Part shown: positions 1-64,000 of the stretch, piece by piece | How positions within the stretch are numbered: position 1 is the first letter of the stretch | Layout: each line of letters begins with the position of its first letter | Origin: a virus | Lineage: Duplodnaviria > Caudoviricetes | Length of the DNA stretch: 64,000 nucleotides | Reading direction: 5' to 3' (one strand) | IMG/VR virus record: IMGVR_UViG_3300037400_008007 | Coordinates: 1-64,000 of that record | The notes under the pieces: model-generated | Database searches by the model: none | What the model was told of the DNA's origin: nothing | What the model saw: only the letters and a program-made list of their open reading frames with translations | Translations under genes and position numbers: made by a program

Positions 1-360
1 ATGACAACAACAAACATAAATAACATTTCTGGCTCTTTCAGTGTGAATGGAAAGGTGTATAAGAACATCAAGGGTCGTGTCGAAATTACAGAGCGCGGCA
101 TTTTTGTCAATGGCAAACCAATAGAGGAATACGAAGAGCCTCCAGTAATGAAGTTGGTCATTGAGGGTAACATCGGGTCGATCGAGACAGAGAACGCAGA
201 CGTAGAGGTGAAAGGTGATGTGCAAAGTATCGTGTCAAAGAATGGAAACGTGAATTGTGGAAACGTGTCCGGCAACGTGGACTCCAAGAATGGCAATGTG
301 CATTGCGGCACCGTTAATGGTGATGTAACTACCAAGAATGGAAACATATTCAGAGGTTGA
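1..360 (+). CDS. Hypothetical phage protein with repeated (S/T)KNGN(V/I) motifs, probably a beta-helix
   Basis: ORF track; three SKNGNV/TKNGNI repeats in the C-terminal half. Confidence 0.6.
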   Translation: MTTTNINNISGSFSVNGKVYKNIKGRVEITERGIFVNGKPIEEYEEPPVMKLVIEGNIGSIETENADVEVKGDVQSIVSKNGNVNCGNVSGNVDSKNGNVHCGTVNGDVTTKNGNIFRG

Positions 361-361
361 T

Positions 362-1228
362 ATGAATGACGAGATGAAAATAAACGGAAAGGCATTATAC
401 ACCCCAAAGGGCGCGGCTCTCGAATATGCGCCTGTTGGTTGCAATATCTACACAGGCTGCAAGCATGATTGTGAGTATTGCTACTTAAAGCGTGGTGTTC
501 TGTCCCATGCAATGGGCGGTACTGATGTGAAACTTAAATCGTGCTTCAAGAGCGAAGAACATGCTATAGAGACATTTTGCAGGGAGGCAGACAGAAATCT
601 TGCTTATCTCCAGAAAGCAGGTGTGTTCTTCTCATTCTCCACAGACCCATTGATAGCCGAGACCCGTGCTGTCACAAAGGCTTGTCTTGTCTATGCTAAT
701 ATGCGAGCCATTCCTGTAAAGCTGCTGACAAAGAACGCAGACTTTATAGACGATGATTTGTTTATGTCGGGACTGGAGAGCGCAGACTTCCGCAGACTGG
801 TAGCTTTTGGCTTTACTCTGACAGGACGTGATGACATGGAGCCAGGCGCATCAACTAACGAAAAACGCATCGAGACGATGAAGAGATTGAAGGCTAAAGG
901 CTTTCACACCTTTGCAAGTATCGAGCCGATTATTGATTTCGGAAATTCGTTCGCAATGATAGAGCAGGCGGCTATGTTCTGTGACCTTTTCAAGATTGGA
1001 CTTCGCTCCGGAGTGAAAGACAACTATTATGATGCAAACAAGTGCGCTTTCTTTATAGGACAGATAACGTCCTTATGTGAAACGATTGGCTTCAAGGTAT
1101 ATTGGAAGCAGTCTATTTACAAGTATATTCAGAGGCACATGGCAAGTGACCATTTCGACATTGCTCTTTCTTTGAGCAAGAATTTTGTCGATATGGACTA
1201 TAACATATTCAAGGAGGGAAGAGTATGA
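362..1228 (+). CDS. Radical SAM protein (SplB-like)
   Basis: CxxxCxxC motif (GCKHDCEYCY), FSFSTDP, TFASIEP. The 338 start overlaps the upstream gene, so ATG 362 is preferred. Confidence 0.85.
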   Translation: MNDEMKINGKALYTPKGAALEYAPVGCNIYTGCKHDCEYCYLKRGVLSHAMGGTDVKLKSCFKSEEHAIETFCREADRNLAYLQKAGVFFSFSTDPLIAETRAVTKACLVYANMRAIPVKLLTKNADFIDDDLFMSGLESADFRRLVAFGFTLTGRDDMEPGASTNEKRIETMKRLKAKGFHTFASIEPIIDFGNSFAMIEQAAMFCDLFKIGLRSGVKDNYYDANKCAFFIGQITSLCETIGFKVYWKQSIYKYIQRHMASDHFDIALSLSKNFVDMDYNIFKEGRV

Positions 1229-2295
1229 TGTTAGACCTATATCCGTTGGAACTGTCAAAGGAGGCTGACAGACCAATAATCATTGCAGGCCCATGTTCTG
1301 CAGAGAGTGAAGAGCAACTGATGGAAACAGCGAAAAGGTTGTATGCGCAGGGAGTGAGATTGTTTCGTGCTGGAATATGGAAACCACGCACGAAGCCTGG
1401 CTGTTTTGAAGGCTACGGAGAGCAAGCCCTACCTTGGCTTGAAAACGTAGGAAAGCAGTTGAAGATGACAACCGCAACAGAGGTGGCCACTCCTGAACAC
1501 GTTGAGCTTGCATTGTTGTATAACATTGATGTGCTATGGATAGGAGCAAGAACGACCGCCAATCCTTTTGCCGTGCAATCGTTGGCAGACGCATTGAAAG
1601 GTGTCGATGTGCCAGTATTGGTCAAGAACCCTGTAAATCCAGATTTGGAGTTATGGATAGGAGCCTTGGAACGTCTCAACCGTGCAGATATTAGGAGGCT
1701 TGGGGTAATACACAGAGGCTTCAGCAGCTACGAAAACAAACTCTACCGAAACGCTCCAATGTGGCAGATACCTATTGAGCTTCGCAGGAGAATACCAGAG
1801 CTGCCAATATTGTGCGACCCCTCACACATGGGAGGAAAGCGAGACCTTATCGCTCCTTTGTCACAGCAAGCACTTGATTTGGGTTATGACGGCTTGTTTG
1901 TAGAGAGCCATAACGAGCCAGACAAGGCTTTAAGCGATGCAGGTCAGCAAGTGACTCCCGATGTCCTTGGTTACATCTTGTCTCTGCTTACGGTAAGAAG
2001 TACAAAGAGCGTAAATGTTGGACTAAGTGAACTCCGGCATCGTATTGACGAGATAGACGGACAACTTATTGAGCTGCTGTCAAAGCGAATGGGTGTCAGT
2101 AGGGAGGTAGCAGAGTACAAAAGAGAGTATAATATTCCAGTTTATCAGACAAAGCGTTACAGTGAGCTGATGGAGAAGAGAGAGGCGCAAGGGGCGTTAT
2201 GTGGACTTGCCAACACGTTTGTAACGAGCCTATTCAGCCTCATTCATGAAGAAAGCGTGAATGAACAAACAAAAATAATAAACCAAAAAAGGTAA
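1225..2295 (+). CDS. Bifunctional DAHP synthase (class I-beta) / chorismate mutase type II, an auxiliary metabolic gene
   Basis: IAGPCSAES, RAGIWKPRT, WIGART, VLVKNP, IHRGF, CDPSH and ESH motifs; C-terminal LRHRIDEIDGQLIELLSKR chorismate mutase domain. Confidence 0.93.
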   Translation: MMLDLYPLELSKEADRPIIIAGPCSAESEEQLMETAKRLYAQGVRLFRAGIWKPRTKPGCFEGYGEQALPWLENVGKQLKMTTATEVATPEHVELALLYNIDVLWIGARTTANPFAVQSLADALKGVDVPVLVKNPVNPDLELWIGALERLNRADIRRLGVIHRGFSSYENKLYRNAPMWQIPIELRRRIPELPILCDPSHMGGKRDLIAPLSQQALDLGYDGLFVESHNEPDKALSDAGQQVTPDVLGYILSLLTVRSTKSVNVGLSELRHRIDEIDGQLIELLSKRMGVSREVAEYKREYNIPVYQTKRYSELMEKREAQGALCGLANTFVTSLFSLIHEESVNEQTKIINQKR

Positions 2296-2301
2296 CAAAT
2301 T

Positions 2302-2571
2302 ATGGAAAGAAAAGAAATTAGTGAGAAAATTATTGCAATCATCGAAGAGAAGTTAGACTTCGAGAAGACTGCCAGTGATGAAAAGAAAGAGGGAGCGCTC
2401 TTCAGGGAGGACTTGAATGGTGACAGTCTGGATGCCGTGGAGGTTATCATGGAGATTGAGAGAGCCTTTGGTGTCACCATTACTGATGAAGAGGGCGATA
2501 GACTCTGTGGTGATAATGTAAAGGTGTCTGACTTTATAGACCTTGCATGTAAGAAAGTCAGCGAGAAGTAA
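2302..2571 (+). CDS. acpP: Acyl carrier protein
   Basis: DLNGDSLDAVEVIMEIERAFGVTI with the phosphopantetheine Ser in DSL; acidic, 89 aa. Confidence 0.88.
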   Translation: MERKEISEKIIAIIEEKLDFEKTASDEKKEGALFREDLNGDSLDAVEVIMEIERAFGVTITDEEGDRLCGDNVKVSDFIDLACKKVSEK

Positions 2572-2733
2572 ATGGAGAAAACCCTTATCTGTTGTGATGT
2601 AAAATGCACGGTTCGCATGGAATGTCAGCTATTCGGCCTGGCACTCGATGTCAATTCGGGAAAGAATATCGGCCAGTACAATATTCTGCCCGACGGAGAA
2701 TGTAAGGGGAACTATTACAAGAAAGCCAGATAG
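2572..2733 (+). CDS. Small Cys-containing hypothetical protein (53 aa, not in ORF track)
   Basis: Manual translation MEKTLICCDVKCTVRMEC...KAR*; abuts the ACP stop codon. Confidence 0.5.
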   Translation: MEKTLICCDVKCTVRMECQLFGLALDVNSGKNIGQYNILPDGECKGNYYKKAR

Positions 2734-3117
2734 CTATGAAAACGAAAAACCAAAACTTGTCAGCCAAAAGCGATCGAGTCAGTGACTATCAGCATGACCC
2801 GTTTGTCGTGGATTGGCCATGTGTAACCTCAAAACAGAACAAATCATGATGAAGATAGTTGCAACAACACTCCTTTGCATAATAGTATTGGTGCAGTGGG
2901 TAATAGGAATCAAAGGTTGTGCCAAGGAACATTTAGGATGCTCCAGTATGGTAATATTCAGCCTGTGGTCGATATTCCTTATCTCGTTGTTATACTTCGC
3001 AGGGTGTTTCGATTTTTGAAAGCAAAGGCTGGGGTGAGTGCCACGGTAACGTGTCACACGGAATTAAATGCATAGGCACCCCAGCCTGTTTTTATAAGGA
3101 TAATAAATAATACAAAT

Positions 3118-3522
3118 ATGGAGAAAAGAGAAGAACAGCTTATTGAACGTATTCTTGGCAAGGAGTTCCTAAACGCTGCAAAGGAATATGGAAAACAAAT
3201 CAAGGTGGCGGTAGCCATACAGGGAGCATCGCCCAATGTACAAACGGCTATGGAGCGCATCGCTTCAGTGGCTTTTGCCAAAGGAGCAGAAAATTTCCGA
3301 AGTAGCCTTTGGCACCCACTGGCGAAGAAATATCCGAAGCTCAACACTCCAGTCTTGTGCAAGGGTGAAAGTAACGTGCTGTTTATCGCAGAGTTCGTCA
3401 AGACAGCTGACGGAGGCATTAAGTCCAAGGACATGAACCACTGCCCTACAGAGAGAGTTGAGTACTGGATGGAGATACCAAACTCGGAAATTCGAGCAAC
3501 GAAAGAGGTGGCCATGAATTGA
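3118..3522 (+). CDS. Hypothetical phage protein with DUF551-like C-terminus
   Basis: WHP...P...VL...YWMEIP pattern. Confidence 0.55.
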   Translation: MEKREEQLIERILGKEFLNAAKEYGKQIKVAVAIQGASPNVQTAMERIASVAFAKGAENFRSSLWHPLAKKYPKLNTPVLCKGESNVLFIAEFVKTADGGIKSKDMNHCPTERVEYWMEIPNSEIRATKEVAMN

Positions 3523-3534
3523 GCCACCCCTTTC

Positions 3535-3657
3535 AAAGTAGAAGGCCCTACTCTCACGAGCAAGGCCGTTCCTATGCAAATAAGATAAATACCATCAAAA
3601 CTAAGACAATGATGCCAGAATAGGCAGTTGTCGTTAGATGAAAATGTATCTATCGAT
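3535..3657 (-). ncRNA. Candidate trans-acting antisense sRNA complementary to the cassette leaders
   Basis: Leftward promoter upstream; 3574-3611 is complementary to the cassette leader consensus; a 10-bp GUGA-tetraloop hairpin (3544-3567) pairs fully only on the minus strand. Confidence 0.55.
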
Positions 3658-3661
3658 GTGG

Positions 3662-3693
3662 CAAAGGTAGGATTTTTTTGTCAAAAGCACAAA
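3662..3693 (-). promoter_or_regulatory. Leftward Bacteroidetes housekeeping promoter
   Basis: Minus-strand TTTG (3693-3690), 20-nt spacer, TACCTTTG (3669-3662). Confidence 0.7.
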
Positions 3694-3705
3694 TTTTGTG
3701 CGATA

Positions 3706-3725
3706 TTTGATAAAATTTTATCAAA
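3706..3725. promoter_or_regulatory. Perfect 20-bp palindrome TTTGATAAAATTTTATCAAA, putative operator
   Basis: Self-complementary, lies between divergent promoters; the half-site TTTGATAAA recurs in the cassette promoters. Confidence 0.65.
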
Positions 3726-3728
3726 AAT

Positions 3729-3759
3729 TTTGCATTATCTGTAGAAATGATTATATTTG
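3729..3759 (+). promoter_or_regulatory. Rightward promoter of the HTH-ParB operon
   Basis: TTTG 3729-3732, 19-nt spacer, TATATTTG 3752-3759. Confidence 0.7.
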
Positions 3760-3779
3760 CACTTGAATTTCTAAACATT

Positions 3780-4190
3780 ATGATAAGAGAGAAGATTTAC
3801 CAGCAGATGTTGAAGCGCGGAGTGACCCAGACGGAACTCTGCAATGACCTCTGTCTGCAGGTGTCAAATTTCAATGCTTTTATTCGCGGAAAGAGGGCTA
3901 TGCCATTCAAAGACCTTGTGGCCACGATGAAGTATTTGAAGTTATCTGTGGCACCTCAAGGAACAGAAAGCACAAGCACCCCTCCCGAAAATATGAATGA
4001 GATTTTCCGCAAGCGAATTAAGCAGAATAACTTGAAACTTGTGGAAGTCGAGGCTGCTTCGGGTATCTGTAGAACAAGCATTTCCAGTATAATCACTGGA
4101 AAACACGTCACGTCATCGAAGAACCTTGGCAGGCTCATGACTGCTCTTGGTCTCGATGTCGTGCCGTTCAAGGCAACAGTAACGAACTAA
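3780..4190 (+). CDS. Transcription regulator with two tandem XRE-type HTH domains
   Basis: GVTQTELCNDLCLQVSNFNAFIRG and LKLVEVEAASGICRTSISSIITG. Start moved from 3747 to 3780 because the -7 box lies inside the longer ORF. Confidence 0.8.
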   Translation: MIREKIYQQMLKRGVTQTELCNDLCLQVSNFNAFIRGKRAMPFKDLVATMKYLKLSVAPQGTESTSTPPENMNEIFRKRIKQNNLKLVEVEAASGICRTSISSIITGKHVTSSKNLGRLMTALGLDVVPFKATVTN

Positions 4191-4204
4191 ATACAATCTG
4201 AACA

Positions 4205-4876
4205 ATGGAAATAGTAAGAAAGAGACTCGAAGAACTGGTCCCTGCCGACTACAATCCGAGGAAAGATTTGCAAGAAGCCGATAAGGAGTACCAAGACATC
4301 AAGAACGGTATTCAGAATTTCGGTCTTGTCGTTCCTCTGATTATGAACAAGCGGACTGGCAATCTTGTGAACGGTCACCAGAGACTAAAAGTACTGAAAG
4401 ACCTTGGCTATACAGAGGTTGAGGTGAGCATTGTAGATATGGACGAGACAAAGGAGAAGGCTCTTAATCTCGCCCTTAGTCGTATTGATGGTGATTTTGA
4501 CGGAAAGGCATTGACTAATGTTCTTGCAGAAGTGCGAGCAGCAGGCATCGACCCCGTTACGCTTGGTTTTACAAAGTCAGAGGTGGAGAAGATGTTTCCT
4601 GCAGATATGCAAGCCGAGAACCTTTTTGGCGACGAGACAGACAATCCTTTCAAGGACTACGATAATGAGCCAGAAGAGACGGAAGTTACGGCAATGGTCG
4701 GCAAGTATCGCTTCGTTATGGATAAGTCGAAGATGGAAGAAGTCATGGGTGAAATCCGCTACCGAAATGGCTTTGTCAAGGAGAGTGTGGAGAACGAAAT
4801 CAAGCTGAGACTATTCTATGGAAAAGACTGGAAACAACACGCAGCAGATAATGACAATACGGACGCTGAAGGTTAG
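4205..4876 (+). CDS. ParB/Srx N-terminal domain protein 1
   Basis: LVPADYNPRK...FGLVVPLIMN...LVNGHQRL. Confidence 0.85.
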   Translation: MEIVRKRLEELVPADYNPRKDLQEADKEYQDIKNGIQNFGLVVPLIMNKRTGNLVNGHQRLKVLKDLGYTEVEVSIVDMDETKEKALNLALSRIDGDFDGKALTNVLAEVRAAGIDPVTLGFTKSEVEKMFPADMQAENLFGDETDNPFKDYDNEPEETEVTAMVGKYRFVMDKSKMEEVMGEIRYRNGFVKESVENEIKLRLFYGKDWKQHAADNDNTDAEG

Positions 4877-5489
4877 TGAAATCGAAGAAGCCTTTTACAA
4901 TCCCCGAAAGGTGATGAAGAAAGGTAGTAAGAAATACGAGAACCTAAAAGGAAGCCTGGAGCAGTTCGGTATAGTTGAGCCGCTTGTGGTGAACGAGGTG
5001 AACAACCGCCTTATCTCCGGCCATCAAAGACTGAACGTGTTGCGTGACCTTGGCACCGAAGAGGTAGAGGTGTCTATCGTTCATATCGAGGACGAAGCAA
5101 GGGAAAAGGCTTTGAACGTGTTGCTCAACAAGGTAAAAGGCAAGTGGGATAAGCTCAAGCTGGCAGATGTACTCAAATCGATTGGCGATGAGTTCAACGC
5201 TCTTGACCTTGGCTTTGAAGAGAGTGATATTGCCGAGTTCCTAAAGAACGGAGAGGACGTTGGTGTTGATGGTGCTCATGCGGACGAAATGGACGAAGGC
5301 ATCAAACTGCGTAAGGACGCTGCCGCTGTGGTCGTTGCTATTGCTGGGGTGCGCTTTACTATTCCGGCACCAGAGTTTGCACAGTTGGAGCAGAATCTTG
5401 TCGAGGCAGGATGCTTCAGCGATAAAGAAATCAGTGAAGAACTTAAAAAAAGATTTATAGCCGATGATACAGATGGTAGCGTTGGATAA
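4818..5489 (+). CDS. ParB/Srx N-terminal domain protein 2 (start may be 4851)
   Basis: FYNPRK...FGIVEPLVVN...LISGHQRL. Confidence 0.85.
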   Translation: MEKTGNNTQQIMTIRTLKVSEIEEAFYNPRKVMKKGSKKYENLKGSLEQFGIVEPLVVNEVNNRLISGHQRLNVLRDLGTEEVEVSIVHIEDEAREKALNVLLNKVKGKWDKLKLADVLKSIGDEFNALDLGFEESDIAEFLKNGEDVGVDGAHADEMDEGIKLRKDAAAVVVAIAGVRFTIPAPEFAQLEQNLVEAGCFSDKEISEELKKRFIADDTDGSVG

Positions 5490-6999
5490 AATCCACGCAT
5501 CTACTTACAACCCCAGAAAGTCAGACCCCAAACGTCTTGACCTGTTAGAGCTTTCGTTGCGGAAGCTCGGCTTTGTGTCACCAATCGTTGTTGACCAAGG
5601 CGGTGAAATTATTTCGGGCCACCAGAGAAGTTTCGTTGCAACACGCATGGGAGTGAAGATGGTGCCAGTAACCATTATCCCTCGCATGACGCTTGATGAG
5701 CGCAAGAGTCTTAACATCGTGTTCAACCGTGCCACCAATGACTTGAAGCGTAGTGACACTTGTGCTACGGTCAATGAGTATGTGAGCCGTTTCGATGTTG
5801 AAGCTATTGCAAATAAGCTTCCAGACCTTACCCCCGATACTCCAGAGTTCTATCCTTGTATGCACACCAAGACTGGTGACAGCTTCGACTTATTGAAGAA
5901 GAATGCAGACAAGATAAACCACTATGCGACCAATATGTATAGCACCTTGGCCCGAAAGAAGATAGAGTTGCCTACTGTTGTCGATGAAGAGGACAATGTT
6001 GTAAACGGTATCGGTCGAGTTTCTTACTATGCAAAGCAGAATGTTCGTCCAATTCCGATCTGTCGTATTACGAAAGCCCAGGCACAGTTTGCAAACCTCA
6101 TGCTGAACTACCTTACAATGGACTTTGACATTCAGAACCGATACGCAGACACGTTGCGTCACAACTCATTCATGCGCACAAGAAACACACGAAACGGTGG
6201 TTTGGGCTGTGGTTTCTACAAGGGTTTGTGGCCTTACTTGCGTTGCGAGGACACGATGATACTTGAGGACAAGAAGAAAGAAGAATGGGTAGCACGTTTC
6301 GGGGAGAGCATTGTGGACTTTGGTGCTGGCAAGCTCAATAACACCCGAATACTCCGAGAGTCCGGCATCCCATGCTCTGCTTTTGAACCGTATTTCATCG
6401 CCACTGGTGAGGAAATCAGCAAGCAAGAGTCGCTAAAGATTGACCGCAAATTCCTTGAAGAGATTGCCGATGGCCGAGAGTTCAGTACCATATTCATTTC
6501 TTCGGTGTTCAACTCTGTGCCATTTATGGAGGACAGAAAGGCCATAGCCACTATTTGCTCTGCCCTGTCGAGCCCAGAGACGATTTGCGTATGTTGGACG
6601 CAGGGAGTGAACGTAGGCAACAATGCTGCCATATCGTCTAACGTACAGAGCAAGAGAGCTGCAGGACAGATTACGTTCAACATTGACTATGAGCCAAACG
6701 TGGTGCTGGGTGACTTCTCTAAGCTACCAAAAGTTCAGAAGTACCACACCAACCGAGAAATCTTTGACATCTTCGACCCAGTGTATAGCAAGATTTACCG
6801 TCTTGACAAGCTGGACGGATATGTGTATATGGAGGCCAAGGGCTCACGTCTTGACGTGAACAATGTCGAGTACATGGAGCGTCTGCGTAAGGCCATAGAG
6901 TTCGAGTTTGACCTGCCTTATCCAGACGGTACAAGAGCAGGACTTGTCGAAGAGGCAAAAGAGGCTTTTGGCAGGCGATTAGGAGTGAAAATTCCATAA
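5464..6999 (+). CDS. ParB-domain protein fused to a C-terminal class I SAM-dependent transferase-like domain
   Basis: TYNPRK...GFVSPIVVD...IISGHQR; second degenerate ParB unit (VVNGIGR); IVDFGAG motif I; FISSVFNSVPFMEDR. Confidence 0.7.
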   Translation: MIQMVALDKIHASTYNPRKSDPKRLDLLELSLRKLGFVSPIVVDQGGEIISGHQRSFVATRMGVKMVPVTIIPRMTLDERKSLNIVFNRATNDLKRSDTCATVNEYVSRFDVEAIANKLPDLTPDTPEFYPCMHTKTGDSFDLLKKNADKINHYATNMYSTLARKKIELPTVVDEEDNVVNGIGRVSYYAKQNVRPIPICRITKAQAQFANLMLNYLTMDFDIQNRYADTLRHNSFMRTRNTRNGGLGCGFYKGLWPYLRCEDTMILEDKKKEEWVARFGESIVDFGAGKLNNTRILRESGIPCSAFEPYFIATGEEISKQESLKIDRKFLEEIADGREFSTIFISSVFNSVPFMEDRKAIATICSALSSPETICVCWTQGVNVGNNAAISSNVQSKRAAGQITFNIDYEPNVVLGDFSKLPKVQKYHTNREIFDIFDPVYSKIYRLDKLDGYVYMEAKGSRLDVNNVEYMERLRKAIEFEFDLPYPDGTRAGLVEEAKEAFGRRLGVKIP

Positions 7000-7010
7000 A
7001 GAAACCTATC

Positions 7011-7074
7011 TAAAAACTTGCATATTTGATAAATTATTTGTACCTTTGAGTACCAAAAATAAGGAAAAGACGCA
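7011..7074 (+). promoter_or_regulatory. Cassette promoter C1 (degenerate leader)
   Basis: CTTG-CATATTTGATAAA...TACCTTTG (7041-7048). Confidence 0.7.
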
Positions 7075-7569
7075 ATGAAAGATAGAATAATTCTTTTGGA
7101 TTTGAACTACACCTTGGTTAGCAACCAAGAAAAGACTCGTATGATACGGCCTTTCGAGGCCCGTCTGCGAGCCGAGGACTACAGGAAAGACCTTATAGAG
7201 GCCATCAAAGGAAATCGTGTCATCATCATTACTGCCCGTCCGTCCTACCAAGGGGCGCAATCACTGGCAAACATTCAGCGTAAGACAGGGTGGCAACCAA
7301 TGGAGGCGCATTTCAATGACCTTAATCTCGATCCGCCCTCAATCAAAGAGAGCATCCTCGAACGATTTGTTTTCCCAAAGTATGGGAATGAAGGCAAGAC
7401 GTTCTTTGCTGTGGAGAGCAATCCAAGAACGAGGGCTATGTATTACCGTCATGGCATCCCTGCAGAACCTTATGAGAAGTTCATACAGCGTTTCCCAGAG
7501 ATTGTGATGGCGATGACCAACGACCCAGCACAGTTAGAATTATTCCCAAATGACGACACAAAAGAGTAA
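7075..7569 (+). CDS. HAD-superfamily, PNKP-phosphatase-like protein with degenerate motifs
   Basis: ILLDLNYTL (motif I-like), IIITARP (motif II), FAVESN (motif IV-like). Confidence 0.6.
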   Translation: MKDRIILLDLNYTLVSNQEKTRMIRPFEARLRAEDYRKDLIEAIKGNRVIIITARPSYQGAQSLANIQRKTGWQPMEAHFNDLNLDPPSIKESILERFVFPKYGNEGKTFFAVESNPRTRAMYYRHGIPAEPYEKFIQRFPEIVMAMTNDPAQLELFPNDDTKE

Positions 7570-8302
7570 GAAAGAAGCAGCAGACAAAAAGCAAGACAAA
7601 TATATCCCAACCAAGCAGTGGGAGTTCAACAAGGAGGTGACAGATGTTTTCCCAAACATGCTGTCACGCTCCATTCCTGGCTATGAGAGTATGCGTGAAC
7701 TGGTGTACCGCATGGCTCGTAACTTTGTCAAGGAAGGAACAAACGTACTTGATATTGGCTGTTCTACTGGCATATCATCAGAATTGCTCATACAGAATTT
7801 TGGCCCTAAGTGCAACTTTGTGCTTACTGATGTGAGTGAGCCAATGATTGCCAAGTGCCGAGAGAAGTATGCCAAGGAGATACAAGAAGGCTATGTCAAT
7901 GTGAAGTACAGCGACCTGCGAGAGAAACTGCCTGTAAAGGGCTGTTCCCTTATCCTGTCTTGTCTAACCATCCAGTTCACTCCTATAGAGTACCGTCAGT
8001 TTATCTTCAAGAACATATATGAGTCCTTGGAGCCTGGCGGTGCTTTGGTGTTGGTGGAGAAAGTGATGGGAAACTCTGATGACATCGACCAAGTGTTGGT
8101 GAAGGAGTACTATGACATCAAGAGAGAGAACAGGTACACAGAGGAACAGATAAAGACCAAGCGCAGAAGTCTCGAAGGCTCACTTGTGCCGCTCACCATA
8201 AAGATGAACGAGCAACTGTTGAACATCAGTGGCTTCCATAAGGTAGATACGTTCTGGCGATACCTAAATTTCGTGGCACTCATAGCCATAAAGGAGAAAT
8301 AA
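7550..8302 (+). CDS. cmoA: Carboxy-S-adenosyl-L-methionine synthase homologue
   Basis: Colinear with E. coli CmoA as recalled: WEFNKEVTDVFPNMLSRSIPGY, LDIGCSTG, TIQF, PGGALVLVEK, KRENRYTEEQIKTKRRSLE (R205 matches catalytic R199). Confidence 0.85.
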   Translation: MTTQKSKKEAADKKQDKYIPTKQWEFNKEVTDVFPNMLSRSIPGYESMRELVYRMARNFVKEGTNVLDIGCSTGISSELLIQNFGPKCNFVLTDVSEPMIAKCREKYAKEIQEGYVNVKYSDLREKLPVKGCSLILSCLTIQFTPIEYRQFIFKNIYESLEPGGALVLVEKVMGNSDDIDQVLVKEYYDIKRENRYTEEQIKTKRRSLEGSLVPLTIKMNEQLLNISGFHKVDTFWRYLNFVALIAIKEK

Positions 8303-8320
8303 TCAAGAAAGGAGAAGAGC

Positions 8321-8881
8321 ATGGCAGCACCAAAAGGAAACCAATACTACCTCTTGGCCAAGCAAGCCCTTGGGCGACCTAAAGCCATAGAGACTGCAAA
8401 GGAGTTTGAAGAGAAGTTCCTTGAATACGTCGAATGGAGCGAGGACAACCCAATACTGTCTAAACGTGCGTCCAAACGTACAGGGGCAACAGATGCCAGT
8501 GGCCAACAAAAACCCGATGAAATCCGAATGGATAGCGAGAGTAAACGCAGACCACTATCCATGTACGGACTCTGTGCCTATCTTGGTGTAAGCCGGAAGT
8601 GGTTTGAAATGAGGCTCAAGACGCTTGAAGAAAAAGGTAAGGAGCGAACCGAAGAAGAGGAAGAGTTTTTTACCTCCATTACACGCGCAAAGAGCATTAT
8701 CGAAATGCAGCAGTATGATGGAGCGAGTGTAGGGGACTTCAATGCCACACTCACCATGAGGGCATTGGGATTGGGCGACAAGGTGGATATGACCAGCGAC
8801 GGGGAAGCCATCAAGACTACCCTGCCAATCATTAACATAATGAGAGACGAGCGCTGTGCAGGTGGACGTGAAGCTGAATGA
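8321..8881 (+). CDS. terS: Terminase small subunit
   Basis: MAAPKGNQY N-terminus typical of gp3-type packaging proteins; directly upstream of TerL. Confidence 0.8.
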   Translation: MAAPKGNQYYLLAKQALGRPKAIETAKEFEEKFLEYVEWSEDNPILSKRASKRTGATDASGQQKPDEIRMDSESKRRPLSMYGLCAYLGVSRKWFEMRLKTLEEKGKERTEEEEEFFTSITRAKSIIEMQQYDGASVGDFNATLTMRALGLGDKVDMTSDGEAIKTTLPIINIMRDERCAGGREAE

Positions 8882-10217
8882 CAAGCAATTCCATGCATAC
8901 GACATTCTCACCGACATGGATAACGGTGTTACCGAACTTCTGTACGGAGGTGGAGCGCGTGGAGGAAAAACATGGCTCGGATGCTTTTGGCAGATAACCA
9001 ACCGCCTAAAATATCCGCAGTCCGTGGGAATGATATGCCGTGAGCAACTTGTCAATCTGTTAGACACTACCCTCAAGACGTTCTTTGAAGTGCTGGACTT
9101 CCTCGGAATAACCGACCAAGTGGTTTACAAGGGAGGTATGACCAACTCTGCTTTCTTTCCCAACGGCTCGATGATATTCTTCCGCTCACTGGCGAAGAAG
9201 CCTAAAGACCCGAACTTTGACCGTTTCGGCTCATATGCCATAACGGACTTGTTTGTTGATGAGAGTCAGCAGGTGTCAGAAAAGGCTATCAACGTGATAC
9301 GAGGTCGTTTCTCTCTGCTTGAAGGCCCGAACCCAGACGGAACGAAGTGGCACCTCATACCCAAGGCCATGTATAGCTGTAACCCCTCAAGGGGATGGAA
9401 CTACACCTTGTTTGTGAAGCCTGCCAAGGACGGGAATCTTGCACCATTCAGAAGATTTGTCAAGGCACTACCAAAGGACAATCCCTATGTCACGCAGGAC
9501 TATATCGACAATCTGTTGCGATCAGACAAAATCACAGTGGAACGTCTGTATTATGGAAATTTCGAGTATGACGATGACCCTGCCTCGCTGATAGACTACG
9601 ATGCGCTGGTAGATATGTTCCACAATGAGCATGTGCAGCCAGTAGGTGGCAGAAGTTGTTCTGCTGACATAGCAGGCAAAGGCCGTGACCGTTTTGTTGC
9701 AGGCTCATGGATTGGGAACGTCTGTACGATAGCCCTCGATAAACAATACTCTCCAGCTAAAGAGGTGCAAGAGGACTTGAAGCAGTTGATGATAAGAGAC
9801 CGTGTGCCAAGGACATTGACCGTGGTCGATGCGGACGGTATAGGCTCATTCTTGGAAAGCTATCTTGAAGGTATAAAAGAGTTTCATGGAGGCTGGAAGC
9901 CACTCGATGCACGTTATCAGAACCTACGAGCCGAGTGTTACTTCAAACTGGCAGAGCTTATCAATGGCCGTAAGATAAGAGTTATCTGCACAGACGAGCA
10001 GCGAGACCGAATTATTGACGAGCTTGGAGCGTTAAAGCAGGCGCATATCGACAATGACGTAGGAAAGAAAGACGTTATCAAGAAAGACGAATGGAAGACC
10101 CTGCTGGGCGGTAAGTCACCTGACTACTCTGATATGCTGATGATGGCCATGATATTCAGAAGAAGCAAAACAACGGCAGGGCCACAGGTGTCAGTGCAGA
10201 GACGAAGTACTGAATAA
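8856..10217 (+). CDS. terL: Terminase large subunit
   Basis: Walker A GGARGGKT, Walker B LFVDESQQ, SCNP, nuclease-domain SADIAG and SPDYSD. Confidence 0.93.
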   Translation: MQVDVKLNDKQFHAYDILTDMDNGVTELLYGGGARGGKTWLGCFWQITNRLKYPQSVGMICREQLVNLLDTTLKTFFEVLDFLGITDQVVYKGGMTNSAFFPNGSMIFFRSLAKKPKDPNFDRFGSYAITDLFVDESQQVSEKAINVIRGRFSLLEGPNPDGTKWHLIPKAMYSCNPSRGWNYTLFVKPAKDGNLAPFRRFVKALPKDNPYVTQDYIDNLLRSDKITVERLYYGNFEYDDDPASLIDYDALVDMFHNEHVQPVGGRSCSADIAGKGRDRFVAGSWIGNVCTIALDKQYSPAKEVQEDLKQLMIRDRVPRTLTVVDADGIGSFLESYLEGIKEFHGGWKPLDARYQNLRAECYFKLAELINGRKIRVICTDEQRDRIIDELGALKQAHIDNDVGKKDVIKKDEWKTLLGGKSPDYSDMLMMAMIFRRSKTTAGPQVSVQRRSTE

Positions 10218-10281
10218 CAGTGTTCAGTAACGAAGATGCAAATAAGATAAAAACGACAAAATTAAGCAGTAACTTTACGCA

Positions 10282-11901
10282 ATGAAAAAGAAGAGTCGCA
10301 CGAAAAATGGAGCGGAAGATTGTCTCTATAGAGACTTTCTGATGCTCTACCAGTTCTGCACAGAGGAAGTCAAAATGGACTTACTGAAACGCTTGAAAGG
10401 CCAGCCGAGACCCGAGACCCTTTGCGGTAAGATAGTTCCGAAAGACCTAAACAGCATCAGCTATGGATCACTTGATGACTTACGGAGTGCTGGCGAAGAA
10501 AAAGACCCAGTGGGGGCTTGTGCCAAGATACTGCTCGGACTGGAGCCAGAAAAATTGCTGCGAGAAGATGTGAACGATGTCTTTGGCTTTGGCGGCTTCA
10601 TCACAAAGGAGCTGGAGCGTATAAACAGGCTCTTCAAGGACATAAAGGTGAACTACTCTAAGGAAGAAATAGCAGCAGGTATACGGCAGCTTGACTTTGG
10701 TAGTTTTGGTGTCCTTGATTGGTACGCAAAACGTATGGGAATCACCAACCAAAACGAAGTGCGAGACGTGGCTTGGGTGCGTATCTACCAGTGCATGAAG
10801 AACGATTGTATGAAGAACGAGTACGAGCGCAGGCTGAGTCAGCAATACAAATCGAAGATAGGCAAAAACAAAAGATAGGCAATGAGTAAGTGTAATTGTT
10901 TGAAGAACGTGGCCGCTCATGGCACAGTGGAGAAGAAAATCCATTCGATTGTAGACAGCATGGAAGCAGATGTTGCCTACTTCTTCTTGAACTGGGCGCA
11001 GGCCAACGAAGCTATTGACAACGTGGATAAGCCCTCTATTGTTTATGTACTCCCGCCGTCGGGAGAACTTGATGTTAGTTGGGCGCAGGTAAAGGACAGG
11101 CCAGAAGCGCAAATAGCGTTTATAGCTCCCACAGACTTCGACTTCGATGGAGAAGCCAATGATGACATCATAGAGCAGATGAAGCGTTTGTGCGTAAGGT
11201 TCATAAAAGCCTTCAACGAGAGCGGCTTGTTTGAGATTATCGAAGGCAAATTGTCATATAGGGTGCTATATGATTATCTTGACCACAATGTGACAGGTAT
11301 AGTTATTACTCCAAAAATCAAGGAGGAAGAGGGAATTATCATTTGTGGCGATGAAGAGGTGAGAGCCGAGGATGAGTAACCATAGTGGCCAATGGAAGCG
11401 ATAAGAGAAATAGTAATGCGGCACTTGCAGAACGTGCAGAAAGGCATCGTTGTAAACATGCAGAAGATGCACCGCACAACGTCTGGCCGTTCTGTCGCAT
11501 CGTTGCTTATTGAGGATGAAGGCACAGACGGCATGGCTCATTTGCTCCTTACTGGTGATAAGCAGTGGGAAGTCATGGAGAGAGGGCGAGGGCCAGGCAA
11601 TGTGCCACATAACTTCGCAGACATTATCAAGGAGTGGATATTGCGCAAGGGTATCAGTTATCAGCAGTTCGCTCCGAAGAAAGGGCCAACAGAACGAGGA
11701 TTGACAAATCTCTCATGGATGATAGCGCAAAGCATCATGAAGAAAGGCACAAAGCTCCACCGCGACAATGGATATAACGACATCTTTGACACCCTGCTAA
11801 AAGAAGAGACAGAGAAGCTGGCTATCGAAGCGCAGGGTATAATAGCAACAGAAGTAGATACAATAAACGACAAAGACGATGCAGAGAAGAGCAATTCGTA
11901 G
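10282..11901 (+). other. Three ORFs (10282-10878, 10882-11379, 11392-11901), probable neck or tail-completion proteins
   Basis: Position between TerL and tail genes; 165-198 aa; no diagnostic motif recognised. Confidence 0.5.
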
Positions 11902-13453
11902 AACAGACTATGGAACGTCCGGCACCGTAGATTTCCCTACTGGTGTTGTGTATGTGTTCAACCCAAACTATGTAGAATTGACGCTGAATGACTATACAGG
12001 AATAGTCGTGCTGACTGTAAGTGACTCCCAAAACACCTACAGTATCGACGTTTCTCTGTATAATGGTTCAGCCAAGTGTTATATATCGAAGCTCCTGCAG
12101 CTGTTGTTTGATGATTATGTGTCGGTACGCTCGAAAGAAGTCACTATTGCTTTAGAGACGAGCGACGGACATAGCATCGCATCTTCTACGGTTACAGCCT
12201 TGTGGGCTCATGTTGACCTTGGGATGAAATTTGGTTACTACTTGCCATTCGTCTATGATGGTGTGTCTATGCCGCCAAGTGTCAGAGACGTTATTTGGTT
12301 TAAGAACTTACCGTTTAAGGTATCGCTATTCAGAGAGACACAGGAGTACAAGCTATATTCTATGAGGGATAAGACAAACTATGACGGTATCTACGACCCA
12401 TTATTAGTGAGGCCAGGAATGTTAGGAATGCCTATTTGGGGAGGTAAGACAGGCATCTTTGAATTAGACCCTGCGGCAAATTACTCAAACACAAACAAGG
12501 TGTTAGAGTATGTCGTTATGAAAGACAGGCAGGTAAACAAATTCCCATCGATAAGTAGCGGTTGGGAAGGGGATAGTGGTAGTACCGTCGTATATGACAC
12601 AACAGAATACGGCATAAAAGACGCGCAAGGTGATTTGTATTCTCCAGTAATGTATATTCCGGCAGGCCAAACGCTTTGCTTTAGTTTTGACGACAACAAC
12701 GAGCAGGTAGACGTTATCTTTGCATGGATAACGAATAACAATTATGAGTGCAGTTCGGATATTTATGAAAATGGAGAATCCGTAACAGTGCAGAAGGAAG
12801 GCTCTGTTGTGACGAGAGACGGAAGAAGCAGAGCTTATTATCTCTTCACTACAACAGCAGATGCTTACCTAACCGTGAATATTCCATTTTCAAATTACAT
12901 ATACCGTCCGCAGCTTGAGTATTCAAATAGCCCATCAGTGTTCCATGTGCCAGGAAATATATTCAACCAGTTTGAAGCAAACTTTGATATGGTCTTTCCA
13001 GAACCAACGGAATTGGCATACATAGTTCGGCTTCATGTCTGTAACGACAAGGTGGGTGTGTATCTTCGCTGGATAGACCACTACGGCTTTTGGCAATACT
13101 ATCTATTTGTCAAGGGAAGTAGAACAAGCAAGAACAGTCCCGACAAGAACGCTATAAATCTTGACTATGTGAGTAACGGTGTCCACCACCAAGCACAGAG
13201 GGTAATAGCAGTGGAGAATACAGACACGATAAAGTGCTGTGCTGTGAATATGCGAAAGGAAATACTGGCTTACGTCGAGACGATTTTTAAGTCAACTCAC
13301 ATCGACATGTATATCGGAAAGGATTTCAGCGGCAACGAAATGTGGAAGCCTGTGAACATAGAGAAAGGTTCTGTGTCGATTGCTGCAGAAAAAGGTCTGT
13401 ATGACTATGAGTTTTCTATAACACTGCCAGATAGCGTAACACAAACACTGTAG
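11879..13453 (+). CDS. Putative tail or baseplate structural protein
   Basis: 524 aa, beta-rich, VYLRWIDHYGFWQYYLF motif, located in the tail module. Confidence 0.55.
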   Translation: MQRRAIRRTDYGTSGTVDFPTGVVYVFNPNYVELTLNDYTGIVVLTVSDSQNTYSIDVSLYNGSAKCYISKLLQLLFDDYVSVRSKEVTIALETSDGHSIASSTVTALWAHVDLGMKFGYYLPFVYDGVSMPPSVRDVIWFKNLPFKVSLFRETQEYKLYSMRDKTNYDGIYDPLLVRPGMLGMPIWGGKTGIFELDPAANYSNTNKVLEYVVMKDRQVNKFPSISSGWEGDSGSTVVYDTTEYGIKDAQGDLYSPVMYIPAGQTLCFSFDDNNEQVDVIFAWITNNNYECSSDIYENGESVTVQKEGSVVTRDGRSRAYYLFTTTADAYLTVNIPFSNYIYRPQLEYSNSPSVFHVPGNIFNQFEANFDMVFPEPTELAYIVRLHVCNDKVGVYLRWIDHYGFWQYYLFVKGSRTSKNSPDKNAINLDYVSNGVHHQAQRVIAVENTDTIKCCAVNMRKEILAYVETIFKSTHIDMYIGKDFSGNEMWKPVNIEKGSVSIAAEKGLYDYEFSITLPDSVTQTL

Positions 13454-13757
13454 GATATGACGTTTGAAGAGTTTAAGAAAGTAAAGGTTGGTAGCCAGTG
13501 CGTGATTATTAAGACTGGAGAGCCGGGGAGCGTGTTATCTGTAAATAACGGAACTGGCGATGTCTTATTGCAGGCGAAGAGAGCCGGACGTGGAGTGACG
13601 AAAGAGTGGTTTCACTATATACAGCTTGGGAAGTTATGAAGATTATGTTTGTTGTATTGGGCTTGTGCCTGTTTCTTTTGCTATATGCGGCCATTCGATT
13701 TGTACTGGCAGCAATAATCATCTATGCTGATTTGCAGAAATATAAAGCGTCGAGGAA

Positions 13758-16754
13758 ATGAAAGAAGAGTTGTACGTTTTCATAAATGGCGAGCGCAAGC
13801 AGTTAGACTTGGAGAACCCAAGCGGCATTACGATGAAGTGGGTGTCGAACTTGTTCAACGACCTAAGTAAGTTGACATGCTCCTACACCTACACATTCAA
13901 TCTGCCTAAGACGAACAACAACGTGAGGGTGTTGGAAAATGTCTGTGACATTCGCCACAAGACAGACATTCGCCATGCTGTGGTCGAGGCAGAATTTCTT
14001 ATCAATGGAATATGTTTGTGCAAGAACGCCAACCTGCATTTGAGCGAAATAAAGGCAGACTCTTTTTCATGTGTCCTAACGTGGGGTGTGTTGAAGGCTT
14101 TTATTGAGCTGAAAGACAGTGGCGTGAAGTTGAACGAGTTACCGTCTCTCGGAACAATGATATGGCAGGAGAATGGTTATGGATGGAAGTCAGCGTTTCT
14201 TACCAATATGGAAACGTATGTCACTCCTTTGTATGTGGCAGGAAACCCTAACAAGCCTGGCAAACCGTGCATACCAGTCTATCGGCTCATTCAAGAGATT
14301 AACAAGTTCTTTGGAGTGAAATTTGAACTTGGTCGATTATTGAGGGACAGTTTCGGGGCCTTATCGGAATCGTGCTTTAATAATACATCGTATCATGGCG
14401 AGATACATAACGATGACTTTATCACTTACGGGGCAATTCCTCTAACGGGCAATGACTTTAATGGAGGAACGTATAACATATCCGCTAACATTAATACAGG
14501 AAAGACGCTCACACTATATGCTCTTGGAAGTGGTGGCCTTTATGTTGATAGTAACAGGTATGAACGAGACTGGGTTCAAGGTGTTTGGAGCAGAGGAATG
14601 TACGGAAATGAGACCTGTTTTCTGCGACTTGCAGACGGACAAGATGCTATACCATCCCGTGAGCCTCTGGCATACAGCATACCAGTTGTGCGTAATCTTT
14701 CTTATAACAATATTGTTCAACCATTATATGCTAAATGTGAAGATAACTCTTATGAGGCATTTATGATAGAGCAAGAGGAAAGAAGGGCTTATCTTACCGA
14801 ATGGTTAAGGAATCATCAATACTGGGAAGAGACGGTAAAAAGGGCATTTTATTTTGAAGCGCATAACAGCTTTATTAACGGCAAAAGAAACGAATATCAA
14901 AGTATTGGGTATAGATGTATATTTGAGCATGAAGTCGTTGGTTCTCTCAAGCTTCATGTGAAGAAAGAAGCAGTAGATGCAAGAAGGGTTTCGCTGACAG
15001 AATTTAGATGGATAAGCATAGGAAAAGTCTCGAAGTCAAATGCTGAAAACGGGAATCAGTATTGGATAAGAAGCATAGATGTGCTTTCCTCGAATAATGT
15101 GGACAGCTGGGCAGGGCTTCAATCATACGGTTCAAGAATATTTGACCAGGCGACGAACACTTATGTCTATACCTTTGATTTTGGTGACGAATTGATAGCA
15201 AGAAAGCTTAACATGCCTGCGGCTGATTCCGACTTGATAGGCTACTTCTTTCTCCCGTACATTCCAGAAATGGAAACAGCAAACGATGTGTTGCGGATAC
15301 AAGAAGGAGATCTGTACATCACAGACCTTCATATAACAAGAATTGCACCAATTTTGACATTCACAGGTTTCCCCGTGAAGATAAACATAACGCAATCGCT
15401 GCCCAATATCTCTGTTTATGACTTCATGAGGTCTCTATTTGCATTAAACGGAGCATACCCTGTAGTAGATGCCGATGGCGAGACCATAAAGGCTATATAC
15501 TACGACAATCTTAAAAGAGCCATTATGAACGGTGAAGGCTTGGACTGGTCTGACAAACTGATTGGCGACATCAAGACAAACACATCGACGAAATTCCTGC
15601 CAAAGCAGGTAGCCCAACATAACTACTTCAAGAATGCCAACACCACTTATGGCAAAACAGAAAGTGAGTTGCTGGAAGAATTTGACGAATACCCTCAAGG
15701 TTATGGTGATATTCAGTTTGAAGACACTACGTTGTCAGAGAATAAAGATATATACAAGTCGCCTTTCTATTCTCCGCTTTTGCTGGATAGACGTTACCCA
15801 AGCGTGGAGACAGGAGAAACTACGAAGATATGGAATGGTGTTGGCGAATATCAAGATACTGTCAACCCCATATATGGATATGTTCTATATGAAAACGAAA
15901 GAATAAGGTTGAAATGCTTTGACCCATTCGACAACATAGAAAACTTCTACGGGTATCTTCAGAAGATATACGATGATTACGTTCAGATAAAAGAAACTTT
16001 CTTGTTGAACGAAATGGACTTGTTGAAGCTGGATTTTGGTAAGCCAATTTACTTGAGCAAGTACAATGCGTACTTCGCCATATCAACATTACAGAGGAAC
16101 AAAGGTGGAGATTGTGTAGCCGAACTGGTAAAACTGCCATCCCCAGAGGAAGAGGACGCAGGTATAGTTACAGCTGATATGTATGGCAACTTAGAGAAAC
16201 AAGAGCCGTCACTAACTTCCGAAGAGTGGCTGATTTATGCTCTAACTTATGCGTATGAGGATGGAACGGGGGCAAAAATTCAATGGAAAGACAGAGAATA
16301 CGGAGCATGGCAAGACTCTGCTTATGAAGACGTATATGTGTCTACTACTGACAATACTGTTTTATATTTCAGAATAAAACCAGCCGAAGTGTCAGAAGAG
16401 GAAGAGGAAACAGAAGGCGAGGAAGAGGCGAATGAGTTAAAGTATCTTTATGTCTCCGTAGAAGGTATGTTTAAATTCATAGACAGTTGGGGAAACGTAA
16501 AGAATGCAGCCTATTCATGTGAGCTAAGCACATACATTGATGGAGTCTTAAAGGAAACATATACGAGAAGTGGCCAAAGAACCATTCAATATGGCGAAAG
16601 AGCCGGCGAAGTTGAGGTAGATTCTTATAACGAAAATGTTTTGCTTCCTCAAAAGACAGACAGTTTCCACCCTGTAAAAATCATAGCAAAGATGTACTCT
16701 AAAGAAGGAGAATTGCTGACGACAATCGAAAGAAACTTCTATATATACTATTAA
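13758..16754 (+). CDS. Putative tail hub / minor tail protein
   Basis: 998 aa; N-terminal LDL...SYTYTFNLPKT pattern of siphophage tail proteins; immediately before the tape measure gene. Confidence 0.6.
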   Translation: MKEELYVFINGERKQLDLENPSGITMKWVSNLFNDLSKLTCSYTYTFNLPKTNNNVRVLENVCDIRHKTDIRHAVVEAEFLINGICLCKNANLHLSEIKADSFSCVLTWGVLKAFIELKDSGVKLNELPSLGTMIWQENGYGWKSAFLTNMETYVTPLYVAGNPNKPGKPCIPVYRLIQEINKFFGVKFELGRLLRDSFGALSESCFNNTSYHGEIHNDDFITYGAIPLTGNDFNGGTYNISANINTGKTLTLYALGSGGLYVDSNRYERDWVQGVWSRGMYGNETCFLRLADGQDAIPSREPLAYSIPVVRNLSYNNIVQPLYAKCEDNSYEAFMIEQEERRAYLTEWLRNHQYWEETVKRAFYFEAHNSFINGKRNEYQSIGYRCIFEHEVVGSLKLHVKKEAVDARRVSLTEFRWISIGKVSKSNAENGNQYWIRSIDVLSSNNVDSWAGLQSYGSRIFDQATNTYVYTFDFGDELIARKLNMPAADSDLIGYFFLPYIPEMETANDVLRIQEGDLYITDLHITRIAPILTFTGFPVKINITQSLPNISVYDFMRSLFALNGAYPVVDADGETIKAIYYDNLKRAIMNGEGLDWSDKLIGDIKTNTSTKFLPKQVAQHNYFKNANTTYGKTESELLEEFDEYPQGYGDIQFEDTTLSENKDIYKSPFYSPLLLDRRYPSVETGETTKIWNGVGEYQDTVNPIYGYVLYENERIRLKCFDPFDNIENFYGYLQKIYDDYVQIKETFLLNEMDLLKLDFGKPIYLSKYNAYFAISTLQRNKGGDCVAELVKLPSPEEEDAGIVTADMYGNLEKQEPSLTSEEWLIYALTYAYEDGTGAKIQWKDREYGAWQDSAYEDVYVSTTDNTVLYFRIKPAEVSEEEEETEGEEEANELKYLYVSVEGMFKFIDSWGNVKNAAYSCELSTYIDGVLKETYTRSGQRTIQYGERAGEVEVDSYNENVLLPQKTDSFHPVKIIAKMYSKEGELLTTIERNFYIYY

Positions 16755-16756
16755 TC

Positions 16757-19700
16757 ATGGCAGACGAGAGAGTAAAAATCATTGACATACAGGTAAGATA
16801 CCAAGATGCGATCGAAGCTCTTGCCAAGTTCCGTGCTTCATTGGCAGAAGCCAAGAAGTACCAGACCGAGTTAAAGAAAGCTTTGAAAGACGGACAGATT
16901 ACACAGGAGCAATACGATAGTAGTATGGCAGCAAGCAATGTGTATATCCGCAATCAGAGTGAGCAGATGCGTACTTTGTCAAAGCAGGTACACAACCAGA
17001 TTAAGGCCACGCAGGAACAGGAGGGTAGTCTTAAACAGCTTCGAGCCGAGCTTTCCAACGCTACAGCGAAGTGGGATGCCATGGGAAGAGCGGAACGAGA
17101 GAGTGCGAAAGGCCGTGCTTTGCAAGACCACATCAACAACATCACTACAGAACTCAAGACAGCCGAGGAAGCCACACAGCGTTTCTACAGGAATGTCGGC
17201 AACTACAAATCGGCAACACAAGGCTTGGAGAATATACGAGTGAAGATTGCCGATATTGGCAAGCAGATGTTGGGTCTTATTGGTATGGGTAGTATGATGC
17301 AATTCAGTAAGCAGGTCATCGAGACTACCAGAGATTTTGAGGACGCAATGGCCCGTATTAAGGCCGTGACAAATGCAGCGCCAGAGCAGTTAGCCATGAT
17401 GGAAGCCAAAGCCCGTGAGTTGGGTAAGACGACAATCTATCATGCTTCAGAAGCGGCAAATGCCATGGAAACACTTTCCCGTGGTGGCTTTACAGCAGCC
17501 GAGGCGACAGAAGCCGTTGGTAAGACGCTTCAGTTTGCGCAGGCCAATGTAATAGGACTTGACGAAGCAGCCGACATTATGATACGCACGATGCGAGGCT
17601 TTAAACTACCTGTCAGCGAAGAGGAAATGACCCGTGTGAACGATGTTCTTTCTAAGGTATCAGCATCATCGGCAACAAACGTGCTGGAGATTGCAGAAGC
17701 CATGAAGAACGCTGCACCTTTCGGAAGCACTCTCGGACAGAGCGTTGAAGAAGTGAGTGCATCGTTAGGTGTGCTTGCTGACGTTGGCGTTCGTGGAGCT
17801 GATGCAGGTACCGCCTTGCGCATGGTTATGTTTGGCCTGGCAACAGAAACTCCAAAGCAGCAGAAAGTGTTTAAGGAGTTCGGAATTGAAATAAACCAGC
17901 AATCAATGGCCACAGAAGGCTTGACCAAGACCTTGCAGCGATTGAAAGAAAGCGGCATCATGGAGGCAGCGGACAGCGCAAACAAACTGGCCGCAGTCTT
18001 TGGCCGTCGTGCCACACCGCAGGTAATGGCTCTTGTCGGAAACATTGACCGACTCGATGAGAAGCTGGTGTTGTTGGGTGGCAAGGTGAATACATATGGA
18101 GAGCAGGCAGAGCAGTTGGTAGAAGCTACTGGTCAGCCCCTCAATCAGATAAACGCAACCCTCGCGCAACTGGAAGAGGCAGGGCTGAAAGGCGCAGCTG
18201 CCACAGAGGTTGTGAAGAGCGCGTATAACGGACTGTCAGCGCAGGCCGAGCAGCAAAGGGCTGTCTTTGATGCGCTTGGAGTGACAATTAACAAGCAGAC
18301 GTTAGAGACTGATGGGCTGTCGGGGTCTTTGAAGAAGCTCAAGGATGCCGGAATACTCGAAGCTGCAAATTCCGCTCAAATGCTTGCACAGGTGTTTGGA
18401 AGCGAAGCCGCACCAATGGTCGAGACACTTATTGAGAATGTAGATGGCTTGCAGCAGAAATTCGTGGACTTGAACAATGCTGACGTAGCAGGCACTACAG
18501 AACGAATGTTCAATGACTCTATTAGCGAGCTAACGAAGTCAATCAAGACCCTATCTTCTGCATGGGAGGATTGGATAATCTCACTTGGCCAGACTTCCGA
18601 CAGTGGAGTGATAGATACCGTAAACGCTCTGACTGATGCAGTCCGTTTCCTTGGCTCTCATGTTAGTGAGGTTATCAATTTTATCATTACGGCTATAGCT
18701 TCTATCAGCTTCGCTAAGTTGGTGAACGGAGCAAGAGCATCTTTCGTTTCGATACGAGACTCTGCAATTAGTAATGCCGAGGCAGCTTCATCTACGGTGC
18801 GCACTCTGAACAGTCAAGAACATGTACTGAAGAAACAGATTGCTTCACAGGAGAAGATGCTTTACAAGGAGGTCAATGGCGAGAGGGTGATGAACGAGAA
18901 TTTGACCGCCAACGAAATTCTGATGTTAGAGGCGAAGCTCGGAGCCAACAGGCGACAACTTCAGCAGACGCAGGCCCAGCAAGAGGCGGCTTTGTTGAAC
19001 GAGAAGAAGCTATGGCATCAGGCAGCGGCTTTGAATACGAGTACCACATGGAAATCCGCTATGGTGGCAGCATCTACAGCGGTTCAAGGTTTCGTTGCAG
19101 CCAGTAAGACAGCCCTAAAGGGATTCATCTTTACTGCTGTCATTATGCTTGCATTTGAAGCTATACAAAAGCTCTTTAGCTTGATTGATACATCATCCGA
19201 CAGTACGTTTGGAAAGATAACATCAGCCGTGACAGGGTTTGTCAAGAAAGGCTTGAATTTCCTTATCGACGCATTTAATTCTGTCGTCAACTACATCAAG
19301 GATTTTGTCGAGAATAGCCGTATCATGCAAGTATGGCTGGTAGCAATCAAGACAGAAATGTCTATTGTGGGGGCGGTATTCAAGTCTGTGTGGTCGGTAT
19401 TCAAGGCTGGTCTCAAAGAGATATGGAACGCATTTAAGTTGGTTGCAGGTATCGTAGGAGCTGTTGGCACAGCCATTGAAGGTCTGCTTACCTTAAATTG
19501 GACGCAGATGAAGAGGGGCATCCAGCAAGTAGCCAAGACAGCGACAGACTTCTGGAAGAACACAACAGACAACGCTAAACAAGCAGGCGCCGAGATTGCC
19601 GACAATATTGTTGGCGCATACAATTCGACTGTGGACGCAATTAAGAACGCAAATCAGAGCAAGGCTTTTGGTGGTGCTGGTACTGGAGTTAATGCCGCTG

Positions 19701-21529
19701 CAGCAGGGGCTTCGATTGGAGGTGCTATTGGTGGAGGTGGTAAGTCGCCCGCAGAAGCCGTTGAGGAAGAAGCGTCAAAGGAAGGCGATAAGCCTAAAAC
19801 AAAGTATGCGGAAGATGCAAAGAACGCTAAAGAAGATTGGGATCAGGCCAAGGCTTATTACGACCAACTCATCAAAGACCAAAATGCCACTACGGAAGAT
19901 GTACTTGCGGCTCGCAAGAATATGGCAGATGCACAGAAAGCCTACGAGGAACTGACAGGCAACAAGCAGAAGAAAGGTGGAGGCAAGAGCGGAGAAGATA
20001 AAGCAGACCGTGATGCCAAGAAAGCTGCAGAGCTGGAGCGTAAGGCTTTCGAGGATGCAGAAAAGGCCATGCTCGACTTAATGAAAGACACCGCAGCAAA
20101 ACGCAGGGCGCAGTTGGAGTTCCAGTATGATGATGAAATCCGTAAACTCAAAGTCCGGCTTGCTACGGAGAAGTTGCTGACGGAAGATGCAAAAGAGGCT
20201 ATCCGTAGGACTATCCTGCTGAAAGAGCAGAAGAAGAACGAGGAAATGGCCAAGCTCGATGATGAAGAGCTGAAGCGAGAAATCGAGAATCGTCAGAAAG
20301 TAATTCAGAGCCGCTTGTCTATTGCACAGAAAGGCAGCGAGGAAGAGCTGGAACTGAAGAGAAGAGCAAATCAAGAAAAGGCACAGCTTGACGTTCTCGC
20401 CCTCAAGCAAGAGGAAGATAACCGAATGGCCGATGCACAGGAGAGGTTGAGGATAGCCCAAGAACAGTATGGCGCAGAGTCGGCTATGGCACTTGCAGCC
20501 CAGCAGGACTTAGAGGCAGTCGAGCTTGAATTTGAGGAACGTCGCAATAATATCCGTGAGGCAGCAAGGCAAAAGAACTTGCAGTTAGAGGAACAGTATC
20601 AACAGCAGCTTGCTGCACAACGTCAGCAAGAGTTCCAAAATCAGATAACGGAATTGGAAATGCAGATGATACAGCAGAACGATTTGCGGCAGGGGTATAT
20701 TGGCGACCTTGCTGTTGAGGAATTGGCTCAAGAGCAAATGCGCCTGAACGTGGTTTCGCAAGGAGAAATGGATGTCCTTGAAATCAGAAGACAGGCTGCA
20801 GAAGATAGATACAACAGCATACTTCAACAAGGACAGCTTGAAGGCGAGACCGAGCAGCAGTACAACACTCGTCGCTTGCAGGCCGAGAAAGCTGTGTATG
20901 ATGCGAAGGCCGCATACAGGAAGGCAGAGCTGACTAATGAGAAAGCTCACCTAACGGCCATGCGCTCATTGTCGAACAGTTTTGTTTCTTTGTCCGCAGC
21001 TATCGGTGAGAGTAACAAGGACTTTGCCAATTTGAGCAAGATTATCACCCTTGCCCAGATTGCGATTGATACTGGCCGTGCGTTGTCGGGAGGTATCGCC
21101 AGTGCAGCATCACTGCCTTACCCCGCAAACCTTGCTGCCATAGCATCTACTATCGCAACCATTCTTACCAACGTGGCCACTGCCATCAGCACGGTAAAAT
21201 CAGCACAATTCGCAGAAGGTGGTAAGGTGACAGGCCCAGGCACGGGAACTTCTGACAGCATACCAGCCCGCCTGTCTGCAGGAGAATTTGTGGTGACTGC
21301 CAAGGCTACCAAACTCTTTGAACCGTTATTGATGGCCATGAACAATATCGGTGCCGGAGTTGTGCCAATGATGGCGACCAATTCATATCGAGACTACAAT
21401 ATGCCGACAAACGAACTCACGGAGAGCTTTAGAGAAGCAGCCGAGAATATACACCCCGTTGTGTCTGTGGTTGAGATAACCGAAAGGCAAGGGCAAGTCG
21501 AAGTAATTGAAAATCTTGATACACTATAA
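16757..21529 (+). CDS. Tail tape measure protein (TP901-type core)
   Basis: 1590 aa, Ala/Glu/Lys-rich and helical; FEDAMARIKAVT...ARELGKTTIY...EAANAMETLSRGGF core; C-terminal FAEGGKVTGPGTGTSDSIPARLS. Confidence 0.92.
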   Translation: MADERVKIIDIQVRYQDAIEALAKFRASLAEAKKYQTELKKALKDGQITQEQYDSSMAASNVYIRNQSEQMRTLSKQVHNQIKATQEQEGSLKQLRAELSNATAKWDAMGRAERESAKGRALQDHINNITTELKTAEEATQRFYRNVGNYKSATQGLENIRVKIADIGKQMLGLIGMGSMMQFSKQVIETTRDFEDAMARIKAVTNAAPEQLAMMEAKARELGKTTIYHASEAANAMETLSRGGFTAAEATEAVGKTLQFAQANVIGLDEAADIMIRTMRGFKLPVSEEEMTRVNDVLSKVSASSATNVLEIAEAMKNAAPFGSTLGQSVEEVSASLGVLADVGVRGADAGTALRMVMFGLATETPKQQKVFKEFGIEINQQSMATEGLTKTLQRLKESGIMEAADSANKLAAVFGRRATPQVMALVGNIDRLDEKLVLLGGKVNTYGEQAEQLVEATGQPLNQINATLAQLEEAGLKGAAATEVVKSAYNGLSAQAEQQRAVFDALGVTINKQTLETDGLSGSLKKLKDAGILEAANSAQMLAQVFGSEAAPMVETLIENVDGLQQKFVDLNNADVAGTTERMFNDSISELTKSIKTLSSAWEDWIISLGQTSDSGVIDTVNALTDAVRFLGSHVSEVINFIITAIASISFAKLVNGARASFVSIRDSAISNAEAASSTVRTLNSQEHVLKKQIASQEKMLYKEVNGERVMNENLTANEILMLEAKLGANRRQLQQTQAQQEAALLNEKKLWHQAAALNTSTTWKSAMVAASTAVQGFVAASKTALKGFIFTAVIMLAFEAIQKLFSLIDTSSDSTFGKITSAVTGFVKKGLNFLIDAFNSVVNYIKDFVENSRIMQVWLVAIKTEMSIVGAVFKSVWSVFKAGLKEIWNAFKLVAGIVGAVGTAIEGLLTLNWTQMKRGIQQVAKTATDFWKNTTDNAKQAGAEIADNIVGAYNSTVDAIKNANQSKAFGGAGTGVNAAAAGASIGGAIGGGGKSPAEAVEEEASKEGDKPKTKYAEDAKNAKEDWDQAKAYYDQLIKDQNATTEDVLAARKNMADAQKAYEELTGNKQKKGGGKSGEDKADRDAKKAAELERKAFEDAEKAMLDLMKDTAAKRRAQLEFQYDDEIRKLKVRLATEKLLTEDAKEAIRRTILLKEQKKNEEMAKLDDEELKREIENRQKVIQSRLSIAQKGSEEELELKRRANQEKAQLDVLALKQEEDNRMADAQERLRIAQEQYGAESAMALAAQQDLEAVELEFEERRNNIREAARQKNLQLEEQYQQQLAAQRQQEFQNQITELEMQMIQQNDLRQGYIGDLAVEELAQEQMRLNVVSQGEMDVLEIRRQAAEDRYNSILQQGQLEGETEQQYNTRRLQAEKAVYDAKAAYRKAELTNEKAHLTAMRSLSNSFVSLSAAIGESNKDFANLSKIITLAQIAIDTGRALSGGIASAASLPYPANLAAIASTIATILTNVATAISTVKSAQFAEGGKVTGPGTGTSDSIPARLSAGEFVVTAKATKLFEPLLMAMNNIGAGVVPMMATNSYRDYNMPTNELTESFREAAENIHPVVSVVEITERQGQVEVIENLDTL

Positions 21530-21552
21530 ACATAAAGATTCACGGAGAAAAT

Positions 21553-21786
21553 ATGACACGTTACGAACTTTTGACAACAAACAAGACGCTCATTGAGGCG
21601 ATGGTGGAGAACTCCATTGACATTCGGGACATCAAGTATCTCTCGCTATATGCAGAGTTTAAGGCGATGAAATCCAAGAAGCACAAGGTAGGCTACATTG
21701 TCCTGCACCTTAGCGAGAAATACAAGATGTCCGAGAGAGGCATCTACAAGCTGATAGACCGAATGAAGAAACGAGTCGCAATATGA
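21553..21786 (+). CDS. Small HTH-like protein
   Basis: LSEKYKMSERGIYKLI helix-turn-helix-like C-terminus. Confidence 0.55.
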   Translation: MTRYELLTTNKTLIEAMVENSIDIRDIKYLSLYAEFKAMKSKKHKVGYIVLHLSEKYKMSERGIYKLIDRMKKRVAI

Positions 21787-22535
21787 AGCACTACAACACC
21801 ATAGAGGAAAGTCATCTGTACTTCGGGAACAATCTCGAAGTTATGGATGACCTGCCTGCGTACAGCATAGACCTTATTGTGACCGACCCACCTTACAACT
21901 TCACGAAGGCGAATTGTACCAAGATGTATAAAGAGACTTCTAAGAAGCTGATGTCGAAGTCTGGTCTATACGACTACGACGACGAGACGGAAGAATGTCG
22001 TATTAAGGCAGGCTTCAGTAAGGATGACATCTACCGATGGTTGGATATGACACCAAGGCTGGTAAAGAAGATGAACGCATACATTTTTTGTTCCGAGGTG
22101 CAAGTGCCTATCTATGCCATGTGGGCAGAGGAACACGGTTATAAGTTCTCAATTCTCATTTGGGAGAAGCCGTTGGCCATTATCAGCAAAAGCCGTTATT
22201 CGCAGAATGTGGAGTTTATTGTGCGCATATACGATGACGGAACCGCCCTCAATAAGATCGATGACTGCGAACAGTACAACAGAGTCCTGCATATTCCAGT
22301 AGTCACCAAGAAGCTAACACCTACGCAGAAACCTGTTGCGCTCATGGCCAGGCTTATCCGTCTATCCTCGCAAGAAGGGGGTGTTGTTCTTGATCCGTTC
22401 TTAGGTTCGGGAACAACGGCTGTTGCAGCCCAACGGTTGGGCAGGAAGTATATCGGCATAGAAAGAAATGAGCGATTCTATCGCATTGCAGAGAATCGCT
22501 TAAAGGAAGAGTGCGTCCAACAGTCGCTGTTTTAG
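21783..22535 (+). CDS. DNA methyltransferase, N4-C/N6-A, beta class
   Basis: IVTDPPY precedes TQKPVAL and VLDPFLGSGTT. Confidence 0.9.
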   Translation: MKHYNTIEESHLYFGNNLEVMDDLPAYSIDLIVTDPPYNFTKANCTKMYKETSKKLMSKSGLYDYDDETEECRIKAGFSKDDIYRWLDMTPRLVKKMNAYIFCSEVQVPIYAMWAEEHGYKFSILIWEKPLAIISKSRYSQNVEFIVRIYDDGTALNKIDDCEQYNRVLHIPVVTKKLTPTQKPVALMARLIRLSSQEGGVVLDPFLGSGTTAVAAQRLGRKYIGIERNERFYRIAENRLKEECVQQSLF

Positions 22536-23110
22536 AATCCATCAGAGAAAGACTTTTGGGGCTTTGCATAGGCCGCTTTCATAGCCTGCCATTGGGCTTT
22601 TATTGCAGAGCCTACCTTGTCTTTCTTGAACTCTTTATCGTACATGTCTGGTGAAATGCCGATACGCACTTTTTTAACTCCAGTATTGGCAATCTGCTCG
22701 ATTTGGCTTTCTGTTACAGAAAACATAAGTGTGAGAGAGTTAGAGCGGATAACAATTCCGTTTACATTCTGAACGTTTGGCTCTGACTTGACAGCGTCCG
22801 ACAATGATTTGAACTCAAGCACGGTGCCATCATTGAGACGCATAAGCATTGGTGCTTCTGCATTTGCTTCAAAAGAAGTTGTACCAGTAAGTTTGGTGCA
22901 AAGGGATATGGACTTCTCGTTCTTATCCTTGTCTATTGTCGAGAAAAGGGAAACGGAAAGAACAATTTTGTCAGAGAAGCCACCTTTGCATACCACATCT
23001 TCAGTAGATATGACACGATGTCCGTCTTTCGTTTCATCGATGGCGATACCCTGCGCATAAGATGACGCACAAATAATAGTCAGTAGGAATGTAAAAAAAG
23101 CCTTTTTCAT
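22532..23110 (-). CDS. Exported protein with signal peptide; the only convincing minus-strand CDS
   Basis: MKKAFFTFLLTIICASSYAQ signal peptide from ATG 23110; own minus-strand TACCTTTG box at 23150-23143. Confidence 0.75.
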   Translation of the reverse strand: MKKAFFTFLLTIICASSYAQGIAIDETKDGHRVISTEDVVCKGGFSDKIVLSVSLFSTIDKDKNEKSISLCTKLTGTTSFEANAEAPMLMRLNDGTVLEFKSLSDAVKSEPNVQNVNGIVIRSNSLTLMFSVTESQIEQIANTGVKKVRIGISPDMYDKEFKKDKVGSAIKAQWQAMKAAYAKPQKSFSDGF

Positions 23111-23214
23111 ATTCTGTTTTTGAGGTTGTGTAAAATTGACGGCAAAGGTAATAATAATAGTCGAGACGTGAAAAGGAAGAATGTTTTTTATCAAATATTT
23201 AACATTATTCCTTT

Positions 23215-23294
23215 GTCAAAAATTTGCATATATGATAAATTTTGATTACCTTTGAGGTAGCAAATAAGATAAATACACTTCAAAACTTACGATT
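23215..23294 (+). promoter_or_regulatory. Cassette promoter/leader C2
   Basis: TTTG 23223, 20-nt spacer, TACCTTTG 23247-23254, GTAGCAAATAAGATAAA, TTCAAAACTT. Confidence 0.8.
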
Positions 23295-24215
23295 ATGAAC
23301 ACAATCAATCTTTCAGACCTGCAGCAGCAGACACAGGAAATCAAAGAACACATAGCACGTTACGAGGCTACTCACGAACCATCGCAGTTCCGTGTGTTTC
23401 CTCGCGCCATGGAGGCTATTGCCGAGTATGGTGCCGAGAACATCTTTTTGGTGAGCGAGGTTTACCATGGTATGTATCACGATGACTATGCATATTTTGA
23501 GTACTATAACAATGTGACGGGCGAGACATTCAAGGACCAATGGACTACTGCTTTCTGCTGCCCAGCTTACCAGTTCTACAAGTGCGTAACGATTGAGGAC
23601 GCATGGGAGTGTGGTTTTGTCAATGCCGAAAAGTGGCTCAAGTCAAAGAAAGAGGAACTGCTTGCGTATCTGTCCGCAGCTGCTATTCCCCACATTCCTG
23701 TAGCCGAACTTATCAAAGCGAAAGCCCTTGTGTCTGTCCGTAAAGGGCGCAAGTGGCAGGGTACTGGCTACATCATCAAGAAGCGAGACATGAAGTTTGG
23801 GTATAAGTCTGTGACCTACGCAATCATATTCGACCCCATGACAATGACCATTAACGAGGTCAATGCCGACTACGTTCAGATAGAGGACATGGAGTGTCTG
23901 GAGAAGATGTGGAAGCAGGAGTGTAAGGACATGATTACGGCTTTGCAACCGTCAGACGTAGTTGTTTCTAACGGACGCATCGAGACAGGCTGCAAGGTAG
24001 ATTTTATTAGCTGGCTTACCAAGCGCAACGAGGGTGTGATATTGGACTACTCGGAAGCGTCATGGCCTGCACAGGAAGCAAGAGATAAGAAAGCATCAGA
24101 GTTTAAGGAGAAGAAGATGGCCGAGCTTGTTGAGTGGGTCAAGACGAACACCGACAGGAAAGGCGATGATATTCAAGCCCTCGCAGAACGTATCTTCGCA
24201 CGTCGTTACGCATAA
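23295..24215 (+). CDS. Hypothetical protein (306 aa)
   Basis: Long ORF directly behind promoter C2. Confidence 0.7.
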   Translation: MNTINLSDLQQQTQEIKEHIARYEATHEPSQFRVFPRAMEAIAEYGAENIFLVSEVYHGMYHDDYAYFEYYNNVTGETFKDQWTTAFCCPAYQFYKCVTIEDAWECGFVNAEKWLKSKKEELLAYLSAAAIPHIPVAELIKAKALVSVRKGRKWQGTGYIIKKRDMKFGYKSVTYAIIFDPMTMTINEVNADYVQIEDMECLEKMWKQECKDMITALQPSDVVVSNGRIETGCKVDFISWLTKRNEGVILDYSEASWPAQEARDKKASEFKEKKMAELVEWVKTNTDRKGDDIQALAERIFARRYA

Positions 24216-24221
24216 AGATTT

Positions 24222-24250
24222 GGGCCTGTCAACAAGTGGTTGGCAGGCTC
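24222..24250. terminator. 12-bp stem-loop, putative terminator
   Basis: GGGCCTGTCAAC-AAGTG-GTTGGCAGGCTC, followed by an A-run. Confidence 0.5.
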
Positions 24251-24362
24251 AAAAAAACTTTGCAGGAAAGCAAAACTTTCTCGCTAAAAATTCGCATATT
24301 TGATAAAATCTTTGTACCTTTGGTATAGCAAATAAGAAAAGTAACCTTCAAAACTCAAGACA
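24251..24362 (+). promoter_or_regulatory. Cassette promoter/leader C3
   Basis: CATATTTGATAAA, TACCTTTG 24315-24322, TAGCAAATAAGAAAAG, TTCAAAACT. Confidence 0.8.
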
Positions 24363-24671
24363 ATGTGTACTTCAATTTTAGCAAGTCAGAACGAGATTAA
24401 AGCCAAGTATGGCAAGGAAGTAATCATCCTCTCTCTCTGTGGAGATTTCTATGAAGCATACGAGGATGACGCAGAGACCATAGCAAGGCTGTTGGGTATT
24501 ACGCTCACCAGACGTAGTGAAAACGGTGATAGCAGAAAGGGCATCCGTATGGCAGGTTTCCCACGTCATGCGCTCGACACATATCTGCCAAAGCTCATCA
24601 GAGCTGGCCACAGGGTTGCCATAACCGAGCTTGTTGTCAAGGAGGTGGTTGCTCCTGGCATAGCACTATAG
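24363..24671 (+). CDS. Stand-alone MutS domain I (mismatch-recognition) protein
   Basis: [13 protein letters not shown]...LGITLT...[27 protein letters not shown]. Confidence 0.85.
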
Positions 24672-25168
24672 GTTGAGCCGTAGGCGGCAGTTCGGGGTTC
24701 GACTCCCCGATGGCCACAAAGAACGTTCTGCTGGTTATCCAGCAAGGAGAGTTATCCGTATTTTCGGTGTCGATGTCACTTTGAAGTTGCTCTCTCCATA
24801 ATCAAAAGGAACTTGAAAGCTGGCGAGGCAGATGTTAGCCCAAACATTGTTTCCTTGAAACATAAAAGCAAGGCGGTGGTAAAGCGTCAGATTCCACTCT
24901 GCGGCCCTGGATAGTCTATCATCGGGAGGGCGGTGGCAACTCGGCCAGAAGTTGCAAAAGTCGATGCCACTTAGGGACTTTAAGGCAGTGGGGGCAAGCA
25001 ACGGCCAAGCGAGTAACATTGGGCGACAAAGGAAAGCGCACACCCAAACGAGGTGACCCGAAACTCGACAAACGGGCGCGGAGAGAGAACACACTCCGTA
25101 CAAAAAAGTCCTACCGCTGGGCGATAGCGAAAAGCGCATTAGTTATTCACCAATGGAAACAGACAGTT
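24672..25168 (+). ncRNA. Candidate structured noncoding region of about 500 nt, starting with a tRNA T-arm-like hairpin
   Basis: CGGGG-TTCGACT-CCCCG and several further stems; no credible + strand ORF until ATG 25169. Confidence 0.35.
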
Positions 25169-25465
25169 ATGGCTAAATGGATTTTTCAAGGCATCAAGGA
25201 CATTCAGAGCAAGCACCTACCAAAGATTGTAGTTGCTGACACAGAAGAAGAGTTCAACCGACTAAGGGAGTTGTACTATGAGGCCTTACGCTCCAGCGTG
25301 GAGCCAGAGACCTATGTGAAGTATGAGATCTGGACGAGTGACATCTACATTGATGTGGACTACATTATCGTTCAGACGGAAGCGATATACAAGGCCGCTG
25401 TGAGCCGTTCGCAGATTGCCAGCTGGATTGAGCAGCACAAAGAGAGTCACCACGTTCTGCGATAG
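25169..25465 (+). CDS. Hypothetical protein
   Basis: MAKWIFQG start preferred over the non-ATG extension from 25019. Confidence 0.55.
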   Translation: MAKWIFQGIKDIQSKHLPKIVVADTEEEFNRLRELYYEALRSSVEPETYVKYEIWTSDIYIDVDYIIVQTEAIYKAAVSRSQIASWIEQHKESHHVLR

Positions 25466-25524
25466 CGTAGAGCGATCAAGAGGCAAGAGAGAAATAAATC
25501 TTGTACTTTTGGTAAGAAATAAGG

Positions 25525-25605
25525 CAAAAAGTTTGTGTATTTGATAAAATATGCTTACCTTTGCCAATGCAAATAAGATAAAGTAATAATCAAAACTTAG
25601 ACATC
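25525..25605 (+). promoter_or_regulatory. Cassette promoter/leader C4
   Basis: TTTG 25532, 20-nt spacer, TACCTTTG 25556-25563, ATGCAAATAAGATAAA, TCAAAACTT. Confidence 0.8.
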
Positions 25606-25893
25606 ATGGCAAACAAAGTTGTTGAGAACACCGCAAGGCGCATCGTGGCTTTCAGCGATGACGGCACTTGCAAGCTCATTGCCACACGCAGAGCGAACAA
25701 GATCGAGCGTTTCGGTCGTACCGCTTTTGTTGGCTCGTACTGGACGTTAGAGACATTCCAGAGGCAGGGCGACAAATTTCAGCCAATGGTATTCAAAGGC
25801 TTACCCTCTCGTTATGAGTTGAAGCAAGACGTAATTGCGCAGCTTCAGAGTTCCGTTCGTTTCACAGAAGCATATAAGGAGTTAAGTGTATGA
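25606..25893 (+). CDS. Hypothetical protein
   Basis: ORF directly behind promoter C4. Confidence 0.6.
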   Translation: MANKVVENTARRIVAFSDDGTCKLIATRRANKIERFGRTAFVGSYWTLETFQRQGDKFQPMVFKGLPSRYELKQDVIAQLQSSVRFTEAYKELSV

Positions 25894-27428
25894 ATATCTT
25901 TAGTAACAATCCAGACTTTTATCCAACACCAAGCCGAGTTATCGAGCAGATGATGATGGGTGAGGACATTATCGGCAAGACCATATTGGAGCCGAGTGCA
26001 GGCAAGGGCAACATCGTTGATTGGCTGAAACGAAATGGAGCTGGCAGGGTGATTGCCTGTGAAAACGACCCGAATGTACGCAAGCTGCTGGACGGGAAGT
26101 GTGAGGTGATAGCAACGGACTTTCTGACGGTTACACCCGACATGGTGAGTCATATAGACCATATCGTTATGAATCCACCGTTTAGCAAGGGAGCAGAGCA
26201 TATCCTACATGCCTATGAGATTGCGCCTCCAGGCTGCATCATAACAGCCCTGTGCAACTCCGAGAACATTTACGGCTACAGCCGATATGACAAGCACAAA
26301 CGTCTTGTGGAGTTGATAGAGTCCGAGGGCCGTGCAGAAAATCTTGGTGCCGTCTTTGAGAACGACGCAGAGAGAACCACGCGCTGCCGAGTAAGCATGA
26401 TAAAGCTCTACAAGCATGGAGAGGGCGACAATGAGTTTGCTGGCTATTTCTTTTCGCAGTTTGACGAGGATAATGCCAACGCTAACCAGCGTGAGGGTAT
26501 CATGCCTTATAACTTCATCCGAGAGTTGGTGAACCGCTACGTTTCAGCCGTGAAGATGTTTGATGACGTGATGGAGGCTACCAAGCGCATCAACGAGGCT
26601 GCAACCTATGTTGAATATAAAGATGACGTGAACTCGCATGGAGAGCCATACAAGCGCAAGGTGGAGTACGGCTATCTGCCCGTGAGCTTCAAAGCCGTAA
26701 GCAGTGATGACCGTGCTACCGTTGTCAGTCATTCGACTTATCGCAAGGCCCTACAGAAATACTACTGGCGCATCATCTTTGACAAGCTGAACATGAGGAA
26801 ATACGCTACAGCTAAGTTGAACGAGCAGATTAACAAATTCATCGAGGACAGCAAGAGCGCACCTTTCACGATGGCCAACATCTATCGAGTTATTGACATC
26901 GTGATACAGACCACAGGACAGCGTATGTTGTCAGCACTTGTAGAGGCTTTTGATACTATATGCGAATTGTCTGCAGAAAACTCGACCGCTGGAGAGAAAT
27001 GGAAAACCAACGCGAACTACATGGTCAATAAGCGTTTCATCGTGGACTGGATGACAGAATACGGAGATTACGGTTACAAGTACGAGCGAGTGAACCTACG
27101 CTATAGCGGAAATCGAAATAAGATTGAGGACGTATGCAAGGCTCTCTGTTATATGACAGGCCGAGACTACGACAAGATGGAGAGCTTGAGCGATGCTTGC
27201 CATAATCAGTGGTGGGGAACGTGGTTCGAGTGGGGCTTCTTCAAGTGCATAGCCTACAAGAAAGGAACGATGCACTTTGAATTTCTCGACGAAGATGTGT
27301 GGTACAAATTCAATGCCGAGGTGGCCAAGACCAAAGGCTGGGATTTGCCAAAGAAAACGGAGAAGAAACGCAAGGCTCCCGAACGCAAGAAGAAAGCGGA
27401 GTGTACCGATATGATGTTGTTTGACTAA
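25890..27428 (+). CDS. N6-adenine methyltransferase-like domain fused to a DUF4942-like domain
   Basis: DFYPTP, ILEPSAGKG, IVMNPPF; C-terminal FEWGFFKCIAYKKGTMHFEF. Confidence 0.8.
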   Translation: MNIFSNNPDFYPTPSRVIEQMMMGEDIIGKTILEPSAGKGNIVDWLKRNGAGRVIACENDPNVRKLLDGKCEVIATDFLTVTPDMVSHIDHIVMNPPFSKGAEHILHAYEIAPPGCIITALCNSENIYGYSRYDKHKRLVELIESEGRAENLGAVFENDAERTTRCRVSMIKLYKHGEGDNEFAGYFFSQFDEDNANANQREGIMPYNFIRELVNRYVSAVKMFDDVMEATKRINEAATYVEYKDDVNSHGEPYKRKVEYGYLPVSFKAVSSDDRATVVSHSTYRKALQKYYWRIIFDKLNMRKYATAKLNEQINKFIEDSKSAPFTMANIYRVIDIVIQTTGQRMLSALVEAFDTICELSAENSTAGEKWKTNANYMVNKRFIVDWMTEYGDYGYKYERVNLRYSGNRNKIEDVCKALCYMTGRDYDKMESLSDACHNQWWGTWFEWGFFKCIAYKKGTMHFEFLDEDVWYKFNAEVAKTKGWDLPKKTEKKRKAPERKKKAECTDMMLFD

Positions 27429-27677
27429 TATATACAAGCTATGACCAAAGAGAAAATTTGCTACTATTGCAAGAAAGTTAAAAACGTAGGGATATACTGC
27501 CCGAAGTACCAATGCGGCAAGACAGGAGAGACCAAGGAGAGTTTCGACACTTGCGATGATTGGGAAGACTACGAAGAAAAATGACAACTCTTCCAGTTGT
27601 CGGGGCTTCTGTCAAAATCTGTTAGCAATCATTCCCAAAACAGCAGCCCTATTTTGAAACCTCAAACCGATCAAGAT

Positions 27678-28037
27678 ATGAACAAAGTAAAACATCTGAA
27701 AATGGTAACGTGTTCATGGTTCCCCATGAAAGGTTATCTGGCAATCACCATTCTGCGATGGATGATAGTCCGCAAGAATTTAGCAAACAAAGTGTCGCCA
27801 ATCATTATAAACCATGAGGACATTCATTATGCGCAAGAGCGAGAGCTGTGGTATATCGGCTTCTACCTGCTCTACTTGCTGATGTTTGTCTTGAACCTGT
27901 TGACGAAGTGGAATTGGAATCGAGCCTACAGAGCGATACCTTTTGAGGCAGAGGCTTACGCAAATGAGCGCAATCTTACCTATTTGGAGAACCGAGAGCG
28001 TTTCGCTTGGTACAAATATAAGGGAAAAGAGATATGA
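27678..28037 (+). CDS. Membrane-associated zincin-like protein
   Basis: HEDIH (HExxH), one hydrophobic helix, FEAEAY. Confidence 0.6.
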   Translation: MNKVKHLKMVTCSWFPMKGYLAITILRWMIVRKNLANKVSPIIINHEDIHYAQERELWYIGFYLLYLLMFVLNLLTKWNWNRAYRAIPFEAEAYANERNLTYLENRERFAWYKYKGKEI

Positions 28038-28701
28038 GTGAGGGTGTGGCATTACTCCAAAGGGGAAGGCAGCGGTTGGAGTCTTTGGCTCCAGTCCGTT
28101 GCCACCAGCTCAAAGAACGTACCGTTGTAGCGTGGTGCGCTGGCTATGGTCAAGGGGCTACTGACGTATTGGAGAGGCTGAAAGGTGCAAGGCGCAAGAT
28201 GGTTGAGACCTACGAAAAGAAGATGGAGGAAACGACCGAGAAAGACGCTTACCATGCAGCTGTGGCCACTATGGCTATTGAAGTAGAAACGATTATCGAT
28301 GAAATATCAGAAGGAAAGGAATGGTAGTACATAGGTTCATGTCGCAGGCAGAATACAATCTGTTTTGCAGTGGTGAAGAAGTCCGTAACAACAGCCGCCA
28401 TATAGGTTATAGGACAACGAGTATTGGCTTCTGTTTCTTTGTGGAAAACCCAGAGGAAGCGATACACTGGCTATCCGGCTGCTGTGACCCAGAGCAATGT
28501 GTTACGTTGGAGATTGACGAGAAACTGCTACAGAAAACGACTGGTCATTACCGAAACCCCAAGGGCGGTACAATAGACAGGACGGAATACTGTTGTACGT
28601 CCTACTCGTTGAGAACAGCGCGATTGTTGGCAGTAACAGACAAATACAGAGGATTGGCTGAAATGCGTAAAGCGTTGCGTTTGCTCGGGCTTATTTGGTA
28701 G
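28034..28701 (+). other. Two hypothetical ORFs (28034-28327, 28321-28701)
   Basis: Overlapping stop/start codons, + strand. Confidence 0.55.
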
Positions 28702-28818
28702 AAAAAAACTTTGCTTTTTCTTAAACTTTCTTGGTCAAAAATTTGCATATTTGATAAATTATGCCTACCTTTGAAGTAGCAAATAAGATAAGTAACAACT
28801 TTTCAAAACTTCAAAACT
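28701..28818 (+). promoter_or_regulatory. Cassette promoter/leader C5
   Basis: TTTG 28742, 20-nt spacer, TACCTTTG 28766-28773; first 88 bp identical to C6. Confidence 0.85.
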
Positions 28819-29151
28819 ATGGCAACAACAATTTCGCAGAACAGCAACAAGAGTATGGTAATGAGAGCTGCTTGGGCAATGCTCAAAAAGGCAGAAGTGG
28901 CAAACATCAGCGAGGGTCTGAAACTCGCATGGAAAGCAATCAAGTTGAAGATTGCAATGGCCAAGGGAGTGGTTACGTTCCAGTACCGCAAGGCAAGTGG
29001 TGAAGTCCGCACGGCTATTGGAACGCTAAAGTCGGGTATCGTGAACTACGAGCCAAAAGGCACGAACCGCAAGCCATGCTACTCAACCGTAGCCTACTGG
29101 GACATCGAGAGAAAGGGCTTCCGTTCATTCTGCATCAGTCACTTAATTTAA
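28819..29151 (+). CDS. SH3/WYL-like beta-barrel protein (DUF2693-like)
   Basis: VTFQYRKASGEVRTAIGTL...YWDIERKGFRSF. Confidence 0.7.
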   Translation: MATTISQNSNKSMVMRAAWAMLKKAEVANISEGLKLAWKAIKLKIAMAKGVVTFQYRKASGEVRTAIGTLKSGIVNYEPKGTNRKPCYSTVAYWDIERKGFRSFCISHLI

Positions 29152-29213
29152 GTGGCTGACAGCAGACCGAGAGAAACAGAAAGTAAGTAAAACAAAACAT
29201 AGGAGATACAGAT

Positions 29214-29898
29214 ATGTTACAGAAAATTAAGCAGCAGTATTACGAAATGGGCTTCAACCTGTTATCGGGAATCGTGGTTGACAAAGAGCTAAAGAACCAG
29301 TTGACAGCAATACTGGAGAAAGCCAAGCAAGAGATAAGCAATCTTATCAAGGACAACCCAGACCATTACATGATGACTAACGGCAGCTATGTCTATCCGT
29401 TCGGCAAGCAGACAGACTTCAACTACAAAGAGCCGCCTCGTATGTTTGACCTTTCACTGGAGCAGAGACTCCACTTGTTAGACGCAGCATTTGCCGTGAA
29501 AGAAATCGAGCATCTGTTTGTGTCAGAAGAGAACATGAAGTTGGACGATATTAAGGCACAGGCCCAGCGAGCCATTGAGGACGAAATGGCAGAGCGTAAG
29601 TAATACCATCGTGAATATGGCAAACAACGTAAGATTATCGTTGGAGCAGATAAACAAGTTGAAACATGCGGTCGGGCTGAATAATATCAGATCGATGCCA
29701 AAGAACGGAATCTATTCAGCCTACCGCAACTTCTTTTCCGCACAGAACAAGGACATAGATTGGGAAGAGCTGGTGAAGATAGGCTATGCTACCTGCCAGT
29801 ATGTGCAATGGTGTCAGGAGTATTGCTATTGTGTCAGCACTGCCGGACTACGTTACTTGGAAGGATTGCTCGACATCAAAATTGAAGTAAAGAAATGA
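29214..29898 (+). other. Two hypothetical ORFs (29214-29603 and 29575-29898, the latter start uncertain)
   Basis: ORF track, co-oriented within the C5 unit. Confidence 0.5.
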
Positions 29899-30599
29899 AG
29901 AAGATAATGTTTAACTCTCGATATGGTCTGGAGCAGGCAGTATTGAGAGGCGTAAAAACACAGACAAGGCGAGTGATTGACATACCGCAGGTGTGGCACG
30001 GGCTTGACGTACACGGCTCACATCGCTCAAAGGATAAAAGGTCGCTGGTGCTTACAGATAGCGATGACTGTATTTTGAGAGACGAAGCTGGCCGTTATGG
30101 GCAAGTCTTACCAAAGTTCCAGTTCAGTGAGTGCGTGGCTGTTGCACAGTCGTATAATGCTATCTATGACGCGATGGAAGAACAGTACGGCAACAGCAAG
30201 GCAAATGAATGGTGGTGTTCTGCGTGTGATTATGTCTATAATCATCAGCAAAATCAGTTTGGCCTTGCCACAACCGAAGGCTACAGAAACAAGATGTTCG
30301 TCAAGGCAGAACTTATGCCCCACGTCATCGAGATAACAGACATCAAGGTAGAACGGCTGCAGGACATTAGCGATGAGGACTGCCTGCGGGAAGGGATTAT
30401 AAAACGTGACGATTTGATAAACTGCAGGATGGAGAATATCATCCGCTATACATTTGAAGGTAGTTTTGAGAACCATATCTGGAAATCCTACACCACACCG
30501 CAAGAAGCCTTCTCCCGCCTTATCGATAAAGTATCGGGCAAAGGAACATGGGAGAGTAACCCTTGGGTGTTTGCTTATTCATTCCGACTAAAAGACTAA
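29895..30599 (+). CDS. ASCH/PUA-like phage protein
   Basis: KTQTRR...IEITDIKVERLQDISDEDCLREG...WESNPWVFAYSF. Confidence 0.7.
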   Translation: MKKIMFNSRYGLEQAVLRGVKTQTRRVIDIPQVWHGLDVHGSHRSKDKRSLVLTDSDDCILRDEAGRYGQVLPKFQFSECVAVAQSYNAIYDAMEEQYGNSKANEWWCSACDYVYNHQQNQFGLATTEGYRNKMFVKAELMPHVIEITDIKVERLQDISDEDCLREGIIKRDDLINCRMENIIRYTFEGSFENHIWKSYTTPQEAFSRLIDKVSGKGTWESNPWVFAYSFRLKD

Positions 30600-30605
30600 A
30601 ACGAT

Positions 30606-31641
30606 ATGGCACGATTAATAGAAAGCAAGTTCCTCGTCATCGAGGGGAAAGGTAGTGAGTTCCTACAAGCAGGATTTGGTGGTGGGCCAGTTCAAGAAGT
30701 GGGTGTTATCAAGAGCGGCCTTTTTGCAGGCTTCTCCATGATAAACGTAGGAGTTGGAGAAACATTGGTATGCGACACCTGTAACAGCGGAATATTGCCG
30801 TCAGAGACGTGTTACTATATCGCAGTCCTTAATCGTCTGTACTGCTCCGACTGTTTTAAGAAATGGCATGATGGCGCAACGTACTATCCAGAAGATGCCG
30901 TCTATGAGCGCAGGCAGTACCAGCATACTGAAGCCATGCTTATCGAAGCCGGAATAGAAATCGAGAAAGGAGGCAGGCCATGAAGAATGTACCAAGAAAG
31001 ATATGGCTACAGACCTATGATCCAGTACCTACAGAAGTTGGAGAGGATTTGCAAGACATCGACTTTGAAGAACTACACAGGAATGGAGTGGTCACATGGG
31101 AGAGCGAGCAAATCCACTCAACCGACATCGAGTATGAGCATGTGGGCAGTCAGTGGCGAAAGTATGCAGAAGAGCCGCCTACAAAAGAGGGAGAGGTTGT
31201 GCTGGTGGTTTATGACGATGGCAGCGTAGCGTTGAGCAGAACGTTTAAGATTTCTGACGGCTCCGTACAAATTCTTGTCGGGAAAGACTGCCAAGCCATA
31301 CTTTGGATGCCATTCCCAGCAACACCCGAAGAACTGAAAATAAACATAAAGCTATAGTTATGAAGAAAGACGTTACACAGATGCGGTTCTTTGCCGCAGA
31401 ACTCCGCAAGGAGCTTGACAACAATGCTATTGAGGGATGCTATTGTGAGGTAGAAGCCTACGAGGACGGAACAGATGACCCGAAAATCAAGGTCAAGTCC
31501 AGTGCTGCCAATCCCGATCAGACCACCCTATACTGTCTTGATGAGATTTGCGAATACTGCCAGGCAAACGAGCTGAACCACTACATTACGGTGGAGCCAT
31601 TGCTTAGTGGTGTATTCATTCCTGTCATCATAATATTCTAA
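30606..31641 (+). other. Three hypothetical ORFs (30606-30983 with CxxC pairs; 30980-31357 DUF551-like; 31360-31641)
   Basis: ORF track; CDTC/CSDC in the first, WMPFP in the second. Confidence 0.55.
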
Positions 31642-31748
31642 CGGCCATGAAGTGCAGCCACACTTTTCTTATTTGCTACTCAGAGAAGTTTTGATATATC
31701 ACAGGCTGCACAGGTCGTTTGGGAGTGTCATTTGGCACTCCCTTTTTT
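31642..31748 (+). ncRNA. Candidate 3'-UTR antisense RNA, ending in an intrinsic terminator
   Basis: Stem GTGCAGCC/GGCTGCAC encloses CTTTTCTTATTTGCTACT and GAAGTTTTGA, both complementary to cassette leader motifs. Confidence 0.5.
31721..31748 (+). terminator. Intrinsic terminator
   Basis: GGGAGTGTC-ATTT-GGCACTCCC followed by T6. Confidence 0.85.
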
Positions 31749-31750
31749 GT

Positions 31751-31868
31751 GAAAAAAACTTTGCTTTTTCTTAAACTTTCTTGGTCAAAAATTTGCATAT
31801 TTGATAAATTATGCCTACCTTTGAAGTAGCAAATAAGACAAGTAACAACCCTTCAAAACTTCAAGATT
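31751..31868 (+). promoter_or_regulatory. Cassette promoter/leader C6
   Basis: Near-identical to C5. Confidence 0.85.
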
Positions 31869-32974
31869 ATGCAAAAGAGAACCGTCATCAACAGAGCTTA
31901 CAAGGCAGTTGCCGAGTCAAGAACTACTTCTCACATCTTCCGCGATGAAGATTGGAGCGGAGTGTCGCAGTTAGTAACCGTCCTGGAAAGCAGTCTGCCA
32001 AGAACAGCAGTCATGACGCTGGCCAGTGCAGAATACAAAGGTGTGATTGGTGAGTGTGGCCACCGCAAGGTTTACCTCTACAATATCATTGATGAAGAGA
32101 ATTGTATCGACATCAATGCGCAGATTACCGCCAGTTTTTGCGGAACAATGGCCGACCCGATGGGTGCCTACGACCTTACCCTTATTATGAACTAAAGTAA
32201 GGAGGGAAAGACTATGAAAGCAATCGTTATAATTCATCTGGCTCGTAAGACGAGGATGGGAAGATCAATCATCACAGAGAAGATTGAGCGCAAGAAAGAG
32301 AATATTGTGAATGCAGTCAATGACTACATCTATGAGAGAACGAACCGAAAGAACTTTATCCCTGTTGTAAAGTTTGAAGTCAAGATACTCAATTACAAGA
32401 ACAAGGTGGTTAATCAATGGGAGTACACACCAACTAACAGAGGATGAGTTATGGTTGGAAAGAGAACAACTTTGAGTAGCGATGAAATCCGGCTTGCAAT
32501 GGAAGCACTGGAATGTCAGATGAACACCATCGAGATAATCAGAGAGAAGCGTATCGGTATTGAGGACGAAGAGTTAGACCGTCAGAAAACCGAGTACCAG
32601 ACCCTGTATGACAAATTCAAGAAATTAAAGAGCAAGAGAGTATGAACGAGCGAGTACCAGCATATATTGATGACAAAGACGTTACAACCGACTGGCTGGA
32701 TAACATCTTTGATACGTTGGACTTCCTGTATAGCACCAGGCGGCAGATTGGTATTGTCGCAGGCTGTGTGGTTTCCGTAAGCTGGCATAGCAATGTGGTC
32801 GAGTGGCAAGTGTCGAAAGACATGGGTGGCGACTACAATTCAGCTTACCTCATTTTAGAGGAACGGTTGAAGAGCATGGAGAGTAAAGAGCAGAACGTAT
32901 ATTCCGAGATAAAGCATGAGAATGATAATGGAAAGCTCTGCATCTGGCAGTCGTTTTACTTTCGAGACGAATAA
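31869..32974 (+). other. Four small hypothetical ORFs (31869-32195, 32214-32447, 32451-32645, 32642-32974)
   Basis: ORF track, co-oriented behind C6. Confidence 0.55.
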
Positions 32975-33088
32975 AAAACTTTGTGGTTTTCGTAAACTTT
33001 CTTGGTAAAAACTTGCATATATGATAATTTCTTTGTACCTTTGAAGTAGCAAATAAGATAAGTACAAACCATTCAAAACTTAGAAATT
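32973..33088 (+). promoter_or_regulatory. Cassette promoter/leader C7
   Basis: TACCTTTG 33036-33043, AGTAGCAAATAAGATAAG, TTCAAAACTT. Confidence 0.8.
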
Positions 33089-34179
33089 ATGAAAGAGATT
33101 ATTCTGAAGCAAGAGACTATCGACGCAATCATCGAGGCCATTAAGGAGGATTTGAGCGTTGAGGACGAAATCACGACCGTTGACGATGCCGAGTTTGAGC
33201 AGGACGGGAACACAATCTTTGTAGGCTACAAAGTGTTCGCAGAGTGGAAAAAAGAAATGATGTACCACAGCGAAGTTCCTTATAACAACTACGAGGACTT
33301 GTCTAAATGGGAGGTGACTGGCAGTGAGGTTGAGAACATTGCTGCTTACGACGAAGACGGAGAGGAATTGGCAATCTCCGAGGAATACATCAAAATTATC
33401 AACAAGAAATTGGCTGCGTAAAGAAGCAGGGGAGTTTGCTCCCCACTTCTTACCTGCTTAAAAAAGATACCGACTATGGAATTAAAAGAACTGACAGAAA
33501 AAGTACGAGAGGCTATAAAAGAAGCCATCGAGGAATGTATCAGAGAGGGTCATAAAGCAGCTGTTGGCACAGTAAACCTCAATGACGGCTACATCGACAT
33601 GATGGTAGAGAAAAGTCCAAATTGGGAAGCCATACTATACCACAACGACGATGATACCAGAACAAGCCCCAACATCGAGGCTTATGTCGAAAATATCATC
33701 AAGGAATATACGACCGAAAAGGCTTGGCTGGAAATCGAAATAGAAATGATGGAAGAAGCAGCTCCTACTCCAGAGGAAGAGTATTTCATGGATAGGAAGA
33801 GGTTGCAGTCCTTTAACAAAAAGCTACGAGAGTTGAAAGCCATGTATAAAAAATGTCATAGTAATCATTAAACACAGAGATTATGGAGATAGCAAAACTT
33901 TGTCCGAAAGACCTCGCAGACATTATGCGAGAGGCGCACAAGTTGGAACTTGACGCAATCGAAGCTGGAATAACTGTCAGCGTTAGTTTGAACCATCTGG
34001 ATTGCCCTTATTTCACGGTGTACGTCCACGACCCGAAGCCTCGGAAGGGAAGAAAGGAAATAGATAGTTTCCAGTTCAACCCACCGAGAGATTACTGCGA
34101 CCATGTGAAAGAAAACGCAAAAGCATATAATGCTATGCTCAAGTATTACGAACGGATGAAAGCCAAGGTGAAGAAATGA
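33089..34179 (+). other. Three small hypothetical ORFs (33089-33421, 33476-33871, 33883-34179)
   Basis: ORF track; the first two are strongly acidic. Confidence 0.55.
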
Positions 34180-34514
34180 AGCTGTATATTGCGACACCGA
34201 TTAACTCAAGAGCAGAGAAGACGATTGACGAAAAATTAAGGGCAGCACGTCATCGTATCAATCTGCTGTCGGAAATCATCAGAGGCGACGAGCGTTTCAG
34301 TGAGTACACCCAGCTTGTGAGTACGTTTAGCGTAAATCCATCGCAAGCATCAAAGCAACGAGAGGCTACAGTGATGGGTAAGTGTATTGAGCAGGTCATG
34401 GAGTGCGACGCGATCTATCTTGACCATGCCTGGCAATCATCGAAAGGCTGCAACCTTGAATATCGAGCAGCCAAGATATACGGAAAGACCATTTACGAAC
34501 ATGACAAAATGTAA
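34176..34514 (+). CDS. DUF4406 / nucleoside deoxyribosyltransferase-like protein
   Basis: KLYIATPI...CDAIYL...WQSSKGCNLEY. Confidence 0.7.
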   Translation: MKLYIATPINSRAEKTIDEKLRAARHRINLLSEIIRGDERFSEYTQLVSTFSVNPSQASKQREATVMGKCIEQVMECDAIYLDHAWQSSKGCNLEYRAAKIYGKTIYEHDKM

Positions 34515-34519
34515 CTGTT

Positions 34520-34846
34520 ATGACAGAAGAATTATCCAAGAAGATTTTGCTTAAAGGTGCAAGTCTTGAAACAACAGAAAAGCAGTCCGGCTTCATGGTG
34601 GGAATAGGCTTCATCAGAGAAAGCGTATGGCATTACGATACCGAGCTGCCTAATGAGGACAAATGTGTGCTGACATACAATCCAGAGACAGACAACTGTG
34701 AGGTTGTATATGCAGCATTGGTCGGCAAGGGGTGTCGGTGGGCCTATTTGGAGGACTTGTTTACCGAGGATATGGCCAAGGCTATGCTCCGGCATGAGAA
34801 AGAAGTAGATGAGCGTTGGAGAGACGCTATAGATACAGCCCAGTAA
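34520..34846 (+). CDS. Hypothetical protein
   Basis: VWHYDTELP...WAYLEDL phage motif. Confidence 0.55.
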   Translation: MTEELSKKILLKGASLETTEKQSGFMVGIGFIRESVWHYDTELPNEDKCVLTYNPETDNCEVVYAALVGKGCRWAYLEDLFTEDMAKAMLRHEKEVDERWRDAIDTAQ

Positions 34847-34915
34847 ATTGCTGGGTACTGTGACTAAGTTTTGAAGGAGTGGCCATTGTCTGTGAAGATA
34901 GTGGCCACATTTCTT

Positions 34916-35033
34916 GAAAAAAACTTTGCTTTTCCCTAAACTTTTTCGGTCAAAAGTTTGCATATTTGATAAAATCTTTGTACCTTTGTTATAGCAAATA
35001 AGATAAACAACAAACATTCAAAACTTTAAGATT
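34916..35033 (+). promoter_or_regulatory. Cassette promoter/leader C8
   Basis: TTTG-CATATTTGATAAA...TACCTTTG 34981-34988, TAGCAAATAAGATAAA, TTCAAAACTT. Confidence 0.85.
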
Positions 35034-35744
35034 ATGGCAAACGTAAGAAGAACAGCACGCGAAATTCGCTTGGAAGCAATCGTTGAACTCCAGAACGAGT
35101 TGAACCAGTTGAGAAACGAGAACCCTGTCGATGAGCAGTGGGTACATAAGTATAACAATTACAAGTTATACGAGTTGGGCGAAGTCAAGGAGCGACTGAC
35201 AAAAACCATCGAGGCCGAGAAGTTCCAGAAGAAAGTTGATGAGTTCTTTGCTGGAGAGGGTGCAAGCATCAAGGCAGAGATTGAGAGTCGCAAACAGCTT
35301 ATCCGTGAGACCTACAAGGCCATCCAAGAAGAAATAGAGAGCATTGCGGAGAAAGCTTTTGAAGGTACTGTGTGGACTGTGCAACGTAGTGGTGTCAATG
35401 CCTTTACTGCCTACATCGAGCTTGGTATGGTCGGAGAGAACGGTTTGTATATCCACCATAATGATTTTGAACTCAAGTATGAACGTAAGTGGTTGGGAAA
35501 TAACGAAGCAGAGTTTACAACAAACATCGGCACATGTGGCTCACAAGATGTCCTTGATGACAGTTTCGGCTCTCGCACATTCTATTACATTCAAGTTGGT
35601 ATGCTCCTGCAGGACAAAGCAAAGCTGGAGAAGCTTCGTGATGACATGGCCGCTCTCTGCAACCGCATGGGAGAGCTTGATGACATGAAGAGAAGAATAG
35701 AAAATGTAGAGGCAGACCCTTTCACAAACAAGCTGGAGGACTAA
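35034..35744 (+). CDS. Hypothetical protein (236 aa, coiled-coil N-terminus)
   Basis: ORF directly behind C8. Confidence 0.65.
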   Translation: MANVRRTAREIRLEAIVELQNELNQLRNENPVDEQWVHKYNNYKLYELGEVKERLTKTIEAEKFQKKVDEFFAGEGASIKAEIESRKQLIRETYKAIQEEIESIAEKAFEGTVWTVQRSGVNAFTAYIELGMVGENGLYIHHNDFELKYERKWLGNNEAEFTTNIGTCGSQDVLDDSFGSRTFYYIQVGMLLQDKAKLEKLRDDMAALCNRMGELDDMKRRIENVEADPFTNKLED

Positions 35745-35875
35745 TTATGGAGAACGTAACAATCGAGAACGTGCGTGATGCATTAGCCAAACGAGGCATA
35801 CAGTTAAAACCTATTAACCGCGACCGTCAGGCGATCAAAGATGAGCCAAAGTGGGAACTTATAAAGAATTAAGAT

Positions 35876-36436
35876 ATGGCAAACACTTGTTTTACGGACT
35901 ACACCATTGTTGGTGAAAAGGAGAAAGTAGAAAAACTGCATCAAGATATGATGCGAGTATTCGAGACAAAGCGAAAGGACAAAGACGACACAAACTATGA
36001 GAGCTATAGTAACTGGTTAGGTTGGCTGGTTAAAGACCTGCTGGGAAAGTCTTACAAGGATATGCACTGCCGAGGCACATTCTATATGGAGAACGAGCTG
36101 ACTAATGGCGAACTGCGTTTTACGACTTCATCAGCATGGGTTCCATGTAGCGAGCTTTTTAAGTCTTTGGCAGAGAAGTACGGAGTCGCTATGTACTACT
36201 ATGCGGAAGAACTGGGGTGCAGTCTGTTGGAAACCAACGACAGCGAACAGAAGTATTACAAGAACCGCTTTGTGGTGTCATGTAGTGATTGCGATGACCA
36301 ATACTTTGAGAGTGAGACAGCCTTGGTCAATGCCTTAAACGCATGGACTGGTAAGCGACACTCTACGCTTGAAGATTTACGGAATGACGAAGACATAGAC
36401 AAGGCTTATAACATCTACGAGATTGAGGTAATATAA
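35876..36436 (+). CDS. YubB/DUF1281-like ferredoxin-fold protein
   Basis: MANTCFTDYTIVG...FTTSSAW...YYYAEELG. Confidence 0.55.
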   Translation: MANTCFTDYTIVGEKEKVEKLHQDMMRVFETKRKDKDDTNYESYSNWLGWLVKDLLGKSYKDMHCRGTFYMENELTNGELRFTTSSAWVPCSELFKSLAEKYGVAMYYYAEELGCSLLETNDSEQKYYKNRFVVSCSDCDDQYFESETALVNALNAWTGKRHSTLEDLRNDEDIDKAYNIYEIEVI

Positions 36437-36480
36437 ATTTCTTTTCTGCCAAATAAAGAACATCAGAACCTCAGTCTTTG

Positions 36481-36516
36481 GGCCGCTCACAATGCAGTGT
36501 GGGCGGTCTTTTTTGT
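36481..36516 (+). terminator. Intrinsic terminator closing the accessory region
   Basis: GGCCGCTCAC...GTGGGCGGTC followed by a T-run. Confidence 0.8.
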
Positions 36517-36524
36517 GTGAATAA

Positions 36525-36594
36525 TTTGCACTTTGGAGTTCACTGCTTTATGGAGAGCTATTATTTTGGTGGTACTTATAAATATGTAAATTTG
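36525..36594 (+). promoter_or_regulatory. Putative late promoter of the head operon
   Basis: TTTGCACTTTGGAGTTCACT starts 62 bp before TAAATTTG (36587-36594). Confidence 0.55.
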
Positions 36595-36622
36595 TGGCAG
36601 AAATCTATAAGTAACAGAAGAA

Positions 36623-37936
36623 ATGGCAAAACTACGAATTTACAACGAGATTGTAGACGAGGAAACCAAGGTCATGTACCAAGACTGGTGCGGAACGGAC
36701 GGTGTCTGCTATAAGGACATCGCTTCTTTCATTGACTCCATCGAGGAAGGTGACAATGTGATTGATATTCGTCTGCATTGCCCTGGCGGTGATTGTATTG
36801 AGGGCTGGGCTATCTATGATGCTCTTCGCAATTCCGGCAAGGAGATTTCGGCTACCATTGAGGGCGAGTGTTCGTCTATGGCGACTATCGTCTTGCTTGC
36901 AGCCCCGAAGGAGCGTCGCTTCGGATTCGCAAATTCACGGCTCTGTATTCACAACCCTGCGGTTGCATGGCTTGACCTCTGGAGTGAAGAGCGTCTGACA
37001 GCAGACGAACTCGACCGTTTGAAGGGCAAGCTTGATGTGCAGAAGCAGTCTATCATTGAGGAACAGAATAAAATCCTCAACCTCTATGTGGAGCGCACAG
37101 GTGCAGACCGTGGCGCACTGCAAGCTCTGATGAATGAGGACAAGTATGTCGAAATGGATAAGGCTATTGAGCTTGGCTTCATTTCCTCAACAGTTGCCCC
37201 CAATACGGCATCGAAAGCTAAACATCAAAAAACCAATAAAAAAATGAAGAAAACAGAAGTTAAAGAAAATGTGCTGAAGAAGCTGCTGGCACTGGCAGGC
37301 TTCGGCAAGATTGAGGACGTGGAAGCCGCAATACTCAATCAGAAAATTACCGCAGCAGACGGTACGGAGTTTACAGTTGAGCGCGAGGATGGCGACCCGC
37401 AGGTGGGTGACAAAGCCTATCCAAACGGCACCTACACGCTGGACGATGGAACAGTGGTTGTCGTGGCCAATGAGGTCATCGAGAGCATCACCCCTGTTGG
37501 TGGCAAAGACGATGACGACGAGGCTCTCAAGGACTTGCAGCAGAAGGTCGATGACTTGACCGCACAGGTTGAGACGTTGACAAATGAGAAGCAGGCACTC
37601 GCAGACGAGAAGGCTACTCTTGAGTCTGACAAGGCTGCACTGGAGCAACAGGTCACAGACCTCACCAACGAGAAGGCCACTCTCGAAGCTGACAAGCAGA
37701 CGCTCACCGAGGCTCAGAAAACCGAGGAAGAGACTGCTATCCTTGACATCGTTACCAAGGCAGGCGGCAAGGCTTGGCTGGATAAGGTCTGCAACATGCA
37801 GTCCACGTTCCACCCTGGCAATCGTGCTTTCGTTGAGAAGAACGGTGGCAACAAGCATGAGGGTGAGACCAAGACCCAGAAGATGCTCCGTGAGCAGCGT
37901 GAGGCACAGGAAGCCAAGCGTAACGCTCGCAAGTAA
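36623..37936 (+). CDS. ClpP-type prohead protease fused to a coiled-coil scaffold-like region
   Basis: RLHCPGGD, CSSMAT (catalytic Ser), IHNP (His); C-terminal heptad repeats. Confidence 0.85.
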   Translation: MAKLRIYNEIVDEETKVMYQDWCGTDGVCYKDIASFIDSIEEGDNVIDIRLHCPGGDCIEGWAIYDALRNSGKEISATIEGECSSMATIVLLAAPKERRFGFANSRLCIHNPAVAWLDLWSEERLTADELDRLKGKLDVQKQSIIEEQNKILNLYVERTGADRGALQALMNEDKYVEMDKAIELGFISSTVAPNTASKAKHQKTNKKMKKTEVKENVLKKLLALAGFGKIEDVEAAILNQKITAADGTEFTVEREDGDPQVGDKAYPNGTYTLDDGTVVVVANEVIESITPVGGKDDDDEALKDLQQKVDDLTAQVETLTNEKQALADEKATLESDKAALEQQVTDLTNEKATLEADKQTLTEAQKTEEETAILDIVTKAGGKAWLDKVCNMQSTFHPGNRAFVEKNGGNKHEGETKTQKMLREQREAQEAKRNARK

Positions 37937-37982
37937 GAGCCAATAAGAAACAGAAGTAAAACATCAAAAACCAAATTAAATT

Positions 37983-39065
37983 ATGAATTTCGAACAGTTT
38001 ACAGTAGACAATGGTGCGATAAGAGACCTTAACGAGCTCTTGTTCACCTCCGTGTTCAACGACCCCGATCTGGAGCGTGTTATCACTCCGATGACCAATG
38101 TTGAGAACGGCAAGAAGCTGGGCTACGTTGACCGCATGGGCGACGTCGGCACAGCTGGTAGCGGCTGCAACCCCACCTATACCGATGTGGAAATCACAGG
38201 CTTCGAGAAGACTTGGGATTTGGGCGATTGGGAAATCCCCAAGAGTATCTGCTACAAAGACCTCGAAGACACCATCGCCCGTTACGGCATGAACGCTGGT
38301 ACCGAGCGAGCAGACCTGCAGGACACTCCCTATTGGGATAAGTTCCTCATTCCTCTGCTCAAGTCGGCCATCAACGACATGTTCTGGCGACTGGTCTGGT
38401 TCGGTGACAAGCAGGCCCAGCATGTTTCCGATGGCGGTGTTATCACCGAGAGCGTAGACCTCAAACTTCTCAAAGTGTGCGACGGCCTGTGGAAGCGCCT
38501 GGAGGCTATTGTGGCAAGCAATCCCAATCAGAAGATTACGATTGCCGCCAACTCGGAGGACACCTATGCTGGTCAGAAGTCAGCTCTCCGCACGTCGGGA
38601 GTGGCTGTTGGCATCGTAGATGACCTGCTGACCGAGGCAGATGGTCGTATCTTCGACAAGCCAGACCACGCAATCTTCATGACCAACTCTCTCTTCAAGG
38701 CTTTGCGTACCGACGTGAAGAACCTCCACAACATTCAGATGCCTGTGGAAACCGTCATGTCTGGCATCCAGCTTTCGGAGTACGACGGTCACAAGGTGGT
38801 TGTGCTTGATGTATGGGACCGTATGATTAAGAAGTACGAGACCATCGTCACTGGTACTGGCAATGCCGCCAAGACAACCTTGAACTGCCCGCACCGCGCT
38901 CTGCTGGCTTCGCCTCAGAACCTCTTCGCAGGAACATCTGACAAGGACCGCATGGCCTCTCTCACCGTGAAGTTTGACGACCGTAAGCGCGACAACTTCA
39001 TCTATGCAGGCTCGAACCTCGGAACTCTCGTAGGTGAGGATGAGCTTATCCAGATTGCTATCTAA
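37983..39065 (+). CDS. Major capsid protein
   Basis: 360 aa, directly after the protease, in the head operon. Confidence 0.75.
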   Translation: MNFEQFTVDNGAIRDLNELLFTSVFNDPDLERVITPMTNVENGKKLGYVDRMGDVGTAGSGCNPTYTDVEITGFEKTWDLGDWEIPKSICYKDLEDTIARYGMNAGTERADLQDTPYWDKFLIPLLKSAINDMFWRLVWFGDKQAQHVSDGGVITESVDLKLLKVCDGLWKRLEAIVASNPNQKITIAANSEDTYAGQKSALRTSGVAVGIVDDLLTEADGRIFDKPDHAIFMTNSLFKALRTDVKNLHNIQMPVETVMSGIQLSEYDGHKVVVLDVWDRMIKKYETIVTGTGNAAKTTLNCPHRALLASPQNLFAGTSDKDRMASLTVKFDDRKRDNFIYAGSNLGTLVGEDELIQIAI

Positions 39066-39086
39066 ACCCTAAAACCCCGATAGATT

Positions 39087-39698
39087 ATGTCAGAAACATG
39101 TGATTTCAAACTGGCTAAGGACATTGCAGGGTCTTGTGACAACCCGCAAGTCGCCGGAGTCAAGAATACTGGCTACCTCATCAACTTTGATGACATCGAT
39201 TGGGACACATTGGCAAAGGATGGAAGCAACGACCACATCGTCAGCACACTGTTGCTGGCGAGTGGTAAGCGTGCTTACAAAGTGGTGGTGCCTGGCAGCA
39301 CTCCTTTCACTGGTACGCAGACCGTCCTCGCCACTGGAACCTATCGTAATAAGTTCACAAAGACGGCATCCATTGTTGTTCTTGACAGCGGCCCCGATGT
39401 AGCGAAGAACGTCATTGACCAGCTGGCCAACGGACGCTTTGTGTTCATCTTCGAGAACAAGTACGCAGGCGAAGGTAAGCAGAACACCTTTGAGATTTAC
39501 GGTCTCGAACAGGGTTTGACCGCAACGGAAATGACCAATGACAAGTACTCAGAGGAAACCGATGGCGGTTGGGCTGTAACATTGGAAGAGACTGGTGCTC
39601 CCACCAGTGGCCTGTTCTTCTTCAAGGACAGCATCGCAACTACACGTGCAGCTCTTGCTTCTCTTGTAACTGGAACAAACCCACAGGCTAACGAGTAG
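39087..39698 (+). CDS. Putative major tail (tube) protein
   Basis: 203 aa, beta-rich, follows the capsid gene. Confidence 0.55.
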   Translation: MSETCDFKLAKDIAGSCDNPQVAGVKNTGYLINFDDIDWDTLAKDGSNDHIVSTLLLASGKRAYKVVVPGSTPFTGTQTVLATGTYRNKFTKTASIVVLDSGPDVAKNVIDQLANGRFVFIFENKYAGEGKQNTFEIYGLEQGLTATEMTNDKYSEETDGGWAVTLEETGAPTSGLFFFKDSIATTRAALASLVTGTNPQANE

Positions 39699-39703
39699 GC
39701 AGT

Positions 39704-40426
39704 GTGATTATGGCCAATTACGAGGAAACTCTAATGACGCTTGAGGAAATGAGAAGTCGGTATCATACTGGCTTCTCATCTTCCGACAAGGGAATCATAG
39801 AACGGCTCTACTTGCAGGTATGTGGCAAGAGAGTCCGTAACACAGGGTGTAAGGATTGCTGGCGCGATGCTTACATTGAGACGTACACCAAATTAAAAAA
39901 GACAGGAACAATGAAGAAACCAAATTACACCTTGAAGGCAGGTGCGATTGTTCACCCCCAAGGTACGAGCAACTTTTATGCTCTCAACAACATCCCCGAT
40001 GAGGTGGCAGAGAACTGGCTCGGTCAATTCCCAAACGAGATTTTCAAGTTCGAGACTTATCCCGCTGATTGGGAGTCACGAGTCAAGGCGCGTAAGGAAG
40101 GCACCGTGGTAGAGCCGACCATCGACGAATTGAAGGCAAAGGTGGAGGCACTGGAAGCCGCCAATGAAGCTAAGGACGTAGAGATTGAGGCTTTGAAGGC
40201 CAATGGCAGCACCGATGACGGAGCAGCAGCTATGGAGATTGAAACCCTCAAAGCCGACCTTGCTACTGCCAATGAGAATGTCGAAAAGGCAAAGGCAGAA
40301 GGTCAGGCAGAAGTAGAGGCTCTGAATAAGACCATCGACGAATTGAAGGCAAAGGTGGAGGCACTGGAAGCCGAGCTGGACGCTGCCAAGAAAAAGACCA
40401 CAAAAAAGGCTGCAGCAGCCGAGTAA
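39704..40426 (+). CDS. Hypothetical coiled-coil protein with an internal duplication
   Basis: CxxC in the N-terminal part; TIDELKAKVEALEA occurs twice. Confidence 0.65.
   Translation: MIMANYEETLMTLEEMRSRYHTGFSSSDKGIIERLYLQVCGKRVRNTGCKDCWRDAYIETYTKLKKTGTMKKPNYTLKAGAIVHPQGTSNFYALNNIPDEVAENWLGQFPNEIFKFETYPADWESRVKARKEGTVVEPTIDELKAKVEALEAANEAKDVEIEALKANGSTDDGAAAMEIETLKADLATANENVEKAKAEGQAEVEALNKTIDELKAKVEALEAELDAAKKKTTKKAAAAE
40117..40373 (+). repeat. Perfect 44-bp direct repeat (40117-40160 and 40330-40373)
   Basis: GACCATCGACGAATTGAAGGCAAAGGTGGAGGCACTGGAAGCCG twice, 213 bp apart, in frame. Confidence 0.95.
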
Positions 40427-40451
40427 CAAATATATTTAGCCCATTGCCATA

Positions 40452-41618
40452 ATGAATATCAATAATGTAAAACGTGCGAAGAAACGCATCGACACCGCTT
40501 ATTTGAGTAACCTTGGCATACAGAGCTACGGACGTGACAACCTCTATCCGCAGCGAATGTATGACCTTATTCGTAGTAGTGCCAATGGTGGAACGTGCTG
40601 TGAGCGTTATCAGACATTCATCGAGGGCAATGGGCTGAATAATACTGACTTTGCCGAATACGAGTGCAACCGCATAGGGCAGACCGTTGATGACATCTAC
40701 CGCTTGCTGGCACAAGATATGGCATATCATCATGGCTTTGCTCTTCATGTGAACTATAACATGATGTGTCAAATTGTGGAGATTAACCATATTCCTTTCA
40801 TGCAGTGTCGTTTGGAGGAAGAGACTCCAGACGGAAAGGTAGTCCACATCAAGATACACCCAGACTGGACGGGCCACAAGACACGTAAGGGCAAAACTAT
40901 CAGAGTATCGAACGAGAACATCAAGAACATCTACACGTTCAACCCTCGCAGGGAGGTCGTGATGTCGCAGATAGAAGCCAGTGGCGGCATCGAGAAATAC
41001 AGAGGGCAGGTGCTGTGGTTTTCCATGGATGGCAAGTGGGACTACCCCGTGCCTATCTACGACAAGGTAGTGACCAGTCTTTCGTCTGATGAGGGGCTGG
41101 ATAACGTGATGTATCGCAATGTGCGAAATAACTTCCTTGTTGCAGGTATGCTCATTCACAAGAAAGGTTCTACACTTGGCATAGACGATGAAGGCAATCC
41201 TATTAAGGACGAAAAGGAAAGTGACATCAGCGAGAGTCTGAACATCTTCCAAGGCGACGAAAACGCTTGCGCCATTATGGACGTTACGATCGAGTCGGAA
41301 GATGACAAGCCGGACTTCGTGAAGTTCGAGGCCGCGAACTTCGACAAGAAGTATGAGCGTACCGAGGAAAGCGTCACGTCTCGAATCTATGCAGCTTTCG
41401 GACAGGAGCCTTGGTATCGCATCCGTAATGGCTCACTTGGCTTTAGTAGTGAAGTCTTGTCAGAAGCCTACGAATACTACAACTCCTATGTCAGCAAGGA
41501 ACGTCGTGCTATCAGCCGTGCGTTGAAGCGTATCTTTGACCACTGGCATGAAGATGTTAACCCCTCTGGAGATTATGAAGTACAACCACTTGTATATGTA
41601 AGCAACGCAAAGAAATGA
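40452..41618 (+). CDS. Portal protein
   Basis: 388 aa; YGRDNLYPQ...TFIEGNG pattern; in the head module. Confidence 0.75.
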   Translation: MNINNVKRAKKRIDTAYLSNLGIQSYGRDNLYPQRMYDLIRSSANGGTCCERYQTFIEGNGLNNTDFAEYECNRIGQTVDDIYRLLAQDMAYHHGFALHVNYNMMCQIVEINHIPFMQCRLEEETPDGKVVHIKIHPDWTGHKTRKGKTIRVSNENIKNIYTFNPRREVVMSQIEASGGIEKYRGQVLWFSMDGKWDYPVPIYDKVVTSLSSDEGLDNVMYRNVRNNFLVAGMLIHKKGSTLGIDDEGNPIKDEKESDISESLNIFQGDENACAIMDVTIESEDDKPDFVKFEAANFDKKYERTEESVTSRIYAAFGQEPWYRIRNGSLGFSSEVLSEAYEYYNSYVSKERRAISRALKRIFDHWHEDVNPSGDYEVQPLVYVSNAKK

Positions 41619-42154
41619 CACACCTACTGACAACAATCGAGCTTAGAACACTCGGACGACCTATCGGCAAGGTTGCCGACGATAAACTTACAGCATTCAT
41701 CACCGAAGCCGAGCAACTGCACGTTAAGCCCATCCTCGGTGATGAATTGTTTTTAGAATTGCAAAAGGAGGTGGAAAACACCGATGAGGACAATTCTAAC
41801 ACCAACTTGCAGATGTTGCTTTCTGGAGGAACCTACTACATCAACCAAGGTTGCGAGAATGAGACCATTCGCAGTTTCCAAGGCTTAAAGACTGCTATTG
41901 CGTATTTCGTGTATGCGCAGAACCTCATGGTGGGCGACATCGAGAGTACACGTTTTGGTTCTGTCATCAAGAATGGTGACTATTCTACTCACGTCTCATC
42001 AAAGGAACGGTCGGACGCATACAATAACACGCTTGAGATAGCCAATGCCTACCTCAAGGAATGTGTAGAGTTCTGCAAGGCCAATGGACTTATCAAGGTA
42101 GCTGGGAAGCCTGTTGCTTCTCTTGGAGGAATCACAATTAAACGAATAGGATAA
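41615..42154 (+). CDS. Putative head-tail adaptor (DUF6712-like)
   Basis: EAEQLHVKPILGDELF...GLKTAIAYFVYA, directly after the portal. Confidence 0.6.
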   Translation: MTHLLTTIELRTLGRPIGKVADDKLTAFITEAEQLHVKPILGDELFLELQKEVENTDEDNSNTNLQMLLSGGTYYINQGCENETIRSFQGLKTAIAYFVYAQNLMVGDIESTRFGSVIKNGDYSTHVSSKERSDAYNNTLEIANAYLKECVEFCKANGLIKVAGKPVASLGGITIKRIG

Positions 42155-42160
42155 ACTGAT

Positions 42161-43162
42161 ATGATAAACATTGAAGGACTTTTAGGCAAGGTTGCTAATA
42201 ATGGTGCGACGCTATTGGGAATACTCGCACATGGAGAGTGGAATACGCTTGTGCAGGCTGTCCGTGAGTTGCAACAAATTGTTGCTTCTGACAGTCGGCT
42301 TGCCAACATGCAAGCAGCGATCAATCAGTTTAGCGAGGAAATTGAAAGTTTCAGCTCAACTTATAGCGCAGATTTGCAGAACGTAAATACTGCAATCGAC
42401 AATAATCATTTGCTTTATGATGTAGTCAGAATTGCTGGTGTTCTTGATAGTGCAACAACAACAAGTGGGACAGTCACCCAGAGTGTCACTTGGGAAGATG
42501 TGTATTATGTCAAGAACACAAACAGGTTCGTCTGTAAGAGAGGTGACGAATATTATACTTCTTGGAACGGAATGTTCGATTGGTGTGCTGACTCAAGCGG
42601 TGTTCCTTACAGGACAAAAGCATATTTGGGTGACGGTGAAGTATACTCGTATGACACAAACGCCCACGAACTAAAATTGATTGGAGATGCTCGCTACCAA
42701 AGGCTCCTGACTGAAATAAACGAACTGACAACAAATTTGGGGAGTCTTTACGAAGAACTACAAGAGTATGAAGCCAAGCAAGAAACAAGTTTGACTCATG
42801 CTCATTTTGAAGGTTTTATCAGCGGGGTTATACATATGGAGCAAATCAGTCTTGATAATTATGTTGCCGCGAACAGCCATGTGTTGTATTATAGAGATTT
42901 GCACAAGTTCATTCTTCGTTATGGTGTAAAGTATTATTCCTCATGGCAAAACATGGCTGACTATAATGACGCTAATACGGGGCATCCTTACACGAACAAA
43001 ATATACATCTATGCAAATCAGATGTACATGTATGACTTTGATAATGGTATTCTTAAACCAATAAGTATCGGACTATTAGGCCCGATGACAGCTGCCGAGT
43101 ATGAAGCCTTGGGAAGTGACGTAAACGACGATATTCTATACGCAATATACGAGGAGGAATAG
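42161..43162 (+). CDS. Tail-fibre-associated structural protein
   Basis: Two internal repeats (YYTSWNGM / YYSSWQNM); C-terminal MTAAEYEAL...YAIYEE motif. Confidence 0.5.
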   Translation: MINIEGLLGKVANNGATLLGILAHGEWNTLVQAVRELQQIVASDSRLANMQAAINQFSEEIESFSSTYSADLQNVNTAIDNNHLLYDVVRIAGVLDSATTTSGTVTQSVTWEDVYYVKNTNRFVCKRGDEYYTSWNGMFDWCADSSGVPYRTKAYLGDGEVYSYDTNAHELKLIGDARYQRLLTEINELTTNLGSLYEELQEYEAKQETSLTHAHFEGFISGVIHMEQISLDNYVAANSHVLYYRDLHKFILRYGVKYYSSWQNMADYNDANTGHPYTNKIYIYANQMYMYDFDNGILKPISIGLLGPMTAAEYEALGSDVNDDILYAIYEEE

Positions 43163-43165
43163 CCC

Positions 43166-43339
43166 ATGCTATATTTGAGCAAGAAAGAAATCGTGGAGTT
43201 GTATCTGCAGGGCAAGGCTCTGACGGAACTCCGAAAGGGCGCAAGGCTTATATGGCAAGCCGTCCGTTCTTGCTTCGGTAGTGGCAGCTGGATAAACGAC
43301 AAGCCTTGGCTCAACGATGAGGGTTGGAGAAACAGTTAA
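43166..43339 (+). CDS. 57-aa protein (not in ORF track), paralogue of the next gene
   Basis: Manual translation ending IWQAVRSCFGSGSWINDKPWLNDEGWRNS*. Confidence 0.7.
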   Translation: MLYLSKKEIVELYLQGKALTELRKGARLIWQAVRSCFGSGSWINDKPWLNDEGWRNS

Positions 43340-43351
43340 GAGAACAGGCTT

Positions 43352-43582
43352 ATGGAGTATGTAGTCAAAGAAGGCACTGCCAGGCAGGTTGTCAGCCGTT
43401 ACAAGGCCATTCTCGACAACGAGACAAACACGATGAAGGCTGTCTCACTTAAAGCAATCTATCGTGTTATAGGGGGTGTGGCAAAGCTGGTATGGGAACT
43501 TATACGCTCCTGTTTTGGTAGCGGCTCTTGGATAAATGACCGCCCTTGGAACAATGCAGACGGTTGGAATAACGGAACGTAA
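43352..43582 (+). CDS. 76-aa protein, paralogue of the previous gene
   Basis: Ends VWELIRSCFGSGSWINDRPWNNADGWNNGT. Confidence 0.7.
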   Translation: MEYVVKEGTARQVVSRYKAILDNETNTMKAVSLKAIYRVIGGVAKLVWELIRSCFGSGSWINDRPWNNADGWNNGT

Positions 43583-43596
43583 CTCAAATTGAAAAT

Positions 43597-45405
43597 ATGA
43601 AGCAAGAAATCAAGACTTACAGAATAGGGAATGACCTGCATCTGAAGTGGCCGATACTCACCAATGGCGAGCCACAGCCACTTGATAGCCGTGACCTTAG
43701 TCTTTATGTCGTTGACCCAATGGGTAACAGGAAACGCATAAAGGTGTTCGGTAGAGAGGCGAACGTCATTTCTTTTGTTTTCTCCCATTCAGACCAGAAG
43801 CATCTTGGAGTCTATGACCTCATGCTCTACGAGAACGAGGGTAAGGAACATCAAACTGTTACTGATAGCTGCTGTGCTTTCCAGTTGGTTGAGAAGAGTT
43901 GCCATATACCTGCAAGCATGGCAGATGAGACCCCACTTGACGCTGGTGAAGTCAATGTAGGAATACACGGCTTGTCTGCTTACGAGATTGCTGTCAATCA
44001 TGGTTATGAAGGAAGTGAAGAGAAATGGGTACAGGACTTTGAAACCGTACTCAATTCCACCGAACTTTGTGTAACGTCCGCTGAAAAAGCTGAAAATGTA
44101 TTGGAGCGAACCGAGCAGCTGTTTGAAGAGCTTTCTACTATTGAAGAAGCGGAGCAGGGTCGTGTTGCCAATGAGGGGCAGCGTCAGCAGGCAGAAACAG
44201 AAAGGAGCGAAGCCGAGACACTGCGCTTGCAAGCTGAAAATGAAAGGGCTACAGCCGAGAGCAGCCGTTCGGAAGCCGAAGAGCAGAGAGCCGAAGCAGA
44301 GAGTTTGCGCGTCAGTGCAGAGCTTGTAAGAGAGCAGACGGTTACAGAAGGCGAGGCTCAACGTAATCAGTCGATTGCAGATGGTGAAGAAAGCCGTAAT
44401 GAACAAGTTCAACTTGGAGAGCAGGAACGGAATCGAGTTGTTACAGAAGGAGAACAAGAGCGTAACAGAATCATATTAGAGGGTGAGACAAGCCGTAACA
44501 GGGTTATTGCTGATGGTGAAACCCAGCGGAATGAAGCCTTTAACGAAAGCCAGACAACTCGCATGACGCAATATTACGATGCGGAAGCTGGACGTGATGC
44601 TCAATATTCCCGTGCGGAAAACAGCCGAAATCTACAATTCGCAGAATCAGAGGAAGAGAGAAACACCCAATTCTCCGAGGCTCAAGAAACAAGAGTAACC
44701 ACCTTTGAGCGTTCGGAGAGGACGAGACAAGATAATTACGAAGCCGCAGAGGCAGACAGGGAAATACGCACTTCTGCCGCTGTTGCAGAAGTCACAAATG
44801 GCACAAATAGGCTCAACCAACTTGAAGAGGCGCATAACAATGCGGAGAGCGAGCGAGTAGCAGCTGAAAACAGCAGAAATGCCGCAGAGCTTTTGCGCAA
44901 AGAGAATGAGACTAATCGTAAGCTACAAGAGACGCAGCGTTATTCTGCAGAGCAACGCAGAGACGCAGCCGAGAATGTAAGGCAGAACGCAGAAGTGGCC
45001 AGAGACCGTGCGGAGCAAGCGAGACTTCAGAGTGACCTTACTTATAAGGAGAGTGAAGCAATCCGAGTGACGCAGGAAAGGAGCCGCGACAATGCAGAAC
45101 AGAACCGCATAGCGGCTGAAAGGCAGCGCGTGAGTGCAGAAAACGAGCGTATAATTGTAGACCAGCAGAGAACGGAAGCTGTCAACAATGCTGTGCAGGG
45201 CCTTGATGACAAGTGGACTGAAAAGGAGGCAGAGATCGATTCTGACATAAATACCATGTGCAACAATGGCGAGGCAAGGATAGACGCAGCCATTGCCGCG
45301 TTTAATAGAGTCGAGAGAGTTCTGACACAAGAAGAGTTTGATGCTATCGTGTCTGCAGGCGGGCTTGTAGAAGGCTGTGACTATAAGATAATCGAAGAGG
45401 ACTAA
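43597..45405 (+). CDS. Tail fibre or stalk protein with a long coiled coil
   Basis: HGLSAYEIAVNHGYEGSEEKW fibre motif, Glu/Arg-rich repeats, C-terminal LTQEEFDAI...YKIIEED. Confidence 0.65.
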   Translation: MKQEIKTYRIGNDLHLKWPILTNGEPQPLDSRDLSLYVVDPMGNRKRIKVFGREANVISFVFSHSDQKHLGVYDLMLYENEGKEHQTVTDSCCAFQLVEKSCHIPASMADETPLDAGEVNVGIHGLSAYEIAVNHGYEGSEEKWVQDFETVLNSTELCVTSAEKAENVLERTEQLFEELSTIEEAEQGRVANEGQRQQAETERSEAETLRLQAENERATAESSRSEAEEQRAEAESLRVSAELVREQTVTEGEAQRNQSIADGEESRNEQVQLGEQERNRVVTEGEQERNRIILEGETSRNRVIADGETQRNEAFNESQTTRMTQYYDAEAGRDAQYSRAENSRNLQFAESEEERNTQFSEAQETRVTTFERSERTRQDNYEAAEADREIRTSAAVAEVTNGTNRLNQLEEAHNNAESERVAAENSRNAAELLRKENETNRKLQETQRYSAEQRRDAAENVRQNAEVARDRAEQARLQSDLTYKESEAIRVTQERSRDNAEQNRIAAERQRVSAENERIIVDQQRTEAVNNAVQGLDDKWTEKEAEIDSDINTMCNNGEARIDAAIAAFNRVERVLTQEEFDAIVSAGGLVEGCDYKIIEED

Positions 45406-45424
45406 AACCAACAATCATATTATT

Positions 45425-48400
45425 ATGGCAAGAAAGAATAATGTAAGTTACAACGACATTCCCGATCTTCAAACAGACTGGGAAAAAGACCCTACCAATG
45501 GCAACAAACCATTTAGTGGCGAGTCTGTACAGAAATTCATCAAGAGGAAGCTTGGAGAAGCCGAGACGAAACTTGGTGGTATCGAGTTGAATGGTAGCGG
45601 AACGGCAGAGACTCCGAATGCCAACGGAAATGTTGAGCTGACCATCCCCGAGGTGGACTCACAACTCAACCAGACTACAAGCACTAAGGCGGCACAGGCA
45701 GGCGCGGTTGTTCAGAAACTCAATGCGGTTGATAGCAAGATGCCTGTTGGCGCACGTCTCGGAAATGTCAGCGGTGACGGTTCAGAGGTGACGCTGGAGT
45801 TTCTGAACGAGCAGAACGATGTAGTGTTTGATGTAGAAATCCCAGCCGCACAAGATGTTGGTGAGGTTATCTATCCTGTAGTGAACGTAAGCCGACAGAC
45901 AGCAGCACGTTTGAAAGTAGGCAGTGACATTGGTATCAACTGGTTATATGACTGTCGCTCCAATCAGAGTGAGGGCAGCGTAGCCTATAATGCCACAGTG
46001 GTCATTTCGGCCACACACGCAGGCGACAACGGCACAACAGAGCTGAACCTCGGTAGCGCAGCAACAAGGGTTGATGTGCGCCCAGGCACAAGTGGGACGT
46101 TCACCATTGACGGCTCTCTGATTTCCTCGCGTGGCACCGTTACTGTTATGGTGACTGCAACTGCCGATATTGAAGGCGAGAGAAAGGTTGCCACAAAGCG
46201 TATCACCGTAGAAATGGAAATGTTGTCTTTGACCAGTAGTTTTAACCCAGCCACAGGTCTTGCAACCAACAGCGGTGTTACTGGCAGCATCAACGTACCT
46301 TATAACTATAGTGTTCCAGATGGCACGACGTTACGTGCATGGCTCAATGGTTCACTATACACTTCTGCTGGTATCAGCGGCAGCTCAACAGGCCGTATAA
46401 CCATTGATGTGGCAGATATGGTTGCCGGACGTAACAACCTGCAACTGTTGGCCATAGACGGAGCAGGTCTGAAGAGCGATGTTATCAGTATAGACTTCCG
46501 TAGAGCATCTGGTACTGCAAACTACTTAGGTCTTGTGCTTGTTTGCTCATCAGACGATGTGGACGCAGCCGATTTGGAGAATACGATGCCATTACCTTAT
46601 GCGTATGGTGGTGCTGGAGTACCTTTGCAGGCTTCGCAGTTTGAAGAGATTGAGATACCTCTTGCTGCATGGAATAACGAATCTGTTACAAGTGAAGTAG
46701 AGGTTGCTCTTGACGGTGTCACCGTTCAGACGATTACTGCAGACCGTTCGAGACAGTCGCTCAAGCAGCGTTTCGATACGAGCGGGAATCATGTATTGAC
46801 CATTACGCTCGGTACTTTGGTACTGACGACCAATGTTGCAGTAACGGCCAGCGGTACTGTGGACGAAGAGGTTACGGGCCAGTATAAAGTTGCTCTGACA
46901 TCGGTCGGCAAGGCAAACAGTCAGGCAGACCGTGAAGATTGGGGCGGTATTACCACTTTGACGGGACTGAACTATAGTGCTAATGGCTGGATAGACAACA
47001 CTCTCTTGCTGACCAATGGCGCAAAGGCTATTATCGACCTCAAGCCGTTTGCAGACTATACAGACGATAACGAGGGCTTGCTCCAGACAGGTATGACGCT
47101 GGAGATTGAGTTGAAAGTAAGCCAAGTCATGGAACGCGGTGCTGCAATCATGCACTGTCTATTCTTGAATGACAGTGGAGTACCAGACCCCAACGACAAT
47201 ACCATCTATCCGCGTGGTATCAAGATTACCACCGAGAAGGCTGGATTGTTATTCGGAGGTCCCGAAGAAATCCATACGACCGAAAAAGTGCAGGACGCTA
47301 ATGGCAACTACCTGCGTTTCTCTGCTGTTTCTGTCAGTGAGGGCGATGACATTTCGGCTGCAGGCTATTATGTCAAGGTAAGCGATAATGTGTGGAAGCT
47401 CACAACAGATACGACAGCGCAGAGCGGTACATCATATTACGAAGGTGTAACTTGTGACGAGGGCGATGCACAAGACCTGTATGTGATACGTCCTTACGGT
47501 GCTGAAATGAATATCGCAGAAGACAAGTGGATGCACCTTGCTTTCGTCATCGAGCCTGTGTCTGGCGGCAATGGACTTGGACTTCTTTACATCAATGGTG
47601 TGTTGAGCCGAGTGAACCGCTACTCTAACTCTATTGCTTATGCTTTGCGACAGCTCACAGCCCAGCCGCTTACCTTTGACAGTGACAAGGCAGATGTGGC
47701 TATTCGTACCGTCCGTTACTATCGTTTTGCTCTTGACCGCGACCAAGTGCTTGCCAACTGGATTGCGACCTTGCACACAGGAGCAGAAATGCAGGTCGCA
47801 CATGACAACAACGATGTGGACGGAACGGACAGCAACAACCAGCCTACAATCAGTAAGGCCAAGTTGCTTGCTGCATCGAAAGGCCGTGGTGTTTTGACAT
47901 TCGTTAAGAGTATGAACTGCAAGACTGGTAGCGGCAACAATGGCATGGAAGAGTTGTTCGAGAACTCTGTGGGTAAGAAAGATGACTTCCGTGCAGATAT
48001 GGTCGAGTGGGTGCCGCCTACTGGTGTCGGCACTGGTTTCGTAGCAAGGAACGTCCGAATCCGCATACAGGGTACGTCATCGGTGAACTATCCGTATAAG
48101 AATATTCGCGTGTATCTTGATACCCCATTTGATGCAAACAACTATCCTGTCAGCTTGGAGATAACAGGCGGTGCGCTCTATAACGTCTATGAAAACAAAA
48201 AGCTGAAAGATGCAAATGGCAACACGTTTGATGGCTACTGCTTGCGTGGTACTGGTAACAGCCGCCCGCAGAAAGTGCTTTGTGCCAAGACGGACTTCGT
48301 GGACTCTTCATTGACCATGAACACAGGTGGCGCACATCTGTTCAATGACACGATGGAGAACCTTGGGCTGGTAACTCCACCTATGGAGATTGACCGAAGA

Positions 48401-51400
48401 GTTCGCCAGGCCATTGATGGTATTCCTTGCGATGTCTATGCTGCAGAGAGCGAAGCAGGGCCGTTTAAGTATTTCGGCCAGTTCGTTCTGAACAACGAGA
48501 AATCGAAATCCGGCATGATATTCGGTATGGAGAAAGTCTATCAGAACGATGAAGAGGTAGATTTCCGTAGGAATACTGGTACGGCACAGAACCCTGTCTA
48601 TCCCATCAACACCAAGCCTATCGCCTTGGAATCGCTGGAGAACCGTTATGCGCTTACACTCTTCCAGAGTGCAGGAACGCAGAACAGCCAAGCGTTGGCA
48701 AACCAGCTTGCGGCCACTTTTGATGATGCCTTTGAGTTCAATCATCCCGAAGATGCAAAGTGGGCCACTATTGGAACTGGAAGTTTCGCTGATTGGGGTG
48801 GTGCGCAGACTGCTATCAAGCGTCTGTTTGGTTTTATCTACGACAGCGTGGCAGCAAGTGGTGTCGACTTGAGCGATCCAGAATATGGTGACGCTAACGG
48901 TTGGAGTGATGCAGACAAGGCAAAGTGGGTCAGCAACTATTTCAAGGAGCACGTTGAAGAGTATTTCAATGTGGACTATCTCTGCACCTACTATCTGTTC
49001 ACTGACTATTGGGCTTCTGTTGACCAGCGAGCTAAGAATATCCTTTGGCGCACATGGGACGGTTATATCTGGTACCCGACCTATTATGATGGTGATACTG
49101 CTATGTCTATCCGTAATGATGCGTTCATGGTGTATCTCTATAGCGTAACCCGCGACACATACGACACCGAGCGAAGCAAGTATGCCTTTGAGGGACATGA
49201 CTCATGGCTGTGGTGTCTTGTGTTGGCAAACCTTGGTGAAGAGCTGGCAGAATGCGCTCAGAATCTCCGCACAAGACTCACCACGCAGGCTATGCTTCAT
49301 GAGTTTAACGATGTTATAATGGGTAACTGGTCTGAACGTCAATACAACTACTCGCAGAAGTTGAAGTACATCGACACGATGGACGTTAAGTATTATCCAT
49401 ATACACTGACTGGTAATCGTGAGGCACACCGAACGCAGTTCCTAACCGACCGCGCCCAGCTCCTTGATGCGCAGTACACGGCAGGTAACTATAGTGGTGA
49501 CCGTATTTCTCTTCGCGTGAACCGACTGGCTTCTGATGCAGCGAACACGCTGACTATTAAGAGTGGCGACCTGTATTATTACGGCTACTTCCTTAATACA
49601 GGTGGTGGTAACTGGTTACAGCGTCCTATCCGTGCCGAGCAAGGCCAGAGTTGTGTGCTAACATTCACCGAGGCTATCAATGGCGGTTCTATCCAGACAT
49701 TCGTCTGTGGAGCAAGCCGTATGGCAGAACTTGACTTGACGGATATGTGCGGAAACCTGCTCACTACGGAAATGGACTTATCCGCTTGTGTCACTCTGAC
49801 AAAGCTGGTTATTAGGGCAACACGTTCTGTATATGGCGGCATTATCACTCTCGGACAGACAGCCAAGTTGCAGCACATTGACCTTACGGGGCAGGTTGGT
49901 ATCAATAACGGTACAGCCAATACGCTCAGTCTTGTTCTGCACTCGCGGTTGACCACAGCCTTGCTTTCCGGCACAGGTCTTGTCAGCTTGCAGCTGCCAG
50001 AAGGTGCGCCTATCTCAACGCTTGCGCTGCCAAAGACGTTACGAACCCTGACGCTCCGCAATCTGCCAAACCTGCTTACGAGCGGTCTGACAATGGAGGA
50101 TAACGATTGGCAGTCAATCACAGGTATCAACTTTGCTACGTGTCCTGGCTTGTCATGGCAGACGTTGCTTAACACTTGTACCAATGCTCGCAATATTCGT
50201 ATTGAGGGAATCAGTGGGCGAGTACGTTCAAGTATGTTGACACCGTTCATGGCTGGTTGGAATCCCTCTTCACCCAATGACTATAGTGGCCTAACATACC
50301 ACGGTCTTGATGCTGATGGAACATATAACAACTGGCCGCAGTTTGGTGGCTCTACCGTTACGCTCGTTGATATGATTGAGACAGTAACAGTCAATGGAAC
50401 GACCTACACATTCGCACAGATGAAGCAGTTCTTCCTTGACAAGTGCGGTCTTACCATTATCGAGGCTCCCTATTCCGTTTACAAGGAAAAGGACAGCGAG
50501 ACGGACAGTGAGAACATCACCAACCTTGACAATCTGACTGGTTACGATTACAATAACGAGTATGAGCCAAGCGGCCATATCGTGAAGATACGCAATAAGA
50601 GTGTGCCAGTAAAAGGTCTGTATGATGACAGCAACGAAGAAATGTCACTCACTGCATTATCGGAGGAAAATTACAAGAAGCTCGCAGACGGCACAACATT
50701 TGACGCGACGGACGCTTTAGGCGAAGGCTTCGACTGTTTCATGTATATTCCAAACTTCTTCTACAAGGGTGTCAACGACTTCTTGAACGATGAAAAGTAC
50801 ACCCTGCTTTCAGCTCGGACAAAGACGGCTCCATCGCAGTCTTGGACGCAGAAGAGGGATGGAGTTTTGTCTGAACTGCTCTATGCGGATGAAGTCGGTC
50901 TTGCTTATTCAAGAGTCACCGTTGGCAGTGCGCTCAATGATAGCACAATGCTTACAAGGCTTACGAGTGCTGCCGTATATCGTATAGATGTGGAAGGAAT
51001 GAAGCAGGTACGTTACCCAGGCTTGAACAGCAACAGCTACGGAACGGCTTTCGTTGACGCAAACGGTATTGTGCTGGAAAAACATTACTTTGAGGCAGTA
51101 AGTGTAGAGGGAAGCCCCAACGGATTCGTAAATGGCGACTATCTCTTCCGTTCAATACCTGCAAATGCCAAGTGGTTGTACTTCACATTCCTGCGTGAGC
51201 AAAATGATGCAGACCATTTGATATTTGCTATTGACAGCGACGAGCTTGAGGCAATCGAGCCAGGATGGGTGAAACATGAGTCTGAACTTATTGCTCTTTA
51301 CGGAGCAAGCATAGATGGAGACGGCATGATACGTTCACTCTCTGGCAAGGTGACAAAGCGAGGTACTGGTATACAGACTACTTCTGCAGATTGGAGGTAT

Positions 51401-52147
51401 GATAGCGACACTGGTGAGCTTCTTAACACAACACCGCCTGCAAATCTCAACTACACAGGACAGGACTTCTACAATCTCTGTTACATGCGTGGTGAGGGCT
51501 TCCATGATGTCAGCTATGAGCAGAACAAGATTATCGCTATCCTGTCTCGCTGCTGGTGTGGCGATCGTGACGACCAAGCCGTGTACGGCATGGGTGTAAC
51601 GGCTGGTTACACCACTGGCACTCTTGACAGCCGTGGTAAGCGTGACACAGCATCCGGCAACAATATGAATAAGATTTGGGGTCTTGAGGCATGGGTAGCT
51701 TGTAACTGGGAGTTCATGGACTACGTTGGTGTAAACATTAGCAATTTCTCTGATTGGAGGAAGAACCACCGTCCGCAGTCTGGAACGGTTGATGCGAAGT
51801 GGCACATCTTCGACCCACGTACTAAGACGGAGCGTGTTGTGCAGGGTCTCTCCAGTTCGGGAACTTGTATTGCTCGCCTGAAGCATGGCCGTTATTGCGA
51901 CATCATTGCAAGCAGTTGTAACTCTGACTCCAGCAGGTGGAACACCTGTTATGCTGCTGCTCACTATTACACTGCTACTGGTGGGCGCGTGGTTGGTCGT
52001 GCGCTCCACAGTGCGTATGCGAATGGCGGTTGCGTTTATGCGGGCGCGTACGTCGCTTCTTCGTCCTCGAATACGTACTACGGTGCGCGTCTCGCCTTCA
52101 GCGGAAAATTCGCAAACGAGGCCGAAATCGACCCAGAGCTGCTGTAA
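45425..52147 (+). CDS. 2240-aa putative receptor-binding/adhesin protein; DGR target 1
   Basis: LamG-like (KWMHLAFV), CotH-kinase-like (DQRAKN...YDGDT) and LRR-like segments; C-terminal variable repeat. Confidence 0.8.
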   Translation: MARKNNVSYNDIPDLQTDWEKDPTNGNKPFSGESVQKFIKRKLGEAETKLGGIELNGSGTAETPNANGNVELTIPEVDSQLNQTTSTKAAQAGAVVQKLNAVDSKMPVGARLGNVSGDGSEVTLEFLNEQNDVVFDVEIPAAQDVGEVIYPVVNVSRQTAARLKVGSDIGINWLYDCRSNQSEGSVAYNATVVISATHAGDNGTTELNLGSAATRVDVRPGTSGTFTIDGSLISSRGTVTVMVTATADIEGERKVATKRITVEMEMLSLTSSFNPATGLATNSGVTGSINVPYNYSVPDGTTLRAWLNGSLYTSAGISGSSTGRITIDVADMVAGRNNLQLLAIDGAGLKSDVISIDFRRASGTANYLGLVLVCSSDDVDAADLENTMPLPYAYGGAGVPLQASQFEEIEIPLAAWNNESVTSEVEVALDGVTVQTITADRSRQSLKQRFDTSGNHVLTITLGTLVLTTNVAVTASGTVDEEVTGQYKVALTSVGKANSQADREDWGGITTLTGLNYSANGWIDNTLLLTNGAKAIIDLKPFADYTDDNEGLLQTGMTLEIELKVSQVMERGAAIMHCLFLNDSGVPDPNDNTIYPRGIKITTEKAGLLFGGPEEIHTTEKVQDANGNYLRFSAVSVSEGDDISAAGYYVKVSDNVWKLTTDTTAQSGTSYYEGVTCDEGDAQDLYVIRPYGAEMNIAEDKWMHLAFVIEPVSGGNGLGLLYINGVLSRVNRYSNSIAYALRQLTAQPLTFDSDKADVAIRTVRYYRFALDRDQVLANWIATLHTGAEMQVAHDNNDVDGTDSNNQPTISKAKLLAASKGRGVLTFVKSMNCKTGSGNNGMEELFENSVGKKDDFRADMVEWVPPTGVGTGFVARNVRIRIQGTSSVNYPYKNIRVYLDTPFDANNYPVSLEITGGALYNVYENKKLKDANGNTFDGYCLRGTGNSRPQKVLCAKTDFVDSSLTMNTGGAHLFNDTMENLGLVTPPMEIDRRVRQAIDGIPCDVYAAESEAGPFKYFGQFVLNNEKSKSGMIFGMEKVYQNDEEVDFRRNTGTAQNPVYPINTKPIALESLENRYALTLFQSAGTQNSQALANQLAATFDDAFEFNHPEDAKWATIGTGSFADWGGAQTAIKRLFGFIYDSVAASGVDLSDPEYGDANGWSDADKAKWVSNYFKEHVEEYFNVDYLCTYYLFTDYWASVDQRAKNILWRTWDGYIWYPTYYDGDTAMSIRNDAFMVYLYSVTRDTYDTERSKYAFEGHDSWLWCLVLANLGEELAECAQNLRTRLTTQAMLHEFNDVIMGNWSERQYNYSQKLKYIDTMDVKYYPYTLTGNREAHRTQFLTDRAQLLDAQYTAGNYSGDRISLRVNRLASDAANTLTIKSGDLYYYGYFLNTGGGNWLQRPIRAEQGQSCVLTFTEAINGGSIQTFVCGASRMAELDLTDMCGNLLTTEMDLSACVTLTKLVIRATRSVYGGIITLGQTAKLQHIDLTGQVGINNGTANTLSLVLHSRLTTALLSGTGLVSLQLPEGAPISTLALPKTLRTLTLRNLPNLLTSGLTMEDNDWQSITGINFATCPGLSWQTLLNTCTNARNIRIEGISGRVRSSMLTPFMAGWNPSSPNDYSGLTYHGLDADGTYNNWPQFGGSTVTLVDMIETVTVNGTTYTFAQMKQFFLDKCGLTIIEAPYSVYKEKDSETDSENITNLDNLTGYDYNNEYEPSGHIVKIRNKSVPVKGLYDDSNEEMSLTALSEENYKKLADGTTFDATDALGEGFDCFMYIPNFFYKGVNDFLNDEKYTLLSARTKTAPSQSWTQKRDGVLSELLYADEVGLAYSRVTVGSALNDSTMLTRLTSAAVYRIDVEGMKQVRYPGLNSNSYGTAFVDANGIVLEKHYFEAVSVEGSPNGFVNGDYLFRSIPANAKWLYFTFLREQNDADHLIFAIDSDELEAIEPGWVKHESELIALYGASIDGDGMIRSLSGKVTKRGTGIQTTSADWRYDSDTGELLNTTPPANLNYTGQDFYNLCYMRGEGFHDVSYEQNKIIAILSRCWCGDRDDQAVYGMGVTAGYTTGTLDSRGKRDTASGNNMNKIWGLEAWVACNWEFMDYVGVNISNFSDWRKNHRPQSGTVDAKWHIFDPRTKTERVVQGLSSSGTCIARLKHGRYCDIIASSCNSDSSRWNTCYAAAHYYTATGGRVVGRALHSAYANGGCVYAGAYVASSSSNTYYGARLAFSGKFANEAEIDPELL
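51984..52100 (+). repeat. DGR variable repeat VR1
   Basis: 117 bp; 17 differences from TR, all at TR adenines. Confidence 0.97.
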
Positions 52148-52168
52148 GCAGCGCAGAGCGTGGCACGT

Positions 52169-52195
52169 TGGGCAGGGGTAACAAGCCCCTGCCCA
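52169..52195. promoter_or_regulatory. GC-rich hairpin downstream of VR1 (typical DGR target-recognition element)
   Basis: TGGGCAGGGG-TAACAAG-CCCCTGCCCA, perfect 10-bp stem. Confidence 0.65.
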
Positions 52196-52326
52196 CGAGC
52201 CGAAAAGCCGCTGAGCCGATGACGAGAAACGAGGAACGACCACCCGAAAGTGAGAGCGTGAGACGAGAACGTAAACGGAGCGAAGCGACGAAACGAAGAA
52301 CGAAAAAAAGGTAGAGGACTTCTCAT

Positions 52327-52443
52327 GGCGCGTGGTTGGTCGTGCGAACAACAATGCGAATGCGAATGGCGGTTGCGTTTATGCGAACGCGAACAACGCT
52401 TCTTCGAACTCGAATACGAACAACGGTGCGCGTCTCGCAAACA
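52327..52443 (+). repeat. DGR template repeat TR
   Basis: 117 bp, 30 adenines, 13 AAC/AAT codons; 3' end GCAAACA versus GCCTTCA in both VRs. Confidence 0.97.
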
Positions 52444-52626
52444 AGTTAATCGGCTCTATGGTGTATGCTTGCGTGACAGGCAATGACAATGGCCGACAAG
52501 TCCGAGCCTCGGCAACAGCAATCTTTCCAGCCTGCAAAGAATTGGAAAAGATTGGAAAGCGGAAAAATCTAAGGGTGCAACCTATGATAGGTGAGTAAAC
52601 AAGGAATTGGCTGAAAGTCTTAACGG

Positions 52627-53943
52627 TTGCGGAATGAAGGAATATTCACTATGAGTAAAAGATATGGTCATATCATGCCACAAATCATCGAGAGACGGAA
52701 CATGGATGATGCCTTCGATGAGGTGGTAGGAGGCTTAGAGGGAAAGGAGCGTCGGGAGCACTACGAGGCGCAGAGAGAGAGTATCATATCACGGCTGACC
52801 GCCAAGATAGGCTCCGGCACCTTTCGCATCACACGCTATGAACAGTTCTGGGTTCAAGACGGGCCTAAGCGTAGGTTGATACAGTCGCCCAGCGTGACAG
52901 ACAGAATTGGTTGTAATGCCGTGATGAGGGTTGTGGAGAAATATATCTACCCGACCATTATCAAGACATCTGCAGCAAGCATCAAAGGACGTGGCATGCA
53001 CAGGCTCTACCGTAAGATGAGGACAGACGTGCGCCATGACCGAGAGGGAACGAGATACTTCTATATGTGCGACATAAGAAAGTTCTACGAGAGTGTGAAC
53101 CAAGACATGACGTTTGCGCTGGTTAAGGAATATATCAAAGACCCCTTGGTGCTGCCGATACTGGAGAGCTTTATTAGGCTCATGCCGAAAGGACTTTCCA
53201 TAGGCCTGCGTTCATCGCAGTGCTTCGGTAATATGCTGCTGTCAAGAATGGGTCACAGGTTAAAGGAGAAAGAGGGTGTGCGCTACCTTTACATCTACTG
53301 TGACGACATTCGAGTGTATGGTGCAACAAAGAAGTGGCTATGGCATATCCGAGACATCATTCACGAAGAGGTTGAAAGCCTTGGACTGGAGATAAAGCCC
53401 AGCGAGGCTGTTAAGCCAACGACAGAGGGGAATGACTTTCTTGGATATATCGACTATGGCGATCATTCGAGATTAAGAAAGAGAACAAAACAAAAAGCCG
53501 CACGGAAACTTGCCCGAATAAAGAGCCGCAAGCGCAGACAGAAAATAGTCGGTTCTTTCAAGGGCATGGCGAAATGGGGAGATTGTAAACATTTATACAG
53601 AACGCTAACAGGTAAAGACATGGAAGAGTTCAAAGATTTTGGACTACAGTATGTAGCCGACGATGGTAAGAAACGGTTTGCTGGTGATGTAATCAAGTTG
53701 CATCAGCTTACCAATATGCACATTATCATTACGGACTACGAAGAGAACGTAGACACGGCTAACGGCAAACGTACTCTGGTGTCGTTCAAGTACGACAACG
53801 GAACGCCTGCCAAGTATTTCACTTCTGACAAGCAGCAGCTCTATTTCCTGCAGCAGCTATCTTCGATGAAAAAGATACCGTTTGGTACGACTATCAAGAG
53901 TGAGAGCTACGGGAACGGAAAGGTACGTTATATATTCACTTAA
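52627..53943 (+). CDS. DGR reverse transcriptase with a C-terminal extension of about 107 aa
   Basis: KRRLI, IKGRG, CDIRKFYES, GLSIGLRSSQCFGN, YCDD, DFLGY; adjacent to TR. Confidence 0.95.
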   Translation: MRNEGIFTMSKRYGHIMPQIIERRNMDDAFDEVVGGLEGKERREHYEAQRESIISRLTAKIGSGTFRITRYEQFWVQDGPKRRLIQSPSVTDRIGCNAVMRVVEKYIYPTIIKTSAASIKGRGMHRLYRKMRTDVRHDREGTRYFYMCDIRKFYESVNQDMTFALVKEYIKDPLVLPILESFIRLMPKGLSIGLRSSQCFGNMLLSRMGHRLKEKEGVRYLYIYCDDIRVYGATKKWLWHIRDIIHEEVESLGLEIKPSEAVKPTTEGNDFLGYIDYGDHSRLRKRTKQKAARKLARIKSRKRRQKIVGSFKGMAKWGDCKHLYRTLTGKDMEEFKDFGLQYVADDGKKRFAGDVIKLHQLTNMHIIITDYEENVDTANGKRTLVSFKYDNGTPAKYFTSDKQQLYFLQQLSSMKKIPFGTTIKSESYGNGKVRYIFT

Positions 53944-53954
53944 ATATTACGACT

Positions 53955-54455
53955 ATGAAATTAGAGAAAATCTATGGTGCAACGGCACGACAAGACGGTC
54001 TATATAAGATAGGCCGTAACAAGTATGAACTATTCTTTGGTTATGGCCAGGATGGAGAGAACGGCTACAACTGGCGCAGGAAGTATCGCTACCTGCCAAC
54101 GGTTGAAGAGCTAAAGACCGACATCGAGGACACAGTGAACGCTCTGACAGACGAGAAGATTTTGACAGGCTTTTCATGGAATGCAAAGAACGTCTATCTT
54201 TCATCTGAAAACCAGTTCAACTTCAAAGCCGCCTACGACCTTGCAGTACAGACGCAGGGAGCGACCCTGCCTGTCAAGTTCAAGTTGGGTGAGGACTACG
54301 AAGGCAAGCCAGTGTACCATACTTTTGAGAGTATGGAAGAGTTCACGGACTTCTACACAAAGGCCATCGCTTTCGTCAATCAGACGCTCAATAGTGGCTG
54401 GCTTGAGAAAGATGCAGTAAATTATGAAGAACTAATAAAGGAGGAACAGGTATGA
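53955..54455 (+). CDS. DUF4376-like protein
   Basis: LSSENQFNFKAAYDL...FYTKAIAFVNQTL. Confidence 0.6.
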   Translation: MKLEKIYGATARQDGLYKIGRNKYELFFGYGQDGENGYNWRRKYRYLPTVEELKTDIEDTVNALTDEKILTGFSWNAKNVYLSSENQFNFKAAYDLAVQTQGATLPVKFKLGEDYEGKPVYHTFESMEEFTDFYTKAIAFVNQTLNSGWLEKDAVNYEELIKEEQV

Positions 54456-54907
54456 TAGCAACATTGATTTCATTGGTAATTATAGCCGTATATCTCGGCT
54501 GGTATCTCAAATCCTATGGAGTACCCGAAAGCATATCGCAGACGGTGTTCAAGCTCCCCCATGAGATAATCTTTACATTGGTGATGTGGGCCGTTGCAGG
54601 CCTTAACATTGCACAGATGTTAGAACGCTGTAGTGACGAAACACAGTTCCTTGCGTTTCTTACTATGGCCGGAATATTGTTCGTTGGTGCGGCTCCACTT
54701 GGAAAGGACTGTGACGAGAGGGTGCATATTGGCGGTGCGTTGTTTTTCGGAATCTGCAGCCAGATAATGATTGCCCTTAATGCGCCCCTGTTGCTTTTGG
54801 CATGGCTACCGTGCGTGTGGTGGCTCATCAAGAGCGCAGGAAGTCACTTTAAGTTCTGGATGGAGGTTACTTGCATCGTAGATTTGCTAATATTCTGCCT
54901 GCTATGA
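54452..54907 (+). CDS. Multi-pass membrane protein
   Basis: Four to five hydrophobic segments. Confidence 0.65.
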   Translation: MIATLISLVIIAVYLGWYLKSYGVPESISQTVFKLPHEIIFTLVMWAVAGLNIAQMLERCSDETQFLAFLTMAGILFVGAAPLGKDCDERVHIGGALFFGICSQIMIALNAPLLLLAWLPCVWWLIKSAGSHFKFWMEVTCIVDLLIFCLL

Positions 54908-55104
54908 AGCTGAAAGGCAAGGAACACCCTTGCTGGGGATGCGAAGAGACTTTGAACTGCATCAACGGACTGTATTGCACCCGTCTGAAGGGCTATTTAG
55001 AGTACGCACAGACGAAACCTTGTAAGGAATCGTAGTAACTCATATTTTCAACGTGAATAACCAGAGCCGTGCTGCCTGTGACGGGTCATGCGGCTCATCT
55101 TTTT

Positions 55105-55205
55105 AAGAATTTGATAAAAAATCCCTCAAAAAAATTTGTGTATTTGATAAATTTTGCTTACCTTTGCCATAGCAAATAAGATAAACGACTTCAAAACAAA
55201 AAATT
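55105..55205 (+). promoter_or_regulatory. Cassette promoter/leader C9, with two TTTGATAAA half-sites
   Basis: TTTGATAAA at 55110 and 55143; TACCTTTG 55159-55166; TAGCAAATAAGATAAA. Confidence 0.85.
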
Positions 55206-56030
55206 ATGGTAAAATTCACGTCTGAATGTGATTACGCATCACTTACACTTGCGACAATCATGCTCGTTTTGAGCATTGCAGTAGTAATCTATGCAATTTG
55301 TGTCAAAGCTCCCTTTGGAAGCATCTTTATGAACGGCATTTTTGTTGCTTTCTCCTATGTGTTGTTCCGCGTACTTTGGAAAGAGGGTACAGTACATGTA
55401 ACCAAGGGCAAGCAGCAGGAAAAGGTATGAGAAACATATGCAAAAGTGTAGTGGGGGGGTAAAACCCCCGCCTACTACATTCTGTAGAGAGAATAAAGCG
55501 CAAAAGACCGTTTTCGTTGACGTAATGCTTGACGGACGTTTCGTGTTTACACACAGGCACCGTTATTGTCCTTTGTTTCGTCTCGATCTGAAACAGATAT
55601 ACACGGAAGTCATGGAGAAACGGCCATCACTAAAAGGAAAAAATATCGAAATGTGGATTGACTGAAAACTCAAATTATAAAAATTATGGAAGAAACGAAG
55701 AAATTAAAACTGGATGGTAAGCATTTCTCAAAGGTGCTGGAAGATTACGTCGAGAGCTTAAAGAGACAACTCAACGTATTGGCGCAGAGCAAGAAAAGAA
55801 TGAGAACCAATCCATTGCTAACGCTCTGGAAGAGCAAGCGATTAACTAAGGAGTACATTCTGTTAGAAATGCCGAGGTTGCAAAACAAGACATCTAAGCT
55901 GCCAAGTTCCGAGAGGGCTGTACTTCATGACATCATTTCTACCTGCATCAAGAAAACTGCTTTAGAAGAAGCGAAAGCTGTTAAGGAGCAGTTAGACAAA
56001 GAGGCAGAAAGCGATGCTGAGAAAGAGTAA
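55206..56030 (+). other. Three small ORFs (55206-55430 membrane, 55438-55665, 55686-56030)
   Basis: ORF track, behind C9. Confidence 0.5.
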
Positions 56031-56057
56031 AGTTATTCACCAATAAAAAGAGAGACT

Positions 56058-56627
56058 ATGAAATTAGTATTGTTCGACATTGAAACGACAGGAATTGACA
56101 GCGTTAAGCACGGTATTCATCAAATTAGTGGCAAGATTATCGTGAATGGTCAAGTCAAAGAGACTTTTGACTTTAAGGTGCGACCCAAGGACGATGCTGT
56201 GTATGATGCAGCCGCCTTAGAGGTTGGCAAGGTTACGAAAGAGCAACTGCTGGCTTATCCCACGATGAGAGAAGTCCATGCAAAATTCGTGACCATGCTC
56301 GACAAGTATGTGAACAAGTATGACAAGACTGACAAGTTCTTCCTTGTGGGCTACAACAACGCTCATTTCGATAACCCGTTCTTACGTCAGTGGTTCGTGG
56401 ATAACGGCAACAAGTATTTCGGTTCATACTTCTGGAGTAACAGTTTTGATTGTATGGTACTGGCTACTGCCACCCTCGCGGAGAAGAGAGCAACCATGCC
56501 GGACTTCAAGCAGGCCACCGTTGCTGCAGCACTTGGTGTAGTTATTGAGTCCGAGAAGTTGCACGACGCAAGCTACGACATAGAGCTTTGCCATGCTATC
56601 TACGATAAGGTTTGCGGGAAATACTAA
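56058..56627 (+). CDS. DEDDh 3'-5' exonuclease (DnaQ-like)
   Basis: LFDIETTG, VGYNNAHFD, LHDASYD. Confidence 0.88.
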   Translation: MKLVLFDIETTGIDSVKHGIHQISGKIIVNGQVKETFDFKVRPKDDAVYDAAALEVGKVTKEQLLAYPTMREVHAKFVTMLDKYVNKYDKTDKFFLVGYNNAHFDNPFLRQWFVDNGNKYFGSYFWSNSFDCMVLATATLAEKRATMPDFKQATVAAALGVVIESEKLHDASYDIELCHAIYDKVCGKY

Positions 56628-56633
56628 CAAGTC

Positions 56634-57218
56634 ATGCAGATACTTGAACCGAGTGCCAAACGTATAGACAGCAGTTCACTCGCTATCAACAAGCGTAGTG
56701 ACTTTACAAGACGCATCCCAGCTTACCCTCCAAAGGTGCAGGCAAGGGTGGAGAAGATTGTTAAGCAGCTTATCCATGCGTATGACGTAGAGGGCGACAC
56801 AGAGAAGATGAGAAATATCTTCATGCGAAAAGCCTGTCTGCTGCCAAATCCCTCCTATTGGGAGTTGTTGCGTACTGTATGGGTTGCAAGTGGAAAGACA
56901 GAGAACAGTAGAGAGTTCCGTCCTCTCTTTAAGTCAAGCAGGCCAAGCAAAAGCTGGTTTATGACGGTTGAAGATGCTGCGGCCCTCGATGCTATGGAAT
57001 TTCCCATCACCGTCTATCGAGCCTATGACCCCTACTATGATACTCCAGAAGGAATTGAAGAGGGTGGCGACCCAGGCTTGTCATGGACGCTTGACAAGGA
57101 ATGGTGTGAAGGGTATGCAGCTTCTAAACAGCGTGTCATCAAGAGCCGTCAAGTAGAACGTAAAGACATCTTTGCCTATGTCAGCAGACGAGGGGAAGAA
57201 GAAATTATCATCCTATGA
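56634..57218 (+). CDS. Hypothetical protein with an ADP-ribosyltransferase-like R-S-E pattern
   Basis: TVYRA, GLSWT, GEEEII in the order expected for the ART fold. Confidence 0.5.
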   Translation: MQILEPSAKRIDSSSLAINKRSDFTRRIPAYPPKVQARVEKIVKQLIHAYDVEGDTEKMRNIFMRKACLLPNPSYWELLRTVWVASGKTENSREFRPLFKSSRPSKSWFMTVEDAAALDAMEFPITVYRAYDPYYDTPEGIEEGGDPGLSWTLDKEWCEGYAASKQRVIKSRQVERKDIFAYVSRRGEEEIIIL

Positions 57219-57673
57219 ATAGAGAAGAGGTCTTTAGAAAGATTGCGAAGCAAACAGGCAAAAAGCCGATGCAGTGCGATTGTGAGCAGTGCAAGCACAT
57301 GTGTCACACTCCGTGCTTGGGAACACCTCAAGACATTCTTGCACTGATAAACGCAGGCTATTCCGATAAGCTCTGTTATACAGAGTGGATTGCAGGCATG
57401 ATTATTGGCTTTACGTCTGATAGTATCGCAATGGTTCAAATCAAGAAAGAGGGTGAATGGTGCGTGTTCTTCCACGATGGCAAGTGTGAACTGCATGAAA
57501 AAGGGCTGAAACCCACCGAGGGCCGACTGGCTTACCATGAAGTAAGCGAAAGGGAGTTTAAGCCGGAATACAATCTGACATACCAAGTAGCCAAGGAATG
57601 GGGCGATGGCAATTTAGATGTGGTCAAAGAGATTGTTGGAAAGTTAAGCGCGTTTTGGAACAGAAATCAATAA
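57215..57673 (+). CDS. Cys-cluster (YkgJ-like) metal-binding protein
   Basis: CDCEQCKHMCHTPC and CVFFHDGKCELH..KP. Confidence 0.65.
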   Translation: MNREEVFRKIAKQTGKKPMQCDCEQCKHMCHTPCLGTPQDILALINAGYSDKLCYTEWIAGMIIGFTSDSIAMVQIKKEGEWCVFFHDGKCELHEKGLKPTEGRLAYHEVSEREFKPEYNLTYQVAKEWGDGNLDVVKEIVGKLSAFWNRNQ

Positions 57674-57689
57674 CCATTAACAAAATGTT

Positions 57690-58532
57690 ATGAAAAAAGT
57701 TATTTTGAATGTACCCGACAATCGGGAAAGAGAGTTCTCCGAAAAGCTGGCAGAACTGATGAAAGAGTACGGAGTCACCGAGAGGTACGAGCCAAGAGAG
57801 GGTGATTTTGTGGCTTTCATGGATGACACAACAGATGAGCCGTTTATTGGTATCTTCTGTAGTTGGTACAACGATGAAGCGGACAAGATTGTTTGTTACG
57901 CTCATATTGACGATGAAGGCAGTCTGGAGCAAGAAGAAGAGTATTGGAATGCAGACACAATCCGAAAGGCAACAAAAGAAGAGAAGGATAACCTTTTGCG
58001 AGAGTTGGCGAAGTCTGGCAAGCGTTGGAATGCAGAGGAAAAGACGTTTGATGAATGTCAGACCTATGAGGCTATCCGTACTTTTGAGGATGCGATGACG
58101 GTTACAGGCATGACTTTGCCGTTAAGCGATGAGACATTATCGTTGCTGGGTGCTGATATTGTGGCTTATATGAAGCTTCGTGTTATTGTGGCAGCTATCA
58201 ATGGTCTGTCAGAGACAACCCTTGCAGAGTTCCCAAAGTTTACTACTGACGAGTATCGCTACTATCCTTGGTTTGCTCTATATACCAAGGAAGAGATTGA
58301 GGCTATGGATGAAGAGGACAAATGGCGCGTGGTTGGTCGTGCGCTCCTCAGTGCGAGTGCGGATGGCGGTTGCGTTTTTGCGTACGCGAACTACGCTTCT
58401 TCGTGCTCGTATACGCTCCACGGTGCGCGTCTCGCCTTCATCGACCGCGAAAGAGCGAAATACGCTGGCAGACAGTTCGCAGAACTGTATGCCGACTTCC
58501 TGTTTCTCCCACTTGAATTGATTGCCGAATGA
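57690..58532 (+). CDS. 280-aa protein; DGR target 2
   Basis: Contains VR2 about 30 codons before the stop; YYPWF...GARLAF...AKYAGRQF. Confidence 0.85.
   Translation: MKKVILNVPDNREREFSEKLAELMKEYGVTERYEPREGDFVAFMDDTTDEPFIGIFCSWYNDEADKIVCYAHIDDEGSLEQEEEYWNADTIRKATKEEKDNLLRELAKSGKRWNAEEKTFDECQTYEAIRTFEDAMTVTGMTLPLSDETLSLLGADIVAYMKLRVIVAAINGLSETTLAEFPKFTTDEYRYYPWFALYTKEEIEAMDEEDKWRVVGRALLSASADGGCVFAYANYASSCSYTLHGARLAFIDRERAKYAGRQFAELYADFLFLPLELIAE
58324..58440 (+). repeat. DGR variable repeat VR2
   Basis: 117 bp; 19 differences from TR, all at TR adenines. Confidence 0.97.
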
Positions 58533-59152
58533 AGATGGAAAAGGAAAAGAAAGATAAGAAAGAGAAGCTGATGCGAGTTGACCGTTTGCGGTTTATTCGC
58601 ATCAAGGCTTTGGGAAAATTCAAGAAGCCAGAAGTTGCGAAGAAAGACAGTATCGGGTACGATTTGTATGTACCCGAGTGTGTGAGTGTTCCAGCAAAGA
58701 GCCGTGTGCTTGTTCCACTGAACTTTGCCATTGAACTACCAAGAGGCATCGAGGGAAAGATTGAGCCTCGCAGTGGCTTTTCGGCAAAGGGAATGGAGGG
58801 CCTTGGCAGTCGAAAGAAATGGGTACTGAAGTGGGGCTGGTTGCCTTGGCGCATTACCGAGAGCGGAAAGCTCCGTTTCGACGCAGATGTGTTGGTCGGC
58901 AAGATTGACCCAGGCTACAAAGATTGTGTGAATGTTATTCTGAAAAACAACGATGTTGCTTTCACAATACCAGCAGGCACCCGAATAGCGCAGCTGACAT
59001 TCTACAGAGTGCTTCATGTGAAGAGGTTTGCTGAAGCCGAGGAACTTGACGGCTACGACCGCGGAGGTGGTATCGGCCATACAGGAACTGGAGAGATAAG
59101 AAACGAGCAAACCGACAATACGCAAACTGATGAGCGACCTGTTGCACACTGA
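58529..59152 (+). CDS. dut: Trimeric dUTPase with an insertion
   Basis: GYDL, PRSG, GKIDPGY, RIAQL, RGGGIGHTG. Confidence 0.88.
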   Translation: MKMEKEKKDKKEKLMRVDRLRFIRIKALGKFKKPEVAKKDSIGYDLYVPECVSVPAKSRVLVPLNFAIELPRGIEGKIEPRSGFSAKGMEGLGSRKKWVLKWGWLPWRITESGKLRFDADVLVGKIDPGYKDCVNVILKNNDVAFTIPAGTRIAQLTFYRVLHVKRFAEAEELDGYDRGGGIGHTGTGEIRNEQTDNTQTDERPVAH

Positions 59153-59207
59153 CGATATTTGTGCCATGTATCGTGAAGAGGAAAAACGTGGCCGCCATCA
59201 GTAAAAC

Positions 59208-59277
59208 TTTGCACTTTCCAGTTCACTAATAATTTTCATTGCCTACGGCAAAGCATCATAGAATATGACTAACTTTG
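59208..59277 (+). promoter_or_regulatory. Putative late promoter of the lysis operon
   Basis: TTTGCACTTTCCAGTTCACT starts 62 bp before TAACTTTG (59270-59277). Confidence 0.55.
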
Positions 59278-59289
59278 TCGAAAAAGAAT

Positions 59290-59808
59290 ATGGAAAATTT
59301 AGTGAACTGGAAAGTCATTTGGACTGCAATAGGCGGTATCTTTGGTTGGTTTGTGGGAGAGTTTGAACCGACGTTCCCATTGATGATTGTGGTGATAATC
59401 TTGATTGTCAGTGATGCGTGGACTGCATATCAGTTAGACAAGAGAGTACACAAGCGATACCCAGACAAGGTAAAGAGAGACCAAGCCCACTTCACCAGCT
59501 TTGCTTTCGGTAAGGTAATAAGGCAGACCATTCCGAAGCGTCTGTGGCTTATCATTCTTGCTTATATCGTGGAACACTGGATATTCGTTCACGTCTCAAT
59601 ACCGTTGAGCTACATTGTGGCCGGAGTTATTGCATTTGAACAAGTGTGGTCAATGTTGGAGAACGAGAGTTCATGTCGAGAGACCGACAAAGAAAGCCGT
59701 TTTTGGCGCATACTCCAAAAGATTATGATTGACAAGACAGAGCGCCATTGGGACGTTGACCTAAGCGACCTAAAAGAAGAGATTACAAAACCAGAAGAAA
59801 AAGAATAA
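59290..59808 (+). CDS. Holin
   Basis: Three hydrophobic segments, EQVWSMLEN motif, charged C-terminus; ATG 59290 preferred to the TTG at 59275. Confidence 0.75.
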
Positions 59809-59809
59809 A

Positions 59810-61093
59810 ATGAACCCAAAACATAGTTTATTTACATCAGAAGCAGTTTCAGAAGGCCACCCCGACAAGGTGGCTGACCAAATATCAGACGCTATCCTTG
59901 ATGCTTACTTTGCCAAAGACCCAAGCTCAAAGGTAGCGTGTGAGACTTTAGTGACCACTGGCCAAGCGATTGTAGCAGGAGAAATCCATTCGAGAGCCAA
60001 GGTCGATGTTCAGTCAGTAGTCCGAGAGACAATCAAACGCATTGGCTACGACCGCCCAGAGTTGAAGTTCGACGGAGAGAGCTGTGGGGTCATCAATCTG
60101 CTGCATGAACAGAGCGCAGATATTCGCAGAGGTGTTGAGCGTATCGAGCCGATGAACCAAGGTGCGGGTGACCAAGGGATGATGTTCGGTTATGCTACAG
60201 GTGAGACCGAGACCTACATGCCGTTGCCAATCTATCTTGCAAATCTTATCGTTAAAGAGCTTGCCATTGTGAGAAAGAAGCGTGAAGCCATGCTCTATCT
60301 ACGACCAGACAGCAAGAGTCAGGTGACTGTAGAATATGATGAGGATGGAAACGCTGTGCATATCGACACGATAGTTGTCAGTACCCAGCATGACGAGTTC
60401 GTTACACCCGACACTTGCAATCTTCCAGACGAAGCAGACGAAAGGATGCACGACATCATTGCTTATGACATCGAGAACTATCTGCTGCCAAGGGTCAAGG
60501 AGCGTATCAGTAGCGACGAGATACTTGCTTTGTTTGATGAGAACACCAAGATACTTGTCAATCCTACAGGAAAATTCGTGATTGGTGGCCCTCATGGTGA
60601 TACAGGATTGACAGGCCGAAAGATAATCGTTGATACCTACGGAGGTAAGGGCGCACATGGAGGCGGTGCTTTTAGCGGAAAGGACTGTTCAAAGGTTGAC
60701 CGTTCGGCAGCATACATGGCTCGTTACATTGCAAAGAATATGGTTGCTGCAGGAGTGGCAAAGGAAATGCTTGTTCAGTTAAGCTACGCTATTGGAATAG
60801 CCGAGCCTGTAAGCGTAAACGTACAGACTTTTGGCACCGCTCAAGTCGATCAGACTGATGCAGAGATTGCGGTGGCCATAAAGAACTTGTTCGACCTACG
60901 TCCGAAAGCCATAGAGTGCCAGTTGTCATTACGACAGCCAATGTATCAAGAGACGGCAGCTTATGGCCATGTGGGAAGAGAGCAGACCTGCGTAACGAAA
61001 GTTATTGAGGGTGTTTCATATAACGTGGCTCTCTTTACATGGGAAGCTCTCGATGCTGTAGAACGCATATCTGCCTACTTCGCTGACAAATGA
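59810..61093 (+). CDS. metK: S-adenosylmethionine synthetase
   Basis: [39 protein letters not shown]. Confidence 0.96.
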
Positions 61094-61146
61094 TATAGCA
61101 GTCAATATCAAATAAAAATCGTAAACATCAAAAAACAAAAAAAACA

Positions 61147-61770
61147 ATGAAGAAAGCAATCATGATGTGTATGCTGCTTGTGTTCAGCATCACAATGGGG
61201 CTTACCTCCTGTGACCCCAAGAAAAACAAACAGGAGCAGAAAGTGAACACGTTTGACGCTCTCGTAGTGGAAAACACAATCAGCACTGACAAAGAGTATG
61301 TGTTCATCAACTACGCTAATGATTACCGATGGTATGAGACTTGCGTTTTGATGAAGGACTTTTTGGACGCTGACTGTCAAGACGGAACTATCGAGGGAGT
61401 GTCAAACATCTTCTATGTCGTTGAGATTTTTGAAAGTGGTGGCGATGCTTATGCTATTATGTGTACTCACAGCGATAATGGGAAAGATAGTATTGCCGTT
61501 GCTCATGGGTTGTGGATTGAGGACCAAGATATGAGTAAAGAGTCCATCACAATTACATTCAGACAAGCATACGAGAAGATGATGCAGGCCAATTACAAGA
61601 AACCACATTCCAGACATTGCGTATTACGAAAACAGGTAGGCCCCGTCCAAGCTAACGCTCAATACATTTTCGGAAACCTAAAAGAGCAGATATACGTCGA
61701 TGCGGTCACTGGAGAGGTGACAGACGAGAACCCTGCATTTAAGGGCTTCAATGAACCTCTCAAAGAGTAG
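61147..61770 (+). CDS. Lipoprotein of unknown function
   Basis: Type II signal peptide with lipobox LTS-C. Confidence 0.7.
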   Translation: MKKAIMMCMLLVFSITMGLTSCDPKKNKQEQKVNTFDALVVENTISTDKEYVFINYANDYRWYETCVLMKDFLDADCQDGTIEGVSNIFYVVEIFESGGDAYAIMCTHSDNGKDSIAVAHGLWIEDQDMSKESITITFRQAYEKMMQANYKKPHSRHCVLRKQVGPVQANAQYIFGNLKEQIYVDAVTGEVTDENPAFKGFNEPLKE

Positions 61771-61806
61771 AGTCTTTGACTGCTATATCATTAAACCAAT
61801 ATCGTC

Positions 61807-62286
61807 ATGGAGAAAATTCAAAGTTTCAAGACCGACCACACAAAGATGCTGCCTGGCATCTATGTTGCGAGAAAGTATGTCACTCCAAACGGTGACACTA
61901 TTACGACCATTGATATTCGGATGAAAAAGCCGAATTACTCTATGATAAACCCAGAAGCCGCACACACGTTAGAACATCTTGGCGCAACATTTCTGCGGAA
62001 TGAGGAATCGCTTGGAGAGCGTGTAGTTTATTTCGGGCCAATGGGTTGTTTGACAGGCTTTAGCCTAATACTTAGTGGAGATTGGGAAAGCCATCAACTT
62101 GTTCATACGCTTCAAAGACTGATGACTTATGTCATAGGTTACGAGGGAGAAGTGCTTGGCGCAACTAAAAAGGAGTGCGGCAATTACTCCTACCACAGCT
62201 TATCTTTGGCGAAAGTCGATGCGAGAGAGTATCTGGAGCTGCTGAACAATATTACGGAAGCAAATCTTAGCTATCCGAAAGACTGA
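61807..62286 (+). CDS. luxS: S-ribosylhomocysteine lyase (AI-2 synthase)
   Basis: SFKTDHTKM, HTLEH, GPMGCLTGF, CGNY. Confidence 0.95.
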   Translation: MEKIQSFKTDHTKMLPGIYVARKYVTPNGDTITTIDIRMKKPNYSMINPEAAHTLEHLGATFLRNEESLGERVVYFGPMGCLTGFSLILSGDWESHQLVHTLQRLMTYVIGYEGEVLGATKKECGNYSYHSLSLAKVDAREYLELLNNITEANLSYPKD

Positions 62287-62306
62287 AACTTAAAACATCA
62301 CCAACT

Positions 62307-62864
62307 ATGGAACTTACAAAACAGCAACTGAAATCAATCATGCCCTATGCCCTATCGAAGAACTTAGACAAGTATCTTCCGCTGCTCAACGAGTTAATGC
62401 CGAAGTTCGGTATTGACGGACGTTTACGAGTGTGCCACTTTATAGCCCAAGTAGCACATGAAAGCGGAGAGTTTCGTTATAGCCAGGAGATTGCAAGCGG
62501 CAAGGCTTACGATACGGGTAGGTTGGCTGTTGCTCTTGGTAACACTCCAGAGGCAGACGGTGATGGGCAGAAATACAAAGGCCGTGGGCTTATTCAGCTC
62601 ACAGGCGCGAACAATTACAGACGTTTCAATGAGTATCTGAAAGCGAATTTTGAAGGTGAAGCCGATGTGTTGGAACACCCAGAAGTCGTTGCTACTCCTT
62701 ATTATGCCGTGATGACCGCCTGCTGGTTCTTCAAGACGAGCGGATGCCTTGCCCTTGCCGACAAGGATGACATTCGTGCTGTGACCAAGCGTGTAAATGG
62801 TGGTTACAATGGCTTCAAGCAGCGTTATCAGTATTTAGTACGTGCCAAAAAGGTAATCAAATGA
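62307..62864 (+). CDS. Endolysin, glycoside hydrolase family 19
   Basis: FIAQVAHESG, YKGRGLIQLTG, TKRVNGG. Confidence 0.9.
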   Translation: MELTKQQLKSIMPYALSKNLDKYLPLLNELMPKFGIDGRLRVCHFIAQVAHESGEFRYSQEIASGKAYDTGRLAVALGNTPEADGDGQKYKGRGLIQLTGANNYRRFNEYLKANFEGEADVLEHPEVVATPYYAVMTACWFFKTSGCLALADKDDIRAVTKRVNGGYNGFKQRYQYLVRAKKVIK

Positions 62865-63427
62865 GAGTAGGAAAATTGTTACTTTGTCTCTTGTTGCTAT
62901 CATCATGTGCAAGCTACAAGAGAGCCGTGAAGCAAGATGTCAAACAGCAGTCCGTTGTGGCTTCTTCCACTACGACCGACTTGCAGGGAGAGGTCAACAC
63001 TTCCACAGAATCTTCGTCCGTCAGTCAGACGACATTGCATGAACAGACAAACGACAGCTCCGAAACCGTAGTTATCCGTGAGACGACATGGTTCGATACG
63101 AGCCGTACAGACAGCAATGGGGTGTCGCCAGTACTCCGCAAGGAGCGAGTTACCAGTCTGACGCGTCATGGTAAGCGATCCGACAAAGGTTCTGAAGATA
63201 AGAGCAATACCGAGGGTCGGCAAAAGAACTCGGCTACTATAAAAAATTCTGCAAAAACGGAAGAGTCTGCCGCGAGTGAGAACAGAAGTGAAACGAAGAA
63301 AGACACGTCCACATCTGAAACCAAGCAGGTGGCCTATTTGTCGTGGCTATTGTTTGGACTGGCTTTCTGCATCCTAATGGCGGTACTCGCCTATTGGGTA
63401 TTCACCAAGTATCGACAACGACGCTAA
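62861..63427 (+). CDS. Putative unimolecular spanin
   Basis: N-terminal lipobox LSS-C and C-terminal TM helix followed by a basic tail; directly after the endolysin. Confidence 0.65.
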   Translation: MRVGKLLLCLLLLSSCASYKRAVKQDVKQQSVVASSTTTDLQGEVNTSTESSSVSQTTLHEQTNDSSETVVIRETTWFDTSRTDSNGVSPVLRKERVTSLTRHGKRSDKGSEDKSNTEGRQKNSATIKNSAKTEESAASENRSETKKDTSTSETKQVAYLSWLLFGLAFCILMAVLAYWVFTKYRQRR

Positions 63428-63944
63428 TAAAGTTAGCCAACTTCCGAAAGTTACTTCCCCTCGCCCAAAGCAGACGGGTGAGGGGCTTTTATTTCAAAAA
63501 GTATCTACCTATGACAACAAAAGAGAATGGCATTACCCTGCTCTGTCTTATTGAACAGATGCGAGACTGCCGAAAGAAGCAATCCGCTTTTCGTAGGCAG
63601 AAGAATACCGAGAACTACAAGGCCATGCTTGCCTGTGAGGAAGCAACGGACGAAATGTTGAAAGCCGTGCGTCGCAATGTGGTATCTCAAATGAAAGAAT
63701 TGAATATCGAAGTCCTGCCGTGTTTGTCAGCGAATACATAAGGCGCAAGAAGCCGACCATGAAGGCCAGATTTGGTGTTTGGGTGTACTGTCACCAAGGG
63801 GTGACAATCGTCTCTTGGTGGACGCACAGAGGAATACAGGTGTCGTTACGCTCACGCGCCCCATTTACTGAATACTGGTGGAAACGTCTGCGAGGTCTGT
63901 ATGGTATGCACAAGCCGAGAAAACCGCGTAAGGGTTACATTCCG

Positions 63945-63975
63945 AAATAGCACTCTAAGAAGGGGTGCTATTTTT
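63945..63975 (+). terminator. Intrinsic terminator
   Basis: AAATAGCAC...GTGCTATTT followed by further T residues. Confidence 0.75.
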
Positions 63976-64000
63976 ATGGGCGCACGTCAAAAAAACTTTG

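Follow-up and report, generated by a model that had tools for sequence, protein, structure and literature searches.

A widespread phage gene cassette pairing a CmoA homologue with a ParB-fused methyltransferase-fold protein: a candidate carboxy-SAM pathway for DNA modification

Gene content of the window

The window analysed here is a stretch of 64,000 nucleotides from a Caudoviricetes virus (IMG/VR record IMGVR_UViG_3300037400_008007) whose host is a rumen or gut Bacteroidales. Profile matches were obtained at each locus named in a preliminary description of this DNA, whose gene positions all proved correct (Table 1). Two ParB proteins, a ParB fusion protein, a HAD-like protein and a CmoA homologue form a cassette at 4205-8302, with terS and terL as its downstream boundary and a helix-turn-helix regulator, kept in clade relatives, at its head. 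The nearest carriers of this cassette are bacterial genome loci of Bacteroidales MAGs. Upstream lies a tightly packed group of genes (338-2571) in which the radical SAM gene overlaps the start of the gene for a DAHP synthase-chorismate mutase fusion (DAHPS-CM); this fusion, MetK and LuxS are present as described. Two DNA-methyltransferase-like genes, an N6_N4 enzyme and a DUF4942 protein, had gone unmentioned.

Table 1 Features of the window, with the profile matches on which their annotation rests
Feature	Position	Strand	Evidence
Radical SAM protein (PA0069 / spore-photoproduct-lyase-like)	338..1228	+	Pfam Radical_SAM 25.7 bits, below cut-off; NCBIfam rSAM_PA0069 E 9e-14
Bifunctional DAHP synthase + C-terminal chorismate mutase	1225..2295	+	PF00793 DAHP_synth_1 136.7 bits; PF01817 CM_2 80.5 bits
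Acyl carrier protein-like, directly 3' of DAHPS-CM	2302..2571	+	PF00550 30.8 bits; phrog_5934 acyl carrier protein E 2e-10
Tandem helix-turn-helix regulator, cassette head	3747..4190	+	HTH_3 33.3 bits, HTH_26; PHROG transcriptional regulators
ParB/Srx-domain protein 1	4205..4876	+	PF02195 ParB_N 28.4 bits (cut-off 26.3); phrog_620 E 7e-37
ParB/Srx-domain protein 2	4818..5489	+	PF02195 ParB_N 33.7 bits (cut-off 26.3); phrog_620 + phrog_498, E 1e-36
ParB::class-I-methyltransferase-fold fusion, candidate Cx-SAM-dependent transferase	5464..6999	+	phrog_5475 (function unknown) E 2e-105
Small HAD-like protein	7075..7569	+	phrog_32036 (function unknown) E 2e-55
CmoA homologue (carboxy-SAM synthase, by homology)	7550..8302	+	TIGR00740 169.2 bits; PDB 4gek E 6e-37
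terS, gp3-type	8321..8881	+	PF16677 59.5 bits (terS/terL, 8321..10217)
terL	8856..10217	+	phrog_2 terminase large subunit E 3e-20
Ordinary beta-class N6/N4 DNA methyltransferase, DPPY motif	21783..22535	+	PF01555 118.8 bits
DUF4942 protein; N-terminus akin to phage DNA-methyltransferase families	25890..27428		
MetK, SAM synthetase	59810..61093	+	TIGR01034 498.7 bits
LuxS, S-ribosylhomocysteine lyase	61807..62286	+	NF002604 187.7 bits

The CmoA homologue

CmoA is the best-matching family of the last cassette protein (TIGR00740, E 1e-49, full length). Its 169.2 bits lie under the NCBIfam equivalog cut-off of 193.3. On this model SpCmoA, an experimentally validated phage enzyme, reaches no more than 115.6 bits, which suggests that the homologue is no less canonical than a phage synthase of carboxy-SAM (Cx-SAM) that has been validated. 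The alignment bore out the residues previously assigned to it: E. coli Y39, D89, D117 and K198-R199 are retained (the last pair as K204-R205), and the N132 position is Cys. In E. coli CmoA, Arg199 is the sole side chain touching the Cx-SAM carboxylate (PMC4482062). Arg is missing at this position in 25 of 96 distinct cassette pairs, about a quarter, which is not disqualifying because the validated SpCmoA also lacks it. From its family membership and conserved residues, the homologue is predicted to make Cx-SAM.

Identity to the CmoA proteins of Erwinia Y3-type and Alcaligenes phages is 42-45%, and in the former the gene adjoins an asparagine-synthase (CmoY-like) gene. With the E. coli CmoA/CmoB system (tRNA cmo5U34) it has in common the fold, the Lys-Arg pair K198-R199, the acidic residues that bind SAM and the reliance on shikimate-pathway prephenate, whereas identity to E. 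coli CmoA is ~30%, N132 is replaced, the context is viral, and both CmoB (PF08003) and tRNA genes are absent from the record.

The ParB fusion and the HAD-like protein

HMM and structure searches of 5464-6999 agreed with the earlier assignment of a ParB domain joined to a SAM-binding transferase domain, placing a ParB/Noc-like N-terminal part before a class I SAM-methyltransferase fold in the AlphaFold model (pLDDT 88.6 for the whole protein, 86.0 for the domain model). ParB_N was matched at residues 2-71 and Methyltransf_23, weakly, at 280-385, and the N-terminal half aligns with Noc/ParB across the N-terminal and DNA-binding parts. The best structural match had Z 13.3 and an rmsd of 3.1 Å over 179 residues; the nearest folds of the methyltransferase domain (Z 13.3-12) are small-molecule and RNA class I methyltransferases, including the tRNA methyltransferases METTL6 and Trm9, and the structure comparison placed no DNA methyltransferase among them. 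Matches to the fusion protein at E<1e-30 amount to 178 clusters at 50% identity; its invariant residues include motif I (D285-F-G-A-G), E308, N350-S-V-P-F and a number of Arg/Lys. The D-F-G-A-G motif and E308, together with the confident class I fold, point to an intact cofactor site. The architecture recalls the ParB_N-fused phage DNA methyltransferases (such as phrog_498; N6_N4 type), which likewise join an N-terminal ParB/Srx domain to a SAM-dependent transferase and often lie near packaging genes. Their catalytic domain, however, is a recognised N6/N4 domain with DPPY, whereas the unassigned family phrog_5475 has N-S-V-P-F after strand 4 and almost always occurs with CmoA-like and HAD-like genes.

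The product of 7075-7569 had no Pfam family match. It carries HAD-type motifs (D9-x-N11-x-T13, T53-A-R-P, K91 and E114-S-N), which are invariant across its family with D9-L-N11-x-T13 as the first, and its language-model (atlas) features resemble the HAD_PNKP and T5-dNMPase HAD phosphatases. A distant homologue in locus L260 matches Acid_phosphat_B, HAD_PNKP and NIF (E 1e-4 to 7e-4).

Linkage and distribution of the cassette

We show that a four-gene core of ParB, fusion, HAD-like and CmoA-like genes is present in >150 viral and bacterial contigs, among them cultured phages of Pseudomonas (SM1, PaMx31), Gordonia (Evaa) and Aeromonas (HJ05). When viral loci were sought with the fusion protein, nearly all of the 80 had the other three genes beside it, and clustering of 1,548 ORFs singled out precisely those four families as common to the loci; the terminases next to them differ in type. 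In bacterial loci, a CmoA-like gene was present in 69 of 80, and CmoA-like and HAD-like genes together in 62 of 80, with room to see both. The HAD-like gene is strictly linked to the fusion gene, and the CmoA homologue is tied to both in well over a hundred contigs. Overall, the gene set is widespread and unstudied, and sits just ahead of DNA-packaging genes.

Of the 80 viral loci nearest to the CmoA homologue of 7550-8302, 46 have the full fusion without a C5-methyltransferase-like ORF, 15 have such an ORF without the fusion (one confirmed as PF00145, 206 bits), and none has both. In this set, the fusion and C5-methyltransferases are mutually exclusive beside CmoA.

Candidate consumers of carboxy-SAM

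The cyanophage Cx-SAM enzyme mentioned in the preliminary description is confirmed by the CmoA-CmoX-CmoY system, which comes from Synechococcus phage S-B43 (Yang et al., Nat Commun 2025, PMC12783734; PDB 8YF3). Like the cassette, that system has a phage CmoA homologue without CmoB beside a methyltransferase-fold enzyme, often has ParB-domain proteins nearby, and presumably serves post-replicative DNA modification. The cassette differs in lacking the C5-methyltransferase fold, SPPC motif and R350 equivalent of CmoX, as well as the AMP-forming ligase CmoY; its transferase candidate belongs to an orphan class I family fused to ParB domains, the HAD-like protein is obligatory, and the module precedes terminase genes.

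PF00145 was absent from this record and from the genomes G001 (100% complete), G002 (95%), G003-G005 and G006 (100%). The lack of C5-methyltransferase (CmoX), CmoB and tRNA genes that had been noted in the window was upheld by searches (PF00145, PF08003, tRNA) and extends to three complete or near-complete relatives. Without a C5-methyltransferase or CmoB, the natural consumer of Cx-SAM would be a transferase other than CmoX, and cytosine C5 modified by the known mechanism is not the expected acceptor because the C5-methyltransferase fold and catalytic Cys motif are missing. Yang et al. state that no non-C5 carboxymethyltransferase candidates were found with CmoA (PMC12783734).

These absences and the gene linkage favour the earlier suggestion that the ParB-fused protein is a different kind of transferase, a suggestion that overlooked the N6/N4 and DUF4942 proteins as possible acceptors of Cx-SAM. 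Both genes are present in the window, and Yang et al. considered N6- or N4-carboxymethyltransferases conceivable, though not found (PMC12783734). It is very improbable, however, that either consumes Cx-SAM here: the N6/N4 enzyme, present in G001, is absent from the cassette carrier G002 (95% complete), is not among the shared cassette neighbours, and looks like a standard orphan methyltransferase.

A possible DNA-marking pathway

We consider it about an even chance (roughly 0.5) that 4205-8302 makes Cx-SAM and marks phage DNA through a new ParB-fused enzyme, with DAHPS-CM feeding prephenate. The cassette would then be a late, packaging-linked nucleic-acid modification module, in which the CmoA homologue would turn SAM and prephenate into Cx-SAM and the class I methyltransferase-fold C-terminal domain of the fusion would use it, passing the carboxymethyl group, or a derivative thereof, to phage DNA. 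The ParB domains of the fusion and the two free ParB paralogues may keep the enzyme on DNA, and the HAD-like protein, an obligatory fourth component, might act on the modified base or on an intermediate that is phosphorylated, which is a guess. The pathway as first proposed is partly supported: the canonical CmoA, the linkage and the absence of CmoX and CmoB stand and the prephenate supply gains support, while the LuxS link finds none and the suggested anti-restriction purpose is conjectural.

The role of the fusion in the second step is suggested by gene linkage, by a distribution complementary to that of CmoX, and by the precedent of adjacent transferases. In CmoA/CmoB, TglE/TglF, MccS/MccB-CTD (PMC10491745) and SpCmoA/CmoX (PMC12783734), the enzyme that makes Cx-SAM has a transferase of methyltransferase fold next to it, and MccB's C-terminal domain, although unrelated to CmoB, is strictly Cx-SAM specific (PMC10491745). 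Every studied CmoA homologue has its own adjacent transferase, a precedent for the fusion as partner. MccS/MccB (Bacillus amyloliquefaciens microcin C) and TglE/TglF (3-thiaglutamate) resemble the cassette in this dedicated pairing and differ in their targets, a peptidyl-nucleotide and a peptide thiol, and in having neither ParB domains nor a packaging context.

The fusion could instead be an ordinary SAM-dependent methyltransferase, with CmoA serving another end such as draining host SAM or producing Cx-SAM that interferes with SAM-dependent host defences. Its fold is generic class I, the search for fusion columns co-varying with CmoA motif type yielded nothing clear and no Cx-SAM-selecting residue, and Yang et al. 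left open whether CmoA might serve to deplete SAM (PMC12783734). Nevertheless, we hold this explanation to be unlikely, as it accounts neither for the linkage, seen across phyla, of CmoA with the fusion and HAD-like genes nor for the mutual exclusion of fusion and C5-methyltransferases beside CmoA, and a phage set only on destroying SAM would carry neither MetK nor a prephenate-feeding enzyme.

The ParB fusion and the setting in a phage suggest DNA as the target. The ParB/Srx fold is also found in kinases and sulfiredoxin, and these domains might be nucleotide-binding or kinase-like modules, with Cx-SAM used on tRNA/rRNA, the nucleotide pool, a packaging protein or a small molecule. The nearest folds of the fusion domain and the resemblance of the HAD phosphatase-like partner to nucleotide phosphatases are in line with such a target. 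The probability of this is nonetheless low, considering that fusion to ParB_N is typical of DNA methyltransferases in phages (phrog_498; PMC12783734), that the match to Noc/ParB includes the DNA-binding part, that the site directly before terS/terL persists across unrelated terminase types, and that the record has no tRNA genes. The preferred reading of a DNA-marking cassette leaves its target, its chemistry and the HAD-like role as presumptive.

Precursor supply

On the bifunctional model NF009239 (DAHPS/CM), 1225-2295 scored 179.9 bits, under the cut-off of 279. Bacteroidota DAH7P synthase-chorismate mutase fusions (Prevotella or Porphyromonas type) place a C-terminal AroQ chorismate mutase after DAHPS; the domain order here is the same, whereas here a phage encodes the fusion, in linkage with a Cx-SAM cassette. 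In the viral clade, 7 of 8 relatives have DAHPS-CM 2-3 kb upstream of the cassette, as do 2 Bacteroidales MAGs. In the complete, unrelated phage G006 (locus L260), a 42%-identical DAHPS-CM directly precedes HAD-like (30% identity), CmoA (31%, with the SpCmoA-type KEK motif) and fusion (24% over 480 residues) homologues. This linkage to a very distant cassette in a second complete phage is new here, and supports a phage-encoded prephenate supply. DAHPS-CM is otherwise rare in phages, with one related record among 50,697 deposited phages and 9 contigs in an IMG/VR pattern search, and all sufficiently long viral contigs with this type carry the cassette. Given these two independent linkages, DAHPS-CM in the Bacteroidales-phage lineage may raise prephenate, the limiting and scarce co-substrate.

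That DAHPS-CM shares its operon with genes for a radical SAM enzyme and an acyl carrier protein may indicate a different use. It could be part of an auxiliary pathway of its own together with these two genes, with MetK and LuxS as unrelated host-takeover or quorum-sensing genes whose fit to CmoA chemistry is coincidental. Besides the tight packing of 338-2571, the radical SAM gene accompanies DAHPS-CM in L002, L003, L174, L175 and L255. This possibility is rather doubtful, however, since DAHPS-CM is kept in L005-L009 where the radical SAM gene is absent, adjoins the HAD-like and CmoA genes in L260, a 21-kb locus that showed no radical SAM gene, and brings the cassette with it wherever contigs are long enough.

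The proposed precursor supply thus holds best for prephenate, is weaker for SAM and is unsupported for the by-product. LuxS was found in this record only, among five tested, and even the complete 87-90% relative lacks it; G000, G001 and G002 encode no Pfs, so LuxS could not act on SAH without the host; it is probably without a specific link to the cassette. MetK was not found in G002-G006, and the complete relative G001 is the sole close relative to share it, as an 87% copy; it may top up SAM.

Gene organization and conservation of the cassette

The window spans the initial 64 kb of an IMG/VR record of 74.6 kb (completeness 76% by CheckV) and carries almost all of its genes on the + strand. 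Re-analysis confirmed every gene coordinate and domain call of the preliminary description, and the record contains no tRNA gene. The stretch 3747-10217, which includes the cassette and the terminase genes, is densely packed, with neighbours overlapping or at most 76 nt apart.

Features of the window discussed in the text, in order of position
Feature	Position	Family match
Radical-SAM protein, PA0069 / spore-photoproduct-lyase-like	338-1228	
DAHP synthase with C-terminal chorismate mutase (DAHPS-CM)	1225-2295	PF00793 + PF01817
Acyl carrier protein	2302-2571	
Tandem-HTH regulator	3747-4190	
ParB/Srx protein	4205-4876	PF02195, 28.4 bits
ParB/Srx protein	4818-5489	PF02195, 33.7 bits
ParB fusion, 511 residues	5464-6999	phrog_5475
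HAD-like protein, 164 residues, without Pfam family	7075-7569	phrog_32036
CmoA homologue	7550-8302	TIGR00740
terS	8321-8881	
terL	8856-10217	
Beta-class N6/N4 DNA methyltransferase	21783-22535	PF01555, 118.8 bits; DPPY and F-x-G-x-G motifs
DUF4942 protein, 512 residues	25890-27428	phrog_32703
MetK	59810-61093	TIGR01034, 498.7 bits (cut-off 309.4), equivalog-level
LuxS	61807-62286	NF002604, 187.7 bits (cut-off 158), equivalog-level

The window also encodes a reverse transcriptase (52627-53943; phrog_1423, E 1e-77) and a dUTPase / dCTP-deaminase-like protein (58529-59152). A dCTP deaminase gene lies ~3.6 kb downstream of the cassette in Pseudomonas phage SM1 (L085:11051-11611).

Scanning IMG/VR with the fusion family recovered 259 relatives, 80 loci of which were kept for neighbourhood analysis. 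In these, ParB, HAD-like and CmoA-like genes adjoin the fusion almost without exception, and clustering of all 1,548 ORFs yielded a shared core of exactly these four families. Downstream, the core is followed by terminase genes that are unrelated in type (gpA-type, T4-type and gp3 TerS). Among bacteria and archaea, sampled at one genome per species, we found 105 fusion relatives, and a CmoA-like gene was present at 69 of the 80 loci kept. Carriers include Lachnospiraceae, Oscillospiraceae, Acetatifactor muris DSM 23669, Bacteroidota, Verrucomicrobia (Akkermansiaceae among them), Alphaproteobacteria (Rickettsiales among them), Vibrio and Anaerolineae.

The nearest cassette copies (90% and 88%) occur in rumen Bacteroidales and Bacteroidaceae MAGs, on contigs of 134-163 kb that also carry the DAHPS-CM and radical SAM genes. 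Because the two nearest copies and DAHPS-CM sit in rumen Bacteroidales MAGs, the host is probably a Bacteroidales bacterium, and these contigs point to a temperate or MAG-binned phage. Cultured carriers comprise Gordonia phage Evaa, Aeromonas phage HJ05 and Pseudomonas Samunavirus phages (SM1, PaMx31, PA_L9 and others). Genes 1-6 of Evaa are annotated as ParB, ParB-methyltransferase, hypothetical, phosphatase, methyltransferase and terminase, and CmoA is the best family for the CmoA-like partners in the cultured carriers (91.7-120.8 bits). A megablast search with 4205-8302 against deposited phages gave no match, and our search for literature on DNA modification in Samunavirus, PaMx31, Evaa and HJ05 found nothing.

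A CmoA homologue predicted to make carboxy-SAM

The CmoA family (TIGR00740) was the top curated match of the protein at 7550-8302 (169.2 bits, E 1e-49, positions 14-239 of 239), and the nearest solved structure was E. coli CmoA (4gek, E 6e-37). Alignment with the latter shows that P-G-Y39, the glycine-rich loop D-x-G-x-S-x-G, D89 and D117 are retained and that K204-R205 correspond to K198-R199, which agrees with the earlier reading that D89, D117 and R199 are kept while N132 is replaced by Cys. In E. coli CmoA, Arg199 is the sole side chain touching the carboxylate of bound carboxy-SAM (Cx-SAM) (PMC4482062).

The score of 169.2 bits lies below the TIGR00740 equivalog cut-off of 193.3. The Synechococcus phage S-B43 enzyme SpCmoA, for which Cx-SAM production has been demonstrated (PMC12783734), scores 115.6 bits with the same model, and Erwinia Y3 CmoA scores 142 bits. 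Since a validated enzyme scores 115.6 bits, the cut-off excludes genuine phage enzymes. SpCmoA (L172:4962-5654) moreover has K-E-K in place of E. coli K198-R199-S200 where the window protein has K-R-S, so that by both score and motif the window homologue appears more canonical than the validated phage enzyme. The K-E-K of SpCmoA also indicates that Arg199 is not universal in Cx-SAM synthases. About one quarter of the CmoA partners in the cassettes lack Arg at this position, and because SpCmoA lacks it as well, we do not take its absence as loss of function. With the CmoA proteins of Alcaligenes phage Afa-NA1 and of Erwinia jumbo phages of the Y3 type, the window protein shares 42-45% identity; Y3 CmoA adjoins an asparagine-synthase (CmoY-like) gene, the same arrangement as in the published CmoA-CmoX-CmoY system. 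We predict from these likenesses that the window homologue turns SAM and prephenate into Cx-SAM, a prediction that receives indirect support in that two distant lineages place DAHPS-CM next to the cassette.

The ParB fusion as candidate consumer of Cx-SAM

The partner of CmoA in the published phage system is CmoX, which is homologous to C5-cytosine methyltransferases and carries an SPPC motif as well as R350; the ligase CmoY often accompanies them (PMC12783734). PF00145, the C5-methyltransferase family, had no match at E<=1 anywhere in the 74.6-kb record, nor any in six related or distant phage genomes (G001-G006); the control genomes did match. These six include a close relative (G001: 100% complete, 97.9 kb, direct terminal repeats), a second relative that is 95% complete (G002) and a distant phage that is 100% complete (G006). 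CmoB (PF08003, Methyltransf_9) was lacking from the window's own record, G001 and G002, and no Dam-type methyltransferase (PF02086) was found. The PF08003, tRNA and PF00145 searches were thus all empty, in line with the earlier statement that the window holds no CmoB, tRNA or C5-methyltransferase.

A reverse search with the CmoA alignment led to the same question from the other side. Among the 80 nearest viral CmoA loci, a sample skewed to relatives of the window CmoA, 46 have the full fusion without a C5-methyltransferase-like ORF, 15 have such an ORF without the fusion (one confirmed as PF00145, 206 bits), and none has both. Beside CmoA, the mutual exclusion of fusion and C5-methyltransferase is therefore clean in this sample. 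Yang et al. remark on ParB-domain proteins near phage CmoA and report having found no candidate carboxymethyltransferases of the N6 or N4 type accompanying CmoA (PMC12783734). MccB's C-terminal domain illustrates that a Cx-SAM transferase need not resemble CmoB (PMC10491745), and every studied CmoA homologue (CmoA, TglE, MccS and SpCmoA) adjoins its own methyltransferase-fold transferase gene.

Sequence and structure searches of the fusion, which had been put forward as a check, resolved a ParB N-terminus and a C-terminus with the class I SAM-methyltransferase fold. Pfam placed ParB_N at residues 2-71 (26.1 bits, cut-off 26.3) and Methyltransf_23 below its cut-off (24.0 versus 27 bits). In PHROGs, the entire protein belongs to phrog_5475 (E 2e-105), a family without assigned function, and the fusion also matches phrog_620 (E 5e-24). 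The AlphaFold model, which drew on 31 homologues, has a pLDDT of 88.6 and a pTM of 0.84. By profile search and Foldseek, the N-terminal ~200 residues resemble Noc/ParB structures, and a structure search of the model showed that the C-terminal part resembles class I SAM-dependent methyltransferases. Modelled separately (pLDDT 86), the C-terminal domain gave a best VIA-align Z of 13.3, with 179 residues aligned at an rmsd of 3.1 A, and 170 chains reached Z>=8, the top neighbours (Z 13.3-12) being small-molecule, peptide and tRNA methyltransferases; each of its 202 Foldseek matches at E<=1e-3 is a methyltransferase. None of CmoB, CmoX or the DNA methyltransferases stood out in comparisons of this domain with PDB, BFVD and the ESM Atlas, and a relationship to them is possible. 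The sequence profile of the methyltransferase domain had no significant match in the PDB (best E 0.43).

The fusion family comprises 178 clusters at 50% identity (E<1e-30). Among the positions that never vary are D285-F-G-A-G (motif I), E308 (behind strand 2) and N350-S-V-P-F (behind strand 4), together with R232, R238, R243, R358, K423, K426 and H428; the C-terminal domain thereby shows the marks of the seven-stranded, Rossmann-like class I fold, with D/E-x-G-x-G as motif I and an acidic position following strand 2. We considered N350-S-V-P-F as an NPPY-like amino-methyltransferase motif and rejected this reading, because the UbiG profile alignment puts it on the L-E-H-V-P of small-molecule methyltransferases. 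Co-variation between fusion columns and CmoA class (with or without Arg199) gave no clean basic-residue switch and is confounded by phylogeny. In the ESM Atlas, only family members lacking annotation matched, some of them stand-alone methyltransferase-domain forms (207-228 residues). Such forms make up separate clusters in viruses and bacteria, so that the ParB part is separable from the methyltransferase domain.

Apart from CmoA, no cassette protein other than the fusion has a methyltransferase fold; we therefore infer that the fusion consumes Cx-SAM, and its ParB part leads us to take DNA as the putative substrate. We consider it possible, with a probability of roughly 0.4, that the ParB fusion founds a second class of natural DNA carboxymethyltransferases, unrelated to the first in structure, that its mark lies off cytosine C5 and is possibly processed by the HAD-like protein, that the module is widespread, and that some lineages use DAHPS-CM to rewire the host's shikimate pathway purely for it. 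The module would then extend to prophages of gut Clostridia, Bacteroidales, Verrucomicrobia, Alphaproteobacteria, Vibrio, Pseudomonas and Actinobacteria.

Two further DNA-methyltransferase-like genes of the window lie outside the conserved neighbourhood of the cassette. The N6/N4 methyltransferase, an ordinary enzyme of its class that the preliminary description leaves unmentioned, is present in G001 and absent from G002. The first ~130 residues of the DUF4942 protein match several phage "DNA methyltransferase" PHROGs, and this protein may be a third DNA-modifying enzyme of the genome.

The HAD-like partner

The protein between fusion and CmoA belongs to a PHROG family without assigned function. 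Across 62 homologues, D9-L-N11-x-T13, T53-A-R-P, K91 and E114-S-N are invariant, a layout that follows the HAD motifs (DxDx(T/V), S/T, K, and DD or DxxxD), except that the second Asp is an invariant Asn. Language-model features (Atlas) are akin to those of PNKP-type (HAD_PNKP) and T5 dNMPase HAD phosphatases, family members show sub-threshold matches to NIF, LNS2 and Acid_phosphat_B, and the distant homologue in G006 matches three HAD Pfam families (E 1e-4 to 7e-4). The window protein itself has no significant Pfam match, and the family profile found no solved relative in the PDB (best E 0.16). We label it HAD-like, as a candidate member of the HAD superfamily.

A proposed precursor supply

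The preliminary description had proposed that DAHPS-CM, MetK and LuxS together serve the supply of CmoA substrates and the recycling of the by-product. This proposal is best supported for DAHPS-CM, which is linked to the cassette twice independently, and is weaker for MetK, shared only with G001 (87% identity), and for LuxS, which is absent from G001-G004 and lacks a Pfs (PF01048) partner in the record. The ORF at 61147-61770, between MetK and LuxS, was considered as Pfs and rejected, having neither a Pfam nor a PHROG family.

Both DAHPS-CM domains are complete (PF00793 16-258 of 270; PF01817 1-79 of 80) and score far over their cut-offs, while the NCBIfam bifunctional DAHPS/CM equivalog gives 179.9 bits against a cut-off of 279. 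In seven of eight viral clade relatives and in both Bacteroidales MAGs, the gene sits upstream of the cassette at a distance of 2-3 kb. It is co-operonic with the radical SAM and acyl carrier protein genes in one overlapping block (338-2571); the radical SAM gene accompanies it in some relatives and is missing in five others (L005-L009). Few phages carry DAHPS-CM: a human-faecal relative (64%) was the sole convincing match in 50,697 deposited phage records, and nine contigs emerged when IMG/VR was scanned with a pattern, eight of them in the clade of the window, one of which is a fragment ending just past the gene.

The ninth contig (L260) comes from G006, a 73.7-kb phage of a wholly different lineage. 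Its DAHPS-CM (42% identical, both domains Pfam-confirmed) directly precedes a HAD-like gene, whose product is 30% identical and retains D-x-N-x-T and E-S-N, followed by a CmoA homologue (11840-12520; 31% identity, TIGR00740 128 bits) that has K-E-K as in SpCmoA. Two genes further on, a homologue of the fusion (24% identical across 480 residues) retains D-F-G-S-G, F-E-P-F and N-S-V-P-F. Neither a C5-methyltransferase nor MetK is present at this locus, and no radical SAM gene was detected there. Because two far-apart lineages with differing gene order join DAHPS-CM to the cassette, there is good evidence that the cassette would use a shikimate-pathway product, consistent with the chemistry of CmoA.

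Implications and a further CmoA context

Cx-SAM-dependent DNA modification was first shown in December 2025, solely via C5-cytosine methyltransferase homologues and with no transferase of another type reported beside phage CmoA (PMC12783734); the general scheme in which phage CmoA feeds a transferase that modifies DNA has been known since then. The literature searched does not describe the fusion family, the HAD-like protein that obligatorily accompanies it, the position next to the packaging genes or the coupling to DAHPS-CM. The window's own contribution is the link to precursor supply, which occurs independently a second time. The cassette, which is abundant and found in culturable phages, is a concrete candidate for a second transferase class, probably with a different modified base. 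Yang et al. posed prephenate availability as a question (PMC12783734), and the DAHPS-CM linkage offers genomic evidence that prephenate might be limiting enough for phages to bring their own supply. If true, this would be a new auxiliary metabolic gene logic leading from aromatic amino-acid biosynthesis to a DNA mark, and a carboxyl handle on DNA would be relevant to restriction and anti-restriction, to the sequencing of modified phage genomes and to DNA-labelling chemistry.

We also observed a third context of CmoA at four loci (L098:3357-8708, L099:4224-8711, L101 and L105), where a CmoA 55-78% identical to that of the window directly follows a PRTRC-like set of ThiF (E1-like), Prok-E2_D and ParB-like genes, and where neither the ParB fusion nor a C5-methyltransferase is present. 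These ThiF-side loci recall MccB, a ThiF-like enzyme that acts with MccS.

Follow-up and report, generated by a model that had tools for sequence, protein, structure and literature searches.

The locus and the phage around it

A minus-strand promoter, a predicted small RNA (sRNA), and a terminator hairpin lie in a row in the 64,000-nt stretch of phage DNA analyzed here (the window), divergent from a tandem-HTH regulator gene (Table 1). The window comprises bases 1–64000 of a 74.6-kb provirus record of IMG/VR (G000), and nearly all of its genes are carried on the + strand. The phage genes include those for the small and large terminases, a tape measure protein, and a head protease, together with a DGR. 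Protein search found an integrase homologue at 73392–74615 of the record, beyond the window, and also in the relative G001. The homologue in the record is 74% identical to an integrase adjoining host genes in G007:C55, and genome searches with PF00589 and PF00239 gave no match to it. A close relative is integrated beside GH3 and TonB-receptor genes in a Bacteroidaceae MAG from sheep rumen, and G001 is a complete 97.9-kb relative genome with terminal repeats. On account of the integrase homologue, the integrated relative, and G001, we regard the phage, judging from its genes, as a temperate one infecting rumen or gut Bacteroidales. The record ends inside the lysogeny module, before the CI-like region, and the comparisons of switch sites given later are those of relatives. 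No match was obtained when 50,697 phage records were searched by blastn with positions 3100–4200 as the query.

Two other parts of the window should be noted. Genes for a radical-SAM protein, a DAHP synthase-chorismate mutase fusion, and an acyl-carrier protein are found at 338–2571, inside the phage region, by Pfam. The DGR extends over 51984–58443, with an Rfam RT-3 RNA at 52448–52630 (57 bits) and a reverse transcriptase ORF at 52627–53943. Its 120-nt repeat family has members at 52327 (template-like), 51984 (the end of a 2240-aa gene), and 58324 (a second, remote target).

Table 1. Coordinates of the features at the sRNA locus and of its predicted partners (positions above 64000 are those of the full record)
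Feature	Position	Strand	Remark
−33 element (TTTG), sRNA promoter	3690–3693	−	19–20 nt upstream of the −7 box in all homologues
−7 element (TACCTTTG), sRNA promoter	3662–3669	−	Same −7 box as the cassette promoters
Predicted sRNA transcript, ~121 nt	3536–3656	−	5′ end from promoter spacing, 3′ end from terminator tail
5′ domain, long imperfect hairpin	3584–3654	−	Closing helix 3646–3654 with 3584–3592; helices 1–2 86–94% paired
Apical hairpin of 5′ domain	3613–3626	−	Stem retained despite differing homologue sequences (helix 5)
Unpaired linker UUAUUUGCAUA, predicted seed/toehold	3573–3583	−	Complementary to the first 9 nt of box A
Terminator hairpin	3544–3567	−	10 bp, GUGA loop, two G-U pairs; extendable by GGAA/UUCU to 3540–3572
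U-rich tail	3534–3543	−	After terminator hairpin; longer U-run in relatives, e.g. L010, L007
Promoter-less leader-like copy (box A, box B, ATG)	3574–3611	+	Template of the anti-leader part of the sRNA
Palindromic operator, TTGATAA half-sites	3703–3728		Between sRNA promoter and tandem-HTH promoter; conserved in relatives
Tandem-HTH (XRE-type) regulator gene	3780–4190	+	Divergent from sRNA gene; promoter ~3729–3759
Promoter-less box A copy	10236–10284	+	In an operon, between large terminase gene and next gene; 16-nt exact complement in sRNA
Cassette leader, predicted target	23260–23297	+	Leaders of the same kind start elsewhere in the record
Leaders of the same kind, window, predicted targets	24328, 25569, 28779, 31829, 33049, 34994, 55172		Start positions
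Leaders of the same kind, beyond window, predicted targets	64066, 65833, 69060, 70291		Start positions
Second anti-leader element	31652–31748	+	3′-UTR stem of a cassette operon; anti-box A, then anti-box B, in the loop

An earlier note, made from the letters of the window, had described a full minus-strand promoter at 3693–3662 that points into a gap with no credible ORF. The string TTTG-N20-TACCTTTG is found at that place and agrees with the Bacteroidota consensus. Of the seven matches that the window has to TTTG-N18-22-TACCTTTG, where chance would give 0.06, it is the only one on the minus strand, and over 50 nt it has ~78% identity with the cassette promoter at 25517–25566. With TTTG at −33 and TAnnTTTG at −7, the sRNA has its own promoter of the σABfr type as defined at the level of sequence (PMC7366714). 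An invertible promoter was considered and rejected; no inverted repeats flank the promoter besides the operator palindrome, and inversion would leave the promoter not upstream of the leader copy.

At the other end of the unit, the hairpin forms all 10 of its pairs solely as minus-strand RNA and is followed by UUCUACUUUG, as the earlier note had read it. This is the only terminator-like call at the locus, and it gives the minus-strand RNA a Rho-independent terminator. A second hairpin, at 3501–3534, spans the stop codon of a 134-aa gene and forms 12 of 12 pairs, one of them G-U, on the minus strand only. This hairpin is present in the window and in L008 and absent from L007 and L010, and it is probably outside the conserved sRNA. 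The gap is free of a credible minus-strand ORF, as had been claimed: a 169-aa TTG frame at 3054–3563 has no Pfam match and is antisense to a conserved + strand gene, and was rejected as coding. A 7-codon AUG frame within the sRNA was also rejected; it is not conserved, and its AUG is missing in L012 and L016.

Homologues, fold, and strand of the predicted RNA

We searched for homologues by pattern scans of viral, genome, and metagenome collections and then with a covariance model. Nine distinct homologues were obtained, from related phage contigs and from prophages in rumen or gut Bacteroidales MAGs; the scan of metagenomes gave no variants past about ten. The covariance model (R1) finds one strong copy per genome, with scores of 80–144 bits. 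All the homologues keep TACCTTTGC, which is invariant in the eight that were aligned over it, the upstream TTTG at its spacing, the fold, and the hairpin and U-run on the same strand. No family of Rfam matches the sRNA; apart from GibS, which stays below its threshold, the hits are noise. A weak homologue of 36 bits (L098; G009:C80 2256–2376) is located on a 2.4-kb contig and has an apical hairpin, a U-rich seed variant ending in UAUUUGC, and a terminator with a GGGA loop.

The window sequence folds with an MFE of −45.8 kcal/mol (z −6.2) as the sRNA, versus −30.4 kcal/mol (z −3.6) on the opposite strand. The two arms of the 5′ domain differ in character: the sequence resembles a leader in the 5′ arm and is anti-leader in the 3′ arm. 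In the predicted fold, the 5′ arm (3646–3654 onward) pairs with the 3′ part of the anti-leader, 3584–3612. Between this domain and the terminator, the 11-nt linker is unpaired in both the MFE fold and the consensus structure, and its TTATCTTATTTGCA is invariant among the homologues. The long hairpin masks most of the anti-leader, while ~11 nt corresponding to the 5′ part of anti-box A are exposed (box A is the 13-nt tag described below). This predicted layout is that of a toehold, in which a short exposed seed is joined to a masked extension. The RNA has, in silico, a conserved single-stranded seed complementary to the 5′ or initiation regions of mRNAs encoded elsewhere.

The earlier note had named covariation in related phages as a check of the proposal. 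In the model-based alignment of the nine homologues, 90.5% of the cells are paired and 14 of the 32 pairs are changed on both sides, compared with 4.4 ± 1.7 in shuffles (0 of 500 reached 14) and 0–4 in slid controls; the nine homologues are few and related, so the shuffle statistic is generous and overstates the significance. The slid controls and the asymmetry between the strands are independent of that statistic. Six of the pairs altered on both sides belong to helices 1 and 2 of the 5′ domain. In the terminator hairpin, 7 of 13 pairs have compensatory changes, with 94% of the cells paired, and the loop is GNRA in all nine homologues (GUGA, GGGA, GCGA, or GAGA). Reading the sRNA strand of the homologues gives 38 G-U pairs, versus 6 for the opposite strand, and each of the nine homologues has its lower MFE when read as the sRNA. 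The G-U pairs, the GNRA loops, and the MFE are three independent features, and they settle the strand of the RNA as minus.

The gene upstream differs in several relatives (L010, L012, L016, and L017), and the sRNA always stays at the same module boundary. In L010, the different upstream gene directly abuts the sRNA terminator. The statement that the RNA is transcribed opposite the HTH regulator holds for the window, where the HTH gene is divergent, but not generally; G004 carries the sRNA without the neighboring HTH gene, indicating that the coupling is not obligatory. The proposal of a separate minus-strand sRNA, ~120 nt long and bounded by a promoter and a terminator of its own, stands as a predicted transcript, backed by conservation in nine homologues, covariation, and strand-specific features. 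We consider it highly probable that the minus-strand sRNA gene is real.

On the + strand, positions 3574–3611 read as a mosaic of cassette leaders, just as quoted in the earlier note. The exact runs of 17 nt shared with the leader at 23260 and of 16 nt shared with that at 25567 are reproduced. The match claimed for a third cassette is correct in that TCAAAACT to the ATG agrees with the leader at 24328, but one extra base interrupts the agreement. The copy has no + strand promoter and leads here to an ORF of 4 codons. In relatives, this mini-ORF has 5–9 codons and encodes unrelated peptides, and its ATG is lost in L010; therefore, we count the locus as non-coding. A leader copy with neither a + strand promoter nor a gene is what a decayed cassette remnant beside a chance promoter-like string would leave, in which case there would be no functional RNA. 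This explanation, which the earlier note had named as its null case, is very improbable. Nine phages have diverged yet keep the promoter, the fold, the GNRA loop, the U-tail, and the anti-leader, and the RNA shows compensatory changes and G-U pairs specific to its strand, while the flanking genes vary by contrast.

Tagged leaders and predicted pairing

Box A (GCAAATAAGATAA, with up to one mismatch) occurs 11 times in the window, ten of them on the + strand, whereas 0.10 copies are expected. It forms a 13-nt tag starting 5 nt after the −7 box of 12–14 phage promoters per genome; the spacing is exactly 5 nt in the 12 cassettes of the full record. In the 24 leaders compared, the −33 and −7 boxes are no better conserved than box A. 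In four host MAGs of 2.6–3.6 Mb, the pattern of promoter plus box A is confined to the prophage contig, with 11 and 12 copies in two of them and one copy each in the other two, all on one strand. The tag is apparently also used inside an operon, because the copy at 10236–10284 has no promoter. This copy sits ~40 nt before an internal start codon, and similar promoter-less copies of box A are seen in G001 at 96495 and 15532.

In the six genomes compared, the exact complementary runs of at least 12 nt between the sRNA and the phage are all on the mRNA-sense strand. Two stray bases in the leader at 25567 aside, the match to the cassette leaders starts at box A, and in none does it run on into the promoter. 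Matching confined in this way is more readily explained by selection on the RNA than by mere copying of DNA. The net cofold gain after unfolding both partners is −15 to −26 kcal/mol for 12 of 12 leaders, compared with −6.6 ± 2.0 kcal/mol (best −13.3) for shuffled sRNAs. The predicted duplex takes in the mRNA from its first nucleotide up to the AUG region and leaves the apical and terminator hairpins intact. Its seed part is A/U-rich, which, with the masking of most of the anti-leader in the sRNA fold, counts against the pairing model. The proposed complementarity from the first transcribed bases to the AUG is thus borne out by favorable predicted net energies and by the lineage-specific matching described next. 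In contrast, a duplex scan with the whole RNA over G001 does not separate the leaders from the background (mean −29 ± 5), with only the site in the switch leader standing out (−49); the background is high because GC-rich windows pair with the terminator. Since this naive whole-genome scan is not discriminating, the cofold energies are supportive but not decisive.

Box A never varies, and hence the core of the seed offers no compensatory test. Outside box A, the leaders of G004 have a different pre-AUG box, and the sRNA of G004 has a corresponding change. In the divergent lineages, pairing is best within a genome; the value for G004 is −34.2, versus −21.7 to −28.5 in the cross-comparisons. The true assignment of sRNAs to leaders ranks 4th among 720 permutations, and only swaps among three near-identical genomes are better. 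This lineage-specific match could, however, come from concerted evolution of the repeated leader copies rather than from selection for pairing. Taking these observations together, we interpret 3536–3656 on the minus strand as the gene for a trans-acting base-pairing sRNA of a temperate Bacteroidales phage, with a probability of roughly 0.6. Action by pairing with the tagged leaders is judged to be a rather good prospect on the modeled duplexes, and one RNA could control a dozen tagged operons together.

The sRNA, which would be fully complementary to any + strand read-through out of the upstream operon, could instead act mainly in cis, as an insulator or processing signal separating that operon from the HTH/ParB-terminase block, with its likeness to the leaders being a mere trace of a cassette origin. 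No + strand terminator follows the gene ending at 3522, the hairpin read on the + strand has two mismatches and no U-tail, and the position at the module boundary is constant despite the different upstream genes, as would be expected of such a signal. However, the leader-like part is the most conserved stretch, the unpaired part coincides exactly with anti-box A, the homology mostly ends at the leader start, with 2 extra bases in the leader at 25567 only, and the sRNA tracks the leader variants of its own genome. We therefore regard a purely local role as unlikely, and the trans-acting reading is followed below.

The seed includes bases outside box A, next to the terminator, and these also have partners in relatives. 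In G001 and G002, an exact match of 15–16 nt is found in the 5′ UTR of an early operon, which is set face to face with the promoter of a CI-like repressor gene beside the integrase gene. A looser match is present at the same site in G005, where it is kept by G-U pairs as read from the sequences. The net cofold gain at these early-operon sites is −18 to −27 kcal/mol. In G004 and G005, the other complementary sites, of 14–20 nt, mark the 3′ end of a Bro-N-like gene. That of G004 matches over 20 nt at the stop codon and carries the seed variant specific to this genome, and G005 has three tandem complementary copies after the homologous gene. The Bro-N-like gene was not found in G000 or G001. Since the seed matches both the 5′ UTR facing the CI-like gene and the 3′ end of the Bro-N-like gene in relatives, the sRNA probably belongs to the control of lysis-lysogeny or of early-gene shut-off.

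The second anti-leader element (Table 1) is independent of the first; it consists of an 8-bp stem with a 44-nt loop and is followed by a strong terminator. The order of the two box complements in its loop differs from that of a simple inverted leader, and near 40.5 kb G001 has the same arrangement. With 3536–3656 and 31652–31748, this phage family thus has two anti-leader RNA elements. The presence of this second RNA, together with the resemblance of the 5′ arm of the sRNA to a leader (GAUAGAUAC and CUAACGACAA versus the 3′ part of box A and the pre-AUG region), might suggest a decoy or sponge, in which the 5′ arm titrates the 31652–31748 RNA or a leader-binding protein and thereby relieves the control of the cassettes. 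The 5′ arm is, however, only loosely leader-like, has no box A, and is base-paired within the sRNA, and what is invariant and exposed is the complement of box A instead of box A itself. A decoy is accordingly quite improbable.

Regulatory context and known RNAs

The half-site of the operator, TTGATAA (within TATTTGATAA), should be noted, as it is also found in the spacer between the −33 and −7 boxes of every cassette promoter and in the early promoter at the CI-like switch of G001. The spacer of the sRNA promoter has only a degenerate copy. This distribution suggests one DNA-binding regulator for the whole tagged regulon. Because the half-site in the sRNA spacer is degenerate, such a regulator could repress the tagged promoters yet act differently on the sRNA promoter.

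The lysogeny module of G001 (L022, 86109–89242) encodes the integrase, a 137-aa ORF, and a 161-aa CI-like HTH protein on the minus strand. The predicted promoter of the CI-like gene (88579–88548) faces the cassette-type early promoter (88491–88522), and the starts predicted from promoter spacing, ~88528 and ~88542, both lie between the −7 boxes, giving an overlap of ~15 nt between the 5′ ends of the transcripts. This face-to-face pair of promoters is also present in G002 and G005. The repeat TGTCGGACAAC recurs at 87.35–87.6 kb of G001, and its copies could be arm-type sites of the integrase.

In the mechanism we propose, host RNA polymerase with σABfr would start ~6 nt past TACCTTTG and stop at the GNRA-capped intrinsic terminator. 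The leader-like arm of the long 5′ hairpin would mask most of the anti-leader, leaving the 11-nt anti-box A linker free before the terminator. The linker would then dock on box A, the first 13 nt of 12–14 phage operon mRNAs, and strand invasion would open the 5′ hairpin so that the duplex grows through box B to the start codon. The outcome would be a block of translation, duplex-dependent decay, or both, in all the tagged operons at once. Such an outcome is likely, since ribosomes of Bacteroidota need an unstructured A-rich leader.

As a host precedent, GibS and FopS of B. thetaiotaomicron (RF04182 and RF04319) act at the beginning of the first gene and repress several operons there (PMC7366714, PMC11697453). 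The phage sRNA might nevertheless activate or protect the mRNAs after pairing, as a co-activator of the early regulon and not a silencer; it could do so by shielding the 5′ ends from 5′-dependent RNases or by remodeling the leaders. The pairing begins at the very 5′ end of the mRNAs, and the sRNA promoter is a member of the cassette promoter family, so that co-expression is possible, both of which suit activation. Against it, most targets would have both the A-rich stretch before the AUG and the AUG itself inside the predicted extended duplex, and the characterized Bacteroides sRNAs that bind translation-initiation regions repress (PMC7366714, PMC11697453). Activation is therefore doubtful, and for repression, taken overall on the modeled pairing, we put the odds at about even; the silencing master switch of the earlier note is a conjecture here. 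The full proposal, that the sRNA is a regulon-wide RNA repressor that acts through the 13-nt 5′ tag and the early leader of relatives alongside a DNA repressor, with cross-immunity as a possible consequence, is a tentative one with somewhat less than an even chance.

GibS and FopS, which act without Hfq (PMC7366714, PMC11697453), are the closest mechanistic relatives of the phage sRNA, which resembles them in its σABfr promoter, its conserved single-stranded seed, and its Rho-independent terminator. It differs from them in being phage-encoded and single-copy, in having its seed between the long hairpin and the terminator instead of at the 5′ end, and in having targets whose mRNAs all begin with one invariant tag, which is found only in the phage. 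The score of the phage sRNA against the GibS model is 25.4 bits (E 0.17), compared with a threshold of 115, and the FopS model gave no match to it at E up to 10.

The CI RNA of P4 is a phage immunity antisense RNA of the same type as c4 and sar. The latter two, from P1/P7 and P22, respectively, pair with the lytic or antirepressor transcripts of their own phages and aid in the control of lysogeny (PMC12197685). The phage sRNA is similarly complementary, in silico, to lytic-phase transcripts of its own phage, and the sites in relatives, at a Bro-N-like (antirepressor-type) gene and at an early leader at the CI-like switch, add to the likeness. The c4 and CI RNAs also act on more than one complementary site. 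However, c4, sar, and P4 CI each have one target transcript, and they are cis-encoded or processed from it, whereas the phage sRNA has its own promoter and matches 12–14 separate operons by their common leader tag. Most of these targets are 19–67 kb away from the sRNA gene, and in G001 the distance to the CI-like switch, taken around the genome circle over the terminal repeat, is ~18 kb. The C4 family of Rfam gave no match to the sRNA.

RegB of T4 is a protein endoribonuclease recognizing GGAG, by which one phage factor inactivates many early mRNAs at a shared motif in the initiation region. The analogy is functional only, as here an RNA would do the recognizing, and it would read a 13-nt 5′-terminal tag. 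The prophage BTP1 produces an sRNA for superinfection exclusion, which pairs with the mRNA of a single gene (tailspike) of an incoming related phage (PMC12197685). Box A is invariant among the relatives found here, so cross-silencing is conceivable by analogy, although the target would be a regulon tag and not the tailspike gene.

A review of phage sRNAs lists none from Bacteroidota (PMC12197685). Since the Rfam thresholds are not reached, c4, sar, and P4 CI each act on a single transcript, and that review has no Bacteroidota case, we class the sRNA as a new family and a new form of phage antisense control. The locus is a compact and testable system, with one sRNA, one 13-nt tag, a dozen tagged operons, and a protein operator in the same promoters. 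Bacteroidota is the dominant phylum of the gut and rumen, and to our knowledge almost nothing is known about RNA-based regulation in its phages. If the proposal is true, the phage coordinates or shuts off its early program through an address label shared by its mRNAs. The sRNA and its leaders would then form a natural orthogonal pair for gene control in Bacteroides and Prevotella and would give a handle on the control of lysogeny in rumen prophages. The tag being invariant, a resident prophage could also silence incoming relatives, which would amount to RNA-based cross-immunity in Bacteroidota.

The terminator should finally be considered in relation to host RNAs. A CM search of 151 Bacteroidaceae genomes gave only weak matches of 30–35 bits, which have the terminator core in common with the phage sRNA but belong to FopS/GibS-like host sRNAs and were rejected as homologues. 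A likeness to GibS and FopS lies in this core: the 13-nt TGCTCG-N-GAGAGT of the phage terminator (3549–3561) recurs in FopS/GibS-like loci of Bacteroidaceae. The loci with the 13-nt core, a G-U pair, and a GNRA loop (L102–L113) come from Bacteroidaceae genomes G028, G088, G112, and others, and have weak matches to FopS, GibS, and BTnc231. The core may serve Bacteroidaceae sRNAs as a favored terminator or as a module recognized by a protein. Three copies of it are present in G088.

Follow-up and report, generated by a model that had tools for sequence, protein, structure and literature searches.

A ParB-fused class I transferase as the candidate carboxy-SAM-dependent DNA carboxymethyltransferase of a Bacteroidales phage

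Comparative analysis of a 64,000-nucleotide stretch of DNA from a Bacteroidales phage (hereafter the window; the source is a provirus record of 74.6 kb) points to a 511-aa ParB-fused protein as the probable transferase of a phage carboxy-SAM DNA-modification module. As judged from sequence comparisons, this enzyme most likely carboxymethylates phage DNA and differs from the enzyme of the only published system of this kind, CmoA-CmoX-CmoY of Synechococcus phage S-B43, whose products are 5-carboxymethylcytosine and the glycine amide of this base (Yang et al., Nat Commun 2025, PMC12783734). In the mechanism proposed here, a CmoA homologue (7550-8302) would convert SAM and prephenate to carboxy-SAM, from which the C-terminal class I domain of the fusion would transfer the carboxymethyl group to phage DNA. 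The ParB-type domains, together with one or two standalone ParB paralogues, would deliver the enzyme to DNA late in infection, near the packaging genes, and in the Bacteroidales phage a DAHP synthase-chorismate mutase, MetK and LuxS would probably raise the supply of prephenate and SAM and clear by-products. A bolder extension, to which we give rather less than even weight, is that the ParB-ParB-transferase architecture represents a second, independent class of DNA carboxymethyltransferases leaving an undescribed N- or O-carboxymethyl base mark (e.g., N6-carboxymethyladenine), which a HAD-fold protein would process in the slot of the CmoY ligase. The relevant features of the window are:

1225..2295, + strand: DAHP synthase-chorismate mutase fusion (Pfam DAHP_synth_1 E 9e-40; CM_2 E 1.1e-22)
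4205..4876, + strand: standalone ParB-N protein 1, 223 aa (Pfam ParB_N, PF02195, 28.4 bits; phrog_620 E 6.6e-37)
4818..5489, + strand: standalone ParB-N protein 2, 223 aa, abutting the fusion gene (Pfam ParB_N 33.7 bits; phrog_498/620 E ~1e-37)
5464..5748, + strand: ParB-N domain 1 of the 511-aa fusion, residues 1-95 (family profile against PDB)
5836..6138, + strand: degenerate second ParB-like domain, residues ~125-225, NGIGR at 181-185 (hhalign against domain 1)
6139..6852, + strand: divergent class I SAM-type transferase domain, residues ~226-463, candidate carboxy-SAM-dependent carboxymethyltransferase (VIA-align, Foldseek)
6853..6999, + strand: conserved C-terminal helical tail (EFEFxLPYPDG motif) and stop codon (conservation, model)
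7017..7049, + strand: copy of a Bacteroidetes-type promoter, CTTG-N20-TACCTTTG, preceding the HAD-like gene, cmoA and the terminase genes (read from the sequence)
7075..7569, + strand: small HAD-fold protein, 164 aa, phrog_32036, variant motif I DLNxT (model pLDDT 92)
7550..8302, + strand: CmoA-like carboxy-SAM synthase, 250 aa (TIGR00740 E 1.1e-49, 169.2 bits; phrog_4752 E 2.7e-71)
8321..10217, + strand: terminase small and large subunits, directly downstream (GP3_package E 4e-16; Terminase_3 E 3.9e-6; phrog_606, phrog_2)
21783-22535: separate N6/N4 amino-methyltransferase (PF01555 E 1.8e-34, DPPY and FxGxG intact)
59810..61093, + strand: MetK, SAM synthetase (all three S-AdoMet synthetase domains, E 7e-63 to 3e-39)
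61807..62286, + strand: LuxS, S-ribosylhomocysteinase (Pfam LuxS E 1.4e-49)

The ORF list and profile searches place ParB-N domains in all three genes at 4205-4876, 4818-5489 and 5464-6999, which are adjacent, co-oriented and overlapping, and YNPR(K) and GHQR motifs occur in 3 of 3 proteins. With a gathering cut-off of 26.3 bits for ParB_N, the 511-aa protein, at 26.1 bits, falls just under the line. Its family profile nevertheless matches the CTP-binding domains of Noc and ParB in PDB (E 1.6e-5), with NPR aligned on QPR and GHQR on GERR; Foldseek with the model of the fusion also returns Noc/ParB, and the NPR, GxxR and N88 positions of CTP-binding ParBs are kept in its ParB domain. Alignment of residues 1-100 with residues 125-225 by hhalign (probability 90%, E 1.6e-6; GHQR on NGIGR) reveals a second unit, and an AlphaFold model of the protein (pLDDT 87) has the same strand-helix order in both, the second unit retaining only N147 and G..R185 from the nucleotide-binding boxes. 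The initial annotation had described three consecutive ParB/Srx-domain genes and a degenerate further unit (VVNGIGR) in the last of them, and both readings hold. C132 (nt 5857-5859), in a conserved 'PC' dipeptide, is the sole near-invariant Cys of the fusion family (53 of 54 members).

Both standalone proteins (P0001 and P0002) match the ParB-N module of phrog_498 (E ~1e-37), and protein 1 aligns with the N-terminal ~160 residues of these ParB-fused DNA methyltransferases at E 1.1e-36. By analogy, this match and the ParBc proteins surrounding CmoX (PMC12783734) suggest that the module is targeted to DNA. A ParB ORF abuts the fusion gene on its upstream side in nearly all related loci, and in a 730-aa protein (P0057) a homologue of ParB-N protein 2 is joined to the enzyme's N-terminus (37% identity, E 2e-30). 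The initial annotation had proposed that the ParB paralogues might load the enzyme onto DNA, or slide it along, ahead of packaging. What favours a possible physical link between paralogue and fusion is the conserved abutting position and the one natural ParB::ParB-MT fusion. The same 730-aa protein was considered as a CmoA fusion and rejected, its extra part being the ParB paralogue. Within 2300-10400, neither parS-like repeats nor a convincing terminator were found, the repeats of that region being paralogous coding sequence.

The 511-aa protein, which carries VVNGIGR, DFGAG and SSVFNSVPFMEDR, belongs to phrog_5475, a family annotated without a function in PHROG. The only family-level match of its transferase domain is Methyltransf_23, at 24 bits over residues 280-385 (cut-off 27). 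VIA-align of residues 225-463 (Z up to 13, rmsd 3.2 A over 179 residues) yields generic small-molecule and tRNA class I methyltransferases as neighbours (METTL6, Trm9, glycine N-methyltransferase, CcbJ), with no DNA methyltransferase among the structures listed; Foldseek returns generic class I methyltransferases only (E ~1e-5), and a sequence-level PDB match is absent even at E <= 10. Since only generic class I structures match, the fold does not reveal the substrate. Motif I (D285-F-G-A-G289), the ribose-binding Glu (E308), five basic residues of the methyltransferase half (R232, R238, R358, K423, K426) and tail residues F480, E481, F482, L484, P485 and Y486 (pLDDT about 90) are invariant across 54 diverse members, and motif I, the ribose-binding Glu and about 30 more residues of this half stay invariant from 32 to 90% identity. 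With five invariant basic residues, the protein escapes the refutation named in the initial annotation, a pocket devoid of any carboxylate-binding residue, though they fall short of a positive confirmation.

The early reading of DFGAG in company with a replaced DPPY/NPPY motif proved correct, in that the segment after strand 4, SSVFNSVPF, stands in place of the (D/N)PP(Y/F) of amino-methyltransferases, a pattern as in Methyltransf_11/23-type enzymes. On motif and conservation checks, the transferase domain shows neither DPPY nor PCQ, no PC after strand 4, no Cys that is invariant, and none of the motifs by which DNA methyltransferase classes are recognised. Pfam search of the 511-aa protein gave no PF01555, PF02086 or PF02384-type match, and CmoB profiles (PF08003 / TIGR00452) gave none at E <= 0.1 (Pfam) or <= 0.01 (NCBIfam). 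A Cys-dependent C5-pyrimidine mechanism via C377 (after strand 5, as in m5U methyltransferases) was rejected, this residue being Ala in about half of the family. As the catalytic domain lacks an invariant Cys, an SN2 reaction in which a ring or exocyclic N or O atom attacks directly would be likelier than chemistry at C5 of a pyrimidine, and 5-carboxymethylcytosine is probably not what is made. The domain is also found as a separate 266-aa gene in one locus (L087); apart from this one real split form, searches yielded mostly contig-end fragments among the shorter forms, and no longer fused forms.

A conserved linkage to CmoA is observed across the family. Among 80 IMG/VR loci with a fusion homologue (43-90% identity), a CmoA-like gene lies within about 1.5 kb in 78, and the other two both stop at a contig edge. 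Bacterial genomes give a similar picture, with a CmoA-like neighbour at 69 of 80 fusion loci, 8 truncated and 3 without (i.e., 69 of 72 evaluable); one of the three hosts lacking a nearby CmoA encodes its own (241 bits). The pairing recurs at 32-38% identity in Gordonia phage Evaa, Aeromonas phage HJ05 and Pseudomonas Samunavirus phages, and gene order varies across modules (at least five orders, identity as low as 32%). In GenBank phage records, a CmoA-like gene is present in 82 and the fusion in only 14; on gene content, the dependence between fusion and CmoA is one-way. Much of the linkage could be inherited synteny. An AU test rejected a single clade of ParB-MT-linked CmoAs (delta lnL 131.9, p 7e-5), and phylogenetically the fusion is associated repeatedly with different CmoA lineages. 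The family counts at least 800 protein clusters and is present on about 260 IMG/VR contigs and in 105 of some 185,000 species genomes, covering gut, rumen, freshwater and soil phages and reaching prophages in at least seven bacterial phyla; megablast of the region against GenBank phages gave no match.

Other users of carboxy-SAM were not found alongside the module. CmoX, a C5-methyltransferase homologue, is a DNA carboxymethyltransferase with an SPPC motif and a motif X Arg (R350) that contacts the carboxymethyl group (PMC12783734). Of 47 records that carry the module, 45 are free of its family, PF00145; among these are 3 cultured genomes and 9 records with a completeness of at least 90%. PF00145 has no match in the 511-aa protein or anywhere in the 74.6-kb record; the two C5 methyltransferases of module-bearing records (G035, G042) were rejected as CmoX, since they retain PCQ and are without the Arg hallmark. 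Five phage genomes with the module and five host genomes contain no CmoB, so that the sampled hosts would provide no consumer of carboxy-SAM. The cassette of Gordonia phage Evaa consists of ParB, ParB-MT, HAD and CmoA, and that of Streptomyces phage TurkishDelight of ParB, a CmoX-type enzyme (GSPPC, IGR), an amidotransferase/Asn-synthase-like gene and CmoA. Between the two, the ParBs show homology at 38% identity (E 4e-20), and the CmoAs are sister branches (support 99); as read from these cassettes, the fusion takes over the place of CmoX in related actinophages, where the flanking ParB and CmoA genes are homologous. Comparative genomics (CmoA linkage, absence of CmoX and CmoB, the CmoX slot) thus strongly supports the original proposal that this protein would be the best candidate for a carboxy-SAM-using transferase, and it is from these observations that we infer the cofactor.

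The window's own CmoA-like protein has TIGR00740 as by far its best family, with a score that falls below the NCBIfam equivalog cut-off of 193.3 bits, and aligns over its full length with the E. coli CmoA structure 4GEK (E 5.7e-37); CmoA-like proteins of distant modules score down to 53 bits on TIGR00740. The fusion, HAD-like and cmoA genes sit just upstream of the packaging genes. DAHP synthase-chorismate mutase is a likely source of prephenate for CmoA, with homologues only in the window's phage clade (loci L001-L008, L090, L091); MetK is a likely source of SAM, and LuxS a probable salvager of SAH breakdown products. Such genes for prephenate and SAM supply suggest a demand that is stoichiometric and not catalytic. 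E. coli cells contain carboxy-SAM at only about 0.5 uM (PMC4482062).

Several other explanations were weighed against a DNA carboxymethyltransferase. It is unlikely, in our estimate, that the fusion spends carboxy-SAM on a non-DNA substrate, such as a free nucleotide, RNA or a protein (a ParB paralogue or packaging protein), although the nearest structures are small-molecule and tRNA enzymes, the transferase domain is devoid of DNA-methyltransferase motifs, and the ParB/Srx fold binds NTPs, with the NPR, GxxR and N88 positions kept. The HAD-fold protein dedicated to the module, whose nearest match is the T4 Pnkp 3'-phosphatase domain, and Bacillus MccB, a carboxy-SAM user that acts on a nucleotide conjugate (PMC10491745), would also fit such a substrate. 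What speaks for DNA instead is the homology of the ParB paralogues to the targeting module of ParB-fused DNA methyltransferases, the occupation in a related phage of the slot of CmoX, a proven DNA enzyme, the apparently stoichiometric demand implied by the supply genes, and the finding of no nucleotide kinase or polymerase genes alongside the module. We consider it distinctly improbable that the fusion is an ordinary SAM methyltransferase, accompanied by a CmoA-like enzyme that drains host SAM, counters SAM-dependent defences or feeds a host pathway. Yang et al. themselves raise possible SAM depletion by phage CmoA (PMC12783734), the CmoB K91A variant indicates that carboxy-SAM enzymes can also methylate (PMC4482062), Methyltransf_23 is the sole family-level match, and the CmoA-like genes stay below the equivalog cut-off. 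SAM depletion would, however, leave unexplained the near-obligate linkage to one transferase family across phyla and gene orders, the repeated re-association with different CmoA lineages and the replacement of CmoX in an otherwise homologous frame, and feeding of a host pathway would require a consumer that the sampled, CmoB-free hosts do not offer.

Two further explanations carry very little weight. The N6/N4 amino-methyltransferase at 21783-22535, with its intact motifs and as the only other DNA methyltransferase in the record, might be the carboxy-SAM user, leaving another role to the ParB fusion; this is most improbable, given that its family occurs only in the window's clade (3 of 13 near-complete module-bearing genomes), that it lies 13 kb away from cmoA with canonical motifs, and that Yang et al. 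report no amino-methyltransferase associated with CmoA (PMC12783734). Just as hard to credit is a partition or packaging-site recognition role for the three ParB genes, with the methyltransferase-like domain as a non-catalytic cofactor sensor. The ParB-N domains with NPR and GxxR boxes, the location beside terminase and the provirus nature of the record are compatible with it, but within 2300-9000 neither a ParA partner nor a parS-like repeat was found, the deep invariance of motif I, ribose-binding Glu and some 30 other residues argues against a mere sensor, and sensing would not need a dedicated CmoA.

The preferred reading, DNA carboxymethylation by the fusion, can be set beside the systems already described. 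With CmoA-CmoX-CmoY of S-B43 the module shares a phage CmoA homologue beside a SAM-fold transferase, nearby ParB-domain proteins and a likely purpose, DNA hypermodification against host restriction. Unlike CmoX, the fusion has no PF00145 domain, SPPC/PCQ, invariant Cys or homologous motif X, and no homology beyond the Rossmann fold, and the module has a small HAD-fold protein in the position of the asparagine-synthetase-like ligase. The E. coli CmoA-CmoB pathway for tRNA cmo5U likewise relies on CmoA making carboxy-SAM for a class I transferase (PMC4482062), and invariant basic or polar residues of the fusion lie at places topologically similar to those in CmoB (ahead of strand 1 in the lid, following strand 4 and in the C-terminal part). 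There is nevertheless no detectable homology, the K91/Y200/R315 carboxylate-binding triad of CmoB has no assignable counterpart in the fusion, and the latter has ParB domains and is phage-borne, in hosts without CmoB. Other carboxy-SAM users, TglF (peptide thiol) and the methyltransferase domain of MccB of Bacillus microcin C (reviewed in PMC10491745), each have a CmoA homologue (TglE, MccS) as partner within a gene cluster of their own, but they act on a peptide or a nucleotide antibiotic, and TglF is homologous to CmoB. The phrog_498 ParBc + N6_N4 methylases resemble the fusion in carrying NPR and GHxR boxes on a ParB-N module at the N-terminus and in their location near terminase genes; they are canonical DPPY amino-methyltransferases using SAM, whereas the fusion has two ParB units, a Methyltransf_23-like domain and a tie to CmoA.

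DNA modification based on carboxy-SAM entered the literature in December 2025, with CmoX as the single enzyme type and no other candidate carboxymethyltransferase tied to phage CmoA (PMC12783734); in the literature searched, we found no publication on the fusion/CmoA module. The module would supply a candidate second type where the authors of that work saw none. If the reading is true, carboxy-SAM would gain a new class of enzyme, DNA probably a new base, and DNA labelling a new carboxyl handle, possibly with other sequence or atom specificity. The question is directly testable, since cultured phages carry the module (Gordonia Evaa, Aeromonas HJ05, Pseudomonas PaMx31/SM1-type).

The HAD-like protein has no place in a simple carboxy-SAM model. 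Foldseek places it nearest to the T4 Pnkp 3'-phosphatase domain, MDP-1 and HisB-N (E 5e-5 to 3e-4, TM about 0.53-0.62), and D9, N11, T13, T53, K91 and E114-S-N-P are invariant among 21 diverse members. Motif I departs from DxDx(T/V), reading D9-L-N11-x-T13 with Asn instead of the Asp+2 general acid/base, and motif IV is E-S-N-P. Loci anchored on this protein (n = 80) contain the fusion in 74 and CmoA in 77, and by this co-occurrence it is dedicated to the module. The promoter copy ahead of its gene has a spacer and -7 box identical to those of the repeated phage promoter, whose pattern, TTTG-N18-22-TAnnTTTG, gave 11 matches against 1.27 expected.

Spanning the first 64 kb of a 74.6-kb IMG/VR provirus record, the window has all its genes on the + strand, including three ORFs that overlap one another and have ParB_N matches in Pfam:

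4205-4876, + strand: ParB ORF 1, 223 aa (28.4 bits)
4818-5489, + strand: ParB ORF 2, 223 aa (33.7 bits)
5464-6999, + strand: fusion ORF, 511 aa (26.1 bits, below the Pfam cut-off of 26.3 bits)

The motifs reported in the initial annotation, YNPRK and GHQR in all three proteins as well as VVNGIGR, DFGAG and SSVFNSVPFMEDR in the 511-aa protein, are indeed present in these sequences. The fusion has a weak Methyltransf_23 match in Pfam (24 bits, residues 280-385) and is matched end to end by phrog_5475, a PHROGs family of unknown function (E 1.6e-105). Both 223-aa proteins fall into ParB families in PHROGs, including the N-terminal module of phrog_498 (E ~1e-37), a family of ParB-fused DNA methyltransferases whose N-terminal module they resemble.

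A confident AlphaFold model of the fusion (30 homologues as input; pLDDT 87, pTM 0.83) provides the following domain layout:

Residues 1-95: ParB-N domain 1 (AlphaFold model and family profile)
Residues ~125-225: second ParB-like unit, with the strand-helix order of unit 1 and NGIGR opening a helix
Residues ~225-463: class I Rossmann transferase domain (VIA-align Z up to 13; Foldseek E ~1e-5)

The family profile aligns with the CTP-binding Noc and ParB proteins (E 1.6e-5), placing NPR over QPR and GHQR over GERR, and a profile-profile comparison relates unit 1 to unit 2 (probability 90%, E 1.6e-6). Together with the modeled strand-helix order, this alignment upholds the earlier count of four ParB domains in three genes. 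Neither a DPPY nor a PCQ motif is present in the 511-aa protein. A single near-invariant cysteine, C132 (nt 5857-5859; 53 of 54 members), is the Cys of a conserved Pro-Cys dipeptide that lies outside the Rossmann domain, between the two ParB units; C377 was excluded as a catalytic cysteine of the transferase domain, being replaced by Ala in half of the family.

Comparison of fusion loci revealed a tight linkage to CmoA. In viral contigs, a CmoA-like gene lies beside the fusion in 78 of 80 IMG/VR loci, the remaining two stopping at a contig edge, and even those CmoA-like proteins that share just 24-28% identity with that of the window still have CmoA as their best family. Bacterial genomes, with hosts including Bacteroidota, Bacillota, Verrucomicrobiota, Pseudomonadota, Chloroflexota, Planctomycetota and Bdellovibrionota, yielded CmoA beside the fusion in 69/80 loci, with eight loci truncated and three without CmoA. 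Those three, the prophage copies L117, L125 and L128, carry the fusion and a HAD-like gene without a nearby CmoA. The host of L128 encodes a bona fide CmoA of its own (241 bits), a sign that some phages draw on host carboxy-SAM. The pairing also occurs in cultured phages (Gordonia phage Evaa, Aeromonas phage HJ05 and Pseudomonas Samunavirus phages). The dependence is one-way: among GenBank phage records a CmoA-like gene is found in 82 and the fusion in just 14. In a CmoA tree of 60 rows the fusion-linked CmoAs do not form one clade, a single clade being rejected by the AU test (delta lnL 131.9, p 7e-5).

A phage carboxy-SAM system has been described by Yang et al. (Nat Commun 2025; PMC12783734), in which carboxy-SAM made by phage CmoA serves CmoX. 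This homologue of C5-methyltransferases, which carries Arg350 and an SPPC motif, yields 5-carboxymethylcytosine, and CmoY subsequently amidates the resulting base. Neighbors of CmoX often include ParBc proteins, and no other carboxymethyltransferase candidates linked to CmoA were found in that study (PMC12783734). The cassette of Streptomyces phage TurkishDelight (NC_073473.1, 88500-93606, at the right end of the genome) has the order ParB, ParB, CmoX-type enzyme (motifs GSPPC and IGRAVPP), amidotransferase/Asn-synthase-like gene and CmoA, and is an example of the published system in a cultured actinophage. Evaa has the order ParB, ParB fusion, HAD-like gene and CmoA. As the ParBs of these two phages are homologous (38% identity, E 4e-20) and a sister-branch relation (support 99) joins their CmoAs, the fusion occupies the place of CmoX. 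The HAD-like gene matches CmoY in position.

In the window, the fusion is followed by this 164-aa HAD-like protein (phrog_32036), the CmoA-like gene (TIGR00740, E 1.1e-49; full-length match to the E. coli CmoA structure 4GEK, E 5.7e-37) and the terminase genes. The 164-aa protein is modeled as a capless HAD fold (pLDDT 92), nearest to the T4 Pnkp 3'-phosphatase domain and MDP-1, and its family has an invariant DLNxT in motif I that differs from DxDxT. The family belongs specifically to the module: IMG/VR contains 266 relatives of it (vs. 259 for the fusion), and 80 loci anchored on it contain the fusion in 74 cases and CmoA in 77. Tblastn found none of its members in the Pseudomonas and Aeromonas module phages. 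Nearly every locus has a standalone ParB ORF directly adjoining the fusion gene; depending on the lineage, the number of such ORFs is one or two. One 730-aa protein (P0057) has a ParB paralogue joined to the N-terminus of the enzyme, and in one lineage (L087/L088, two independent assemblies) the enzyme is split into a 248-aa double-ParB protein and a 266-aa transferase protein encoded by distinct genes. Two further IMG/VR loci (L184, L215) have a partial CmoA-like gene ~500 bp after the HAD-like gene and lack ParB and fusion genes within 5 kb, an arrangement that looks like a remnant of module deletion.

The proposal of the initial annotation that the fusion is a candidate carboxy-SAM-using transferase thus gains support from genomic context, namely CmoA linkage, lack of another consumer and the CmoX swap. 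CmoA would provide carboxy-SAM, the ParB domains would supply DNA engagement, and the fusion would move the carboxymethyl group onto phage DNA, most likely onto a heteroatom nucleophile, given that no cysteine is invariant in the catalytic domain. A less likely rival reading is a non-DNA substrate; the structural matches of the transferase domain are all generic small-molecule or tRNA methyltransferases, with no DNA methyltransferase among the VIA-align and Foldseek matches. A non-catalytic role of the fusion is unlikely: 54 family members (32-90% identity) have invariant motif I D285-G289, E308, N350-S351-x-P353-F354, D357-R358, E410, K423, Q425, K426 and a C-terminal EFEFxLPY motif.

Another rival, also less likely, makes the fusion an ordinary SAM-dependent methyltransferase. 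No alternative consumer of carboxy-SAM emerged: PF00145 is absent from 45/47 module-bearing records, including every near-complete one, the C5 enzymes of the other two records are ordinary, and CmoB, whose K91, Y200 and R315 bind the carboxy-SAM carboxylate (PMC4482062), is absent from five module-phage genomes and five host genomes. A further, unlikely candidate for the real user is the N6/N4 DNA methyltransferase of the window (21783-22535), a canonical beta-class enzyme with DPPY and FLGSGTT, but it is confined to the window's clade (3/13 near-complete module-bearing genomes). The module has no published description in the literature searched; the transferase family is new, and the kind of system is already known. 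The new points are the CmoA clade rejection, the actinophage swap, the invariant residues without a catalytic cysteine and the precursor-supply genes of the Bacteroidales phage.

These latter genes, with their operon neighbors and a promoter copy, are as follows:

338-2571, + strand: tight operon of radical SAM, DAHP synthase-chorismate mutase and ACP-like genes
7017-7049, + strand: one copy of the phage's repeated Bacteroidetes-type promoter, CTTG-N20-TACCTTTG, ahead of the HAD-like gene, cmoA and terminase genes
59810-62286, + strand: MetK (all three domains) and LuxS, late in the genome

In the operon, which lies with a double-HTH gene upstream of the ParB genes, the radical SAM gene is PA0069/SPL-like (weak match) and the ACP-like gene has a PP-binding match (E 3.6e-7), with DAHP synthase-chorismate mutase encoded as a fusion. 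Only the phage clade to which the window belongs (L001-L003, L090, L091) has this operon. Chorismate mutase, MetK and LuxS look like a cofactor supply/salvage set for carboxy-SAM chemistry; together with DAHP synthase, they are consistent with a large cofactor demand on a stoichiometric scale. In E. coli, carboxy-SAM is only about 0.5 uM (PMC4482062). Prophages of rumen Bacteroidales MAGs are the nearest relatives (88-90% identity). The pattern TTTG-N18-22-TAnnTTTG, with 11 matches vs. 1.27 expected (3729-3759, 7017-7049 and nine other window sites, several sharing the spacer ATATTTGATAAA), agrees with a Bacteroidales host and divides the module into two predicted transcription units. The window additionally encodes a reverse transcriptase at 52627-53943 (RVT_1, E 5.4e-10).
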